Source: Euglena gracilis
Taxonomy: Eukaryota
Length of the DNA stretch: 64,000 nt
Direction of reading: 5' to 3'
Assembly: GCA_039621445.1 (NCBI GenBank)
Contig: CP154954.1
Location: forward strand, 47,905,847 to 47,969,846
Each line of letters begins with the position of its first letter. The first letter of the stretch is position 1. Under the pieces are notes generated by a model. That model was not told where the DNA came from, ran no database searches, and was given only the letters and a program-made list of their open reading frames with translations. This document shows, piece by piece, positions 1 to 64,000 of this stretch. A program made the position numbers and the translations under genes.

Positions 1-175
1 CACTTCAGGTCCCCGCCAAAACAATCTGCCTTCCGCCTGCCCCATTCTTCGGAGTGAGTTGCAAACTTGGGCCCGATGTTGCCATCAGTCTCCGGAATTT
101 CAGGGTCACAAAATTTCCTGTGAAGAAAATAAAAACGCCCACAAAACTGGCTAATTCCCCTGCGCGTGGTGGACT

Positions 176-3100
176 TCAGATGTCACTGGGAAGAGGCCGC
201 GATATATTATCATTTGTGTGGCGATGATCTGTGCAACAACGGTGTCGGCCTCCTTGTAACTCGTCCTCCACCGGCTGGAGGAGTGGGCCGGCAGACTTGG
301 ACTTCATAGCAGCTGGGGGGCAGGGAGCAGGGGCAGTGGCAGCCGTTAAGAAAAGAAACTTTTTGTTTGGACATGTGTGCGTATGAGTGTGAGAGCATCC
401 CCCCCCAGGAAACTGTCACCTGTCAGGTACTTAGATGCTTGATGACCTGACAGAGGTATGTGGCAGGCCCCTATAGTGACAGTATCCCAGGGTCCAGATC
501 AGAGGGAAAAAGGTGGCACTTTCGACCCCCCATTTACCAACAGTCCAGAAAAAAACCGCTTTTCACATTTTGGTTTGGGCATAAAATCTAATTATTTTTC
601 ACCTTCGAAAAAAATCCATTTTCCGGGAGAAAACGTCAAATTTTCCATTTTCCTATGTGACAGGTCAGCGGGTACTATGGAGTTCAGGTGACAGTTTCCC
701 AGGGGAGGGGGGCATCAGGCAAACCCCCATTTTCCTCCCGCCCCCATCCTGGCCAGCTGGTTGAAGAAGAACGCCGCCTGGTCGGCCTCCCCGACCACAA
801 ACACCTCCGCCTTCACCTTGAACTGCTGGCCCGCAGGCCGCCGTCCGGCACGGCCGCCGACACGCCCCGGGACACTCCCGGGGATTCCGGGCCGAGCCAC
901 GCCACACAGCGCCGCGGGACGCCGGCCTGGCCCCAGCCACTCCTTCACGACGCTCTCCTTGATCTGGCTCTGCAGCACCCGCTCCACCACGGCGCTGGTC
1001 CCGCCGGCAGGGCGGCCCCCGGCGACCCAGCCGAGCCCCGAGGACGCCGAAAAGCCCCAGCGTTTGTTTCAAATGAAAAAAAGAAGTGAATGAATTTATG
1101 CGTATGAATACGAATGATGAAAAATGAGCACAGGAGGGTTTTCCGGCCCTAAATAAACACTCTGCAGACTGGCCAAACCACAAGAAAATCGCCTTCTGAC
1201 GGGGGGGGATAAAGAAAGGTGTGCCAAGCATTTTTTTGCAGAACCAAAAAGCTCAATTAACACCTCGCCCAACACATCCCCCCCGAAATTGCCAAACCCA
1301 GGTTGTGTTGGGTTTGAGCCTGATAAGGTGTCAGGATCCCCAGACTTTTTGAGCCTGTGGCCCTGGAGATTGTCGGCAGCCAACATTGGGAATCAGCCAC
1401 AGGCAACCAGGAAGCACAACAAAGAAAAAAAATAGACTTTGATATAGGCGGTGGGTGGTGAAAAGGGGGTGGCCGGCAGGCAGAAAAAAGGTCCGGCGAC
1501 AGGGGTGGATCTCCCAGATTCACTTTTTCTTGGTGAGCCCCCGGGGCTGGCACCTTTTTTTACCCGCCCATTTTGTTTGAGAACCCAGTCAAACACGAAC
1601 CCCCTCCCCCGGGGGTCCACCAACACCAACCCATCCATCAAAACCAACCCAAAATCAGCCCTGAATTTTTCCCTCGACTCACAGGTGGGGGGGGGGGTCC
1701 AGCGGCTGAACCTACCCACCAGTCTCAAAAATCACCGGGGGGGGGGAGGGGTTGAACTGGTGTTAAACGGTTCGACCCCTCTGAGTTGAATGAATCTCTA
1801 ATCGAGGACCCCGCAGCGTTGTGGCAGACGGTGAGGGGCATCGCCCCGGGCGCCGTTGTCACAGCCGTCGCAGCCGCACAGCCGGCCCGCCCGCGCCACG
1901 CAGTCCAGGCAGCCCGCCGCCGCATACCCCCGGGCCTCGGCGTAGGCCGCCATCGCGTCCATGTCGACGCGGTCGATGATGGCCAGCATCGCCGCCCCCG
2001 CCCGGCCCAGGGCCCAACGCCAACGCCCCATCGGCTATTGCTGCTCAATGCGGTGGCAAAATGGTTCGCCCGGCAGTGTATGCAGCAAGCAACCAAGGCT
2101 GCCATGACCAGGGAATTTCTTAAGGACCTCCCGGGGGGGGGGGTCCAGCCTCCGGCTGGCAAGAAGGCTGCTGGCTGGAAACGAGCTGCTGGCTGGACCT
2201 CCCCCCCAGGGGTTGGGGGGGGGGTCCGGGGCTGGAGGGGGCTGGGCTGGGCTGGGTCGATGAAAAACAAAATTTTCTAAAACATTTTTGCCTTCTCGAC
2301 ATTTTGATGGATGGAGATAGATCAAGGCTGGGGGGATGTGATGGAGGAAGCTGTGATGAGAAAAAAAAATGGAGGGACAGCTGGTGAGCTGGGCGGCCCA
2401 GTTGGCTGGCCAGCCTGCAGCCGGCTAGCCCGGCCTCCAGCCGGGCTGGACCCAACTTTATTTCACTCGATCCCCCTCGGGGGGGGGGGGGGCTCCCAGC
2501 CCAGACTTGGGCTGCTGGCTGGATTTGAGCTGCTGGCTGGCTGGACTCCCCCCCCCCGCAACGGGGGATAGGGTACCCTCCGGCGTAAGAAATACGCTGG
2601 CTATGATTGCTGCTGCACATACAGCGCCAGGCTGCTGCGGCACACGAACAGCAACTCACTGCGGCGGTGTGCAGAAGATTCTTTTCTGCGGCATGCTGAC
2701 TGAAGTGTGCTACCAACTGGGAGGCGAGGAAGGCCAGATACTGGCACTAGGCCAGGCGGGGGGCACCAGCAGCCGGTCCATCTGGCAGCAGCACGATGGT
2801 CCCCTGGGTTGACTTGTGGGGACACTCTGTTTCCGCAACCTCTTTACGTGTCTACTGCGTTCTAATCCCGGTTTTCAGAAACTTCAGTCAAAACCTCCAT
2901 TGTCTGATGTGGAGTGCAGGCTTCCTTTTGAGACCCCGGGTGCGTGTGGGACCCCGGGAGCACGATGCAGCACGGGACCAGCGGGGACAACGGCCACCGA
3001 CACCCGATCACCGCCCCCCCCTCCGAGTGAGAAAGCCCTGAGGGGTCCTGCCTTCCCACTGCTGCTAGCACAAAAAGAAGCCTGATGGGGGACAGGAGGA

Positions 3101-5221
3101 GAAGGTGCCGGTTTCGATGCATGAGACATCCAGCCGCAGCGTATCTCACCTCGAAACCGGCACCTTCTCGGACCACTTGTAACCCTCGCTGCCTGAGAGG
3201 AGTCCCCCCTGCGACCTGGGGATGATGGGCGATGCGTCACCCATCATCGTATCAGTGTATCTCTTAATTCCCGCCTTCCCCACACGCAGGAACCAGTCAG
3301 CGGTCAACCATACACCGGGGAAACTCGTGCAAGGCGATTCAAGAACCTTCGAATAAGCTTCACCCATGTTGAACCCATGGATGCATCCATGATGCACCTG
3401 TAGATGGCATGCACAACAACTCATTCCCACAATCAAATAAAAGAAGTTTTACAACAACGGAAAAGCCATCACAAGACAACGAAAAAAAATCACCCTGGGG
3501 GAGCCCCGGGGGGTGACCTGAGGGGGGTGGTGAATGATCCGGGAGAGGGCCAGGGAGGCCATGGACGGCGCACCAGCCGCAGCTGGATCCCGGCCTCCTT
3601 CGCCCGCAGGGGCACTGCCCGCTCCAGCGTCTTCAGCAGGTAGTCAGCCCCAAGGGAGCTGGGCGCCGGCCCCCTGGCAGAGGATCCCCATCGGAACCCC
3701 CCCCCCCGGCCTGCCGGCCGTGCTCCGACGAAGAACACGAAACCACGAGGTGGGCGGTGTGAGAATGGGGGCCACAAAAGATGCATCAAAGGTCTTAGGC
3801 GGAAGTTGCCTAGTGAAATTTACGCCAGACACCTCGGAAAAAAATACTAGAATGACCACCCAAAATAGCTCAGACTTGAATTGACAGAAAATTGAAAACA
3901 AAGATGACAGAAAATTGACAAAAATTTTGGTCTCGGGGGAAAATCAGGGTCAAACAAAAAATGTTTTATGTTCAAACTAATCTTCTAACAAAAGTCCAAA
4001 AATCGCCGGGAAAAATAATTGCAAAAAAAAGCAAAAAAACCCGCAAATTTTGCTAAAATCGAAAAAGGCAAAAAAAAACACACAAAAAATGGATTTTCGT
4101 TTTCCCCCTGATGAAATTAAATAATTCTTCACTCACAATACCACCCCCAAAAATGGGTGTAAATTCTTGACTGCGACATATGTTGTAAATCTGCTGCATC
4201 ATCAAAATCCATGGTAGGTGCAATTTTTGCCAATTTTATTTATTTATTTATTTATTTTTAGTATTTTCCTTCCATTTTCAATCCGAACATGGCAGAAACC
4301 ATGGAAAATTTGCACCAACTCAATCTTCAATTCCAACTCAATTTTTTCCTGTAGAGGTTAATAAAGATGTGGGTGAATATTAAATGGGCAGCCGAGATCG
4401 AGTCCAAGTGAGGATATTACTTAGGATATGCTATTTGGGGTTAAATGCAAAAAATTAATGTGAGACTGATGTGTCCTGTTGCATTGTCCTTGCACTTGGG
4501 TCCACAGGAAACCACAAAAAAATCAGTTGAAGCCTGTGCAATGAGGGGCCACTGGCTTAAACAAGATGTAAGCGAGCACATAATTAAGAGACAATGGGTT
4601 CATAGGGTTGAAAACAGTTTCCTGAGTGCCACAGTTTCCCGGGGAGGACATTAATCTGGGGGGGGGGTAGGTAGGCAGGTTTCCCTCAGCACGGCGGGCT
4701 CACACTGGCCACCCAGTGCCTTGAGGGGGCCGGAGAGGTCTGGAGGAGGAGGTTCACATTCTTTGCCGCTGCCGCCGCCGCACGGCTGACGTCCACCATG
4801 GATGGTGGCAGGCCAACCCCCACTGGGACCTGTCCGGGGGTTATCCTTTGGGCCACTGATGAACACAAACGGGCGGGACGGGCGGCACATGGAAAGCCCA
4901 CAAACAAACCTCCCAACCCACTGGCAAACAACACATGCTGATCGAGGCAGACCAATAAGCAGAAGACCAATAATCAGAATGAAAATTGGAAGCCTTCCAT
5001 GTTAAGTGAAAAATATCGGAATCCTCTCCTCAAAATTCAAAACAGTGGCGGGTGTGGTGAATTCGTTAACTGGGCTTGGAGGACAAAGACTAGTTATTTC
5101 CCAGAGGCGCTTTCCCCCAGAACAGAATCCGACCCCCCTTCACCCGTGGGGGCGTCCTGGCCCGAATCTTGCCCAGGTCCTCCAGGGTGCGATCCAGCAG
5201 AATGTTGACGTAGAACGGCAT
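176..5221 (-). CDS. Multi-exon hypothetical protein (ends and some internal exons uncertain)
   Basis: Chain of GC-rich minus-strand segments: MPFYVNILLDRTLEDL (~5175-5221), VDVSRAAAAAAKNVNLLLQTS (~4735-4800), DYLLKTLERAVPLRAKEAGIQLRLV (~3570-3645), AMLAIIDRVDMDAMAAYAEARGYAAAGCLDCV (~1850-1995), GTSAVVERVLQSQIKESVVKEWL (934-1002), QQFKVKAEVFVVGEADQAAFFFNQL (~755-828). Several are bounded by CAG/CTG paired intron ends. The last exon and stop (176 or 210) are ambiguous. No family recognised. Confidence 0.6.
408..699. mobile_element. Intronic inverted-repeat element (MITE-like)
   Basis: Perfect 15-bp inverted repeat GGAAACTGTCACCTG (408-422) / CAGGTGACAGTTTCC (685-699) around an AT-rich core. 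No clear TSD. Confidence 0.55.
829..933 (-). other. Nonconventional intron (105 nt, in frame)
   Basis: Minus-strand ends GGGC-CAGGCCG ... CGGCCTG-CGGGC form a 7-bp stem with no GT-AG. Removal joins ...KEWL to QQFKVK... The exact register is uncertain. Confidence 0.6.
2109..2599. mobile_element. MITE with degenerate 8-bp TSD, probably a nonconventional intron
   Basis: TIR CAGGGAATTTCTTA / TAAGAAATACGCTG. Flanks GCCATGAC (2101-2108) vs GCTATGAT (2600-2607), 6/8 match. The GCTG-rich core is shared with other copies. Lies between putative exons of the first gene. Confidence 0.65.
2917..3084. mobile_element. Short MITE, CAGGCT-TIR family
   Basis: CAGGCTTCCTTTTG / CAAAAAGAAGCCTG (13/14 inverted). 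Similar termini at 32031, 37927 and 42166. Confidence 0.55.
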
Positions 5222-5439
5222 TTCACGTCATGCAACCCCGCAGGCGGCCGGACCGATGGCTGGGGAGGGGGGCCGGGGCAGGGTCTGACACAAGGAGGGT
5301 GTAGGGTGGGGGGGGGGTGCCCCCCACCGCTTTTAATTCAGCGTGGCTATGATGCAGATGCAGAACATAACTACTTGAAACACATTTCACGATGCAGTGG
5401 GAGAAGGGGTGGTCATTCACGGGAGGTTGGGTGGCCGGC

Positions 5440-5830
5440 GGTTGGGCCGCGGCCGGCCGCGGCATGCCGCGGCCCAACCAAAACAGTGCTTTGGTTGGGC
5501 CGCGGCATGCCGCGGCCCAACCAAAAAATTTTTTTGGTTGGGCCGCGGCATGCCGTGGCCCAACCAGGAACGAATTTTAATGATAAAATTTTTCACTGGT
5601 TGGGCCGCGGCCCAACCAAAAAAAAATTTTGGTTGGGCCGCGGCATGCCGTGGCCCAACCAGGAACGAATTTTAATGATAAAATTTTTCACTGGTTGGGC
5701 CGCGGCATGCCGCGGCTTGCCGCGGCCCAACCAAAAAAAAATTTTGGTTGGGCCGCGGCCGGCCGCGGCCCAACCAGATTAACGTCAGAATTAGTTTCGT
5801 TGGGCCGCGGCCGACCGTGACCCAACCCAA
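5440..5830. repeat. Array of 30-bp palindrome GGTTGGGCCGCGGCATGCCGCGGCCCAACC with AT-rich spacers (left arm)
   Basis: Repeated full and variant palindromes separated by short A/T-rich spacers, some of them duplicated. Confidence 0.9.
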
Positions 5831-5866
5831 AAAAAGAAACGGTTGGGTCGCGGTCGGCCGGCCCCA

Positions 5867-6000
5867 CCCTAACCCTAACCCTAACCCAAACCCTAACCCC
5901 AACCCCAACCCCAACCCCAACCCCAACCCTAACCCTAACCTTAATCCTAACCCTATCCCTAACCCTAACCTTAAACCTAACCCTAACTCTAACCCTAACC
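5867..6000 (+). repeat. Interstitial telomere-like (CCCTAA)n tract, degenerate
   Basis: About 22 hexamers of CCCTAA with CCCCAA/CCTTAA variants. Confidence 0.9.
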
Positions 6001-6013
6001 CCCATCTGAGCTT

Positions 6014-6245
6014 CAAATAACAAAATCCCTTCTGTGTGGGCAACATACTCGGGGGCTAAGTCGTTTTTGTGGCTCACTTTGGCATAGGCGGGGGGGCTCC
6101 GCCCCCCCCGCACCCCGCCCACAAATAAAAAAATCCCTTCCATGTTGGCAATATACTTAGAGGGCTAAGTCCTTTTTGTGCAAATTTTGACTTATATTGA
6201 GAATACAATGGGGAGAGGTGTTCTTTTGCCAAAAGTGGCCCAAAA
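6014..6245 (+). repeat. ~120-bp repeat family (CAAATAACAAAATCCCTTCT...)
   Basis: Near-identical to the tandem units at 11187-11642. Confidence 0.85.
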
Positions 6246-6999
6246 TGGATTTGGGTTCGCTGGGAACGTTGTAGAGACCAATCTAACAACGTTGAGCGGG
6301 AAATATTCTGCTGTTTGGACAAGAATCGTAACCCTAACCCTACTCCTTCAAATAACCTCAAAAACTCTGTTTGGCCACAATGAAACGCCATCATGAAATC
6401 CTTTGCCAGAAATAAAAAAATGAAAATTAAAAAAATTGAAAAAAGAATTGAAAAAAAAATAAAAAAACAAAAAAATAAATAAAACAAAAAAAAAAAAAAA
6501 AAAACAAAAAGAAAAGTCATGTAAAATGACATCAGGTGTGGGGGGGTGTGGTGGGGTGCGGTGGGTGGGGGGGGGCGGATGTGTGCAGGGTCTGGGGAGT
6601 GATAAATTGGCCCCTACAAGTTACCAGCTACCCCAAAGAGCCGCCAAACTAGGGTTAATACACATGGGGGGACCCTCGCTCGGCGCCTTCGGCGCCTCGC
6701 TCGGGTCCCCCCATGTTTTTAACCCTAGTTGGGCGGCTCTTTGGGTTCGCTGGGTACCTTGTAGAGAGCAAGCTAACAACGTTGAGCGGGAAATATTCTG
6801 CTGTTTGGATAAGGATCGTAACCCTAACCCTACTCCTTCAAATAACCTCATGAATTATTTTTGGCCACAGTGAAATACCATCAGGAAATTCTTTTGCAGT
6901 AACAAAAAAATAAAAAATTAAAAAAAAATAAATGAAAAAAAATTAAACAATAAATAAATAGAACGGTGGTTTGCAGAACAGTGCTCGGACAGTCATGGG

Positions 7000-7305
7000 A
7001 GGTTGGGTCGCGGTCGGCCGCGGACGGCCGCGGCCCAACCAAAAAAAATTTTTGGTTGGGCCGCGGCATGCCGCGGCCCAACCAAATCGATTTTTTGGCC
7101 ATAAAACATTCGGTTGGTTGGGCCGCGGCATGCCGCGGCCGGCCGCGGCCCAACCAAAAAAAAAATTTGGTTGGGCCGCGGCATGCCGCGGCCCAACCAA
7201 TTTAAAATTTTGAAAGCCAAAATTCACCGTGGTTGGGCCGCGGCATGCCGCGGCCCAACCAAAATTCTGTTTTGGTTGGGCGACGGCCGGCCGCGGCCGG
7301 CCGCG
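7000..7305. repeat. Array of the same 30-bp palindrome (right arm)
   Basis: Multiple GGTTGGGCCGCGGCATGCCGCGGCCCAACC copies with AT-rich spacers. Confidence 0.9.
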
Positions 7306-8420
7306 GCACCCACCTCCCACAGACCAACCTCCCGTGACATCCCACCCGTGGGAGAAGGGCCCTTTGAGTGGCTTTCAGCGTGCCCTTCGACCGTGCCCTG
7401 TGTGTGAGACCTAAGTTGCGCAATTTTTACCAGGGAGGGGGGAGAAGTGGTTGACTGGTTACTTCTGAGTGACTGCCTGGTTTTAAGTCTGTTGCTGAGG
7501 CTGTACAGGAAGGCCTGGTGGGGGGTGGACTGATCCCCCCCACCCATCGCAGCATCGCGAGGAAAAAATCCTTCGGCACCGAAGGCACCATAAGAAAAGT
7601 TCGACCTAAGAATCGGTGCCTTTCCCAAACATGACCTTTGAATTGGATAAAATCCTTCCCAAAAATGATCCTTACCCACCCCCTGGAGGTGATTGATTTC
7701 TCAAATAAATGATATTAATTATGCTTTTAAACTCCAAAAAAGGCGCCAAATTTTCATGAAGGCTAAGCTTACGCATGTTATACTTGCAAATGGAATATCG
7801 GTGTGAAAAAAACAGCCAAGGAAATCCTCAGCGGCCACTGATTCAGTCAGATGGCAAAGAAATACACCCAGTCAATGGTGTGGAAAAAAAAGGTCCAACA
7901 ATGTTCACAGCAAATCCATTTTTGATCCGAACAAAATGCATCACCCATCAGTGAGATATGTTTTGTTAAAAAAAAAACTGCTAAGACAAAGAAATGCACA
8001 AAACAACGACAGGATCATACAAAAAAGCCAAAGCTCTGGGAGGAACTATCTCTGGTCTATGTTACAAGGGTCAAAAGGGTCAAGACGGTTCGCTACGGTG
8101 AGTGAGTCATGGTTTGAAGCAGGCCCTTCTGTGCGCATAGGTTCGGAAAATAAAATGCCACTAAGTTCATTTCAAAGAACATGTTGCACCTCAAGGGTCG
8201 CTGCAAAGGCAACAGGCCTCCCCCTTTGTCTAAGAACTAAAAAAAGTTGGGGAAGAACTGGGGTGGTGGTGCTGAATTTGTCAAAATAGGGGGTGCTGAG
8301 ACAAACCGACAAGGGGGCCGTTGAAAAAGACAAATTTCCCATTGGGGGGGGGTCCACTGCTAAACTTACAGACATGTTGGCGCAAATATCAACAAAATCT
8401 CACCAAATCAGGATTCAGAG

Positions 8421-8553
8421 ATACATACATACATACATACGTACGTACGTACGTAAGTACATGCATACATGTATACATACATACATACATACATGCATGC
8501 ATGCATACATACATACATACATACATACATACATACATACATACATACATACA

Positions 8554-8584
<31 letters not shown>

Positions 8585-8600
8585 GTATACATGTGTATGT
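8421..8600. repeat. (TACA)n microsatellite
   Basis: Direct inspection. Confidence 0.95.
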
Positions 8601-11186
8601 ATATATATTATAAACATAGAAATTATAAATTTCGAAATTTCCTGATGTCTTCCTTAAAAAAGACACAAAAAAACCCTTATAAAAGATGGGGCTCAACTGG
8701 GGGCTTAGATAAAGGTGGTGCTAGAAAAAAGGGGGCTTGCAGGAACTCCGGGACCATTCTCCCAGTCATAACCATCCTCTCAACCTGCACCGCCCTTACC
8801 CGGGTTTGTGCTGCATGTGCTACAAAGTGCATTGATGACCTACACCAAATATACAAATGACCAAACTAGATTGAGTTCTGAAGAAACAATCTTTGATAGA
8901 TGGGATGTCCGAGTTTGGGTCAGAGTGCTTGTTGACAGATCATCGGGTGGGACTGTCTGCCCCTTTCAGAAAAGCCTTGGCTGGAGTTGGAGAAGGTTCA
9001 CAGAGATTGATGCATTTCGCAGTGGACATGGAATGGGGTGCAGAGTGAGTATCGCGTGCCATGCAAACAACACACCACATGTATGGAGGGCAGAGGGGGC
9101 CGGCGGGGAAAGACGCGGTGCATACCCAAGACGGCACTCAGAACTTCAAATGAACACTGGAGGGGGAGGGACAGTCTCTGGAATTACCAAGCAAAGGGAG
9201 CTTTGCTTTGTTTTTTCCCGCTGTGCATCGCCCAGGCAGAAATGGCCCTCCTCCCTCCAGGCCAAAGGTGAACACACCCACCCCCAAACCCCAGGCCCTC
9301 AGGGGAACAGGCTATTTCACTGACTGCAACCCTGTTGTTTCTGGTTGGCGGAATTTGTCTTTTTTGATGACATAACATTTTATGTTGCACCTGTTGTAGC
9401 ACTTGTAAATCCGTCATACCCGAATCCGACGATATGGATAGTTGTTTGAAGAAGAGCAACAATAAACACTTCTGTACGGCACCTGTTGTGATGGAAGCTC
9501 ATTGGTCCCATGCCAGTCCTTCGCCGTGCAACATCCAATTATGTGACAAGCAGCTGACCAGGTCACTTGGTAAGTAGAGGGAGTAGTGCAAAATAAGATA
9601 GGGCCAAAAAAAACCCGATGGAAAGGTTGAGCAGGTGCATAATGAGCTTCCTCCTCCCTGCGAAGCGGGAGATCCAGCATTGGTTGATCGGTCACGTCCA
9701 CTGCCATTCAACAGGCGTCCAGGAAGGAAAGCCCCCCAAAACAGTTCACTTTCCAGTTCACTTTTGGGGAATTTGAAGCAGACGTTTCTCAGGGCTCCGG
9801 GGGAGGTATCCCGTACCTTCCTTGCTTACCCTCCTCCCTCCTCGGTCGAACGACAGGCAACATCTGTTCTGGACATAGGGTTGTGTTACCAAAAAAAATG
9901 TCCTCTAGCCAGGGGGGGGGGGGGTGCATGACGCCCCGGGAAACTGTCTCAAGCCAAGTTGGCGAATGCAGAGGTATTCAACAAGTTTCGATGAGGACAG
10001 GCCCCGAGTGCAGGACTAGAGGATATTCCCCACCAACTAAAAAAACCCTGAAACTTTTGATTTGTTTGCGTGTTTGTGGCTGGGAAAAAAAGCACATTCA
10101 ATTTTTTTTGACTCGGGAAAGGGGTTTGTATTTCTTTCAATAAAAAAATGCAGAAATTCTCAAAACAATTTGCCAGGAGACAGGGGAAGGAGACAGGTCC
10201 CCACGAGGACAGGATAGCTGGCACAGATGTAGGACCAGGGCGTGGCTTAGCGACCCCTTTCGGGGGGTCCAGCCAAGGCTGGAAAATTTGGGCCGGCTGG
10301 AAATAGGCTGTTGGCTGACCCCCCCCCCCCGGAATGGAACTGGCCCGATTAACCAAAAGTCGACACTGCAAAAAACCCAAAACTGCTAGTTATGGGGGGG
10401 GGAACGTTTTGACTTTTTGACCAAAAAATTGCCGTAGCCAGCCGAATTGCAACCCATCTGTGTCCACAGCCAATCTTTGCACCCCTGCAAAAAGGCAGAA
10501 TCCACTATCGACCAGCCGCCCTTCCAACGGCTGCAAAACTCGTCGATGGGGGCGGGGTCCGAAGCTGGAAAACGGCTGCTGGCTGGCGGGGTGACAGACG
10601 GATTTTTTTTTGGACTGACTGACTCGTTTTAGACCCCCCCCCCCGGGGTCGGCTAACAATGCCCAAAAGTGGCCATCTGGTGTCGAAGGAAGGCACCTGA
10701 AAGGGGCTCTAGGCGGTAGACTGGGGGGGGGGGGGTAGTGGGTGGTCGACCGACTAGTCGGCCGACCAATTGGTCGGTAGCTAGTCGGCGAGACGAGGGG
10801 GGGAGGGGTAGTGGGTAGTCGGCAGACTACTCGGCCGACTACCCACTCTAATGTACTAACGGGTCAAAACCGCCGACTTTTAAGCCCCCCCCATGAAGAA
10901 AATTGTATGCAAACTAGTCGGTGGCTAGTCAGTGGTCATAAAAATGGTCTGTGGCGGGTCCAAATCACCTGGAAATGGTCCGGATTGGTCCAAATAAGTG
11001 CCTTACACCAACATAAACACCCTCAGATGGAAATCTTTGGTCGGTGGGGGTCGGTGGGCCCTTGATGGGGGTCCGGAGGGGTAAAAAACCAAAGATGAAA
11101 CAAGGATTACATGAAAATCCTTTAAAAATGCAAGCATTCTGCATCACGACAGGCTGAAAACTCCCCCCTCCACCCCCATCCGAGCC

Positions 11187-11642
11187 TCAGATAACAAAAT
11201 CCCTTCTGTGTTGGCAACATACTCGGGGGCTAAGTCGTTTTGTGGCTCACTTTGGCATAGGCGGGGGGGGCTCCGCCCCCCCCATCAAATAACAAAATCC
11301 CTTCTATGTTGGCAACATACTTGGAGGGTTAAGTCCTTTTTGTTTTGAAATTTTGGCATCGGCGGGGGGGGGGGGGGCTCCGCCCCCCCGCACCCCCCCC
11401 TCAAATAACAAACTCCCTTCTATGATGGCAACATACTCTGGGGTTAAGTCGTTTTTGTGGCTCACTTTGGCATAGGCGGGGGGTGGGGCTCCGCCCACCC
11501 CCCCCGCACCCCCCCTCAAATAACAAAATCCCTTCTATGTTGGCAATATACTTGGAGGGATAACTCCTTTCTGTGCAAATTTTGACTTATATTGAAAATC
11601 CAACGGGGAGAGGTGTTCTTTTGCCAAAAGTGGCCCAAAATG
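11187..11642 (+). repeat. Tandem ~100-120-bp repeat units (about 4 copies)
   Basis: Recurring AATAACAAAATCCCTTCT...GGCAACATACT...GGCTCACTTTGGCATAGGCGGGG. Same family as 6014-6245. Confidence 0.85.
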
Positions 11643-11874
11643 GACATTTTGCCCCCAGTTTTTTGCATATTCACCCCCCGATTTGGGGGTTCTGGAGCCA
11701 TTTGGGTGGGTTTTGACTGGTGTTGAAGTGATTTGGACAAAAGTTTTTTCTCAGGGGGGGCTTAAAAGTCGGCGAGACTGGCCCGTAACTACATTAGAGT
11801 GGGTGGTCGGCCGACTAGTCGGCCGACAACCCACTACCCCCCCCCCCCTGTCTCGCCGACTAGCTGCCGACCAG

Positions 11875-13144
11875 CAGGGGGGGGGCAAAAACTGCACACG
11901 GGCAGGTCAAAAACTGCACTGCAAAAAACTGCAAAAAAAACTGCAAAAAACTGCAAAAAAACTGCAAAAAACTGCACATCAACAAAAAATAACAATAAAC
12001 AAGCTGAAATAGTGTGCATATGCAAAACAATGTAAATTGTAATCACATGAGAACGCCCCAATTTTCATCTAACTTTTGCACAGCTTTGGAGCTGATGACA
12101 ATAAAAATGAAAGCAATCAATCAAGGTACACTGTACATGGGTTTTCATGCACTGAAACACAAGTCATGTTTTTGGTTTGGATGCTGGTTCACACTGGTTT
12201 TCCTGCACCAAAGCTTGTGACGGCCATGCCCACGGAGGTGCCAAACAGCTAAATATGGAAAAAATGCATGCACATACCTATATGCAGAAAGTTTCTATGT
12301 ATGCTTTTAATTCTTGCATGGGATGTTCAGTTTTGGAACTTTCGGTCCATCACCTGGTGAACTTCACCCATGTCACGATGCAAAAAATCTACAAAACTAA
12401 AAAAAATCTACAACAACCATCACAAACTTTGAATACTGTCTTTAGGGGATTGCCAAATGGTCTGGGAATTTCTTGCAAATAAGAATGACTTCTTTGAAGC
12501 ATTTGGCTTGTGTGATATTTGGCCAAAATGCTTGGGACAAAGCCCAATCTTCTACAGGAGCTCGTGCTCCTTTGCGTCTCCACGAATCTCGCAAACTCCA
12601 ACTTCAACCAAAATTTGCACAAAAAAAACAGTTTTGGATTTGGTCCCCTAATCCCAAAATAATTAGTTGAATCTGCTCAGGAGTGTGCAAATGACGATTG
12701 CCAAAATAAGCATTGTGACATCTGTCACCACATGCACAAGTTGGAGATGGAGCGATTTTGGTTGGGGAGAAATTGTGGCGTTGTCACCGAAACAATCTGT
12801 TTTTTGGAATGGTGGCTACAACAATTTCTGTTGCGTCAAGAGGCAAGGCAGTTGGCAAAACAGTTGGGGGCAAGACAACTGGTGGGATTACTTGAGAAAC
12901 ACCCTTCAAAAAATATAATCCAGCGTAACAAGGCGCAGAGCACCAAAAAATGAGCACCTCAGGTTTCCTCAAAACTGAAATCAAAAAAAACTGCAAAAAA
13001 CTGCACGCGTGCAGTTTTTTTCAGAAAAAAAGCTGCAAAAAACTGCAAAAAAAAACTGCAAAAAAAAACTGCAAAATAAAACAACAAAAGTGAAAAACGC
13101 AAAAAACTGCAAAAACTGCACGGTGCATATTTTGCCCCTCCCTG
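11875..13144. mobile_element. CAGGG-TIR non-autonomous DNA transposon with 7-bp TSD
   Basis: TIR CAGG(n)CAAAAACTGCAC / GTGCATATTTTGCCCCTCCCTG. CGACCAG lies immediately on both sides. Subterminal ACTGCAAAAA repeats. A homologous left end starts at 47942. Confidence 0.8.
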
Positions 13145-13330
13145 CGACCAGGCCTAGTCGGCCGACCAGTTGGGTGATCGGCCGACTAGTCGGCCGACCA
13201 CCCACTACCCCCCCCCCCCAGTCTACCGTCTGCCACTCCCGAAAGGAGGTGGGCTACTCCCCAATTACTTTTGCCAGCCATCTGCCCAGTCTGCTCAACG
13301 GGAGGTGGACGGTCTCTTCACCGCTGCGGG

Positions 13331-16300
13331 TCAGCAGCAGAGCCGGCAGCCCTTGTGCTCGTGGACGACGGAGGCTGGCATGTGGCGCAGCACCGGCAGC
13401 ATGATGCCCAGGCCGTGGAGGAACAGCACCGCCGGGCCGGCGCGGCGCCTCCCGAACCATTGGTCCCCCCCACCCCCCCCCGGCGGGTGTGGGGTCCCGG
13501 AACCGGACCACCCTGGCGGCGAAACTGGGCAGGGTGGCCGATGGCGTCCGTTTTGAGTTTCCAGAAACGTGCATTCGACATCAGAAGCTCAGCATCGAAA
13601 GGGCAGAAAAAATACAAAAACAATTGGCATTGCAGAAAGAAATTACCTAAGTTGCCTTCGGCAGCCATTTCAAGTCGCTTGGGGGTGGGGAAGAGGTATG
13701 GGGTTACAAAGACACCATGGAAGGAATTCGTGGATTTCTGGTGCTATTGGCGTAAACCAAATGGCCCCGGGCCAAAGCCCCTGGCTGGACGACAACCAAA
13801 CCCACACATATACGTGTGTAGGTTTGCTCTCACTGAAATTGCACAACACAGCCTGAAGTGGGACGTGAGAGGCCGCTGGTGTCCCCTTTCCGGCTCCAGA
13901 TGGGGCGGCCTCCCAGGGCGGAGGCGCTGCCCCGCGCAGCACCGCGACGAGGGTGGCCCAGGCGGAGGCCGTCACCCCCGGCAGCAGGAACGCCGTGATG
14001 ACGAACGGTGGCCAAGGCCCTTGGTCCTCGGGTCCGGCGACCAGGTGGTGTGGCGTGCTGGTGTCAGGGATGGGCTGCTGGAGGACCGGGTGGGTTGCTG
14101 GTGACTGGAACTGGACGCGGCCCAGATGCCCCCCAGGGCGATTTTTAACCCCCCGGGAGGGGTCCATCTCAGTGGCTGGAAAATTTGGGCTGGCTGGAAA
14201 AAGGCTCCTGGCTGCCCCCCCCCCCCAGGCCCAGGGGTCGTACCAAAAAATCGAAATCGCAAAAATGTCCAGAAAATTGCCAATTAAGCAATTTTTTGTC
14301 CCCAAATTTGCCCTGGGCAGCCGTTTTCCGACCCATTTTCGACCCACCTTGGACCCATTTTTGCACACTGGAAGCCAAAAATCCGTTGCTGTCCAGCCGC
14401 CCAAAGGGCGAGGGAGGGGGGTCCAGGGCTGGGAAAAAAACTGCTGGTTGGCTGGACCCCCTGGCCCGGGGGGGTCAAATTTTCTGAAGCTACGCTCTGC
14501 CATAGGTTGCTATCGGTTTTTTCCCACCTCTCAGAACCGGCAGACAGAAAGCGGCACCAAACGCCTCAGAGCAGAAGGGTGGGCAGGCACGAGTAGAACA
14601 CGACGAAGTCCAGGATGAAGTGCAGCTTCCGCTTCGTCTCCCGCGAGGCGATGATGCCCAGCAGCAGCAGCAGCGACTGCAGGGGGCGCCACTCGGGTTG
14701 AGGGAAGGAGGGGAGGGGCGGGATGAGGTCACTGCAGGCTGCAGTTTTCAAAAATGCGCAAATCGGCGAAAAAAGCTTAAATGCTTAGAAATTGCTTAGA
14801 TGCGCAGCCTAAGTGGGATGGAGGTCGGTACGGGCTGCATGGCGCCTCCAGGAGAGTGCCTCCTCAGCCCTAACCACCCCTGAGGAGGGAGGGGTCACCA
14901 ATAGCCCCACTCCGGGGTCCAAACTTTGACGTGAGCTGTCGGAGCAAAGATTGGGTGCTTATCCATCCTGCGGCCCGGCCTGGCCATGCTGAGGGTCCAC
15001 AACGTGATGAACAGCACGGACAGGAGGAGGGGGAAGAGCAGGACGAAGAGCGCGTACGCCAGCACGGTCAGCACCAGCACGCGGCGCATGCGGTTGGCGG
15101 GCACGAGGGCCGCCAGCCGGAGGTGGGCCTCCTGGGAGCGGAGGAAGTCTGGCGGCAGCCCTCGTCCTCTGCACCCCCGCCCCTCCGGTCTCCACGGCAA
15201 ATGCAAACCATATGGGGGGATTGTTGGGGTTCCTAAACTGTTAAAAAAAAAAATCCTTGGGCCCTAAAACATTATGATCCAAAAAACACAGCCAGGCTGC
15301 CCAACTTAACACCTGTTTCGGCCTGGTTTCAGCCATTTTTGCATCATTCAAAGCTGGAAAATCTGCTGCAAGAGAGGGCAGTTGGACAGAAACTAAAACT
15401 CCTTGATGGGGGGGGGGGTACAGGGCTGGAAAAATTCTTCTGGCTGGCTGGCAGGATTCCCCCAGGGTTCCAGCTTCAGTCTTTTAGCCTTTTGAGAGGA
15501 AATCTTGGTGGACGAAAGAACCCCGCACCAAGTTCATAAGGGTCTCAGGAATCCCCCTCGCCAATCCTTGTGGCTGGACAAAGGGCTGGGCACCATGTAC
15601 TCGTTGACCTCCTCCACAAACGTGACCACCAGGGCGTTGGAAATGGTGGACAGCGTGTCCGGGGACGACCCGATTAGCACATACGACAGCCAGAACACTC
15701 CCGGCCAGGGGGGCGGGGGCGTTGGCCACGGCGCCAAAGAGGGGTGGGGTCCCCTGCCGCATGGCCGGGCCAAGAGCTACCCCCCACGCGTTCGCCCCGC
15801 CCGCAAAGCGGCATTTTCCGGGAAGGCCGGAGACTCCCCCCCCCTCTGGGCCTAGGCCCATGGCATACTGGAACGCGGCCAGGGACGTGGTGATGAGCAG
15901 GGGCGAAGCCGCGACGAACCGCGCCCGCCACCCCTTCTCCTCCGTCTGCCCCGGCGCCAGCCGAGGCCGCAGGTTGGGGGGGAGAGGGTTTGGCCCCAGC
16001 ACACAGTCCGGCGCAATGCAGGGCCGGGGCTGCGCACGCCGCAGGCCAGCAGGACGTCCACGACGCGGAACAGGATGGAGGCGTGGGCGATGTCCCCCGT
16101 GAGCAGCCGCAGGAACACCACGAGGAGCACCACCACCCTCTGGCCGGGCGGGGCCAGGGGAGGGAGCCCGGTTTCTGGGGACGATGACTTCAGGGGTTCG
16201 AAAAGCGTCGGTGGCGACCAGGAAATGACTTTTCACATCAAACAGGTTTGCCAACAGGACCGACCTGCCTGGAATACAAGCTGAAAATGGACGGGGGAAT

Positions 16301-17210
16301 CAGAGTTTTTTTTGCTGGTTGAAACTGACCAACCCGGGGGGGGGGTCTCGGAGTGCCCTGGAATGCCTGGGCAGGCGGCAGGCATAACCCCCCTCGGGGG
16401 GTCTGGTTGTGGGCCAAAACGTGCCCAGAAATGGGCTTTTCTGGGCTTCTGGCGACTTCGGCGCCGGAAGTGCCTTGGCCGAGTGCCCAGGCACTTTTGG
16501 CCATGTGCCCAACCCCGGGGGATTGGATCTGGGTGTCTTGGAGTGCCTGCCCAGGCAGGCTCCCCCCCCCCCCCCAGGGTGGGGTCGGCACCGCCTTAAA
16601 TTTCAGTCTGTTCCAGGGGGCTACAGGCGGTTGAAAAAACAAAAAGAACAAACAGGTGGTTGCGTTGGAAAATGACTATGGGAAGCCAGGGAGGTAGACA
16701 GTCCCGGCTCATGTGGACAGCGCACGCCCGCCCGACCCACCCTTGGCAAGGGGCCACACCCGGGGCGGGTCACCACCACCACCTCGCCGGCGTTGTCCAC
16801 CGCCGCGTCGCGCAGGGCGACGGAGACGATGACGAGCAGGCCGAGCTGCATGCACATCGTCAGCGTGATGGCGAGGAAGTACAGCAGGAAGTACAGCGTG
16901 CTGGGGGACTCCCACCGGCTCTCTGCAGCAGGCTGGGGCACCCAACACTGGTCTGAGCAGGGGGGGGGAGGGCTTAAAAAAACCCCCCCACTCAGGTATG
17001 CCGAGGGACGTGTACAAATCCTGGCCCAGGTCCAGCCGGATTTGGAGATTTGTGGTGTGACAGAAAAATGAAAAGTTAAGGGGGACCATAGACGGGACAG
17101 CCCGATGACTGGCCCTTCTCTGGCATCATGAGGTACTCGATGTACTTCTTCAGGAACTGCCCGCAGGTGTCATGCGGCAAATGGTGGCATAGCTCGTCCG
17201 TGACGCAGGG
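13331..17210 (-). CDS. Multi-pass membrane protein, paralog A (multi-exon; 5' end not defined)
   Basis: Hydrophobic exons: ...GQFLKKYIEYLM; LYFLLYFLAITLTMCMQLGLLVIVSVAL; VVVLLVVFLRLLTGDIAHASILFRVVDVLL; ...FQYAMGLG|VFWLSYVLIGSSPDTLSTISNALVVTFVEEVNEYMV|DFLRSQE...; ...FYSCLPTLL|FVITAFLL...VAVLRG|PAVLFLHGLGIMLPVLRHMP...CRLCC*. Four junctions checked join in frame with 3+5 stem geometry. Confidence 0.85.
14007..14572 (-). other. Nonconventional intron with CTG/TGG stem closure
   Basis: GCT-CTGAGGCGTTTGGT ... ACCAAGGGCCTTGG-CCACC. In-frame join PTLL|FVIT. Confidence 0.65.
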
Positions 17211-19476
17211 GCTGGGCTCCGGAGTGTAACCACTGGTCCTAGCTTGTGTTGTTGATCTGTCAGTGATAGGTGCTGGCTGGTTCGCTCCTTCCAGCTGGAC
17301 CCTGCGAGGGTGTGAAACCGCACTCAAAATGCACACAAATGTGCGTGGGGACGCAGGTGTGCATGCGTGCACGCCCGTGTGCACAGACACCCACCCGCAC
17401 CCTCCAACGCGAACAGGGGAGTCCAGGGACCAGCCCGGCAGGCTTGCTCAGAGGCAAGGGTCGCTGCGGCTTCTTGATGGGGTTTGTCCCCGGGGCTGGA
17501 GGAGCAGCCGAAGGGGCCGAGGCAGCATTCATCCGGCCGAGCCCATCACAGTCTCCCTGGGGGAAACAGAGCGGCCTCTGTGCTGGCGTGGGGGTGCATC
17601 CCTCACACCCAACCTGTGTTGTTTGCGGTGTTGTTGTCGGGGTGGCCGACAACAATCCAGTAAAAAAAATCTGTGCCGAACTACGGGCGCCCGTTTTCCA
17701 TGCACTTTTGTGTGGTGTGCCGCATAAAAAATTGATGCGCATCGCGGGGCTGATTGGATTCATCCCCCACAAGCCATCCCACCAAGGCCAATTGTTCAGC
17801 TTCGAGCCCGGCCGGCGCACTGATGCAGCAAATCCAGGGCATACGTGCAGGTCACCGCAAGCTAACACGAGGACACGTCACCATTGATCGCACAACCAAA
17901 GCGGGAACTACCCAGCCCGCATACCAAAGCGGAGGAGGGAAGAAGGAAGAGGGAGGAAAGGAAGAGGTGACTGCGCAAGTTGGAGAGGGGACGGAGTGCG
18001 AGGTTGCAGGTGGAGGGACGAGCCCAGGGTGGCGAGGTTGAGGCCGCCGGGTAAAAGGGGGGGGGAATTCCCAGAATTCTTGGACACAATGACAATCACA
18101 TATCGCAATTTTGCACAATGGAATGAAATTTTGCAAAAATGCTTGCACAGCAGAAAATGACCTCCTCAGGGAAGGTTGTCTCAGGTTGCCGTCCACAACA
18201 GTGCTCATGTGCCAATGTCAATCTGAAATCTAGGCAGCCCAGACAGGGGACGTTCACTAAGCATTGGTATTGCTGTAAAAAAAAAAGTGACAAACAAGAC
18301 AATCCAGACAACTCCTGTTCAGGGCAAGGGGGTTCACAAGATATGATGGGCACACACATTGCTGTGTACCTCGCTGTTGGGCTGGGTTAGTGGAGAGGTG
18401 AATAGGGGCCAATGAGCCATAATTACACAGAAACAGGTGGTCAGGCAGCTGTAAGCATAGGGTGTGGGTGAGGTGTGGGTGGGTATGGGGCATGGGTGGG
18501 TTTGGGGGGGGGGGGGGCTACCCTTCTGTGCAATTGTTGCCATTGTATGTGCAGACCAAATTCGACTAATGAGCGCCAGGTTTCAGCTTCAAAAAGAAGG
18601 GGGGAATGTACATACAAAAAATGAAATGAAAAAAGCACGCGATGCACACAAAACATATTTCCACCATTGCCAAAGCCAAGAAAGCCGACACAACGAAAAG
18701 AAAACGAAAACTGCTTCCAGCGGAAAGATGGCCACGCAAATCTGACCACACCCCAGCTGCCCTTCAGCAGTGGGATCCGCCAGGGGGGTTGGGTGAGGTG
18801 GTGGTGGTGGTGGTGGTCGTCAGATTCACCAAACACCTGCACTTGTCACCCCCTGGTCGGGGGATGGGCCCCCCAAACAGGGGGGGGGGAGGGGGAGGGG
18901 GTGATCCCAGAACCCCTCCCGCGAGGGGGGGGTAGGGGGTCGACCCACCCCAGGGAAAACTGTTGAGGGCTTTAAAAAGTGCGTTTTCGGGGGATTTTTT
19001 TCCCCATCAAATTAAGCTTTCCGGTGCAAAGCGCCGGGGAAGAAAATAGTTTTATTGATTCCAGGGGTCCCTGGACCCCCCTCGGCCTGGAGGGGGGGAT
19101 GGTTGGTCCGGACCCCCCATCCCCTGGGGGAGGGGGGGTCAAACCCCCCTTCCCCATGTACAAAACCAATAATCGCTTGATACCCTGGCCCCATTGGCTG
19201 ATTGATGTCAACTTGGATTGCATTGGCCCTGGGCCAAGAAGATGATTTTTGTTATGTGAAATAGTGTGGGGGGGACCCAGTCAGGCCCATACAAAGCACA
19301 ACGCAATGGCAGCGATTTGTGGCGGAAAATCATCCAGGCAAAGAGAGGAAAAGTTTTTAAAAAAAAAACTTTCCGAAAAATTGAAAGGCAGGGCCTTTCA
19401 ATTGGTTTGTCCATCTGCATGCCAGGTGGGCATTTGAAGAACAAACAAGGAGGACCCCAGAACAAAAACAGGGGAA

Positions 19477-22400
19477 TCAACGCTGGCACTGATCGTTTTT
19501 CTGCAGTTTCCCCGCTGCGCATGGAAAACGCCGGAGTTCGGTGGGCAGCCTCTCCTGCAGCTGGGAGGGCACGATGGCGCTCACGTTGACGGATGACTCG
19601 TGGCGGATGAGAGGCAGCATCATTGGGGGCAGGCCAACCCCCGCAAGGGTTGGACGGTGCACCGGATTGGGGGGGGGGGGTTGGCGTTGTCACATGGGGG
19701 TAAGGCGGGACATTCCCCCTGCCTAGCTCTGGTCAGCGAAGGATGAAGAGAGGGGAGTGTGCAAAGGGTTCATATGAGGAGGTTGGTTGGCGTTTGGCCC
19801 GGGAGATTTTGGGGCAGGGTCAAGCGGGGGACGACAAAAAAAAACAACGCGTGCTTCGGCGTGCATTTTGGCTTGGGGAGCGAACGTTATTCGCAAGAAT
19901 GTTATTTGCGTTATTTTTTTTGCAAAAAAAACAGCACAAATTCTGCAGTCTCGGCGGCTGAACCCCCCAATGGCAGCCCCGCCATCGCCCGCCGCCGCTC
20001 CGGAGTGGGCGGCCCGGGGCGGGCCTGGGGGACATGCCATGGATGACCAGCATGAGCACCACGGCGATGAGGACGATGGCCCCCGAGTCCCCGATTTGCG
20101 GCAGCCGGAAGAGGCAGACGGCGAAGATGACGGTGGGCAGCAGCGGCGGCAGGGCTGGGGGGGGGGGGGGCGCCCAAGCGGCACCTCCGCCCTGGGTCCC
20201 GGGGGGCCCACAGGCAGTGGTTTCCTTAGGGGCTTGGGGGGGGGGGTCCCGGGGCCGGCTGGCAGCTGGACCCGGTGGGTACTCCTAAAAAAAAAAAGGC
20301 AAAAAAGCCCAAACCCAGGCAGGTAGGCATTTTTTTCAGCCAAAATTTGGAGGTGAAGGCCCAAAGCCACCCAAAGTGGCCATTTCGACCCCATTTTAAA
20401 CCACTTTGGCGCTTCGCGACAAAAAATTTCAAAAACAACTTTGGGGCCAGCCCGGCTTCGCCGTGCTGAGTGGAAAAAAAAGTGGTAAGGTGTCAGGTTA
20501 CACAATTTACACATGGCGGAAGCCGCCGATAAGGAAAAAATTAGCCACTTCTCGGGGAACTGCAAAAATGTGTTGTTTTTTTTCGGGCCCGGGTCGCGTC
20601 ACGAAAAAAATCCAAAAATAAGACCCCCCCCAAAAGTAAGACCCCCCCTGGAGGCTTCCAGCAACGACCCAAATATAAGACCAGGGTCTTATTTTTGGGG
20701 GGGGGGTTACAGGAGGCCGAAAGAATTATATCACGTTGAATGCCAGCGGCAGGACGTGGGAGGGCGAAAGTGGCCTCGGGGCGCTGATTGGTGTGTGCCC
20801 GCTGACGAGCATTCACGCCTGCAACCGTCAAAGTTGGATGTGTGCGAGCATCCATCATTGTCAGGGATGCTCGCGATCATCTACTTTGGGGGGGGGGGAT
20901 TGAAAATTGTTCAACAGCAATAAACCCTCCTATTTATACTCCAGTTTGGTGGCTGGTTCAATGAGGATAGCAACTATAGGAGAGCAACGGAGGCTCAGAG
21001 CGCTTTCAAAAAGGGTGCTACAAAGTCTATGTTCCAAAGCGCCACAAAGGTCTATGGTTCTCTTTGTGCTGTACCCGATACATTTGCATGTGGTGCACAT
21101 TGACTTCTCTTTTCGGTGCGCGCCATGATTTTTTGCAGGATGTTGTGCGCGTGGTTTTTTCCTCTTTCTCGCAAGAGAATAAAGAGCGGTCATTAATGGT
21201 GGGTTAAAATGGAGATTGCTTCTTTTTTGACAAGACTAAAAAAAGCATGCTTCATTTTTAATGATTTAACATTTTTTTTATGACAACGGAGGTCTTCAGA
21301 ACCAGGATACCCAATTTCTGATGAATTCCTGTTTCAAACTCAACTGACATAAGAACATTGTTTAGACAGCGACTTGGGTCTTAAAAGGGTTCGAGCTCTG
21401 TCGAAACTGCACCCTGTGCAAAAATATCTCAAAAATACAACGGATGCAAAAAAAACAACAATTCGATGAACTCTGGGGGGAGGCCAGCTAATATCACTCA
21501 CGAACAACTTTATATGCCCGACGATAGACCCCTTCCTAATTTAATCGGAAGTGAGGTTTTTGTGTGCAGGTGTTGTGTTAATGATTTTCTCAAACTTCGG
21601 TAGCGACCTTCGACAACCTTTTCAACTGTGACATGAAAAAACTAATTTGCAGTTGCTGTGGCGAAAGAGAGCAGCAACACCGTGGAACAGCAGAGAAACG
21701 ACCCCAGTGGACCGCAGCACAACCATTCAGTTGCATCAAACACTCTGCACACCGCACCAGCAGGCACATACATTCCCACCCCTTTCCTGTGCCCAGCCCT
21801 GGGAATGTAGTACAGGAAGACGTTTAGGAACACCCGCGCCACAGAGCGGGAGAGGAAGAGGATGGCCGGGGCGAGGGCCGGACCGCGGCACACCACCCCC
21901 CAAGCCATTGCCCATCCCATGGGCCCCGGGACTGAGAGGGGCTGCCAACCAGGCTGCCCCCCTCCCCGGAGCCCGAAGGCTGGGGGTCGTCCCTGGGCAG
22001 GACGGCGGAGATGACCAACATGCAACACAACAGGAAGAGGACGCACAGAAGGAAAGGCGGGAGGGGAGGCCCCAGGCGCGGGTGGGGGGACGGCGCGCGC
22101 TGCATGGGGTCCCAGTCCCCGTCAGCATTTTCTCTGACTGGAAACCCGGTCATTAACATCGGCCAAGAGCATTTCCACCCGGGGGGGGGGGGGGGGGGGG
22201 GCGGCTGTACTTGAGCCGGTACAGCCGGCCAACTGACAAAAATGCGAGCTGGGCCTTCTCCTGGAGGGGGGGGGGGTAAAGTTTGGAAAGATTGGCCCAA
22301 CCAGTTGCTGCAGGGAACTAGTTGCGTCCCAAAACCAAGGGGGAAAATCCAAATGCCAAATGCAACTGGGTCGCATTTTCCAAACTTTCGAGGGATGACC

Positions 22401-25400
22401 CAAAAAAACAACCTCAAGAACCATCAAAATTTCAACCAACAAAATTTCGTGCCAAAGAGGGGGACCAGCTTTGTTTGGGCAGGCCCAGCAGCCGAAACAA
22501 TGGCTAAAAAAAATCTGGCAGGCAGGACACCTTCCCCAGAGGGTTCACCTCTGGCTTTCAAAAAACCCTGAAAGTATGTAGTAGTGGTGGCGGTCGACCC
22601 GTCCTCCAGGTCTGGTGTCCCCCTCCCCCCTGTTAGCGTAAGGGGGAGGGGGGCTTCCCGGCAGAAGCAGGATGACGAGGGTGTAGTACATCATGAGGAG
22701 GCGGGCGCGGCCCCACTCCCGGGCGATGGTGGGGTCTGCGATGCGCTCCAGCTGCCGGTGGATGTCCTGGCCGCAGGGCGGCGCCTCGGCAGCCTCTGCC
22801 CCTCCGGCGGTACCAACGCCCCCCCCCCCCCGGCGTATTGGCCCAACGGTCCGGTGGGGCCACCCTCGGGGACCACGTGGACTCCAACAGCCCGGGGGGG
22901 GGGGGGGCGCAGGGCGGGGCTGGACAGTCGGGCCGGCTGGCAGGACCAGCCCAGGAGTGGGGCCCCTTCGGGGGAGGCGGGGCCCTGCTCGGGCGTGGAG
23001 GAGCTGCCCCATGTAGTCGTCCACCTGCAGCACGAACGTGACGACCAACGCGTTGGAGATGGTTGGGGGCCAGGGCCCCCGGCCGCTTCCACCGGGGGGG
23101 GGGGGAGCCGTTCGGACATCAATTGGAAAAGTGGTTTATTCTGTGCCAGTACGCTGGAAGTGGCTGTTTCCTGGCAACAGCATGCTGGGCGGTTTGACCC
23201 CCACACTCTCCACCGGTGGGCAGCGTCTACTTCCCACCACCCCCCATGGCACTGTCATGTTCAAGCATGGTTTTCCATCCCGCTCACGTATACCGTGTGT
23301 TCTGGTGGTGCCTCCTTGCTGTGTTTGCATCAATGTGTGTGTTTTTTGCGATTTTTTTTGGCGAGTTGCAGACTTTTTTGGCGTGTTTGTGTCATATGTG
23401 CTTGTTGTTGGTGCTTGAGCTTTTTATATTCCCATTTCTGTTTATCTTCTGCTCGTCATGTGGGTCTGTTCTGTCCCGAGGTTTCTGTTTTGTCATGCTC
23501 TGGGGTGTTCTCTTGGGGTGCAAACCCACATGAAAAAAATGTAGAGTTGGGATCCTGTGAGAGATGGTGTCGGTGGAGGCAGAGATGACGAGGAAAGAAA
23601 GCCACAGGACGCCGATGCCAGTGCCGTACTGGATCGTGGCTGAGGCAGGGCCCCCGCTGGCAGCCGTGGGGACGCACACCCCCCGCGCAAAGATGCAGAC
23701 ACCAAGAGGGATTCCCCAGGAGGAGAGGGAGAGCCAGGGGGTCACTTTTTGGTTCAATTCTAGGGTCCAAAATTTCTATTTTTATGTGTTTTGTCCCAGA
23801 AATAGATGAAGCTCCCCTCAGCCCGATCCCCACCCTTAAAGTGGAGGGGGAGTCCGTCAGACCCATATCCCCGTGGTCCAACCTTTAAAAATATACGTGA
23901 ACGGAAAATTTGTGCAGGAGAGATGGCTGCATTTACATCAAAACATCAGAGTTCGCGCGGTATTAACTTAAAGCAACCCCTGTATTATGTGGGGTGTATG
24001 GGCAGCACCCAATAAGGAGCAAGAGCAAGAGCAAGAGCAAGAGAGCCTGCAGCCAAGTAGGGCGAGCGGCTGGCCCGGGCAACGACGCGATCAGGAAGAG
24101 GCTCTTGCGGTCGGACTTGTCCTCCTCCGCGCTGATGACGTCCACAAGCCGGAACATCACAGTGGCGTTCTGGAGGTCCGTCGTGATGATGCAGAGGTAC
24201 ACCACCGCGAGGGCGATGGGCCGCAGGGCAGGGGCAGGGGGGGCCACAGAGGTCGCAGTGGCAGGCCAACATAAGACCCTTTTCGGCCGAAGTCTGCTGG
24301 AAAAAAAATTGGCCGGTGATGCCTAATTTGCTGAAAGTTTCAGGTGGGGGAGGTCAGGGAGTCCGGCGATGAGCGGCCCGAGTGGCTCCGCCGCCGCGTC
24401 CCGGTGCACTGCGACGTGTGTCGACGGTGTCCAGGTGGGGTAAGCTGGGATGGCGCAGATAAATCATTGGGGCCCAACTCAGCCACGGCACTCGGCATCG
24501 CGGGGCCCCCCTTGGGCAACGACCAGGTCGTCGGTGTTGCTGTGGGTGTCGGAGATGCTGGCGGCGACCAGTCCCAGGAGCCCGATCTGGATGGAGACGG
24601 TGAGGGCGATGGCTGGGGGCCACGGACTGCCAAAAGGGGTGACTATGGTGCGGTGATGCGTAGGGAGGGCATGGCTTTCGCAGATATGTTGGACGTGTTG
24701 TGTTGCGTTGTTGCTTTTTGACATTTACAACAAACGGCATGCCATGCAAGTCACCAAATTAGAAGCCCAGTGGGACTTCAACAAATCACTTGCAATGAAA
24801 CGTAATGCAATGCAAATCAGCCACAGCTAGTGCGGTGTGCTATAATTATTGCAGCAGAAGTATATTTGCATTCAAATGCCTTTTATCTGGAGATTCATGG
24901 TTTCCTTACCTGTAACTCATGGAACCCCGAGAACATTGGACCCAAAATTCACATCACAAGCTTTTGCTCGACCTGCACTGAAGGCATCCTTCGGGTTTCA
25001 CCTCTGCTTAATGGGAATGGGTTTCTTGCTCTTTGGTGAAAATCACTGGAAGAGGTCAAGGAATTTTATTTGGGGCGGGGCGAATGCGTTACAAAAGTTG
25101 TGCACGTCAACTGGAAGCACTTGTGTTGTACGGTTACCGAGCGGCAGCCCGTAGGGCAGGGCATACACCATGAAGACGAGGAACTTCGACTTCTGCGCCA
25201 GACCCCCCGCCCCATCGTGCATCAAGGGACACACACAGCCACAGCTCGCGAGGCAAAGGCCAGTGGGGGTCTGCTCTGGATTTTGCGGTCATTCACGTCC
25301 ACGAAGTCGACGTAGCGGCAGTCGCAGGGGCCAGTGGGAAGGTGTCTGCGTGAGTGGCAGAAACCTGTGGGAGTGATAGACTGGTCCCATTAAAATGCGC

Positions 25401-25885
25401 ACTTAGCCACTGGGAGCAGCAATTGGCCGTAGATATCTTTTGGTGGAGGCGCCGTCCCAAAACCTGATGGTTTGCAAATTCCATTGCTTTCTCATGATTA
25501 TTGAAAAAAAAATCATGCTCTGTTGTAAATTTCTGAAAATCTTCGTTGATTTTTTTTCGAATCGGGGATTCTCCAAATGAAATCACATCACACCAAAAGT
25601 TGGCCTGAAGAGACCAGAAACATCCACCACCCACCAGCGAACAACCAAACCAACACCCAACACACACGTTTGGAAAGAGGCGGCATCCTGTCTGTGCACC
25701 AACCAAAAAAAGAGCCCGTTAAAAAGCCATCAAACCAGGGTGGTGAGTTTGGATGAATCCGAGGGGGTCTATGTGGGGGCGGCGGACAGGTGTACGATGG
25801 CCTTCTTGAGGGCCTTCGAGGTGGTGGGGAGCAACTTCGCAGCCACTGTGGGGCTGGTGACGGTGTTGTCGTCATATGTCGCTGG
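19477..25885 (-). CDS. Multi-pass membrane protein, paralog B (multi-exon; may extend to ~26.7 kb)
   Basis: Exons align in order with paralog A: AIALTVSIQIGLLGLVAASI; IALAVVYLCIITTDLQNATVMFRLVDVI; IQYGTGIGVLWLSFLVISASTDTIS|TISNALVVTFVLQVDDYMGQLLHAQ|DIHRQLERI; VFLNVFLYY; LLPTVIFAVCLF...VIHGMS|MMLPLIRH. Confidence 0.85.
20612..20698. mobile_element. Small inverted-repeat element (AATAAGACC motif)
   Basis: Perfect 15-bp IR CCAAAAATAAGACCC / GGGTCTTATTTTTGG with internal TAAGACC repeats. Related motifs at ~46750-47060. Confidence 0.5.
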
Positions 25886-25938
25886 CTGGGCGGTTGTTGG
25901 GGACTCCAAAATGTTCACCCACACACAGACTCTTGCAC

Positions 25939-26262
25939 CAGGGGGGGGGAAATGCAACTTGGCCCTTCAAATTATGCAAGTTAAAAAATGCGCGCACCTG
26001 CAACTTGCATGAAAACCTTGAGAAAAAGCTGGAATATGACAGAGCTTTGCTGCCTAAAATCAAAAAAATTTTCCAGGGCAAAATATTTTACGCAAAAAAG
26101 CGCAAAAAAAATGCAAAAAAATCCAAACATACGGCAACCAACTACAAATTTTTTTTCCAGGGCAAAATATTTTATGCAAAAAAAATGCAAAAAAATGCAA
26201 ATTTCGGGAAAACCTGATTATGCAAAAAATGCAAATTATGCAAGTTGCATTCCCCCCCCCTG
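25939..26262. mobile_element. CAGGG-TIR MITE with 7-bp TSD
   Basis: TIR CAG(G)nAAATGCAACTTG / CAAGTTGCATT(C)nTG. CTTGCAC on both sides. Internal duplicated TTCCAGGGCAAAATATTTTA segment. Confidence 0.8.
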
Positions 26263-27934
26263 CTTGCACCCACCTACCAGCACAGCAACGCACCCGCACC
26301 AGCAATCTCTGGAATGATAAATGACGTTGCGACGTGTCATTGTTCAACCAACCCCCTGAATCACCCACTCACTCCAGACACGCTCATCCGCACAAGCAAA
26401 TGAACACACAGCACACAACACACGGACAAACGAACAAACACAACACAACACAACACAAATACACACGCACACATTCGCATGCACTCACGCAATATATGTC
26501 AACCGTCAAATATACCCACAAGGAACATCTCATTATTTTGCAGGTATTTTGGTGCCAATCTGGGCTGTCCCCAATCGAAGCGGTATGTGCCATAGGCAAG
26601 CGTTTTGAATGTCAGAAAACGAGACCATTTACCGCCGCCCAGGGCTGGCTGGCCACGCGGTACGGCTCTCCCCCTGGCTTGGCCAACATCGGATCATAAA
26701 CGCTGCGGAGAAGAGCAGCAATGCAGAGCAGTAAAGAGGTCGATCATATCGGCGTGCTGAATCCCAGCGCTTGGCTTCACTTCCATGAGATTGATTGACA
26801 TTTTTCAAATCGGGAAGGCACTTTGCAAGGGAGACCTCGGTCTGTGTTTCAGAATGCGTCCGTAGTGACATCCGCAGCAGTGGATGATACAGCAACGAGC
26901 ATGGGAAATATATGGCCGTGGTGGCATAATAAGATGTGCAGAAATGTAGGCAACCCTGTGGCATGGGGAACTGTGATGGGGTCAAACTGTTAAAGGTCAG
27001 AGGGGTCATCCGCCGCACACAGCAGCTGTGATGCCTGCCTGCCAGAAAACCCCAGGCAAAGGTCAGGCCAAGGGAGGAGCGGTTTGCAGAAGGAGTAGCA
27101 GTGGCAGCTCCCAGCGGGCAGATGTCGTAAAAGGCTTTAATGGTGGGTGTACCCCAGGCTGGTTCCACGTGATGCAAGGGTCATTAAGGGCAGGTTGACT
27201 GAGCCGTTGGCAAGAAATGTCTCCGGATCCCAGAAGCATCCAGAATTCCCCTCACAGCATTTCTCAGGCTGCCCCCCCTACACGTTTTCATGCTGGCTAT
27301 TCTATCCATGCTCCATGTCTTACGGACGTGACATCAATCTGGCTGTTTCCCCACGCAGAAGAACAGAAGCAGATGACGATGGTGATGGTTGTGCACCAAA
27401 AACTGACGATGCATTCCAATTAAAGAAAAATATGCATTTTGAGGGATAACGCATGCTGAATGCTGCCAAAAAAAAAACGGATTGCAGGCTAATGGTCGAT
27501 TAGATTAGAGGACCATCTTGTGCTACCACATCATCAGGTACATCGAGTTCTTAAATATTGTTCCAAGAAATTGTTCTTTGGGCAGTCAGCTGCAGCTCGT
27601 TGGGGGGCACTGGATGCCATCAGGACAGGCCGGCCTCCATGACAGCGAAAGGCCAGGCACAGGGTCCATTGAAGGGTGGTAAAGTTGTGGCCCCCCGACC
27701 CCCCCCCATCAAAGTGGGGGTCAACCACCTGAAAGTGGGATGGCCAAAACGATCGTTTTCTGTTCGTTCAAGGTGGCTGGCTGGAAGATCCCCCCCAATG
27801 CCAAAAACACGATGGAAATTTTTGGATAAAAATGCTAAAAAAATTTCGGTGCCAAGCGCCGGAAGGAAAGGTTTGAGTTTTGAGGTTTGAGTGACTCCCA
27901 AAACTGTGCCCCTTTGGACACCTCGCACCTGAAC

Positions 27935-28047
<113 letters not shown>

Positions 28048-28332
28048 CACTCAGGCAGTGGAAGGTGAAGGTGGTGCAGCGTCTCCAGGGTAACAGGACG
28101 CTGCAGGAGGAAGGGCAGGGTCGATGGCACCCACGATGAAAACGTCTCCCAGACCCCATCGCTCCGCATATGCTCAGTGGGCTAGGCCAGGGGAGGGCTG
28201 CGAGGTAGGATGGGACCACCATTGCACCTTGAAAGGAAAACATTCAACGGCACCGAAATCTGTGTCTGTGTGTTGTGTGTGCTGTGTGATGGGCGTGCTG
28301 GGTGTGCGTGTGTGCGCGCGCGCATGTGCATG

Positions 28333-28444
<112 letters not shown>

Positions 28445-30669
28445 AGGTGGGTAGGTGCATGTGTGGGTGGGTGGGTGGGTGGGTGGGTGTGTGGGGGCAG
28501 GTGTGGGTGTGTGGGTGTGGGTGGCGGATGGGTGGGGGTGTGGGGAGGTGGAATGCGCTTACAGGCACACAGCATTAACCATCCCAGTCAACCTCAGTTG
28601 GACCACAAGAAAAACTCCAAAGAAAGCCACTGCTGGACACACCCACAAGAGAAGGGATGGACACATATGCTAAACATTTTCATTCAAATTTTTGGAGTGT
28701 TTCTTCGCATTTAGTTCTAAGTAGACCCCTGAGGATCATTCCACAGGCTCGGCTTACCAGCATCGAATCGTTGGCGAACCAAAAGAGTGGCGGGACCACC
28801 CAAGCGCAATTGTGCAATGGCTGCCTCTCGATACAAAAGGCAATGCAGCAGGTGAGAGTGTGAGAAGAGGGCGAGGCTGGATCAGGGACGGTGCATGTGT
28901 CGGAGGCGGACGGCGGTCAGCGGGCCAGCGGCTGCCGCTCCTGCCCCCACGGCTGCGGCTCCACCTCCAGCTGAGGCAGAGAGGGGAGGGCGACGGCGGG
29001 GGCCAAGCACCTATGGCCAGAATCCCAGATTCAGCCACGGCAAGACACCCCCAGTCACGCCCAAACTACGCTCCGGGCCCGTCAAATCACCAAAGGAGGC
29101 TTACGAAACAATAAATAACTCAAAAAAATTTGTTTGGGTGCGCTTTTTGACCTTGTTATGTTCTGGGGGTATGGTTTGGGAGCTGGTTGAGGGTGAAGAT
29201 GCCTGTGAAAAGTTGTCGAAACAATCCTCTGATCCTGAATTTTTTGGACACAGTTCAAAACTGCAATTATGGCGTTTCAAAACTGTTATATTCTGCAATT
29301 TATCCACATTTAAAAGGTTCTCTCAGCCATCGTCAGTTCGAGGTTAAAGAGGTTTGGACCCCCCCAGCTCCCATTATATCCCAGGGGCTTGATAGGGGGG
29401 TTTCTGCAACATCGTCGTCCTAGGAGAAGGACGCTAGTATGAGTTCCAAAAGCCCAGGAGAGTGACATACATCCCAGTCAAATGTCCATTTTTTATAATC
29501 CGGCACCCCCCTCCCAAACCAAATAATTCCCCCCAAATAAAACCCACCAAATGCAAAAATCCAAGAATCACTCGCCTCACCCCAAATTTGACCCCACGCA
29601 ACCCGTAAAAACGACTGAAATCCAAAGATGAGACCGCTGATACTTTAGCATATTTGAGGCCCAGGAGTCATGTGGAATGTCTAGTTGGAGAGCAATCTCA
29701 CAATTAATGAAGTACTGGGAAATTGGGCGTTTGGGAACCCTGAAAACTCTTGGGGTCAAAGGTCGGTCAAAAAGACTCGAAAAATAGGATCGTTAGGATC
29801 GTCACCCCCCCCCCCTGGAGATTCCCACCAACCGACCCAAAGGTCCGACCCAGATCACAGTTTGGGGAGAGTTAAATCCCGTTTTATATTAACTGCGTTA
29901 ATCTGGTTCATTTTGTGTCACTTTGGGCTCATTTCATTCAGAATTGGTCAATTGGGCTATTTTTATGGATTATTCTGGGCCGCTTTTGGGCATTTTCCAA
30001 TTTTTCATTTCATTTACACCCCGAATTTTTTTCGCATAATCCTGCATAATGACGGGCTTTTGGGTCAATTTTGACCTTGAAAATTGTGCAGGATTATGCG
30101 GGATAATGCGGGCCAAAAATATTCCTACCATAATAATGCTCAATGGAAAATATGATTCAAGAATGACAAAACCTCTATTTTCTGAAACAAAAAACAGCTG
30201 CTTCTCAGGGCCTGTTCTTTTTGCATTCTCACAAAAAAAGCAAGTTATACGGGATTATGCGAGTCTGCAATTTCCCCTCGCCTGCCAGTGCGTAAATGCA
30301 ACTGGGTGAACCCGGTCACCATCTTCGCACGGTGAATCCAGCAAGGACATGAAGCACACTGCAAAGCTGGCCGGCCATCAAATGTTCGAACTTCATGTGT
30401 TCGATTTCCATCTTCATCCATCTTTTTTGTGCACATGGGTCTGGGGAGGCCTCAGCAAACCGATACCTTTGGGGCCTCGTTTACACCTCAGGGACCAAGC
30501 AAAGCAGCAGCCATGACAAGGAGGAAAAGAACGCAGGTCAAGTTTGGGGGCTAACTTCGAGGGGTATGTGCAAGGAGGAGAGTGGCAGCGAGTGGTCCTT
30601 GGGCAACGGGGGCACACAAATTCATCTTTCATTTCTGAGGCATGCATTGGCGGACCTGCCGGCCACACA

Positions 30670-32295
30670 CCTCGGGCTCCTGCTTCTCCAGGAGTCCCCA
30701 CACGAACCGGAGGAGACTGATGGCCAGCTTGATGCCGCACATCACGAGGTCCAGCAGCAGCGTGAAGAGGATGAAGTAGGCCACCATCCGCCAGATACCG
30801 TCTGTGCGAGGCGGAGAGAATAGTGCAGGGAATGAGAACCTCTCACATACAGAGAAAATGGCATAGCAGAGGTGATCGCACCCGTCCATCCGAAGAATGG
30901 ACTGATGGTGACAAAATTGGCTCTGTACACAGATTGGAAAAATATATGCATTTTGCAAATATTTTAAACATATATAAAAACATTGCATACATATAAAAAA
31001 CAATATATGCATATTATTTTATCGTTGACCCTATTTAATTTATTGAATTTACTAACATTGCACAAGTATTTGTATTTTTATAAATAGTTCAAAAATAAAT
31101 TCCTGCAGGGACTGGCAAACTCATTTTATGGCCAATATCTTGAGTTTGACGCAGATAACCAAATAATGACTGCCCTCAAGCCATAAAATAAACCCTGAGT
31201 TCTTAAATTATCATTTAATTGTTTACTCCACGTTCCTTTCAAAAACTTATACCCACCACTGCAACCAAAAGACAGCATTATTGGCACACATTATTGGCAA
31301 ACAGGCTTTTTTGACCCCCATTTGTCTGGCCTCAGAAGCATAACGTGGACAAGACCAAGCCCACACGAGGCGTCGCACGAACGTGCAGGCCGGAGGGCGG
31401 CACACACTGGGGCTGCCCATGTCCACGTCCGGCAGCCACGCCGGCAGCCACGACGTCCCGTCCTTGATCTTGACGCAGTAGTGGCTGTTCGCTGCGACAC
31501 AGCACTCCCGCTGCTTCGGGTGGCACGTCCATGTGGCCTTGAAATCTGGAGGGGGGCAGCGCAACTGAGCGCCTTCCGGACGTTGCTGGCCGGGGAATCC
31601 ACATATGGCAAGCAAAAAAAAAGGTTTGAAAATGAGAGACGACACAAAGGTACCATCCAAGCATGAAATAGAAGATGCACATACCCCACATCAGCAGAGG
31701 CTTTGAGGGGTCTGTTTGAGTTTTCGGTCCCATTGTATTAATGGGGAAGACATGAAGATGCACAAAAAAGCTATCGCTCGTCTCCCTCGTGCTGGGCTTT
31801 TGAAACCTCAACGACATCGAGTGTTGTCCCCTCCCATCCAAGAAAAAAACTGCACGTTCCAGTTTTCAAAACCTCCCAAAACCCTCCATCATTTTTTTTC
31901 TGCCGGTGCTGGCGGGGGGGGGTGGCCGTGCGCCACACTTTCGTTGGCGTGGTCCGGGCACGTCAGCAGCTGCAGCCCGCCGCCCACCGGGCCCGGGGGG
32001 AGGCCGAGGCACTTCTGGAACAGCTTGAACCAGGCTGTTTTTTTACCAACCCGGGGGGGGGGGGCGGTTCCGGAGTGCCTATGAGTGCCTGCCCAGACAG
32101 GCACCCCCCCCCCCGGGGTGGGGTCGGCACCCGAGTAAAATACGGCCTGGCTTGAACGCGCCGATGGTCGGGGAGTAATAGAACTGCTGGGCGGCGGTCT
32201 TGCTGCAGGACTTCGGGGCGACGTTGACGCGGTTCGGCAGGGCCTCCAGGCAGGCGGTGGAGGTGCCCTTCAGGTACTGCAGCAGGTACGGCCCT
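30670..32295 (-). CDS. Core exons of a membrane protein with a Cys-rich domain (gene extends on both sides)
   Basis: PYLLQYLKGTSTACLEALPNRVNVAPKSCSKTAAQQFYYSPTIGAFK|LFQKCLG...LLTCPDHANESVAH|DFKATWTCHPKQRECCVAANSHYCVKIKD|GIWRMVAYFILFTLLLDLVMCGIKLAISLLRFVWGLLEKQEPE. The last exon contains a TM-like stretch. Confidence 0.75.
32031..32149. mobile_element. 119-bp MITE with perfect 8-bp TSD, forming nonconventional intron 32026-32152
   Basis: TIR CAGGCTGTTTTTTTAC / GTAAAATACGGCCTG. GCTTGAAC at 32023-32030 and 32150-32157. Removal of the element plus 8 nt restores GAFK|LFQK. Confidence 0.9.
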
Positions 32296-33059
32296 GGGTT
32301 TGGAGGGGGGGGGGGGGCGTGGGGCGGTGGGGCCGGATTGTGTGCAGGGCCCACGGCCATTGTCCATTACTGATGGTCGGTGTGAGCGAGAGGACACAAT
32401 GCGAGGTGGGCGGGTGGGCGGGGCGAAGCCATAGCGGTTGCTGAGTCGGGGGCGGTGTTCACCTTTTGTCCAGGCTGCCGCTGTACCGTGCCGTGACCCC
32501 ACGGCACCGTGGGGGGGGGGCAGGCACACCCTGGTCGGAGCGCGGGGTGGGGCTCGGCTGCGCCGCTGCCAGATCACACAGCAGCAGGGATGGATGGGAA
32601 GCCTTGGGGGGGGGGTCGGACCCCCCCTGCCTCGAAACTGGGGGGGGGGGGGGGAAAATTTTTCGATTTCATGGACGGGCAAAGGGCCGGAAATCGGGTC
32701 AAAATCGGCCAAAAATCCCTGATTTTTCTTTGAAAATCGATCCAAAATTGCTCATTTTGAAATTTTTTGAACATTTATTTGGAAGAAAACACCAACACAT
32801 CAAAAAATGGGCAATATGTCCAAAAGTCAGCAAAAGGAGTGTTTTTGCTCAAGAAAATTTTCTGCTATTTTTGGCACCTGTCAAGCAGGTCCTGGGGGGT
32901 CCAGACGCCCCCTCCCAACATCTGGGGGGGGGGGTGGTCCGGACCAGGTTTTGAATAGTGCTGAGCTCTTGATAAGCGCTCACCCACCCCTTCATTGACA
33001 CCCCCATATAAACCGGCGCACTCCATGGAGCTCTGTTGACTGAAATGCAAAGGTTTTGT

Positions 33060-35395
33060 GCCCGAAACAGGGCGCCGGGGGGTGAAGAAACACTCATTTT
33101 TGGCTCAAAATACACCTTTTCCGGGTCTGGATAGCCCAAAAACAGCGCTTTGGGCGAAAAAATTTTTTTCGATTGTTTCGACTTTTTTTTACCCAAAAAT
33201 GACCGGAAGTGAGTGGGCGCTGGCCGGTCGAAAAACGCTCATTTTTCGGCCCAAAAACAGTTTTTCTGGGTCCGGGAGGCCCAAAAACATCGTTTCGGGC
33301 AAAAAAAATTTTCGACTTTTTTCGACTTTTGACCCGAAAATGTCCCACAATCAATGGGTTGGCAGCCCAAAACGGGGCACTGGCGGGTGGGTCGAAAAAC
33401 GCTCATTTTCAGCCCAGAAACAGTTTTTCTGGGTGCAGGAGGCCAAAAGACATCGTTTTGGGCCAAAAAAAAAGTTCGATTTTTTTCGACTTTTTTGACC
33501 CGAAATGACCCACAGTCAATAGGTTGGCGGCCCAAAACGGGGCGCTGGCGGGTGGGTCGAAAAACGCCCATTTTCGGCCCAAAAACAATTTTTCTGGGTT
33601 CGGGAGGCCCAAAAACATCGTTTCGGGCAAAAATGGTCATGATGGGCATCATGGGTCATGATGGCCATCGTGGGTCATGATGGCCATCATCGGTCATGAT
33701 GGCCATCATCGGTCATGATGGGCCTCATGGGTCATGATGGGCCTCATGGGTCATGATGGGCATCATGGGTCATGATGGGCATCATGGGTCATGATGGCCA
33801 TCGTGGGGTATGATGGCCATCATGGGTCATGATGGCCATCATGGGTCATGATGTGCCTCATGGGTCATGATGGGCCTCATGGGTCATGATGGGCCTCATG
33901 GGTCATGATGGCCATCATGGGTCATGCTGGGCATCATGGGTCATGCTGGCCATCATGGGTCATGCTGGCCATCATGGGTCATGATGGGCATCATGGGTCA
34001 TGATGGCCATCGTGGGTCATGATGGCCATCGTGGGTCATGATGGCCATCATGGGTCATGATGGCCATCATGGGTCATGCTGGCCATCATTGGTCATGCTG
34101 GCCATCATGGGTCATGATGGGAATCAAAACCCATGATTGGCATCATGGGTCATGATGCGCATCATGGGTCATGATGCGCATCATGGCCATCACAGGTCAT
34201 GATAGCCATAATGGTCGAAAAACGCCCATTTTCGGCTCGAAAACCCTTTTTCCGGGTCTGGAGAAGCATGGTTTTGGGGGGGAAATTTTTTCGATATTTT
34301 TCGCCTTTTTTGGCCGAAAACGGCTAAGCCCACCAGTGGAAAAAGTGTACAAAATGGCCAAAATCGGCCAAAAAAACGGCCATATCTCGGGCTACGCGAA
34401 CAGTTGCGGGGAAATCAAAATACCAGTAGATGGAGTGTTCCAAGGGCTTCAAATTAGGTCTCCGGACATTTCCTTTGATTTTGCTTCATTTGCAGAAAAT
34501 TTGAAAATATTGATTTTTGGCCGATTTTTGTCGGACAGTGGGAAAAGTGTACAAAATTGCCCGTTGGCCGAAAACGGACATATCTCGGGCCAGGCGGGGA
34601 GTTGCGGAGAAGTTGAAATACCAGCAGATGGGACGTTCCAAGGGCTTCAAATTAGGCCTCCGGACATTTCCTTTGACTTGGCTTCATTTTGGAGATATTT
34701 TGAAAATTGACATTTTTTTGGCCGAAATGGCAGAGTCCAAAAGGGGGCCAAAAAAACATCGTTTTGGGCCAAAAAAAAATGTTTTTCGATTTTTTTCGAT
34801 TTTATTGACCCGGTTTTGACCCAAAGTCAATGGGTTGGAGGCCCAAAACGGGGCGCCGGCGGGTCGAAAAACGCTCATTTTCGACTCAAAAACAGTTTTT
34901 CGGGTCCGGGAAGCATAAAAACATTGTTTTGGGCAAATTTTTTCTCGATTTCTTTCGATTTTTTTCGACTTTTTTGGCCGAAAAGTGTCAGACAGCGGAA
35001 AAAGTGTACAAAATGGCCCAAATTGGCCGAAAAAGGCCATAGCTCGGGCTAGGCGGGGAGTTGCGGGGAAATCAAAATACTCGCAGATGGGGCATTCCAA
35101 GGGCTTCAATTTAGGTCTCGGACATTTCCTTTGATTTTAGGTCATTTTCGATAAATTTTGAAAACATCGATTTTTTGACCCCCACCCCCCGAAAATGTCG
35201 GACAGTGGGAAAAGTGAACAAAACGGCCATCTGGGCAGAAAAAAGGCCGTATCTCGGGCGCGGAAATCAAAATACCAATCGATGGGGTGTTCCAAGGGCT
35301 TCAAATTAGGTCTCTGCACATTTCCTTTAATTTTGCTTCACTTTGGAGATATTATGAAAATCGACAGTTTTCGGCCGAAATGGCAGAGTCCAAAG
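33060..35395 (+). repeat. Compound satellite-like block of two interleaved ~165-200-bp units
   Basis: Unit A (GTCGAAAAACGCTCATTTTCGGCCCAAAAACAG...) at ~33065, 33215, 33370, 33535, 34215 and 34845. Unit B (AAAAGTGTACAAAAT...TTCCAAGGGCTTCAAATTAGG...) at ~34340, 34540, 35000 and 35210. Confidence 0.85.
33635..34205. repeat. 19-bp minisatellite (GGTCATGATGGCCATCATG)n, about 30 copies
   Basis: Direct inspection. The unit contains the 16-bp palindrome CATGATGGCCATCATG. Confidence 0.95.
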
Positions 35396-36999
35396 GGCTT
35401 ATCCAGGGGGGGGGGGCGATCCTACCCAGTTTAGACCCCCCCTCGACCCTCCCTCCCCCCGGGTCGGGGCCACCTGGAGAACGGACGGATTATCACCATG
35501 ATCCCGGCCCGGTTCCCGGAATTTTTTTTCCAGTCGCGAGCGATTTGATTTCTAGTTCCGAATCACCCGGGGTTGACCCCCAACTCCCCGCCAGGCCCGA
35601 GTTATTCATGCGCGAAGGGGGTTTCGCCAGGGGAAAGCTTCGCTCTTACCCATAAAGGGATAAGAGCTCAGCGACCCCCCCCCTACCACCTACCTCAATA
35701 CCGAAGGGCTTCTCATCCATCCCTGCACAGCAGGGCGAGGAGGAGGGCGAGGGCCGGGGATGCGGCAAGCATGGGGGGGCGTGGGGCCTGCGGAGAGGTT
35801 GTTGGGCAGCCCGAACGCAGGGATGGCCTCGGGCACGGATGGGGTCAGACCGCTGTTGACCAACTGCGCCGTTCGACTTCCAGAGGGCCAGCCAGGCAGC
35901 CCCGGGAAGCACGGGACACAACGAGGGGCAGCACCGGTGCAGGCGTGGCGGACCGATTTCCACGCGAGGGCATCCCCCAATCCATTGTCGGCAACGTTGA
36001 AAGGTGATGCAAAGAGGAATGCACCGAATCTACAACGGAGACCTGTTTTCGGTGGAATTTCAACAAATTTTTTTTCTTGGATTTCGTTTTGTGTGTTTCT
36101 CAAGCCGTGACGATGGCTAATCATTTTCCCGCATACCTGGGATGATGGGGTTCCATCAGGTGGCGAGCGCCATGGGGTAAGCACACAAATCCGAAGCAAA
36201 AAAAGGAAAAAGCCACTGTAAGCAAGGTAGTGCACATGGCGAAATCAAAAACCACACCACAAAAAAACTGGTTCGGCAGATAATTTGCACGTCCCACACT
36301 GCTTTTCACCCACAGAATGCAAAAAAAGCACCTCTCAGAAATCTATCAGGGTGGGCTCAAATTAGCCTCGATTTTAATTACGCCTTCAATTTCAAACATC
36401 ATTACTCATCCTGAAGCCAGCGGAACAGACACTAATACATGTGCCAGAAATGAAAACAAGCAGAAATTCAGTGTCATGCCAAGGAAATAAATGCAAGGAA
36501 AATGTGTCAAAATGGTTTTTGTCCTTTCCGAACAAAATCTGCAAATAGCGAGCACTAAACGCAGGAATTACGAAGATGTTTTCCTGTTGTTTCTTTGACT
36601 GCCTTAAAAAAGGATGGGGAATTCCAGATGATCCTTCAATGCAGCGGTTTCATTTCATAGCCCAAGTAATGAACCACACTCTCTTTTTCTTTACTTGGAT
36701 TCATTTAATGAATTCGGTTCAATCAAGGAGAAAATGTGACAAAATATCCACGGCATGTCCCAGTTGTCAGTGCCAGTTGCCAGTTGTCAGTTGTCAGTGC
36801 CCAGTCCCCTGATGTCCCCCTGTTCAAGTTCCCATCCACCCTGGGTATCCCTAGGTATCTCCCCACTGCATCAATCCCAGGGGCAGTGCTCAGAGGAATG
36901 GTCAAGTGAGGAGAGGTGGATGAGGGCTGAAAAGGTAATCAGACGGAGGTTGGCGAGGGAGGCAGAGCGGTAAATGCACAGAAGTGAGAGTGAGTCAGT

Positions 37000-39900
37000 G
37001 GTCAATGTGGGCTGGTCGGCGACATTGAGGACGAGTGGGGGGGAAAGCTTCCAGGGGCTGCAGTCACCGCCAGTGGTAGCGTTGAAGCGCAGAGCGACGA
37101 AGAAGGCAGAGGCCGCCGCACTGGTATTAAGCTTACGGCCCGCCTTTGCACACGCCAACTCCATGTGCCAAGTGTGCATGTGGGGACCCTGGAGCCCCCC
37201 CCCCCCCCCATGGTTAAACACAAAATGCGGGCAAACTTTTGGGGGTGGGGGCAATTCACTTGGTACGACTTTGGTGTTGATGTGGAAAATAAGCAAATGA
37301 AACTGAAAAATGTGGTGACAAGGTTGCAAAGTTAAACATAGAGAGCTGGGTGAATTGGTACATGTGGAGGACAACTGCCGGGGCAAGCACCACGGCAGGG
37401 GGGGGGGGGCATATTGGTTAATCCATACATCGATACTTATATCCACCCACCCATTTATCCATCGGCACACCCATCCATTCCACCCAGCAATCAATTCCAT
37501 ATACGCTCGTGCACAAACTTGCATTGAACATAAAAAAAAATATAAAAAATATGTGTATACATAGATCGACAAAAAATATACATTTTTGGTCAACTTTTAG
37601 GGCTACCTTGGTTTGATACTAAGACTAGACTACTTAGTTTGATACTAAGCCTAGTATATATCTGTGGGGGGGGTCTGGCTGGACGCCGGCATCTTTTTTT
37701 TTGTGGCTGGAAAAGGTGCTGGCAACCTGGACCCCCCCTGGAGGGGAGGGGTGGGGTTTGGCTCAAAGAATTCCCTGAAGAGCAATCGTTGTCCACCGGT
37801 TTTGACGCCTCCGGAAGGATTTCACAAGCCAGCACTCCATCCCACAGGCAGCCTCTGGGCTGGGGGGCAGGCAGCATCACTGGAGGGCACTGGAAGCCAA
37901 AGGAGGGACGACAGGGCAGTGGGGGGCAGGCTTCTTTTTCATACCCGGGCTGCCGGCCCAGGGCCCAGACCCAGACCCGGACCCGGACGCCCCCCCCCCA
38001 GGGGGTCTTCCAAGTTAAGGAGAAGCCTGGGGGGGGAGCTGAAGGGTTTGCGACCAGTGAGACGCTGGGGGCGGGGACGCCCTCCCGTGGCAGCCAACCT
38101 TGCGTTTTCGTCGAGGGTGGCCGTCCGGTGGCCCACGGAGGCCCGTTAGGTTGGAAAACCTGAATCAGAAGTCGACCTTTCTGGGCAAAAAATGGGTTGG
38201 AAGCCTTTCACTTAAACAAACTCCCTATCCCCTAGCCATACCATGCATTTTACGGTGGGGAAAGGATCTCGATGCTTCACGCCCAGGGACACTCCCCAGC
38301 CAGGCAGGCTGTCACACCCCACACCGAAGCAAAAAAAAAAAAAACAACAAAAAGGAGGCGGTCCGAAGAAGCAGCAAATTCATGTGGGTCCAGTTAAAAG
38401 TCATTCACCCTTGGGGATGCTCCCGCACCGCGTGGATCAGTGTGTTCTGTCTGCACCACGTGTGGCGCCGGGTGCACCGCGTGGCACCACATGACAAGAA
38501 TCAGGTACAAACTGAAAATGACTCCTCGAGAGAGAAACACCTGCGAAAACACCCAGCGATTCCAAAAATGGAACAACAGAACAATTTGGGTGACATTGGT
38601 CGTTTTTAGCTGGTTTCAGCCCACATTTCAACTGGTTTTGCCACCACATCTCAATGATTCTGTTCAAACGGCTATTGCATCTCTGCAAGTGGCACAAAAT
38701 GGTCAAAAGTGGCCAAAAATGGGCACCAAAAAATGCAAAAAAAAGCCAGAAATTGATGAAAAAAATTGCATACAAATGGCCAAACGTGGTCTAAATTGCT
38801 AGATGCAGCCCAAAATGGCTGACAGTGGCCAAAAGTAGTCCAAAATGGCCAAACAATGGAGCCCAACAAAAAAAGGAAGGGAAACTGACTAAAAGTGAGG
38901 TGCTGATGAAATAATATGTGAAATTGCACAATTGGAAATGATTTTTCTCACACAATGCATGCGGTGTGCCACGGGTGCACGCGGTGCCGAGATGTGTGAG
39001 AGCGTCCCCCTTACCCCCTGCGAGCTGTTCATTTGAAGAAAGCTAATCAGCTCTTTGCAGTGCCCGACCCCATTGTCTTGGAAGGGCATGCCCTGTGGTA
39101 CTATTTTCACTCAGCCCAGCAGGGCAGTGGGGCGCGGGCAGGGGCGGCGGCAGAGGGTCGCCGGGGTCGTGCGGGGGGCCCGCGGCGGAACATCGAAAGG
39201 GCCGGGCCACGGCTGGCGGTTGGGGCCCACAGCACCGAAAGCCCCGGCGGAGCGCTGCCGGTGGCTCGGTTCGGGGCCACGACCCCCCCCCAGGTGTCAT
39301 TGGTCAAACGGAAACCAGTCCAAAAAGCCGAGAACTTATGCCCGGGGAATGGGGGGAGGGAGGGGCAAAGATCATGCTGTGTGCCTGCACCTGAGGCATG
39401 TGTATGTGTTGATGTGCGCAGGCACAATCGTGTAAATTGGGAAACCCCAGCAACAAAAAAAGATGGCAGCACAGACGATCATGGGACCAAATGCCAGAAA
39501 ACCGCATTCATCGAGACGCCACCCCAAGCCGAGGGAGGCATGCGCATCTTGGGGAAGGCCGGGAAGAGCCGGGGGCGCCCCTGCCGAATATACAACTGTT
39601 AGTTCCAGTCAAATGGGGGCAACCGTGGGAGCCGCATAGGTGGGAGACAGGGGCCCGCTCCACCGTGGGGGGGAGGAGGAGTGCGGCGAGTCGAGGCAGA
39701 GGAGGGGGTCAGCGCTGGCAGTGGAGCGGTGGCCTGGGCCCAGGGCCGCTGCCGGGGCTCCAAGCCGGGGGGCGAGGGCAGGGCTGTGTGGGAACGCCTG
39801 GTGGGGGGAGGCAGCCCCTCAGCAGGATTTGATTGAGGGAAGAGGGGAAGAATGGCCGGGGGGGGGGATGTGCCGGTCCGGCTCGAAAAATATGCGCAAA

Positions 39901-41230
39901 AAAATGATAAAATGCACATAAATGTGGTGAAAAGAAGGAAATGACGAAAAAAATGTGCCAGAAAGAAACAAATGCGCTGGAAAAGTATTGGAAAAAAAAT
40001 GTGCAAAAAAATGTGATAAAATGCACAAAAATGCACATTTTTGGAAAAACTGCGCAAAAAAAAGGCGCAAAAAAATACAAAAAGACATCCCCCCTGCACT
40101 GCCTCGAAATTCTGGCAAGGCTGCTCCTGCTGGCGGTGGTGGTAGAGGAGCCCCCCTCTCTACCCCTTCCCTTCTTTACATCGAACCCAGGGGGGGGGAC
40201 CCGCCAGGGTAATTAGACAGTTCAACATAGGAAAAATTCCTTCGGCACCGAAGGGACCTTCAACCTGAAGAACGGCGGCTCGGGCACACCGGGAAGGGGG
40301 CCGACGCCGGCTGGGGCTGGCCATCCCGGTTGGCCCTGGGCACGGGAAGGGGGGCCATCCGGGCGGAAGGGAAGGGAAGGGAAGGCGGAGCGAGGGGAGG
40401 CCTGGGGCAAGCACCCATGGTCAGCCAGAATCCCAGGCGCAGTCACGCCTGGTCACGCCCGGTCACGGCCAGTCGCGCTCCGTCATTCCATGGGTGCTTG
40501 GCTCGGGAGGCCGAGGAAGGCGACAGCGAGAGAATGAGACGGCAGCGCGGGCTCTGCCGGCCGCAGGCGTGCTTTGAAGCCCCCCCCTGCGTTCAGCGGC
40601 CTTGAAACCCAGTGGCCAGACTTCCCAAAGCCCACTGGGACAGGGACCAGAAGGCCGTCGCATCCTATTTTCCCAAACCCAAACGGTTGGGGGGCATACT
40701 CTGGGGGATACATCATTCTGGTGCTAACCTCACTTTCAACCTGCCTCAAATCATATTTTGAAACCATTTCGAGCGTTCATAGGAAAACTCTGCAAAATTT
40801 CCCAGAATTTTTTTTGCACTTTGCAATTGAAAGTTTATGGGCTGATCCCACTGGACAAAGCGATACCCAACGTTTCATTTCAGTCGACCAAAAAGGTGGT
40901 CCGGCAACCTGAATAATGGTCCTCTGCTCTGAGCCCTGAGCCAGGTGCCAAAAAGGTGCCGGCTGGCAGGACAACAGACAGACGGGGGGGGGGGTAGAAT
41001 CCCATGTGGCTCACAAGATCGGAAATACCTTTGGGCGGCCAGGGTTGGGGGGGAAAGACGCCTGGCCAGCGGTCAGCGCCTCCACGGCCCAAAGTCACCA
41101 AAGAGGGGGGAGGAGGTGTGAGGGCGCAGACCGGGGCGCAGGGATGGGGGGCTTGGGATGTGGCCTCAAACACGGCTTGCCGCAATAGATCTGGCGAGGC
41201 AGATGACCCCGGCAGCCGGACCTCCAAGCC
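37000..41230 (-). CDS. Probable scattered exons of a hypothetical protein (frames unresolved)
   Basis: GC-rich islands between repeats, e.g. LEVRLPGSSASPDLLRQAVFEAT (~41160-41230) and SAAASAFFVALRFNATTGG (~37065-37125). Junctions not verified. Confidence 0.3.
37927..38029. mobile_element. Short MITE, CAGGCT-TIR family
   Basis: CAGGCTTCTTTTT / AAGGAGAAGCCTG. Flanked by poly-G, so the TSD is uninformative. Confidence 0.55.
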
Positions 41231-41648
41231 CAAAAGTCAGACCCCCCCCGGAAGTCTGACTCAACAGATTTTTTTTAAAAAAGAGCGTTCTTTCTTTTAC
41301 GGGGGGGGGTAAATTGTGTAAACCGCAGGTTGACATTGCGAGTTCGCAATGAAGAGTGCAGTGCAAGCGAGAGAGAAAAATAACGCGAGGGAAGATGATG
41401 TCTCATTCTGCTCATTATTTCTGCTCTGCCCATTGCGCCCCACTAGCAAAATGACACTGCACCCCCATCGTGAAAGAACAGAAGGGCGGAGTGCAACGTG
41501 TCACGCAGAGAGCTGCTAGTATTCATTTTTCATCAGCTGGCAATAGTGCAAAGGCAAAGGCCAGTTTAGCATATTCCGCCAAAATCACGCACGTGGAGTG
41601 GTGCATTGGGCAATTCCAGGTCGGGACAATTCCCACACGCGTACCGAA

Positions 41649-41707
41649 ACACACACACACACACACACACACGCACGCACGCACGCACGCACGCATGCAC
41701 AGGCACG

Positions 41708-41752
<45 letters not shown>

Positions 41753-41760
41753 ACACACAC
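41649..41760. repeat. (CA)n/(CACG)n microsatellite
   Basis: Direct inspection. Confidence 0.9.
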
Positions 41761-42165
41761 CTTGACCGACAGACAAAAACACACAACACAAAATCCTTTC
41801 ACTGTAAAAAGTGGTTACCTGCAGCCTGCAACGAAACAGGCACGATTTCTTCCACAACCAACAAAACCAACAGCGGAAAATCCAGAGTTGTTGCTCTGAG
41901 TGACAAAGGTCCATTAGGAAATGTGAGACAAACATATTTGATACAAGAACCGGCAAGGACAGCAGGCCTCCAGCAACCATCCCTGGCAGAAAGCAAGAGG
42001 GAAATCGCAGCTGGGCAGCCGGCGCAGCTGAGGCCCCTTTCGGCTGTCTGCCGAGGGGGCTATTGACTTTGTGCACGGGTGAGGATGGCCGTGTTTGAGG
42101 TGTGGGCGTGGGTGGATATGTCTATGGATTGGGAGTTTGTGTGCTTTGTGTGTCTGTGTGTGCCT

Positions 42166-42423
42166 CAGAGGCTTTTCCAGGACCTGGGGGGGAGGGGGAG
42201 TCAAGACCTGCCCACCCACCCCTGGGGGGCTTGGGGGGGGGGGGGGCTCGGGAAACCAACTTTTGGGGTCAATTTTGAGGTCCCAAGAAATTGTTTCGTG
42301 CCAAAAATAGAAGGGAATCCCACCTTGGGCGGCGTGCTTGGCCCGACCCCCTGGGGGGGGTGGACCCACCCACCCAGCCTCCCCTTCCCCCCTGGGTAAG
42401 CACACTTAAAAAAAAAGTCTCTG
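42166..42423. mobile_element. Degenerate MITE
   Basis: CAGAGGCTTTT / AAAAGTCTCTG. Flanks GTGTGCCT vs GTGCACAT (5/8). Confidence 0.45.
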
Positions 42424-44608
42424 GTGCACATGTGCAATCCATGCGAAAGGTGTGTGTGGTAAGAGTGCCACTATCATAAGGCGTCAGGCGGGCGGGAGCA
42501 GTGGGATCCTCGGCGAAAGCGCAGGGGCTCACGCGGACGATGAGGCACCTGGATTTGGACCAGAGACAGCTCAGTGGGTGCAACACTCCCTGTGGTTTGC
42601 AGCACTCCCTGTGGTAGCACGGATAATGCTGGATCTAGATGCCTCATGCTGAGCGCCAATGTACGGCCATCGGCCGTCGGGCCAGAGTAGGCTGACATCA
42701 ACAGCTTGGGGGTGTGCTGTGATTGTTGTTTGTTTTTGAAATTGACAGTTCATTTATGAGTTGGTGAGCAGGGCGGTCCGAAAGGAAAAAAAAATCTCTC
42801 CGCTGCCCAGCACACAGGAAAATGCGCAAAGAAATTTGGCATTCTTCGGTGACAACAGGTCGACATCAGGGGAAAAAAACTGAATCTTGGCATCCTTGGA
42901 CCATCGCCCATCCACCCAAATCATCAAAAAATGTGCTTTTTGGACTTTTTAGTTTGGGACGTTCAGGTCCAGTTTGCCCGAAAGGGGGGCTGTCCGTAAG
43001 AAAATAAAAAAAATACTTTCCTGTCCCTTAAGGACCGCCCTGTTGGTGAACAGAATTTGTGGCTGGGGGTTGGAGGCTTTTGTGCTGATGGCCACTGCGA
43101 AATATGGAAACGCCATGGGTGGGTCCATGCTGTGGCCAATCACCTGCAAACCCCACGCGATATCTTGAGAATATCCGACTGGAATAGCACCTGAACAGAT
43201 ATAAATAGCACATAAACCGACATAGGAAACCTGCACCTCCTCACAATTACACCCCCATCCTTCAGCTGGGGGTGAAAACAACGTGGGCCTTCGTTGTCAA
43301 AACACGCAAATCAAACTCAAAACCACTCAAAAACTCAAAAAAAAGGTTGAATTGTAAATTCCTCCAGGGGCTCCCAAGGGTGAACACCTCTTTGTGGGAG
43401 AGGAATAAATCGTACATCCTCTGGGGAGAATTATTCATAATGGCATCCTTGTGGAACTTTTCCGGGAACCCACTGAGCCTCGGTTCAAGAAAACACCAAC
43501 TTATGAAGACTGTTTTATCATCAAACCGGATCCCATAAAATTTGGGGTTAAAAAACCAAAAACACTTTAAAAATGCCACTTTTTGGCCAACCTTGACCAG
43601 TCAAAAATGCACAAAATGCACAAAAAAAATGCGCATTTTTCCAAAAAAAAATGCGCAAAAAATGTGCAGAATCTGACAGGAAGAGCGCAAGTGTCATGAA
43701 AATGGAAAACAGCAACAAATTTACAAGAATTATATGGTACTATGACGAAAATCCAAGCTTAAGAAGTCAAAAATTTTCAAAAATGCAAAAATGCAAAATT
43801 ATGAAATTTTGTCCAAAATGCACAAAAAAAAGATAAATGACAAAAAAAACACCAAAATGGAAAAAATGTGCTGAAAAAATTCAAGGCAAAAAAAAATGCG
43901 ATAGATTGCACATGATTGGAAATTGCACACAAACGAGAAAACGTTAAATGTCACATCCGAAAATGCACAAAACGCCCAACCCTTGGCTCTCAATTTCTGA
44001 AAAACTTCGGCACTCGCGCCGAAAAGTTTTTTGGTCCAGCGTGGCCAGCTTCGCTAGGCTGGCCCCAACTGTGTTTGGGATCAGCAACCTGGCTGGGAGC
44101 TGCTCGCTGATAAAAACGTGCTGGCTGACTGGACCCCTCCTCTGTGGGTTGGGTCTCCGCCGGCTTAAGGAATCCCTGCAAAACAGTTCAATAACCTGTG
44201 AAAAGATGTGGGGGAAAAAACCCACTGAGAAAGAATTCATTTATCCCAATGTTCTCCGTCATCAAACACGACACAAACAAACAGGCAAGGTTCATTTGCA
44301 GGGAATCTCAGCAAGCCAGAAAAACACATATCTGACCACCAAAATGTCATTGCTGGTGTGACGGCCGGCAAACGGACACCCACGGCATATCGGCGCTGGG
44401 GATTCGGTTCGCTGGGTCAGTGGCCATATATGCAGCGAGCACTGCAGTTCAGGGTCACAGACAGAGTTGAAAGTTTGGGGGGGGGGGGGCACTGGCAGCG
44501 GGAGGGTGTGAGCAGTGGCTAGGTTGGTGGAGGGGTGTGGGTGGTTGTCTGGTTGTGGGTGTGGGCATGGCTGCAGATGTGGGGGGTGATTTTACTGGAA
44601 TCCTGCAA

Positions 44609-44944
44609 AATACAATCACTTATTCACTGGCCGACCCTATCCCCCCGGGGGGTGGATGACTGGCTTTTTCAGAGTGACTGATTGGTTTTTGGCTCAGACC
44701 TCCCCCCCCCCCCGGAGGGGTCAGCAAAAAAACTACTAAAATGACCCGGCACCGAAGGTGCAGGAAATTTTTTGGGCCATTTTTTTTTCATGTTTTTGGT
44801 CAAATTTCCTTTGGATTCTAGAGTGGCCGACGACCCCCCTGGGGTGGGTAGTGACTGCCTGGTTTCCCGAAAAAAGTGCCGAACTGGTTTTTCGAAGAGT
44901 GGAGGGAGTCCGGGGGGGGGGGGGTCGGTAAAAAAAATTGTATG
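44609..44944. mobile_element. MITE of the CATACAAT / ACCAGTCAGTCAC family (reverse orientation)
   Basis: Ends AATACAAT...ATTGTATG. Flanks TCCTGCAA vs TCCTCGAA (6/8). Homologous to 59459-59750. Confidence 0.6.
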
Positions 44945-45264
44945 TCCTCGAACCTGCTACGATACAAAAGAATGAGCAAACTGCCACACTTTTACAATTG
45001 GCATTGGCATTTTTCATGTTGCCGAGTGTTTGATTGGTGGAAATTGTTCATGCGAGACTCAAAACGAGTCTCGCATCCAGTTTGACCCCGTCTATCAAAA
45101 CACCACGCGGCCCGAACTGGTGGCCAGACGCGGGAACGCAGAGCCAGGTGTCAGCGATACGGCCACAGCTACTGGCAGTCTGCCATTCCGAGCGGCGGCA
45201 CCATATCCACCCAAGGAGAGTGAGGGAGCATTTCGTGTCCCTTTCGATTTACCGAGGGGGGGGG

Positions 45265-48200
45265 TCAATTCATCGTTGCCGAGGCACCGGATGGCACACA
45301 CTGCAAGCAGAAAGGGCAGCCCGGGCAGCTGAGAACGACGACGTAGATATTCCCGTATGAATCCCCGAACGCCATCTTGGCCGTCAGGCCGCAGGAGAGG
45401 CAATACACGGGGGCCTTGGTCGGCGCCATGGAATCACTTATTGACCCCCCCCATGGAGGGCGCGTTTCCCAAGCCCAAACCCACCCACCCGCTCCTTTCT
45501 TAAAAACCCACCCACGCATGACCCAGGGGGTCAACCCACCCACCCACCATCCACCTAAAATCACCTGCCCATTGTGCACCCCCAAGCCCCATGGGCTGGG
45601 GGGCAACCCACCCACCCACACAAATCTCCGGAATCCACCTGTGTGACCCCTTCCATCAGGGGCAGGCGACACAAGTGTTAAATGAGTCCATGGTCTGGAA
45701 CGAGACCACCTCCTCCCCCGTTTCCGGGTGGAAGATGTACACCGCCCGGTCGTTGCACACCGCCACAATGTAGCTGTGTGTGGGGGAGGGTGGCAGGGAG
45801 GGGGGACTTGCGACACATTTGCAGGATGGATACAAACCCCTTCCTCAATCTGAACCCTCCCCGGTGTGCTGTTTGGGTGAATGAGTTGGGTGAATGAGTT
45901 GGCTATTGGGTGAATGAGTTGTTTGGACGCCTTATCCGCAGGGTTGTTATTGTTGACCTTACTCAGGAAGCGTGCATTTGAATGGTTCAAAGCAATTCTT
46001 ACGGTTAAATTTTCCTGCGTGCATATTTGCCGACCACCAACTGTTGTTATGCATTAAGTGCCCAGAGGGCAGAAAACATTTGCCTTTGAATTTCTTTCCC
46101 CAGAGACATCGGTCAGAAAATGATTATAATAATACCCATATCTTTTGGAAACGCTATTGCCAAAAGCTTCTGCATGTCCACAAACAACAGCATCAGCACC
46201 AAGCAGCAGTTGCAGCGTGTGCAGCAGTGGGGGGGGGAGACTCCAGAGTGGGTGGCATGGCGAGGATACATACAAGCCAAAGAGTCCCGGCGCGTAAGTG
46301 GAGAGGGTCCAGGCGAGCTTCCGCATGGAGCACTTCTTCCCCAGCGGCTGGACGCTGCGGGCAAGCAGGCCATCCAACCCAAGTCCCCCTCCCCCCCTTC
46401 TGGTGACTGAATGTGTGGGAGAGGTCTGAGGGCACCGCGGGGGGGGGGGGGCACAAGCCCACACAGGTACACACACAGATCTGATGCAGTTCTGAGGCAC
46501 CAGGCCTGCATGAGGCCAGCCAGGCCACGCGCAGGCCTGGCCTCCTGGCGTGGCCAGGGGGAAAGCACAGGCGTGTGGTGAAAGGTGTGCACGAGCGCCC
46601 TCGGACCGTCTGCAGGGGTCCAAATGAATGGAGACGGGACGGCGACGTTGGAGCCTCGCGCTCGGGCATCCCGCTTTTCTTTCCGCCAAGAAACGGAAAA
46701 CGTCTGCTGCTTCCCTGTTTGCTGTCAGCTAGAATAAAATCCTCCCCCCAATGAGACCCCCCTGCCCATTTTCAGCAAAAATCCAAATGGTGGAAAGATC
46801 AAAAAATAGACCCCCTCAAAAATTATGAAGCCGCCCCAAAGGGGTTTTTTTTGACATTTTCATTCTCCATTTTTCGCTCGTGCCAAATTGGCACCTTCTG
46901 GGACAGTTTGTGTGCATTGCTGAATATCCTGCTCTTTGGGCATATATTTTGGACCCTCCAGCGGGAAAGTTTTTTCGGTTGAAACTTTCAGCAAAAAAAA
47001 AATAGAAATAGAAAATAACAACACCAAAGTGCACACCTGGGGTCTTATATATTTGGAAGAGGGTTGTCAATAAACCCCGGGGAAGCGGTCGGTTAAATTC
47101 CGACGCCATCAGGCGTCTGTGACGGTTGGGCCACTGTCGGCCACTTCTGCAATAACCCACCCCCAATTAGGGTGGGTTATGACTTCAAAAACAACAACAA
47201 CCAGTCAATCACCCCTGGCCTGGGGGAGGGGGCACACAAATGGCATGGCTTTACCCCAACAGAGACACCGGGGGATGGACACCTGTTGACCTCGAACATG
47301 CGAGTGCAGAGCCCGGTCTCCACGTCCCACACGTGCACGATGCTCTCGTCGTTGGACACCACGCTGCGGCCGTCTTGGGAATACGTGCAGGCGAGCACGA
47401 TGCCCCGGTGGCCCCGTAGCACCCGCCTGCCGGGGGTGGGGGAGGAGCTGATGGCCGGGTACTCCGCCCGAAGGTCATGCCTTTCTCTGACCGCAGAGTG
47501 GGTTTTGCATTCACGAGTATCAGAGAGGCTGTGAAGCACAATGTGATTTTGCCGAAGTCAAAAGTCAAGTCAAGTCCCATTTACAACTTGCCTGGAGAGG
47601 ACCGGGAAGCGGGGGAGAGGGCAGGCAGGGGCATACAGAGTTTGGCCGGTGGTGGCGGACCAGATGCGAAGTGTTTTGTCCGCGGCGGCAGAGCAGATGC
47701 ACTCGCCATCTGGTGCATATGACACCGCGACGATGATGCCTGCGGTGCACGCGACCCACATGGATGGGACCGCGACGGGGCCTCAGAAGGGGGGGGGGTC
47801 GCTGCGCGCTGGCGACAAGCCAGAAACCCACCGTCACATTGGCATACAACGTTGGGGAGCAGGGGCTGTGCCACGCCACCATTGGCTCATAAATTGTCAT
47901 GCAGGTTGGTGGGTTTTTCTTGGAAAAATAAGCCATAAGCCCAGGGGGGAAAACTGTACGCGGGCCATTCAAAATCTGCACTGCAAAAAAAACTGCAAAA
48001 AAATTGCAAAAAAAAACTGCAAAAAAAACTGCACTTCAACAAAAAAAACACAATAAACAAGCCGTGAATATAGCATGAATAAACAAATTCATGCAATTCG
48101 CATTAACCCTTTTGCTGTCGTCATCTTCAAAACTGTGCAGCAAATGCCAAGCGTGAATTGGGATTGCTCATGGAAATAATCAGTCAAATTATGGTTTATG

Positions 48201-51200
48201 GTTTATGGTTTATGGTTTTTCGTGCACTGAAATGCTGTTTTGTGACAGAAAAACTATTGCCCATCTTTACTGCCCCGATCATGGCTTTTCCTCCTTTCGT
48301 TGACCACAAGACAAAGCATGTGTTTGAATGCCAGCCTTTTCCAAAATGTGACATGCTTTTCAATTTCAATCTTGTAAAGCTTTTTGCTGATTTTCTGCTA
48401 CAAAGAAGCTGTAAATCTTTTTAGAAACCCTTTGCCCTCTACAAAAAAAAACATCTCCTCCTTATGAATGTGGAATGATCACGACGAATCTTCCAAGGTT
48501 AACTTTTCCAGAACTTTTCTCTAAATCAAAGACCTGGTTTGGCAGCTGATCGTTTTCTCAAGTGTGCAATTACCACGTTGATCTGTTGTTGCTCCTTAAC
48601 TCAGCCCACAACCAGACCCGCCATTGTCTCCTTTGTTTATGATAAGCCTCACCCTTGTGGCTCACCATGAAGAAACAAAACCACCCACCATAACCAGCCC
48701 GGTGTCCCCTGCTAACTGCACGCAAGGCCGCATTCATTCCACCAAAGATTCCAAATGGGTGAGAGTTTCAAACCCGAACTCTGCTGGGAGAATTTTGAGG
48801 TCACAAAATTCAATCTTCAAATTTTGAAATGATGGGAAACCGATGGAAGTGGGCCAGTGGCCTGACATCGCCCAGTGGCCTGACATGAAGTTTGTGAACA
48901 CCGGCAGCTCGGGTGAACCATGTCATCGCCATTGCCCAGGTTCAGACCCCCCCGGGGGGGACAGACAAAACGAACAAAACAGCATTTTTATTGCATACAC
49001 GTTCACTTGGACCAGCACACAAACCTTCATGCTCAGTGTATGCCAGCACCTCACGCCGCTTACGGATGTCCCATTTGCGACAGATTTTGTCCTGACAGCC
49101 TGCAAAAGGGAGGCGGGCGACGTCGTCTGAAATGCACACTAACACGTACGTCCGCAACGATATGCCCTCAGGATGGCCAGGCTGCCGCGGTCCAGAAACA
49201 ACAGGGAGAGGGAGAGCCGGCCGGCTTGTTGTACAGCGGTGGGGGGCCAGAGCGGAGGCGGAGACCTGAGACAACGTACTTCCCGTCGCGGGAGAAACAG
49301 CAGCACAGCACCACCTTCTCGTGGTCGAAGACGGAGACCTGCTGGCCGATGACGGCGTCCCACAGGATCATGGTGTTGTCCCGGGAGGTGGTGGCCAGGA
49401 ACTTGGAGTCCAGCGAGAAGCAGGCGCTGATGACCGTGTCCTGGAGGGCACAGAAAGAAGCGCAGTGGCACAAAGAAGGGGCTGGGCCGCTCGCTCTGCG
49501 GTCTTTCTGCTCGCTATTGCACGGTCAGCTTGGTCGGCAGTGCTGGCCCTGGGCCAGTCGGACCTTGTCAACTATGGCAACGCAGCTGGCTTCCGGGGGG
49601 GGGGGGGGGCAATCCCAATGTTTTTCCAAATCGACGCTTCGCAATTCCCTCATGGAGTCAATGGCAAAACCTTGGCGGACGGATGCAACACGCATTGCAT
49701 GTCCTAAATTGCAAGGAAGGGGCTACACCTCGTGGCCAAAGAAGGACAGGACCTCCCGGCCGGTGTAGATGTCGTACATCACGATGGCTGTGTCCTCGTG
49801 GGCGCACGACACATAATGGTTTTCGCTCGGGGTCAGCGTGGTACACTTCACCCGGCTGGGGGCGGCACCACACCTCGGGGTGAGACGATCACACGTCCCT
49901 CTGGAGCATTCCGATCCAAACAGCATCATCGGATTCTTCACTCCTGAAGGAAACACAAAATCCTCACAACAAACAGAAATGGTGGGGACAAACAACCGCG
50001 AAGCAAAGACTGAAGAACTTGACAGAGAAACTCCAAAGACAGGATGCCATCCACTTTGCATGCCAGTCTCGGCGAATTGCTCTCGCGGTGGGCAACATTG
50101 GGTGCGTTGTGTGTTTAAGTGGTGTGTGTGTCTGTGTGTGTGGCATGTGGACGATAATGTTTGTGTGAGCACCCGCGTGCTCCTCGGCATGCAAATACAT
50201 AACCACACACACCGCCACCACAGAGGTGGCCATCCCCCCCTCGGCCCCTTTCGCCCCATTGCGGGGGCGGTGCCGGGCGGCGTGGCCCAGCAGCGTGTAC
50301 TGGTCGTAGTGGCGGATGCGGCGCTCCTCGAGGCGGCGGATGTGCAGGAGCTCGTCCAGCCGCGACACGGACCGCCCCGGCGCCGCCGCCGCCTGCACGA
50401 TGGCGTCGTCCAACACCGACTCCATTGCGATGCAGAAGTCCCCGAACTGGAACGCCGGCAGGGCCCGGCCTCGCCCCTCGGCGCATGTGCCACTGCGGTT
50501 TGGGGCAGGGATGGTGGTACCACACCACACCACGCCACGCCACGCCACGCCACGCCACGCCACGCCACGCCACGCCACACCACGCCACGCCAGACCACAT
50601 CACACCACGCCACGGCACGGCACACGGTACCACACCACACCACGCCACGCCACGCCGCTCCACGCCACGCCACGCCACGCCACGCGGCTCCATGCCACGC
50701 CACGCCACGCCACGCCACGCCACGCCACGCCACGCCACGCCACGCCACGCCACGCCACGCCACATCACACCACGCCACGCCACGCCACGCCACATCACAC
50801 CACGCCACGCCACATCACACCACGCCACGGCACGGCACACGGTACCACACCACGCCACGCCACGCCACGCCGCTCCACGCCACGCCACGCCACGCCACGC
50901 CACGCCACGCCACGCCACGCCACGCCACGCCACGCCACGCCACGCCACGCCACGCCACGCCACGCCACATCTCACCACGCCACGCCACACGACGCCACGC
51001 CACACCACGCCACAACACACCACACACCTTGGGGGATGGAGAGGCGGCGATGTAAACAGTTACGTGCGCACACACGAGCCAGCTGGTGCACGCGATGCAA
51101 CGCAATATTACTTTGTCCAGGGTGATTGGTGTTTTCACGTTGCAAAGTGCCCTGACTTTAAAAAACCAGAATTGAATAAATGTGAACAGCACAAGGCCTC

Positions 51201-51972
51201 CGGATATGACACAGGCAGGGCCCTGCCCATGCCCCCCTCTTCCTTCGCCTCCACCTTTTTGGTTGGCTTGCGAGTCTTCTGGAACGCCGGCTTGGCCAGC
51301 TTCTTGGGCTTCTCTTTCGGCACGGACACCACGAAGTCCGCCGCGCCACTGCGCCGGCCACGGACCCCCCAAACGAGTTCTGCCTTCCGGGTTTTGCCGA
51401 GAGGAGTGGTTGGACCCCCCCCCCAGCAATCGATAGCGCGAACAAAAATCCATCCACCTCACCCCCCCAAAAACCAATCATCAATATATACACACACATA
51501 TATATACACATATATACATATTGATATATATGCATATATATATACACATTTACACACTTATGGGCGCGAGACTTTTTAGACCGAGAAAATTGAAAAAAAA
51601 GAACCCCGCATTTGGCGAATGAAAGGAAAATCAACCCCTGGGTGTACGCACTGGATCCCAATTGACAAACAAAGGAGTCGGAACCCCTCCCAGGGGGATG
51701 GCTAAGCTGTGCGCCAGTTTTCAAGCATCGGACCTCTCAAAGTTGGGGGGGCATTAGAACGGCGGAGGTTGTTCCACAAAACCCCTCCCCGTGACCCAAA
51801 ACAGCCCCCTTTGCCACGCAGATGCACAGCCCTCCCCCGAGGCGCGGCGGCGGCCCCCATACTGGAAGAGCTCGCCCAGCACCACCTGAAGCTCCCCCGA
51901 CGTCTCCCCCTCCTCCGACTGGCCCGCCTCGCTCTCCCTCTCCTCCGCGGTGAAATTTAGGGCCGGCCACAT
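45265..51972 (-). CDS. WD40-repeat protein (multi-exon, mixed intron types)
   Basis: Exons join in frame: ...KEEGGM|FQFGDFC...[78 protein letters not shown]...[32 protein letters not shown]...[31 protein letters not shown]...[21 protein letters not shown]...VWDVETG...|...|[14 protein letters not shown]...|TKAPVYCLS...[11 protein letters not shown]. Multiple GH...WD motifs. Start and stop are tentative. Confidence 0.92.
45422..45695 (-). other. Nonconventional intron with CAT/ATG stem closure
   Basis: GAC-CATGGACTCATT ... AGTGATTCCATG-GCGCC. In-frame join SFQ|TKAP. Confidence 0.75.
47942..48300 (+). mobile_element. Left part of a CAGGG/ACTGCAAAAA element inside a GT-AG intron (right end not found)
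   Basis: Clear similarity to 11875-12160 (CTGCACTGCAAAAAA...CAACAAAAAA...CAATAAACAAGC; GGTTTT...TGCACTGAAA). Confidence 0.7.
49858..50278 (-). other. Nonconventional intron with CGG/CCG stem closure
   Basis: GCC-CGGCACC ... GGTGCCG-CCCCC. Join gives LLGHA|SRVKC, a normal WD40 start. Confidence 0.7.
50520..51027. repeat. (CCACG)n pentanucleotide repeat within nonconventional intron 50454-51228
   Basis: Direct inspection. Intron ends GGG-CAGGGCCC ... GGGCCCTG-CCGGC. Confidence 0.95.
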
Positions 51973-53679
51973 CCGGCGGTCGGGCGATATCACTGCCCAT
52001 GGGTCCCCCCCCCCCCGAAAAAGAGAGCCCTCGGTCAGCAGGTGTGATTCAGCGGTGGCAAGCGGCATTGCGATGTGCAGTAATTCCCTCGGTCGACACA
52101 TTGGACACAGCAGACGCACGCCTGACACGACGGTGGTGTAAAGCAAGGTAGGTGGTGTCATTCGAAGGGCAAAAAATAAACAACAGCAAGGGTGCCACTG
52201 GGCCATTTAATCACTTAAAGCCAACCCAGGGTACCGCTTAACGTCGGGCGGCTGGTCGAAATTGACCAATAGGGTTGACCAGATCCTAGGCTGAAAGAGG
52301 TTGTTGGCTAGCTCCCCCCCCCCCGTTCCCCTTTGTCTGGAGCTCAAACAGCGTAACTCGCACTAATTTTCCTTTGTCAGTGTGCGCATTTGTGCAAATG
52401 GACAGTTTTTTGTGAAAATGACAATACCTGACTCACGAAACCCAAAAATTTAATCAGGATGTGATGTGGTGCCCCAGGACGTAGAGATGAAAGCAGGGAT
52501 CAGATAGGTGTCGCCACAGCTTACGGGGTGCACAATACCCAGCCAGAAACTTCACGTGTGTGCAACTTCACGGCCATGCCATTTAGGCGATTCGGCATTG
52601 CTACAGTCTGAAAATCCTTAAGTGGGCTGAAATTGCTGTGTTGAGGGAGACATATATAATGCAGCACCCTAACATGGTTTATTTGACCTTCTCAGACATA
52701 CCACACAACATCAGCACAACACCTGCACACGCTGCTCTTCTCCTAACTTTTATTCCTCACAGTTCTCACTGGGTTTTTTTGTATTTTTGGTAAAGTATTC
52801 ACTTTGGGGAGGTCAGCCCTGGAGGTTTCACAGCTCGGCGGCGTGTTTTGGAGAGTCAAGGGCACCATAAATGTACACTGAAACCAGGTGCCACCGCTGT
52901 AAAAATGTGAACATCAGCAAATGGAGGGATGGCGTGTTGCAAAAAGCAGTTCAAACACACCGGACCCTACCGTGCCACTGCTGGACAAGGCCATAGCATT
53001 GCTTACTGACCCCCCGGGCGGAAGGGGGGGGCACTTTTCACTTTCAAAAAACCAGTTAGTCACTTGGCAAACACCAGTCACCCACTTCCTAACCTCCGGG
53101 GGGGGGGGGTCACCATGGCAACAATGGTGTGACCCCCTAAAACAAAAAATGCGCACACCGACAGAAAAATACGTTAGCACTTGATTGGAGGAAGAAATTC
53201 AAGCAGGGGGGGAAAATGTCAAATGTGGATAAATTTGCTTCGAAAGAAGCCAAATTTCCATAAGATTTTTGGATTTAAACACTCCTTTGTGCAATTGTGC
53301 AAACAACTTTTTGTTTTTGTTGCGCGATTGCGCAAGTGACACAGTTAAGTTATCCTCACTGGGACCATTTCCTGGCGTGATTATTGGGCTTATTCGAAAT
53401 GGATGCCTGATAAGATGCCATCTGCCATGTTCCCCTGAAACTAAACAGAGAAAAACGGAACCACCAAAGCGAACGTGCGGGAATGTGAAATGTGGAAATA
53501 AACATAAATGAGCTGAGAATGGAAAAATTGACAACGAATAGCACTTCCTGCGATGTGGAAGTTTTCATGTTGACCAAACTTGACAGAAAGCCATTGCATG
53601 TGCGCTTTTGTATATTTTGAAAAAAGTGCCAGATTTGGGTTGGGTGGGGCTGGGCGGGGGGGGGGGCGACCGTCAGCTG

Positions 53680-56600
53680 CACGGGACCAGTGCACTGGCC
53701 GCGGGGCCCCTCTCCGCGGGGAGGGCATGGCTCTGGGCGTGGGACTGGACAACCGCCTCCTTACTGATCCACCCACATCCCATGAAAAGGCAGCCGCGGG
53801 CGACAGGCTGCGAGACGGGAGGGGGGTGGGGACAGGCGAGGGGGTTGGATGGATGGGGGGAGGGGTTCAAGGCTTGGGGGGGGGGGGTTGCTGTGTCGCG
53901 AGAAAGCCGCCACCCTAAGCAGACCAAAGCAGGCAGGCACCCCCTGGGGGGGCACAGGGTTGTATGAATCTCCGAGGGGGGGACCCCCCCACCACCTTAC
54001 CCCCTAGGGGGGGGGGGTGACCCCCCCACCACTACCTCATGTCTGCGGAGCCTCCCATACAACCCTGGGGTGGCAAAAAGGAGCTGGGTCGAGCCGTTCC
54101 CGGCGCGTATCGCTGCTGTCCCCGAGAGCCGCGCGCGTTTGTTGTGTGAGCTTTGACGCGGAGAGAGTTACCGCCTTTGGCACCCTTCCCACCTGTCCAC
54201 TGCCAGTGGGGTTTAGTTCCGATGAACCCTCTGAAGAAGGAATTATTGACACGTATCGCCCAACCCATCCTTCTGGCGCTGGGGGTGCCCTTCTGTTTGG
54301 ACCCCATTTTGCTGATATCCATTGATTTCCTTTAGAAACCCCATGAAATGGGGGGGCGCGTTTGTAGTGGACCGCCGCCTTTGGCAGCCGGGGATTCGCT
54401 GTTATTTGGACCGCTGTAGCGACCCCGCACTTCTATTGGGGGGGGGCGAGTTTAGGGCTTCCACCGAGCCCCCCCCCCCCTGCCTGAGGGGGGTTAAGGG
54501 GACCCAACCTCATGAGAAGTGTTTCAAAATTCGATGCCCTGTCTATTGAGGTGAAATTATCCAGCATGGCTTCTGGATAATTTTGGTCGGTTTGGGGGGG
54601 GGTCGGTTTTGGGTTCCAGCTCGGAGTGCCCAGGCAAACCTCCCATGTTTGGACCCCGGCGCCTTCGGTTCTGAAGGAGGGGGTGGGACAATCAAAAGCG
54701 CTAAACCAGATCTACAAACAAAACCAGATCTACTGGGGTCGAAAATGCCTTCACCTCGCCCGAGCTGAGACCTAAACAGGTGCCACAAAATCGAAGAACA
54801 AAAATTCCCCCAAAAAACAGCCAATTATGCAAAAAAAAGTCAATTGACCCAAACGTTTGCCCTGGCCAGCCCATTTCCGACTTATTTCGCCAATTTTGGC
54901 CCATTTCTGCACCCCCGAAAGCGAAAAATTTGCTACCATTCAGCTGCCCTTCGGGCGGCTGCAAAATAATCAGAACTCGTCGGGGGAGAGGAGTATAGGG
55001 CTGGAAAATGGCTGCTGGCTGGAAAACGGCTGACCGTGGAGGTTCATGACTCTCGGTATGGACGCGAAGGTTGAATCCTTTTGAATCAGACCCAATCTAC
55101 ACACCAGACTGCAATACCCGAAATAACCCTCCCGGCACCTGACAAGGACGTTCGGTGAGCATCCCGAGAAATTCCTGCGGTGCCAGGTCGGACAGTGGAC
55201 CCGGGCTGTCCTGGGTTAGAACTGCGACCAGTCCTTGGGCGTGGCAGCTCACTGGGGGGCGGCATCCAATCAGTTAGTCCCCATCCCCGACCCAGTCCAT
55301 ACATCTCTTTAAGGACCCTGGGGGGGCGGGGTTGCTGGGCTAGGGCTAGAAATTTGGGCTAGCTAGAAATTTGGGCTGGCTAGCCCGCCCCCCCCCGGGG
55401 GGGGGGGGGGCGCTGGACCCCGGCTGGACCCGAACCGGGGCGAGCTGGACTGAAATCGGAAAAATGCCCAAAAATGACCTGCAGAACACAGTTTTGAAAA
55501 AATGATGCATCTGAAACCCCCCAAAAATGCCCCAAACGCCCCCCAAACCCCATTTTTGGCCACTTTTGAACACATTTTTTCAAAAATTTTCGGCGCTTCG
55601 CGCCGAAAAATTTTGGGCTGGACCCCCAAAAAGGGGGCTGGCTAGCTGGGCTAGCAGCACCCCCCCCCCAGGGGGGGTGCTGCTGCGGCTGGGCTGGGCC
55701 CAAATCGGGGCTGGCTGCAGCAGCCCCCCCGGGGGGGGGGGGGTTCGCAAAACCTTAGAGAGATGTATGACCCAGTCCCTGCCGTTGCCCACTGCCATCA
55801 AAAAGAAACCAAGCAGAAAACCCTCTTCCATTGCTTTTCTCATCTTGAATGTGACTCTTGGGTATGGCAGCAACGCAACACGGCGTTGGAGGCTCGTCAT
55901 ATCGCACGTCTTCGCAATCACACGCCGCATGCCTTCCGGCAACAAAGGTGGAATCTCAACAATAGTCGACGTTGGGTGAATGGACAGGCAGCGCGGAATG
56001 GCTGGGGAAAGGCAACAACGTGACTTGCGGGTACCAAATGGCTGATGGTGAGTATCAGCATTGGAGGCTTGTTCCTTTTTCATATTTTGAGGTAATTTTT
56101 TTAAAAAAATCTTTCCATGAGTTCAGGGGGTTCCCTGGATGGATGCCTTCGCACAAATGCCTTTGTGGCCACTATTTGTAGCTACTTCGGTGCACAATGG
56201 CTGCTTTGCATCGGTGCGGGGCACAGGGCTGCAAAATCACTCATGAGTCCAGCCACCGCGTAGCCAGCCAGATTGGCGGAAGGCACCGGCCAAAGGGTGG
56301 GACACAGCAAGGCGGGGGGGGGGGGGGGGGGCAAAAGGGCATCCGGAAACCACAGAGGGCGGGCACACAACCAGGGGGGGCGGTGGGAGTGGGACGCCTC
56401 GGCAGGCCGAACTCCACCGCCCCGGGAGGGGGGGAGAGAGGGGGGGAGGGACGCACGACCGGAGGATGGAGGGCAGGCACGGCAGGCGGGGGGCGTCCTG
56501 CAGAGAGAATGGACGCGCCGGGGGGGGGGCAAGAGGAGGAGGCCGGGGCACGGGGCGGAGGGCCAGGCCTCCGGTTGCCCACCCACAGGGGGAGAGGGGA

Positions 56601-59600
56601 ATGGCTGCTACCGCTGGCGGTGCCCGCCCAGAGCACCGGGTGCACGGGTCCCGTGAAGACAACCATTCCCGGGCCTTCGGGCATCAGCGGAAAGGGGGGG
56701 GCAGACAATATCACTCAAACCCTGAAACCCCAACCGGGATGTGTCAATCCCACATGGATGTCCGTAGCAGAAACCCCAGGGGGAGGGGCCACCTTTTAAA
56801 AAAAGCCTGCTTCAGAATTGCCGAATATAAATTCGCTGTCAGCATTTTGCGGGAGCGGTGCAGATTGGAGGCACAGGGACAACCTTTGGGAGCACCGCTG
56901 AAGGGAATCCGCGTTGCGAGTCAACAGTAGCTGAGATGCCGGACAGCGAGCACCTGTAGTGAACGCACGCGGATTGCCGGGAAATTGATGGCACCCAACT
57001 CTGGGGAAAAGCACTTTGGGATAATTAGGAGCAAAAAAGAATTGAAGCCCATCAGGTCCGACTCACCAGAGGTGTGGGTGGGTTTCAAAAAAAAATGGGA
57101 GGCCAGGGAGTGAAAAGTTTGCCACTGGGGGGTCACTTCCTGAGTTACTGAGTCACGCACCGGAGTGACGTTGGCGTGGCACTTTCTTTGGAAAGAAAGC
57201 GGCCCATTGCCCGAACCCACCCGGCCGCTTTCAGAAACCCTGGGGTGAGGGACACATAGGTTAAGCATAAATGTGGCCCGCACCAGAGCCCATCAAAACG
57301 TAGGGCGTTGGAAAGGCGGGTGGAGGCATACCGGGCTGGTGGTAAACATCGCACTCCGGGGGGAGACCCGGCCCGACCCGCCGTGGCCGGCCGTGCGGAG
57401 CTGCATCAATGCCTGGGCGGCCGAAGGGCAGTCTCAGCAGGGGCCACCCCCCCGTTCTGGCAGCTTGGAGGATGGCTGCAGGGCCCACAAACACGGTTCA
57501 GCGTCGTTCTGGCTTCCTTTCCAGAGCCCCATCCCACACACAACACAGTGGTGATAATATGGCACAGCCACCACACATGCACTGAAAAATCCAGAGGAAA
57601 AAAATGGCCGAAAAAGTGGCCATGTTTTGGCAAAAAAAACAAAAGCAACACAAACACAAAAAAAAAACAGGTCGATTTCGGAAGCGATTTCTGGCATCCT
57701 TGGACCATCGCCCATCCACCCAAAACGTGAAGAAAATGGGGTTTCAACTCTAATTTTTGACCCTGTTTGAGCACTGGCCAACGCCCGTTGGTCGGCCCTT
57801 AAGCCTAATGGGGGAAAAAGAGTACTGTCCTGATCGTTGGGAACACTTTTCTCTGGCATCAAAAACGACCGGGGCTTCTTTGGAACGTTGTGTCCAAAAT
57901 AAAAACAAACAAACGGGAAATTTCATGCCGTCCCCTCCCATTTTCCTTGGCAGGATCTTGTCTGCCATCGTTCTCCGGGCGTTTAATCTTCCAATCCGAG
58001 AAATTGAGAGACCTGCCGAGAAAACTCCCACAACGTGCGGCGCAAAGCGTTGGCATACGCTCCAGCCATTCGAGGATGGCGAGGAAGGAGGGCCGGCCTC
58101 ATAGTGCATCGATTCGGGGAGACCATGCAGCGCCCAGCCCAGGCCCAGGACATCGCTCAGAAACGGGGGGGGGGACCCAGCTGGACGGAAACCGGGCTGG
58201 CCGGGGAATGAGCCCCCCCCCCCCCCCCAGGAATGCCCTCGGCTGAAACTGGCTGAACTGAACTGGACTGGCAGGGTCGGCGGCGGTCGGGAGGCGGTGG
58301 GGGGGGGGGGGCACTCCAACAAAGCACTCCGGGCGGCCTCAACCCCGTTCCAGGGAAAACGACGCCCTGGCCCGGCTGGCGGACGGTGGGCCGCGGTCAA
58401 ATTCCTGAGGGGCAGCCGAGGGGCGCAGAAGGTGGAAAGGGGCCCGGGCTCGATGCAACGGATGTGACGGAGGGGGGTCGGGCCCCTTTCTGGTCAGGGG
58501 GGGGGGGTCCCATTGCGATCCCCGGGATGGCTATTCCGATGGGCCGGCCGGAAATAGTGCCCACGGGTGTGAAAAACATGCGTATATCAAAAAACTAGCC
58601 AGATATCGACAGTATTGGGGGGGTGGAAGACGGCCCCAAATGTCAGTACAGCCTGGTCCCCTTAGGGGGGCACCCACACCGAAACGGTGCGCGGTCCAGG
58701 TGACTGACGGTTGGCCAAATGGTGAAGCGCCGGGCCCAAAACTTTGCCTCTCAAAATCGGCCGAACTGTTCCATTTTGGGTAAGTTTTGGGCAAGAAACT
58801 GGCAAAAAGTGCAGTGAACAATTTGGTGGAAGACTCTGGAAGGAAAATTTTGACCTTTGAGGGTAGGCGGCGCCAGATACCCTGGGGTTGGACTAAACCC
58901 CGTTGGCAGGTGAGGGGTCCGGACCTCCGGGGGCCAAAGACCAAACCGTGAGCCCAGGAAAGATGACGAAGAAACAAGAAGAAATAATAATATCAAAAGG
59001 GGCTAAAAAATGTTGCCCAGAGCGCGTTCGGAAGCCCCATTATTAGGAAAGAAAATGACACGAACAATGACATCTGTGCAAGGTGACAGACATTTTTTTT
59101 AGGTGTCAGCCTCAGCATGCGTGGGGGAGGTGGAGGAAGAGACCTGAAACTGGGTGTCCACCCGGACCCTTTGCCGACCGCTGGCTTGACCGGGTGACAC
59201 ACAGAACTGGGAGAGGGAAGCAATGGAGGATGACAAGAAGGGGGGAAAATCCAACAGAAGAAACAGACCTGTACGTTGGAAAGGCTTGGAATATGTCGAA
59301 CACCCTGCTGGTGGTTGATGCCAGGCATCAAAACGTTTTTTTTATATTCCAAATCATACACCAATTCCCTTCTTGCAAAAGCTATCTGCCCTCAAGCCTG
59401 AGGCTAACCCAACACATCGCCGCTTCCGGCTCACAGACGAGGCGACTTTCCCCAGGACCATACAATTTTTTAGCGACCCCCCGGGGGGGGGAGGGGGGGT
59501 CACTTCACTTTTCGAAAAACCAGTAAATTACTTTTTTCGGGAAACCAGTCAGTCACTTCCCCCCCCCCGGGGGGGAGGGGGGTCGGCCACTCTGGAATCC

Positions 59601-61357
59601 AAAAGAAATTTGAACAAAAACTTGAAGGAAAAAAAGGCCAAAAAAAATTCCGTCGCCTCTGGCGCCAGGTCACTTTAGTCGTATTTTGCCGACCTCCCCA
59701 GTCACTTACCCCGGGGGAGGGGGGTCGGCCAGTGCTTAAGCAATTGTCTGCCCAGGACGCATCCCCTTGAAGGGCCCCTTCCCAGCATTGCCAGGCCACC
59801 TCACGGGCTCCACAGCAAGGAACTCTGGCTACCGTGCGGGAGGGCACGGAGCCCCACTGGGTTGTGGCTGGGGGTCGGGGAGGGGGGGGGCAGGCAGCAC
59901 ACCGGCGACTCCCGCCGGGCGGAAGCCGGGGTGCTGGGGTCGGAGTGGATGGCGCTTTGCTGGTGGGCGAGCTGCGCCGGACAGGGGCAGGGCAAAGAGA
60001 GGGGAATGAACCTGGGGCGTCAGGAGAGGGGGAAAGGGGGCAAACCGACAGTGGCAACAAGGCGATTTCCCCGCCCGGCAAAAAAAGAGAGCAAGGCGGA
60101 TGTCTGTAAAGCCAAGCAACCCCAGAGGCAAAATAGTGCGAGAGCTGTCTCTTAAAAAGATCGCGTACCACTGCAAAAACATGTGGATAGGAGTGACAAA
60201 ATTGAGGCGAGCGAAATCTGACACACTGACGAAGCAAACCACTGCTCCGAAAAGATTCTTGGTTTCGTAACGTGAAGTTATTAATGTTGGAGGCATACAA
60301 TCAAACAATCATATCCAAAAAACCACATCCCACACAAGCGCATCTGCACAGCAGTGGGATAAAATCACACAACAACCTGTTTGTGAAGAAACACAAACAG
60401 GTAGGAACCGTCACAAATAGGCATACAACACCCACAAGACACCGCACACTTGATGAGATGCATGGGCGAAATATTGAGAGCCGTTTTGACTGCTGGCGGA
60501 GTCGCACCGCACACGCTGCCGGCCATCGAAATGGACGTTGGAGTACAGCCCGAAACACTGGAGCAGCAGCCAGGTCACGGGGGGGGACAAACAGCACCAA
60601 ATGGGGTCTCCAAAATCCAAGCAAAAGAGTTATGTTTCCTCCGGGGAATGAGGCAAGGGCCATTGTTCTGAAACCAGGTGTTGTCGGTGTTAGGTGCCAC
60701 ATTCACATGCCATCAATCACCTGCAGATACACTTTGACTTCATTGTAAGACGTCACTCTGTGGAATAACAAATTTTGTGACACACCTCATGGCAGGGATT
60801 GTATGAAAAACTAAACCCCGACTGCCTTTTGCAGGCACATTCCTAATTGGCTGTGTGTTTGGGTATGTTACATACCCCTTTTTCCCCTACTAAAATGATG
60901 TTGGGGAGTGGGAGCGACTGGTGACGCCTCTCCTGGGCACGTCAGTCAGGGGTCAAGGGATGCTGTATCAGCAATGGGGGGGGGGGAGCTCACAGATCCT
61001 GGCAGTCAATATCACAACCCCCATTAAGTGGCACGTGGGGGTAGCCTTAAGAGAGGCAAGGCTCATGAAAATACGGACGTGTGCATGAACGTGCGCATGA
61101 CATGGTGCACAGGCGCAAAGGCGCGCGCACTGGTTCAAACGTTCAGATGTGCATGGGTGAGTAGTGGCACTTGCGCACACAGAACACAGATCACACATAT
61201 GCTCCACACGCACACACACACACCCACACACACACACACACCCACACACACACACACCCACACACACACACACACCCACACACACACACACACACATACA
61301 CACACACACACACATACACACACACACCCACACACACACACACACACACCACAATGC

Positions 61358-61393
<36 letters not shown>

Positions 61394-62250
61394 GCAGTCT
61401 CCTCAAAGCCATAGCCAGGAAATCTACGGCTGAACTTGGAGGGACTTCCTTGGTTTCCACTTGGGGAAGGCGGCCTTTGGGAGATAGATAACACAACAAA
61501 TGGATTGCACAGGTGCTTTAAACTTTACTAGATCCATGGCAGGGTGTGCACAGGTATGCGTGTATGCGTCAGCCTCGTTTGCATAATTCCACCAATCAAA
61601 CAAAAACAATTGCACTCATTTGGATGATGCATGATTAATTGCATCCACGTGATGATGGGTTATGGGTGATGCTGAAGGTGAGAGGGTCAGGGTTGACGGT
61701 TGGGCATGCACACACGCACGGTCACACACAGACAAACAGGGGTCCTTGCTGCCAAAAAAAAACCTGTTCCATGAGAAAATTATCAGGGGGAAAAATGGTT
61801 AAAAAAAACTCAAAATCTTTGTGGCTAAAACAGGTCCAAAAATCTGATGTCGGGGATCATCAGACCTTCGCCCATCCGCCTGAAACATCAAAATGTGTTT
61901 TCTAGTCATTCAATGTTTGTCCATGTTTGAGCTCTGGACCGGACCACCCTTGGGCCTAAGGGTGGTGGGCGGTCCTTGAACAAAACAAATGCTGTCCCTT
62001 GCCAATAAGTATCCCCAGTGGGTCTTTGCCGTTGCAGCCCATCCCCCCCCCCCCCGCGCACACCCGGAGGACACTTCAGACTCCGCGTCCACGAACCGCA
62101 AGTGCTTGGCGGGCATGCCCCGAGCCAGAGGGCCCTTCGGCGTGCCGCAGGGGAGCCGGAATGTGGAGCCCCGCCGCTCCTCGATGAGGCTGCCGACGTC
62201 CCCGAACAGCGGGCCGCTGCCCCCTCATCGGGTTCGGCGCTGGCATGGCC
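53680..62250 (-). CDS. Probable exon chain of one or more low-complexity hypothetical proteins
   Basis: Segments such as GPLFGDVGSLIEERRGSTFRLPCGTPKGPLARGMPAKHLRFVDAESEVSS (~62065-62230), GRPIGIAIPGIAMGPPPPDQKGARPPSVTSV (~58450-58550) and SEGSSELNPTGSGQVGRVPKAVTLSASKLTQQ (~54130-54240). Frames and junctions mostly unverified. Confidence 0.4.
53955..54067. mobile_element. 113-bp MITE with 8-bp TSD
   Basis: Perfect 12-bp TIR CAGGGTTGTATG / CATACAACCCTG. Flanks GGGGGGCA vs GGGTGGCA (7/8). Confidence 0.8.
55298..55769. mobile_element. 472-bp MITE with perfect 8-bp TSD
   Basis: TIR CATACATCTCTTTAAGG / CCTTAGAGAGATGTATG (16/17). ACCCAGTC at 55290-55297 and 55770-55777. GCTGG-rich core. Confidence 0.9.
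59459..59750. mobile_element. 292-bp MITE with perfect 8-bp TSD
   Basis: Ends CATACAATT / AATTGTCTG. CCCAGGAC at 59451-59458 and 59751-59758. Internal GAAAACCAGTCAGTCAC motif. Confidence 0.88.
61205..61391. repeat. (CA)n microsatellite, imperfect
   Basis: Direct inspection. Confidence 0.95.
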
Positions 62251-63049
62251 ATCGGGGTTTCATTGGCGTCCTCAATTCAGAAAAACGAAAACGCGACAAA
62301 CATAAAATCGTAACAAGGAAATAGGCAGCTGGGGGGCAAAGAAGCAACTCTCGGATTTGTGGTGGTGATGAATGCATTGGCGTTGGGGGAACCCACCCAA
62401 AAATGGAGAACAAAAAATGAAAAGTGCTGTCCGCAGAAAAAACAACAACACAAAAAAAACATCTGAGCCCTTTTTAGATGATACATATTCAGGTGTTATT
62501 TTTTCTTTATTTGCTCCTGGCCGTTGCTCTTGTAGACATACTCTCGCCAAGCCCACCTGTGAGGATTCCTAAATGGCGGGGTAGAACGGAGCAGCAGTCA
62601 TATCCTTCCTTTGCAGCACTACAGAGCGATAATATATATGATATATTTAGAGAGGTTAGGCCACTTTCAATGAATCGGTCTTTGGCGGATGGTGATTGAA
62701 AAACAGGCTGTCGGAAAGAGAGAAAGAAAAATACAGCACTTGCAGCTGCGGATGGAGCAGATGAGCTTCTGCGAAAGAAATCTAATTCGCACCACTTGCA
62801 TTTGTATTGTTGATATTATTTGACGACCACTTCTGCTGTGGCATCATTCGTTTGGCAAACGTCTTTGAGCGTTATTAATTCTGATGTTGTTTGTCGGAGA
62901 AACATGACATAAATTCTGTGCAGCTTCGAAAGGCATTTGGAATGAGAGGGCAGCAGTAGTTCAAACGTCTTGCGGTCCAACTTGGCAACATGCATCTGTT
63001 GAGAGGGGCGGCGGTGGCAACGGTGCTTTTAATCTAAAAGCGTTGCGGC

Positions 63050-63365
63050 CATACCATTGCTCTGCGACCCCCGGGGGGGAGGGGAGGGTCACTTTCCACT
63101 CTGAAAAAACCAGTCAGTCACTTTACCCCCTGGGGGGGATCGGCCACTCTTGAATGATGAGGAGGAGGCAATGAAAATCTATCAAAAAGTCTCAAAAATC
63201 AAAAAAAAATCGGGCGCCTTCGGCGCCAGCCCAGCCACTTTTTCATTTTCGGGCCCACCCCCCCCGGGGGGGGGGTTCTTGGCCAGAAAACCAGTCAGTC
63301 ACTCTGAAAAACCAGTCAGTAACCCCCCCGGGGGTGGGGTGGGATAGGTGTTAAGCAATGGTATG
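63050..63365. mobile_element. 316-bp MITE with 8-bp TSD (same family as 59459)
   Basis: Perfect 11-bp TIR CATACCATTGC / GCAATGGTATG. Flanks GTTGCGGC vs GTTGTGGC (7/8). Confidence 0.85.
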
Positions 63366-64000
63366 GTTGTGGCACATGACCACGCCATTTCATGATGGTC
63401 GCATTCTTTGCTGCTGCCTGGTTTAAACTTTTGACTTTTGAGAACACCAATCAATCGAAATCGAAGCCAGGATTGGGCAATAATCTGCGATACCTGCCGA
63501 TGTGTGAGCCCCTCTGAGCAGCACTAAGGCTTCTTTTCTGTTTATGGCCTGCGCTAACTTCGCTTCTGGCCCAGTTTGCTGTGTAGTGAGTGGCCACGTA
63601 CCCCTTACACCAGTGCTCTTGTGTTGCTCCGCCTGGCCGGATGAGTAAGTCTGGTGTATTTCCAGTGTGTGTGAGCCCCCCCCCCCCCCGGAACAGTCAT
63701 CTGACAGGTTGGCGAATAACGGCGGCCTTGACAACTTTCCATCATACAGGTTGGCAGTTACTGGGGACCCTGACAATTTCCAGGGAGGTTCTCCTTTTGG
63801 CTTTTGGGAGGGGACAAAAATTTTGGGGTGCCCCCTACTGACTTTCATAATTTGGATATAATCAAATACCAATAATATATCAATTTATTTGTCAACCCCC
63901 GAAATTTTCCCGCAATGCGCAATTATTACCCAAATTGGATCATTTCTCATAAAAAACTGACAGGTTCAACCTTTCAAGCCAATTACATTCGACCTGACAG

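Follow-up and report, generated by a model that had tools for sequence, protein, structure and literature searches.

The window analysed here, a 64,000-nt stretch of Euglena gracilis contig CP154954.1 (assembly GCA_039621445.1), contains a minus-strand gene that is predicted to encode a small Cys-rich membrane protein, in which no Pfam family was found. Its exons and introns are collected in Table 1, together with the repeat elements discussed below. Conventional introns are interspersed in this gene with two that are not; for the conventional intron 5, three reads of RNA run X24 have a loose end at 31408, and its joint is absent among the 15 listed.

Table 1. Positions in the window of the host-gene exons and introns, the elements and their flanking repeats
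Feature	Position	Strand	Basis or remark
Exon 1, coding part, start codon 35772-35770, signal-peptide-like MLAASPALALLLALLC	35729..35772	-	alignment to orthologue P0001
Intron 1, 3149 nt: GTG + CAG...CTG + CTGCT, next exon begins G	32580..35728	-	code placement
Repeat-filled element forming intron 1, 3141 nt, termini CAGGGATGGATG...CATCCATCCCTG	32585..35725	.	
8-nt repeat of intron 1, upstream copy, mRNA sense CTGCTGTG	35726..35733	-	
8-nt repeat of intron 1, downstream copy	32577..32584	-	
Intron 2, conventional GT-AG	32293..32528	-	RNA joint skips 236, CT..AC on + strand
Exon 3 (...PYLLQYLKG...SPTIGAFK)	32153..32292	-	
127-nt nonconventional intron: AGC + CAG...CTG + GTTCA, next exon begins A	32026..32152	-	published-code placement
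119-nt non-coding element, CAG...CTG termini	32031..32149	.	very high-copy family member
8-nt direct repeat, upstream copy (mRNA sense), read as target-site duplication	32150..32157	-	
8-nt direct repeat, downstream copy (mRNA sense)	32023..32030	-	
Left terminal inverted-repeat arm	32030..32043	.	inverted-repeat listing and folds
Right terminal inverted-repeat arm	32137..32150	.	inverted-repeat listing and folds
Exon 4 (LFQKCLGLPPGP...)	31939..32025	-	
Intron 4, conventional GT-AG	31546..31938	-	RNA joint skips 393
Intron 5, conventional GT-AG	30802..31407	-	sequence reading and protein mapping
Intron 6, conventional GT-AG	28971..30670	-	RNA joint skips 1700
Longer, degenerate relative of the 119-nt element; core and CTG end common to both	16277..16610	.	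no flanking repeat
274-nt CAGGG...CCCTG element, 11-nt perfect TIR, 7/8 flank repeat (TTGGTGAG/TTGGTGAA)	42769..43042	.	candidate element
113-nt CAGGG...CCCTG hairpin element, 12-nt perfect TIR	53955..54067	.	upstream of WD40 gene start

The observation reported in the original prediction, of a 119-nt CAG...CTG element that interrupts a coding region and is flanked by an 8-nt repeat, is confirmed; the interrupted exon is on the minus strand. The two copies of GCTTGAAC, at 32023-32030 and 32150-32157, match perfectly over exactly 8 nt and no further on either side, and the terminal CAG and CTG of the element lie at 32031-32033 and 32147-32149, respectively. The residues FK occur, as had been claimed, in the translations of both flanking ORFs (...SPTIGAFK and FKLFQKCLG...). 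The terminal arms are 14 nt long and 86% complementary; the first five bases, CAGGC/GCCTG, are perfectly paired, followed by 8 of 10, and in folding the arms pair as a terminal helix (-80.2 kcal/mol, z -3.8), in agreement with the proposal that the intron stem is the TIR pair. This TIR is short and weak for a MITE, yet the element is still short, non-coding and bounded by TIRs. No Rfam match was obtained for 31000-33300 at E up to 1.

Of particular importance is the behaviour of this insertion in RNA. A joint from 32022 to 32150, which passes over exactly 127 nt and is ambiguous by 8 letters, is present in all three RNA runs, where it is carried by six X21 reads with six starts, two X24 reads and an X15 contig of depth 212. 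The same joint is found in none of the contigs of X1, the one DNA run compared, and the element-exon junction is present in DNA contig 32120-32453; the RNA and DNA runs represent different samples, so that an expressed insertion-free allele could in principle account for the joined reads. No RNA read is assignable to a retained local copy at 32135, the position at which 10 of 10 X21 and 10 of 10 X24 reads carry the C of the repeat family and not the local G. The removed length is not a multiple of 3, as the original prediction had pointed out (127 mod 3 = 1); the spliced frame is open, while keeping the 127 nt leads to a stop 26 codons past the junction, and in the orthologues P0001 and P0002, at 87% and 63% identity, respectively, AFKL runs across this junction without a gap. 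The claims that splicing takes out the element with one copy of the repeat, and that the frame existing before the insertion is thereby restored, are both borne out by these data.

The best explanation, to which we assign a probability of roughly 0.8, is a MITE-like insertion that is removed as a nonconventional intron together with one copy of the repeat. A MITE-like DNA element, non-autonomous and belonging to a very high-copy family, would have inserted in the coding sequence of the host gene and duplicated 8 bp of the target, and we infer a transposase making 8-bp staggered cuts. In the pre-mRNA, the TIR of the element (CAG.../...CTG) would form the stem needed by euglenid nonconventional splicing. 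Cuts 3 nt before CAG and 5 nt after CTG would then remove the element plus 8 nt, and since those 8 nt would amount to one copy of the duplication, the mRNA would read as it did before the insertion.

The boundaries of the 127-nt intron are consistent with this reading. None of its nine slide positions gives a conventional border (GT/GC-AG or AT-AC), and a single one, at shift 5, fits N3-CDG/CH'G-N5|R, as AGC-CAG ... CTG-GTTCA | A. The nonconventional splicing code 5'-N3CDG-/-CH'GN5-6|R(exon)-3' is given in the text of Nomura et al. (2025, PMC12501133), where it was defined through knock-in mutagenesis. The exact cuts fall within the 8-nt repeat, where RNA does not place them, and it is from this published code that we infer the 3/5 positions. 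No back-joint indicative of a circle occurs among the joints listed, and a circle junction would likewise be ambiguous within the repeat. Like euglenid nonconventional introns, the 127-nt intron lacks GT-AG, has CAG at +4 to +6, CTG at -8 to -6, a terminal helix and a purine as first base of the following exon, is absent from mature RNA, and is removed alongside the conventional introns of its gene; in its borders, spacers, terminal pairing and other defining features it shows no difference from them. Removal at any site, as originally envisaged, is another matter: the removal itself is seen, and its generality is limited by the purine rule at the exon start (PMC12501133, in its text).

The prediction had named a single-copy element as an argument against itself; what is found instead is a highly repeated family. 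The summed word depth of DNA contigs in the bin 31994-32150 is 580,643 vs. 55-581 in neighbouring bins, approximately 5000x the flanks, a depth that is not the same as a copy number. Position 32135 is C in 33 DNA contigs vs. G in the window, and this is the one difference from the family majority among the positions listed, with 26 more, not itemised, across the compared stretch. Reads from other copies diverge directly behind 32149 (5 from X21 and 3 from X24, with mixed flanks), and two relatives stop at the same CTG and diverge beyond it. These data indicate that the 119-nt element is a member of a very high-copy family ending at CAG/CTG termini. No second full-length copy of the family with both flanks was seen, so that the evidence for an 8-bp duplication comes solely from elements within the window. 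The relative at 16277-16610 has no flank repeat, and a metagenome scan with a 20-nt core motif returned a single contig, in which no more than the 3' half of a relative is present and the flanks are unusable. The one DNA run, which carries the insertion, has no joint representing an empty site.

The shared ends bear directly on two other ways in which such an insert might arise. In the first, double-strand-break repair would have captured filler DNA, and the 8-nt repeat would be a repair signature and not a transposase duplication. This has been suggested in print for the 8-nt repeat of the gapC intron of E. agilis (PMC4770533, in its text), and it accords with the fact that neither a transposase (10 of 21 ORFs scanned) nor an empty site (one DNA run) was seen; however, we regard it as improbable, given that the insert corresponds to one entire unit of a very high-copy family, copies of which end at the same CAG/CTG bases, that exactly 8 nt are repeated at two unrelated elements in one gene, and that the excess of flank identity described below is specific to register 8. 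In the second, which we consider more improbable still, an excised and circularised intron would have been reverse-spliced or reverse-transcribed into new sites. Full-length intron circles have been reported in the texts of PMC11282704 and PMC12501133, but copies spread at the RNA level would bring along 3+5 nt from their donor site and would leave the new target unduplicated. At this locus the flanks form a perfect duplication of local sequence, and the divergence of other copies sets in immediately at the CTG end.

Intron 1 of the host gene consists of another, larger element, which has the anatomy of the 119-nt case. Its TIR is perfect over 12 nt, with 18 of 19 positions matching; its boundary slides by exactly 8, across a perfect 8-nt repeat; and of nine boundaries none is conventional and only one, again at shift 5, fits the code, as GTG-CAG ... 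CTG-CTGCT | G. This pattern of 8-nt repeat, 12-nt TIR and single code-compatible boundary is new here. The evidence for removal of intron 1 consists of protein continuity and one assembled X15 contig, not raw reads; the contig joins 32584 to 35734, its letters being those of window 35734-35763. The intron-1 element has a high DNA depth, with 12 DNA contigs diverging just before 32585, and is filled with internal tandem repeats; it has no long clean ORF, and the ORFs that are present resemble translated repeats.

With two such cases in one gene, there is hardly any likelihood that the 127-nt intron is simply an old nonconventional intron with a coincidental 8-nt boundary repeat. Short boundary repeats are indeed common in Euglena introns, 84.4% of which are given as 'slidable' in the text of PMC12501133, but in a fixed register all 8 nt would be expected to match about once per 65,000 trials, and the 119-nt element follows the family majority except for 32135 among the positions listed (alongside the 26 differences mentioned above). 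The core interpretation, a mobile element acting as a nonconventional intron, is thus supported by the RNA joints, the gapless orthologues, the repeated family and the second intron of the same pattern in the host gene.

A perfect 8-nt flank repeat accompanies 2 of the 2207 CAG...CTG inverted-repeat candidates in the window. At register 8, flanks with at most one mismatch were observed 9 times vs. 2.21 expected (0 of 1000 permutations reach 9), and registers 5-7 and 9-12 have no excess of flank identity in the window in the scan up to 12 kb. After removal of low-complexity flanks, register 8 has 4 cases vs. 0.82 expected, with 21 of 2000 permutations reaching 4; once the triggering locus is subtracted the excess is weak, at 3 vs. 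0.82 (P roughly 0.05, a Poisson estimate). An apparent register-7 excess in the scan to 1500 nt (4 vs. 1.06) was gone in the scan to 12 kb (4 vs. 5.53). A first simple scan for N8-CAG..CTG-N8 gave 6 cases vs. 2.47 expected, with homopolymer flanks in 4 of the 6, and a naive search for TIR plus repeat with a 64-trinucleotide control was uninformative, since its output was dominated by arrays, palindromic and tandem, at 5400-7300 and 33600-34200. The element at 53955-54067 has a 7/8 flank repeat and G-rich flanks. Candidate elements A-D were rejected as introns, their flanks having no convincing coding frame. As for the properties of MITEs, a duplication of fixed length is thus seen as perfect 8-nt repeats at two elements and 7/8 repeats at further candidates, and many copies with shared ends are seen for the 119-nt element, subject to the distinction between depth and copy number.

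The original prediction had further held that the 8-bp arithmetic explains the odd geometry of these introns. This is so in part: the sum 3+5 = 8 is accounted for, and the 3/5 asymmetry is not. A broader reading would have four components. The fixed 3- and 5-nt offsets may mirror, at the level of RNA, the 8-bp duplication that a single superfamily of CAG-ended transposons makes; most nonconventional introns may be aged insertions of such transposons; the splicing pathway may act as a genome-wide scarless eraser, letting elements colonise exons in either orientation; and the split would be 3/5, not 4/4, owing to a staggered cut by which the terminal helix is left with a 2-nt 3' overhang. We put these four forward jointly as a tentative reading, with somewhat less than an even chance of holding together.

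The neighbouring WD40 gene is informative in this connection, since 5 of its 11 introns are non-GT-AG and none of the five has an intact 8-nt repeat, the boundary repeats being 3 (or 0), 2, 1, 2 and 5 nt. In the three with 3/5 geometry, register-8 identity is 1/8, 4/8 and 4/8, i.e. at chance level. The absence of 8-nt repeats from the five argues for a splicing geometry that came first and is unrelated to transposition, as does the one intron among them that has CAT/ATG with the same 3/5 geometry. An RNA enzyme would then cut at set distances from whichever CAG/CTG stem is present, the elements tolerated in exons would simply be those that happen to duplicate 8 bp, and 3+5 = 8 would be a survivorship filter and not an explanation of the geometry. 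Also in favour of this are the tolerance of the 3' spacer for 5-6 nt, and the functioning of the code on synthetic introns and at a non-native site, as described in the text of PMC12501133. On the other hand, the register-8 excess includes the candidates at 42769-43042 and 35893-40404, whose location in exons is not established, suggesting that the 8-bp length is intrinsic to the elements. We regard the priority of the geometry as a possibility to be taken seriously, with perhaps one chance in three of being correct; the identity of the locus is undisputed in either case, and the disagreement concerns only which feature adapted to which.

If the insertion of a MITE-like element is accepted, the locus directly supports the view that the unusual introns of Euglena began as transposons. 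The origin of euglenid nonconventional introns has been a question since the 1990s, and Milanowski et al. reportedly worked on these introns in 2014 and 2016. The origin is still called unclear in the discussion of PMC12501133. Earlier publications already contain a MITE origin, the TIR/TSD terms and one case of an 8-nt repeat. The MITE hypothesis was put forward in the 2014 paper of Milanowski (PMC3935182), whose text notes that transposable elements were at that time unidentified in euglenids; the review PMC11282704 refers in its text to the CAG/CTG stem as a TIR and to the boundary repeats as TSD-like; and the nonconventional gapC intron of E. agilis is described in the text of PMC4770533 as strain-specific and newly gained, with 8-nt direct repeats. 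The novelty expected for the interpretation has therefore to be divided: the origin and its vocabulary were there before, while an explicit statement that 3+5 equals the 8-bp duplication was not found in the running text of the papers examined and is implicit in the legend of Fig. 3D of PMC11282704.

The introns treated in the papers on MITE origin share with this locus the inverted-repeat ends and the direct repeats at the boundaries, as well as positions specific to a species or strain; in their texts these papers argue from the intron ends only, whereas here there is repetition at the level of a family whose ends coincide with the intron stem. What is supplied to their hypothesis is a pair of introns in a single gene, each of them a unit of a high-copy repeat family, with an intact 8-nt duplication and a fit to an experimentally defined code at exactly one boundary. 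For the 127-nt intron, this combination of a high-copy repeat unit and an intact 8-nt duplication is undocumented for any intron family in the texts of the papers examined. It also yields a simple, checkable rule, that the sum of the spacers equals the length of the duplication; if general, the rule would explain how 72% of a genome's introns can be nonconventional.

Introners, of which IE1 of Micromonas pusilla is a spliceosomal example (PMC11282704, in its text), resemble the 119-nt element as non-autonomous TIR elements that insert into exons and leave the transcript as introns, the duplication helping to define what is removed. They are, however, spliceosomal, with GT/GC-AG that comes from the element or is co-opted from a 3-nt duplication (same text), in contrast to the 127-nt intron with its conventional borders at 0 of 9 positions, structure-based code and 8-nt duplication. 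Merlin elements with 8-bp duplications have been reported in E. gracilis, and the text of the report (PMC8101967) gives Merlin GG-starting ends and a duplication of 8-9 bp; membership was rejected for the present elements, which fit in duplication length and have CA, not GG, at their termini. With hAT-type transposons, the 119-nt and intron-1 elements share the 8-bp target duplication and the terminal inverted repeats. No transposase family came out of a Pfam scan that covered 10 of the 21 ORFs of 110 aa or more within 35850-40450. The hAT end consensus is pyrimidine-A-purine-N-G. The 119-nt element departs from it at its fifth base; it is matched by the intron-1 element, as well as by the two candidates at 42769 and 53955.

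An 8-nt sequence, GCTTGAAC, is present twice in the host gene, exactly 8 nt long with no extension on either side, and the two copies enclose a 119-nt MITE-like element that begins with CAG and ends with CTG. At its ends lies an inverted repeat (14 nt, 86%) that is perfectly paired over the first five bases. The gene is encoded on the minus strand, with FK in both flanking frames. Direct reading bears out the original prediction in each of these respects. The piece to be removed, element plus one repeat copy, is 127 nt, not a multiple of three, and its retention leads to a stop codon.

The check proposed at the outset, RNA-seq across the junction, supports removal of the insert from the RNA. 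Among public reads aligned to window positions 28540-33220 (DNA run X1; RNA runs X15, X21 and X24), the RNA contains a joint, 32022 to 32150, that skips exactly 127 nt, 8 letters being assignable to either flank: six raw reads with six different starts in X21, two in X24, and one assembled contig of depth 212 in X15. The joint is absent from DNA run X1, where a contig covering 32120-32453 spans the junction between element and exon. At position 32135 the local copy has G and the other family copies have C; all 10 X21 reads and all 10 X24 reads have C, and thus none is assignable to a retained local copy, at a read depth that is low and with RNA and DNA runs that come from different samples. 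Two orthologous proteins, with identities of 87% and 63%, cross the junction gap-free (...GAFKLFQK... and ...AAFKLGKK...). The host protein matched no Pfam family; judged by eye, it appears to be small and to contain Cys, with a signal peptide and, towards the C terminus, a membrane segment. Many intronic positions in 28540-32300 are not the same in the public runs as in the window, one 689-nt DNA contig (31154-31839) having 21 other letters and 7 gaps, yet these runs carry the insertion, which must then be older than that strain or allele divergence. Long (CA)56 and (TG)130 microsatellites lie directly downstream of the last exon of the gene.

The host gene also has four ordinary GT-AG introns, three established by read joints and the fourth located from the sequence, the mapped protein and one loose read end. 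The 127-nt intron is of another kind. None of its nine mRNA-compatible boundaries gives GT/GC-AG or AT-AC, and exactly one, AGC-CAG...CTG-GTTCA, then A, fits the published euglenid code, 5'-N3CDG-/-CH'GN5-6|R, which Nomura et al. (PMC12501133) defined via knock-in mutagenesis. Its RNA is predicted to fold into a long hairpin with the CAG/CTG pair at the base (-80.2 kcal/mol, z -3.8). One code-fitting boundary, no conventional one and a hairpin built on CAG/CTG together make this a standard euglenid nonconventional intron. The cut sites themselves fall within the 8-nt repeat and are therefore not readable from RNA; the 3/5 placement is adopted from the published code.

A single-copy element belonging to no family would have spoken against a mobile origin, and the element is neither. 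In the DNA run the bin 31994-32150 has a summed contig word depth of 580,643, vs 55-581 in neighbouring bins, a measure that is no copy number and shows heavy repetition all the same; position 32135 is covered by 33 DNA contigs. Reads derived from other copies (5 in X21 and 3 in X24) follow the element to 32149 and continue in sequence that is mixed and unrelated, and on the other side divergence sets in at about 32029 in one X15 contig. Two relatives are listed in the table; the longer, degenerate one in the window has no flank repeat, and the one in environmental contig L001 indicates that related elements exist in uncultured euglenid-like DNA.

Features of the host gene, related elements and other repeats
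Feature	Position	Strand	Remarks
8-nt repeat GCTTGAAC	32023-32030, 32150-32157		
119-nt element	32031-32149		CAG...CTG ends
Intron 1 of host gene (3149 nt)	32580-35728	minus	comprises 3141-nt element 32585-35725
Longer degenerate relative of 119-nt element	about 16277-16610		ends at same CTG, diverges after
Relative of 119-nt element, 3' half only	metagenome contig L001, 1560-1700	minus	ends at same CTG, diverges after
Microsatellites	27935-28523		
WD40 gene	53783-45328		12 exons
WD40 intron 11	45422-45695	minus	
CAGGGGGGGGG...CCCTG elements	25939-26262, 11875-13144		perfect 7-nt flank repeats
GC-rich palindromic arrays	5400-7300		GCCGCGGC-type units
470-nt segment	55289-55778		

Intron 1 of the same gene supplies a second case, and strengthens the reading of a mobile element caught as a nonconventional intron that the 119-nt locus supports. 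Beyond 32584 the letters of an X15 contig match the window once only, at 35734-35763, which places exon 1 there, with the start codon at 35772. The 3141-nt element within this intron, flanked on either side by CTGCTGTG as a perfect 8-nt repeat, has the termini CAGGGATGGATG...CATCCATCCCTG, an inverted repeat that is perfect for 12 nt and matches at 18 of 19. Again no boundary of nine is conventional, and exactly one, GTG-CAG...CTG-CTGCT, then G, fits the code. Twelve contigs of the DNA run diverge immediately before 32585, and depth within the element reaches 5-9 x 10^5. Its interior consists of tandem repeats, with no convincing ORF; the stretches 32622-33092 and 33226-34186 include sequence of that word depth, a 165-nt repeat present in 2.5 copies and a 19-nt unit present in 29. 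Removal of intron 1 is based on one assembled contig and the signal peptide of the orthologue, with no raw reads. At the junction (32577-32584 / 35726-35733) the orthologous protein P0001 has two extra residues, ..ALLCLCDV.. vs ..ALLC|DL..; this difference of 6 nt coincides with the 8-nt repeat and may reflect either a footprint of excision or a simple indel.

In the proposed mechanism, an element would insert into an exon by way of a transposase that cuts with an 8-bp stagger, and its terminal inverted repeat would be the source of the CAG/CTG stem; the nonconventional machinery, cutting at a distance of 3 nt on the 5' side of the stem and 5 nt on the 3' side, would remove the element plus 8 nt and restore the original mRNA. 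The original prediction had such scarless removal working at any site. Such removal is supported at this locus, but "any site" is overstated, since a purine is required at the exon start (PMC12501133) and position 6 of the duplication must accordingly be a purine on the transcribed strand. The model accounts for the sum of 8 and not for its split into 3 and 5. Were the helix continued through the spacers, base +1 would lie opposite base -3 and the excised hairpin would end in a 3' overhang of 2 nt; 3 and 5 would be the only split compatible with both a 2-nt stagger and a sum of 8. A scan of 10 of the 21 ORFs adjoining the host gene turned up no transposase. The 8-bp duplication and CA-starting ends presumably indicate hAT-like or P-like elements. 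Merlin elements with 8-bp duplications are reported from E. gracilis, but their ends are described as GG (PMC8101967), which the ends here do not fit.

Several of these ideas have precedents. A MITE origin of nonconventional introns was proposed in 2014 (PMC3935182); a strain-specific new intron with eight-nucleotide direct repeats in gapC of E. agilis was interpreted in 2016 as break repair (PMC4770533); a 2024 review applies the term TIR to the CAG/CTG stem and describes the repeats at the boundaries as TSD-like (PMC11282704); and the 2025 code paper has spacers fixed at 3 and 5-6 nt and still calls the origin of the introns unclear (PMC12501133). The 127-nt intron is a well-documented new example of a kind that is known and already hypothesised. 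In the main text of the openly available papers searched, we found no statement equating 3+5 with an 8-bp duplication and none describing a repeat family with nonconventional introns as its units.

The general rule, that 3+5 equals the duplication length, is a good hypothesis and readily testable. The window was scanned for CAG...CTG pairs 40-12,000 nt apart with the first five bases paired and at least 8 of the first ten (2207 candidates), and the k nt before CAG were compared with the k nt after CTG, at most one mismatch being allowed, for registers k of 5-12. Observed counts against permutation expectations were 52 and 47.1, 18 and 15.7, 4 and 5.5, 9 and 2.21, 2 and 0.9, 0 and 0.30, 0 and 0.17, and 0 and 0.07, in order of register; only register 8 is in excess, with a count that not one of 1000 permutations attained. 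The two perfect matches among the nine are both introns of the host gene. Removal of low-complexity flanks leaves 4 vs 0.82 expected (21 of 2000 permutations reach 4), and further removal of the triggering locus leaves 3 vs 0.82, about P 0.05 by a Poisson estimate, which is suggestive only. A register-7 excess in a scan limited to 1500 nt (4 vs 1.06) is gone in the scan to 12,000 nt.

The WD40 gene, mapped by a protein 100% identical across its exons, argues against generality. Its 11 introns comprise six GT-AG and five others, whose boundary repeats are 3 (or 0), 2, 1, 2 and 5 nt. The 3/5 geometry is found in three of the five, with CAG/CTG, CGG/CCG and a CAT/ATG variant, and register-8 identity in these three (1/8, 4/8 and 4/8) is at chance level. 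The variant, intron 11, has 3-nt and 5-nt spacers, a purine at the exon start and a 5-nt boundary repeat, and differs from the published code in having CAT/ATG in place of CDG/CH'G. An intact 8-nt repeat is thus present in two of seven documented non-GT-AG introns of the window, a proportion compatible with decay of the intronic halves of old duplications; other origins fit equally well.

Other repeats in the window were noted in passing. The dense palindromic arrays yield many false matches to an inverted repeat with flanking repeats. Of the two CAGGGGGGGGG...CCCTG elements, the one at 25939-26262 has a flank repeat that lengthens to 8 nt when the C of CAG is included. In the 470-nt segment both the terminal inverted repeat and the direct repeat, GACCCAGTCC, are perfect and 10 nt long; it has the appearance of a further transposon-like insertion, one whose duplication differs in length.
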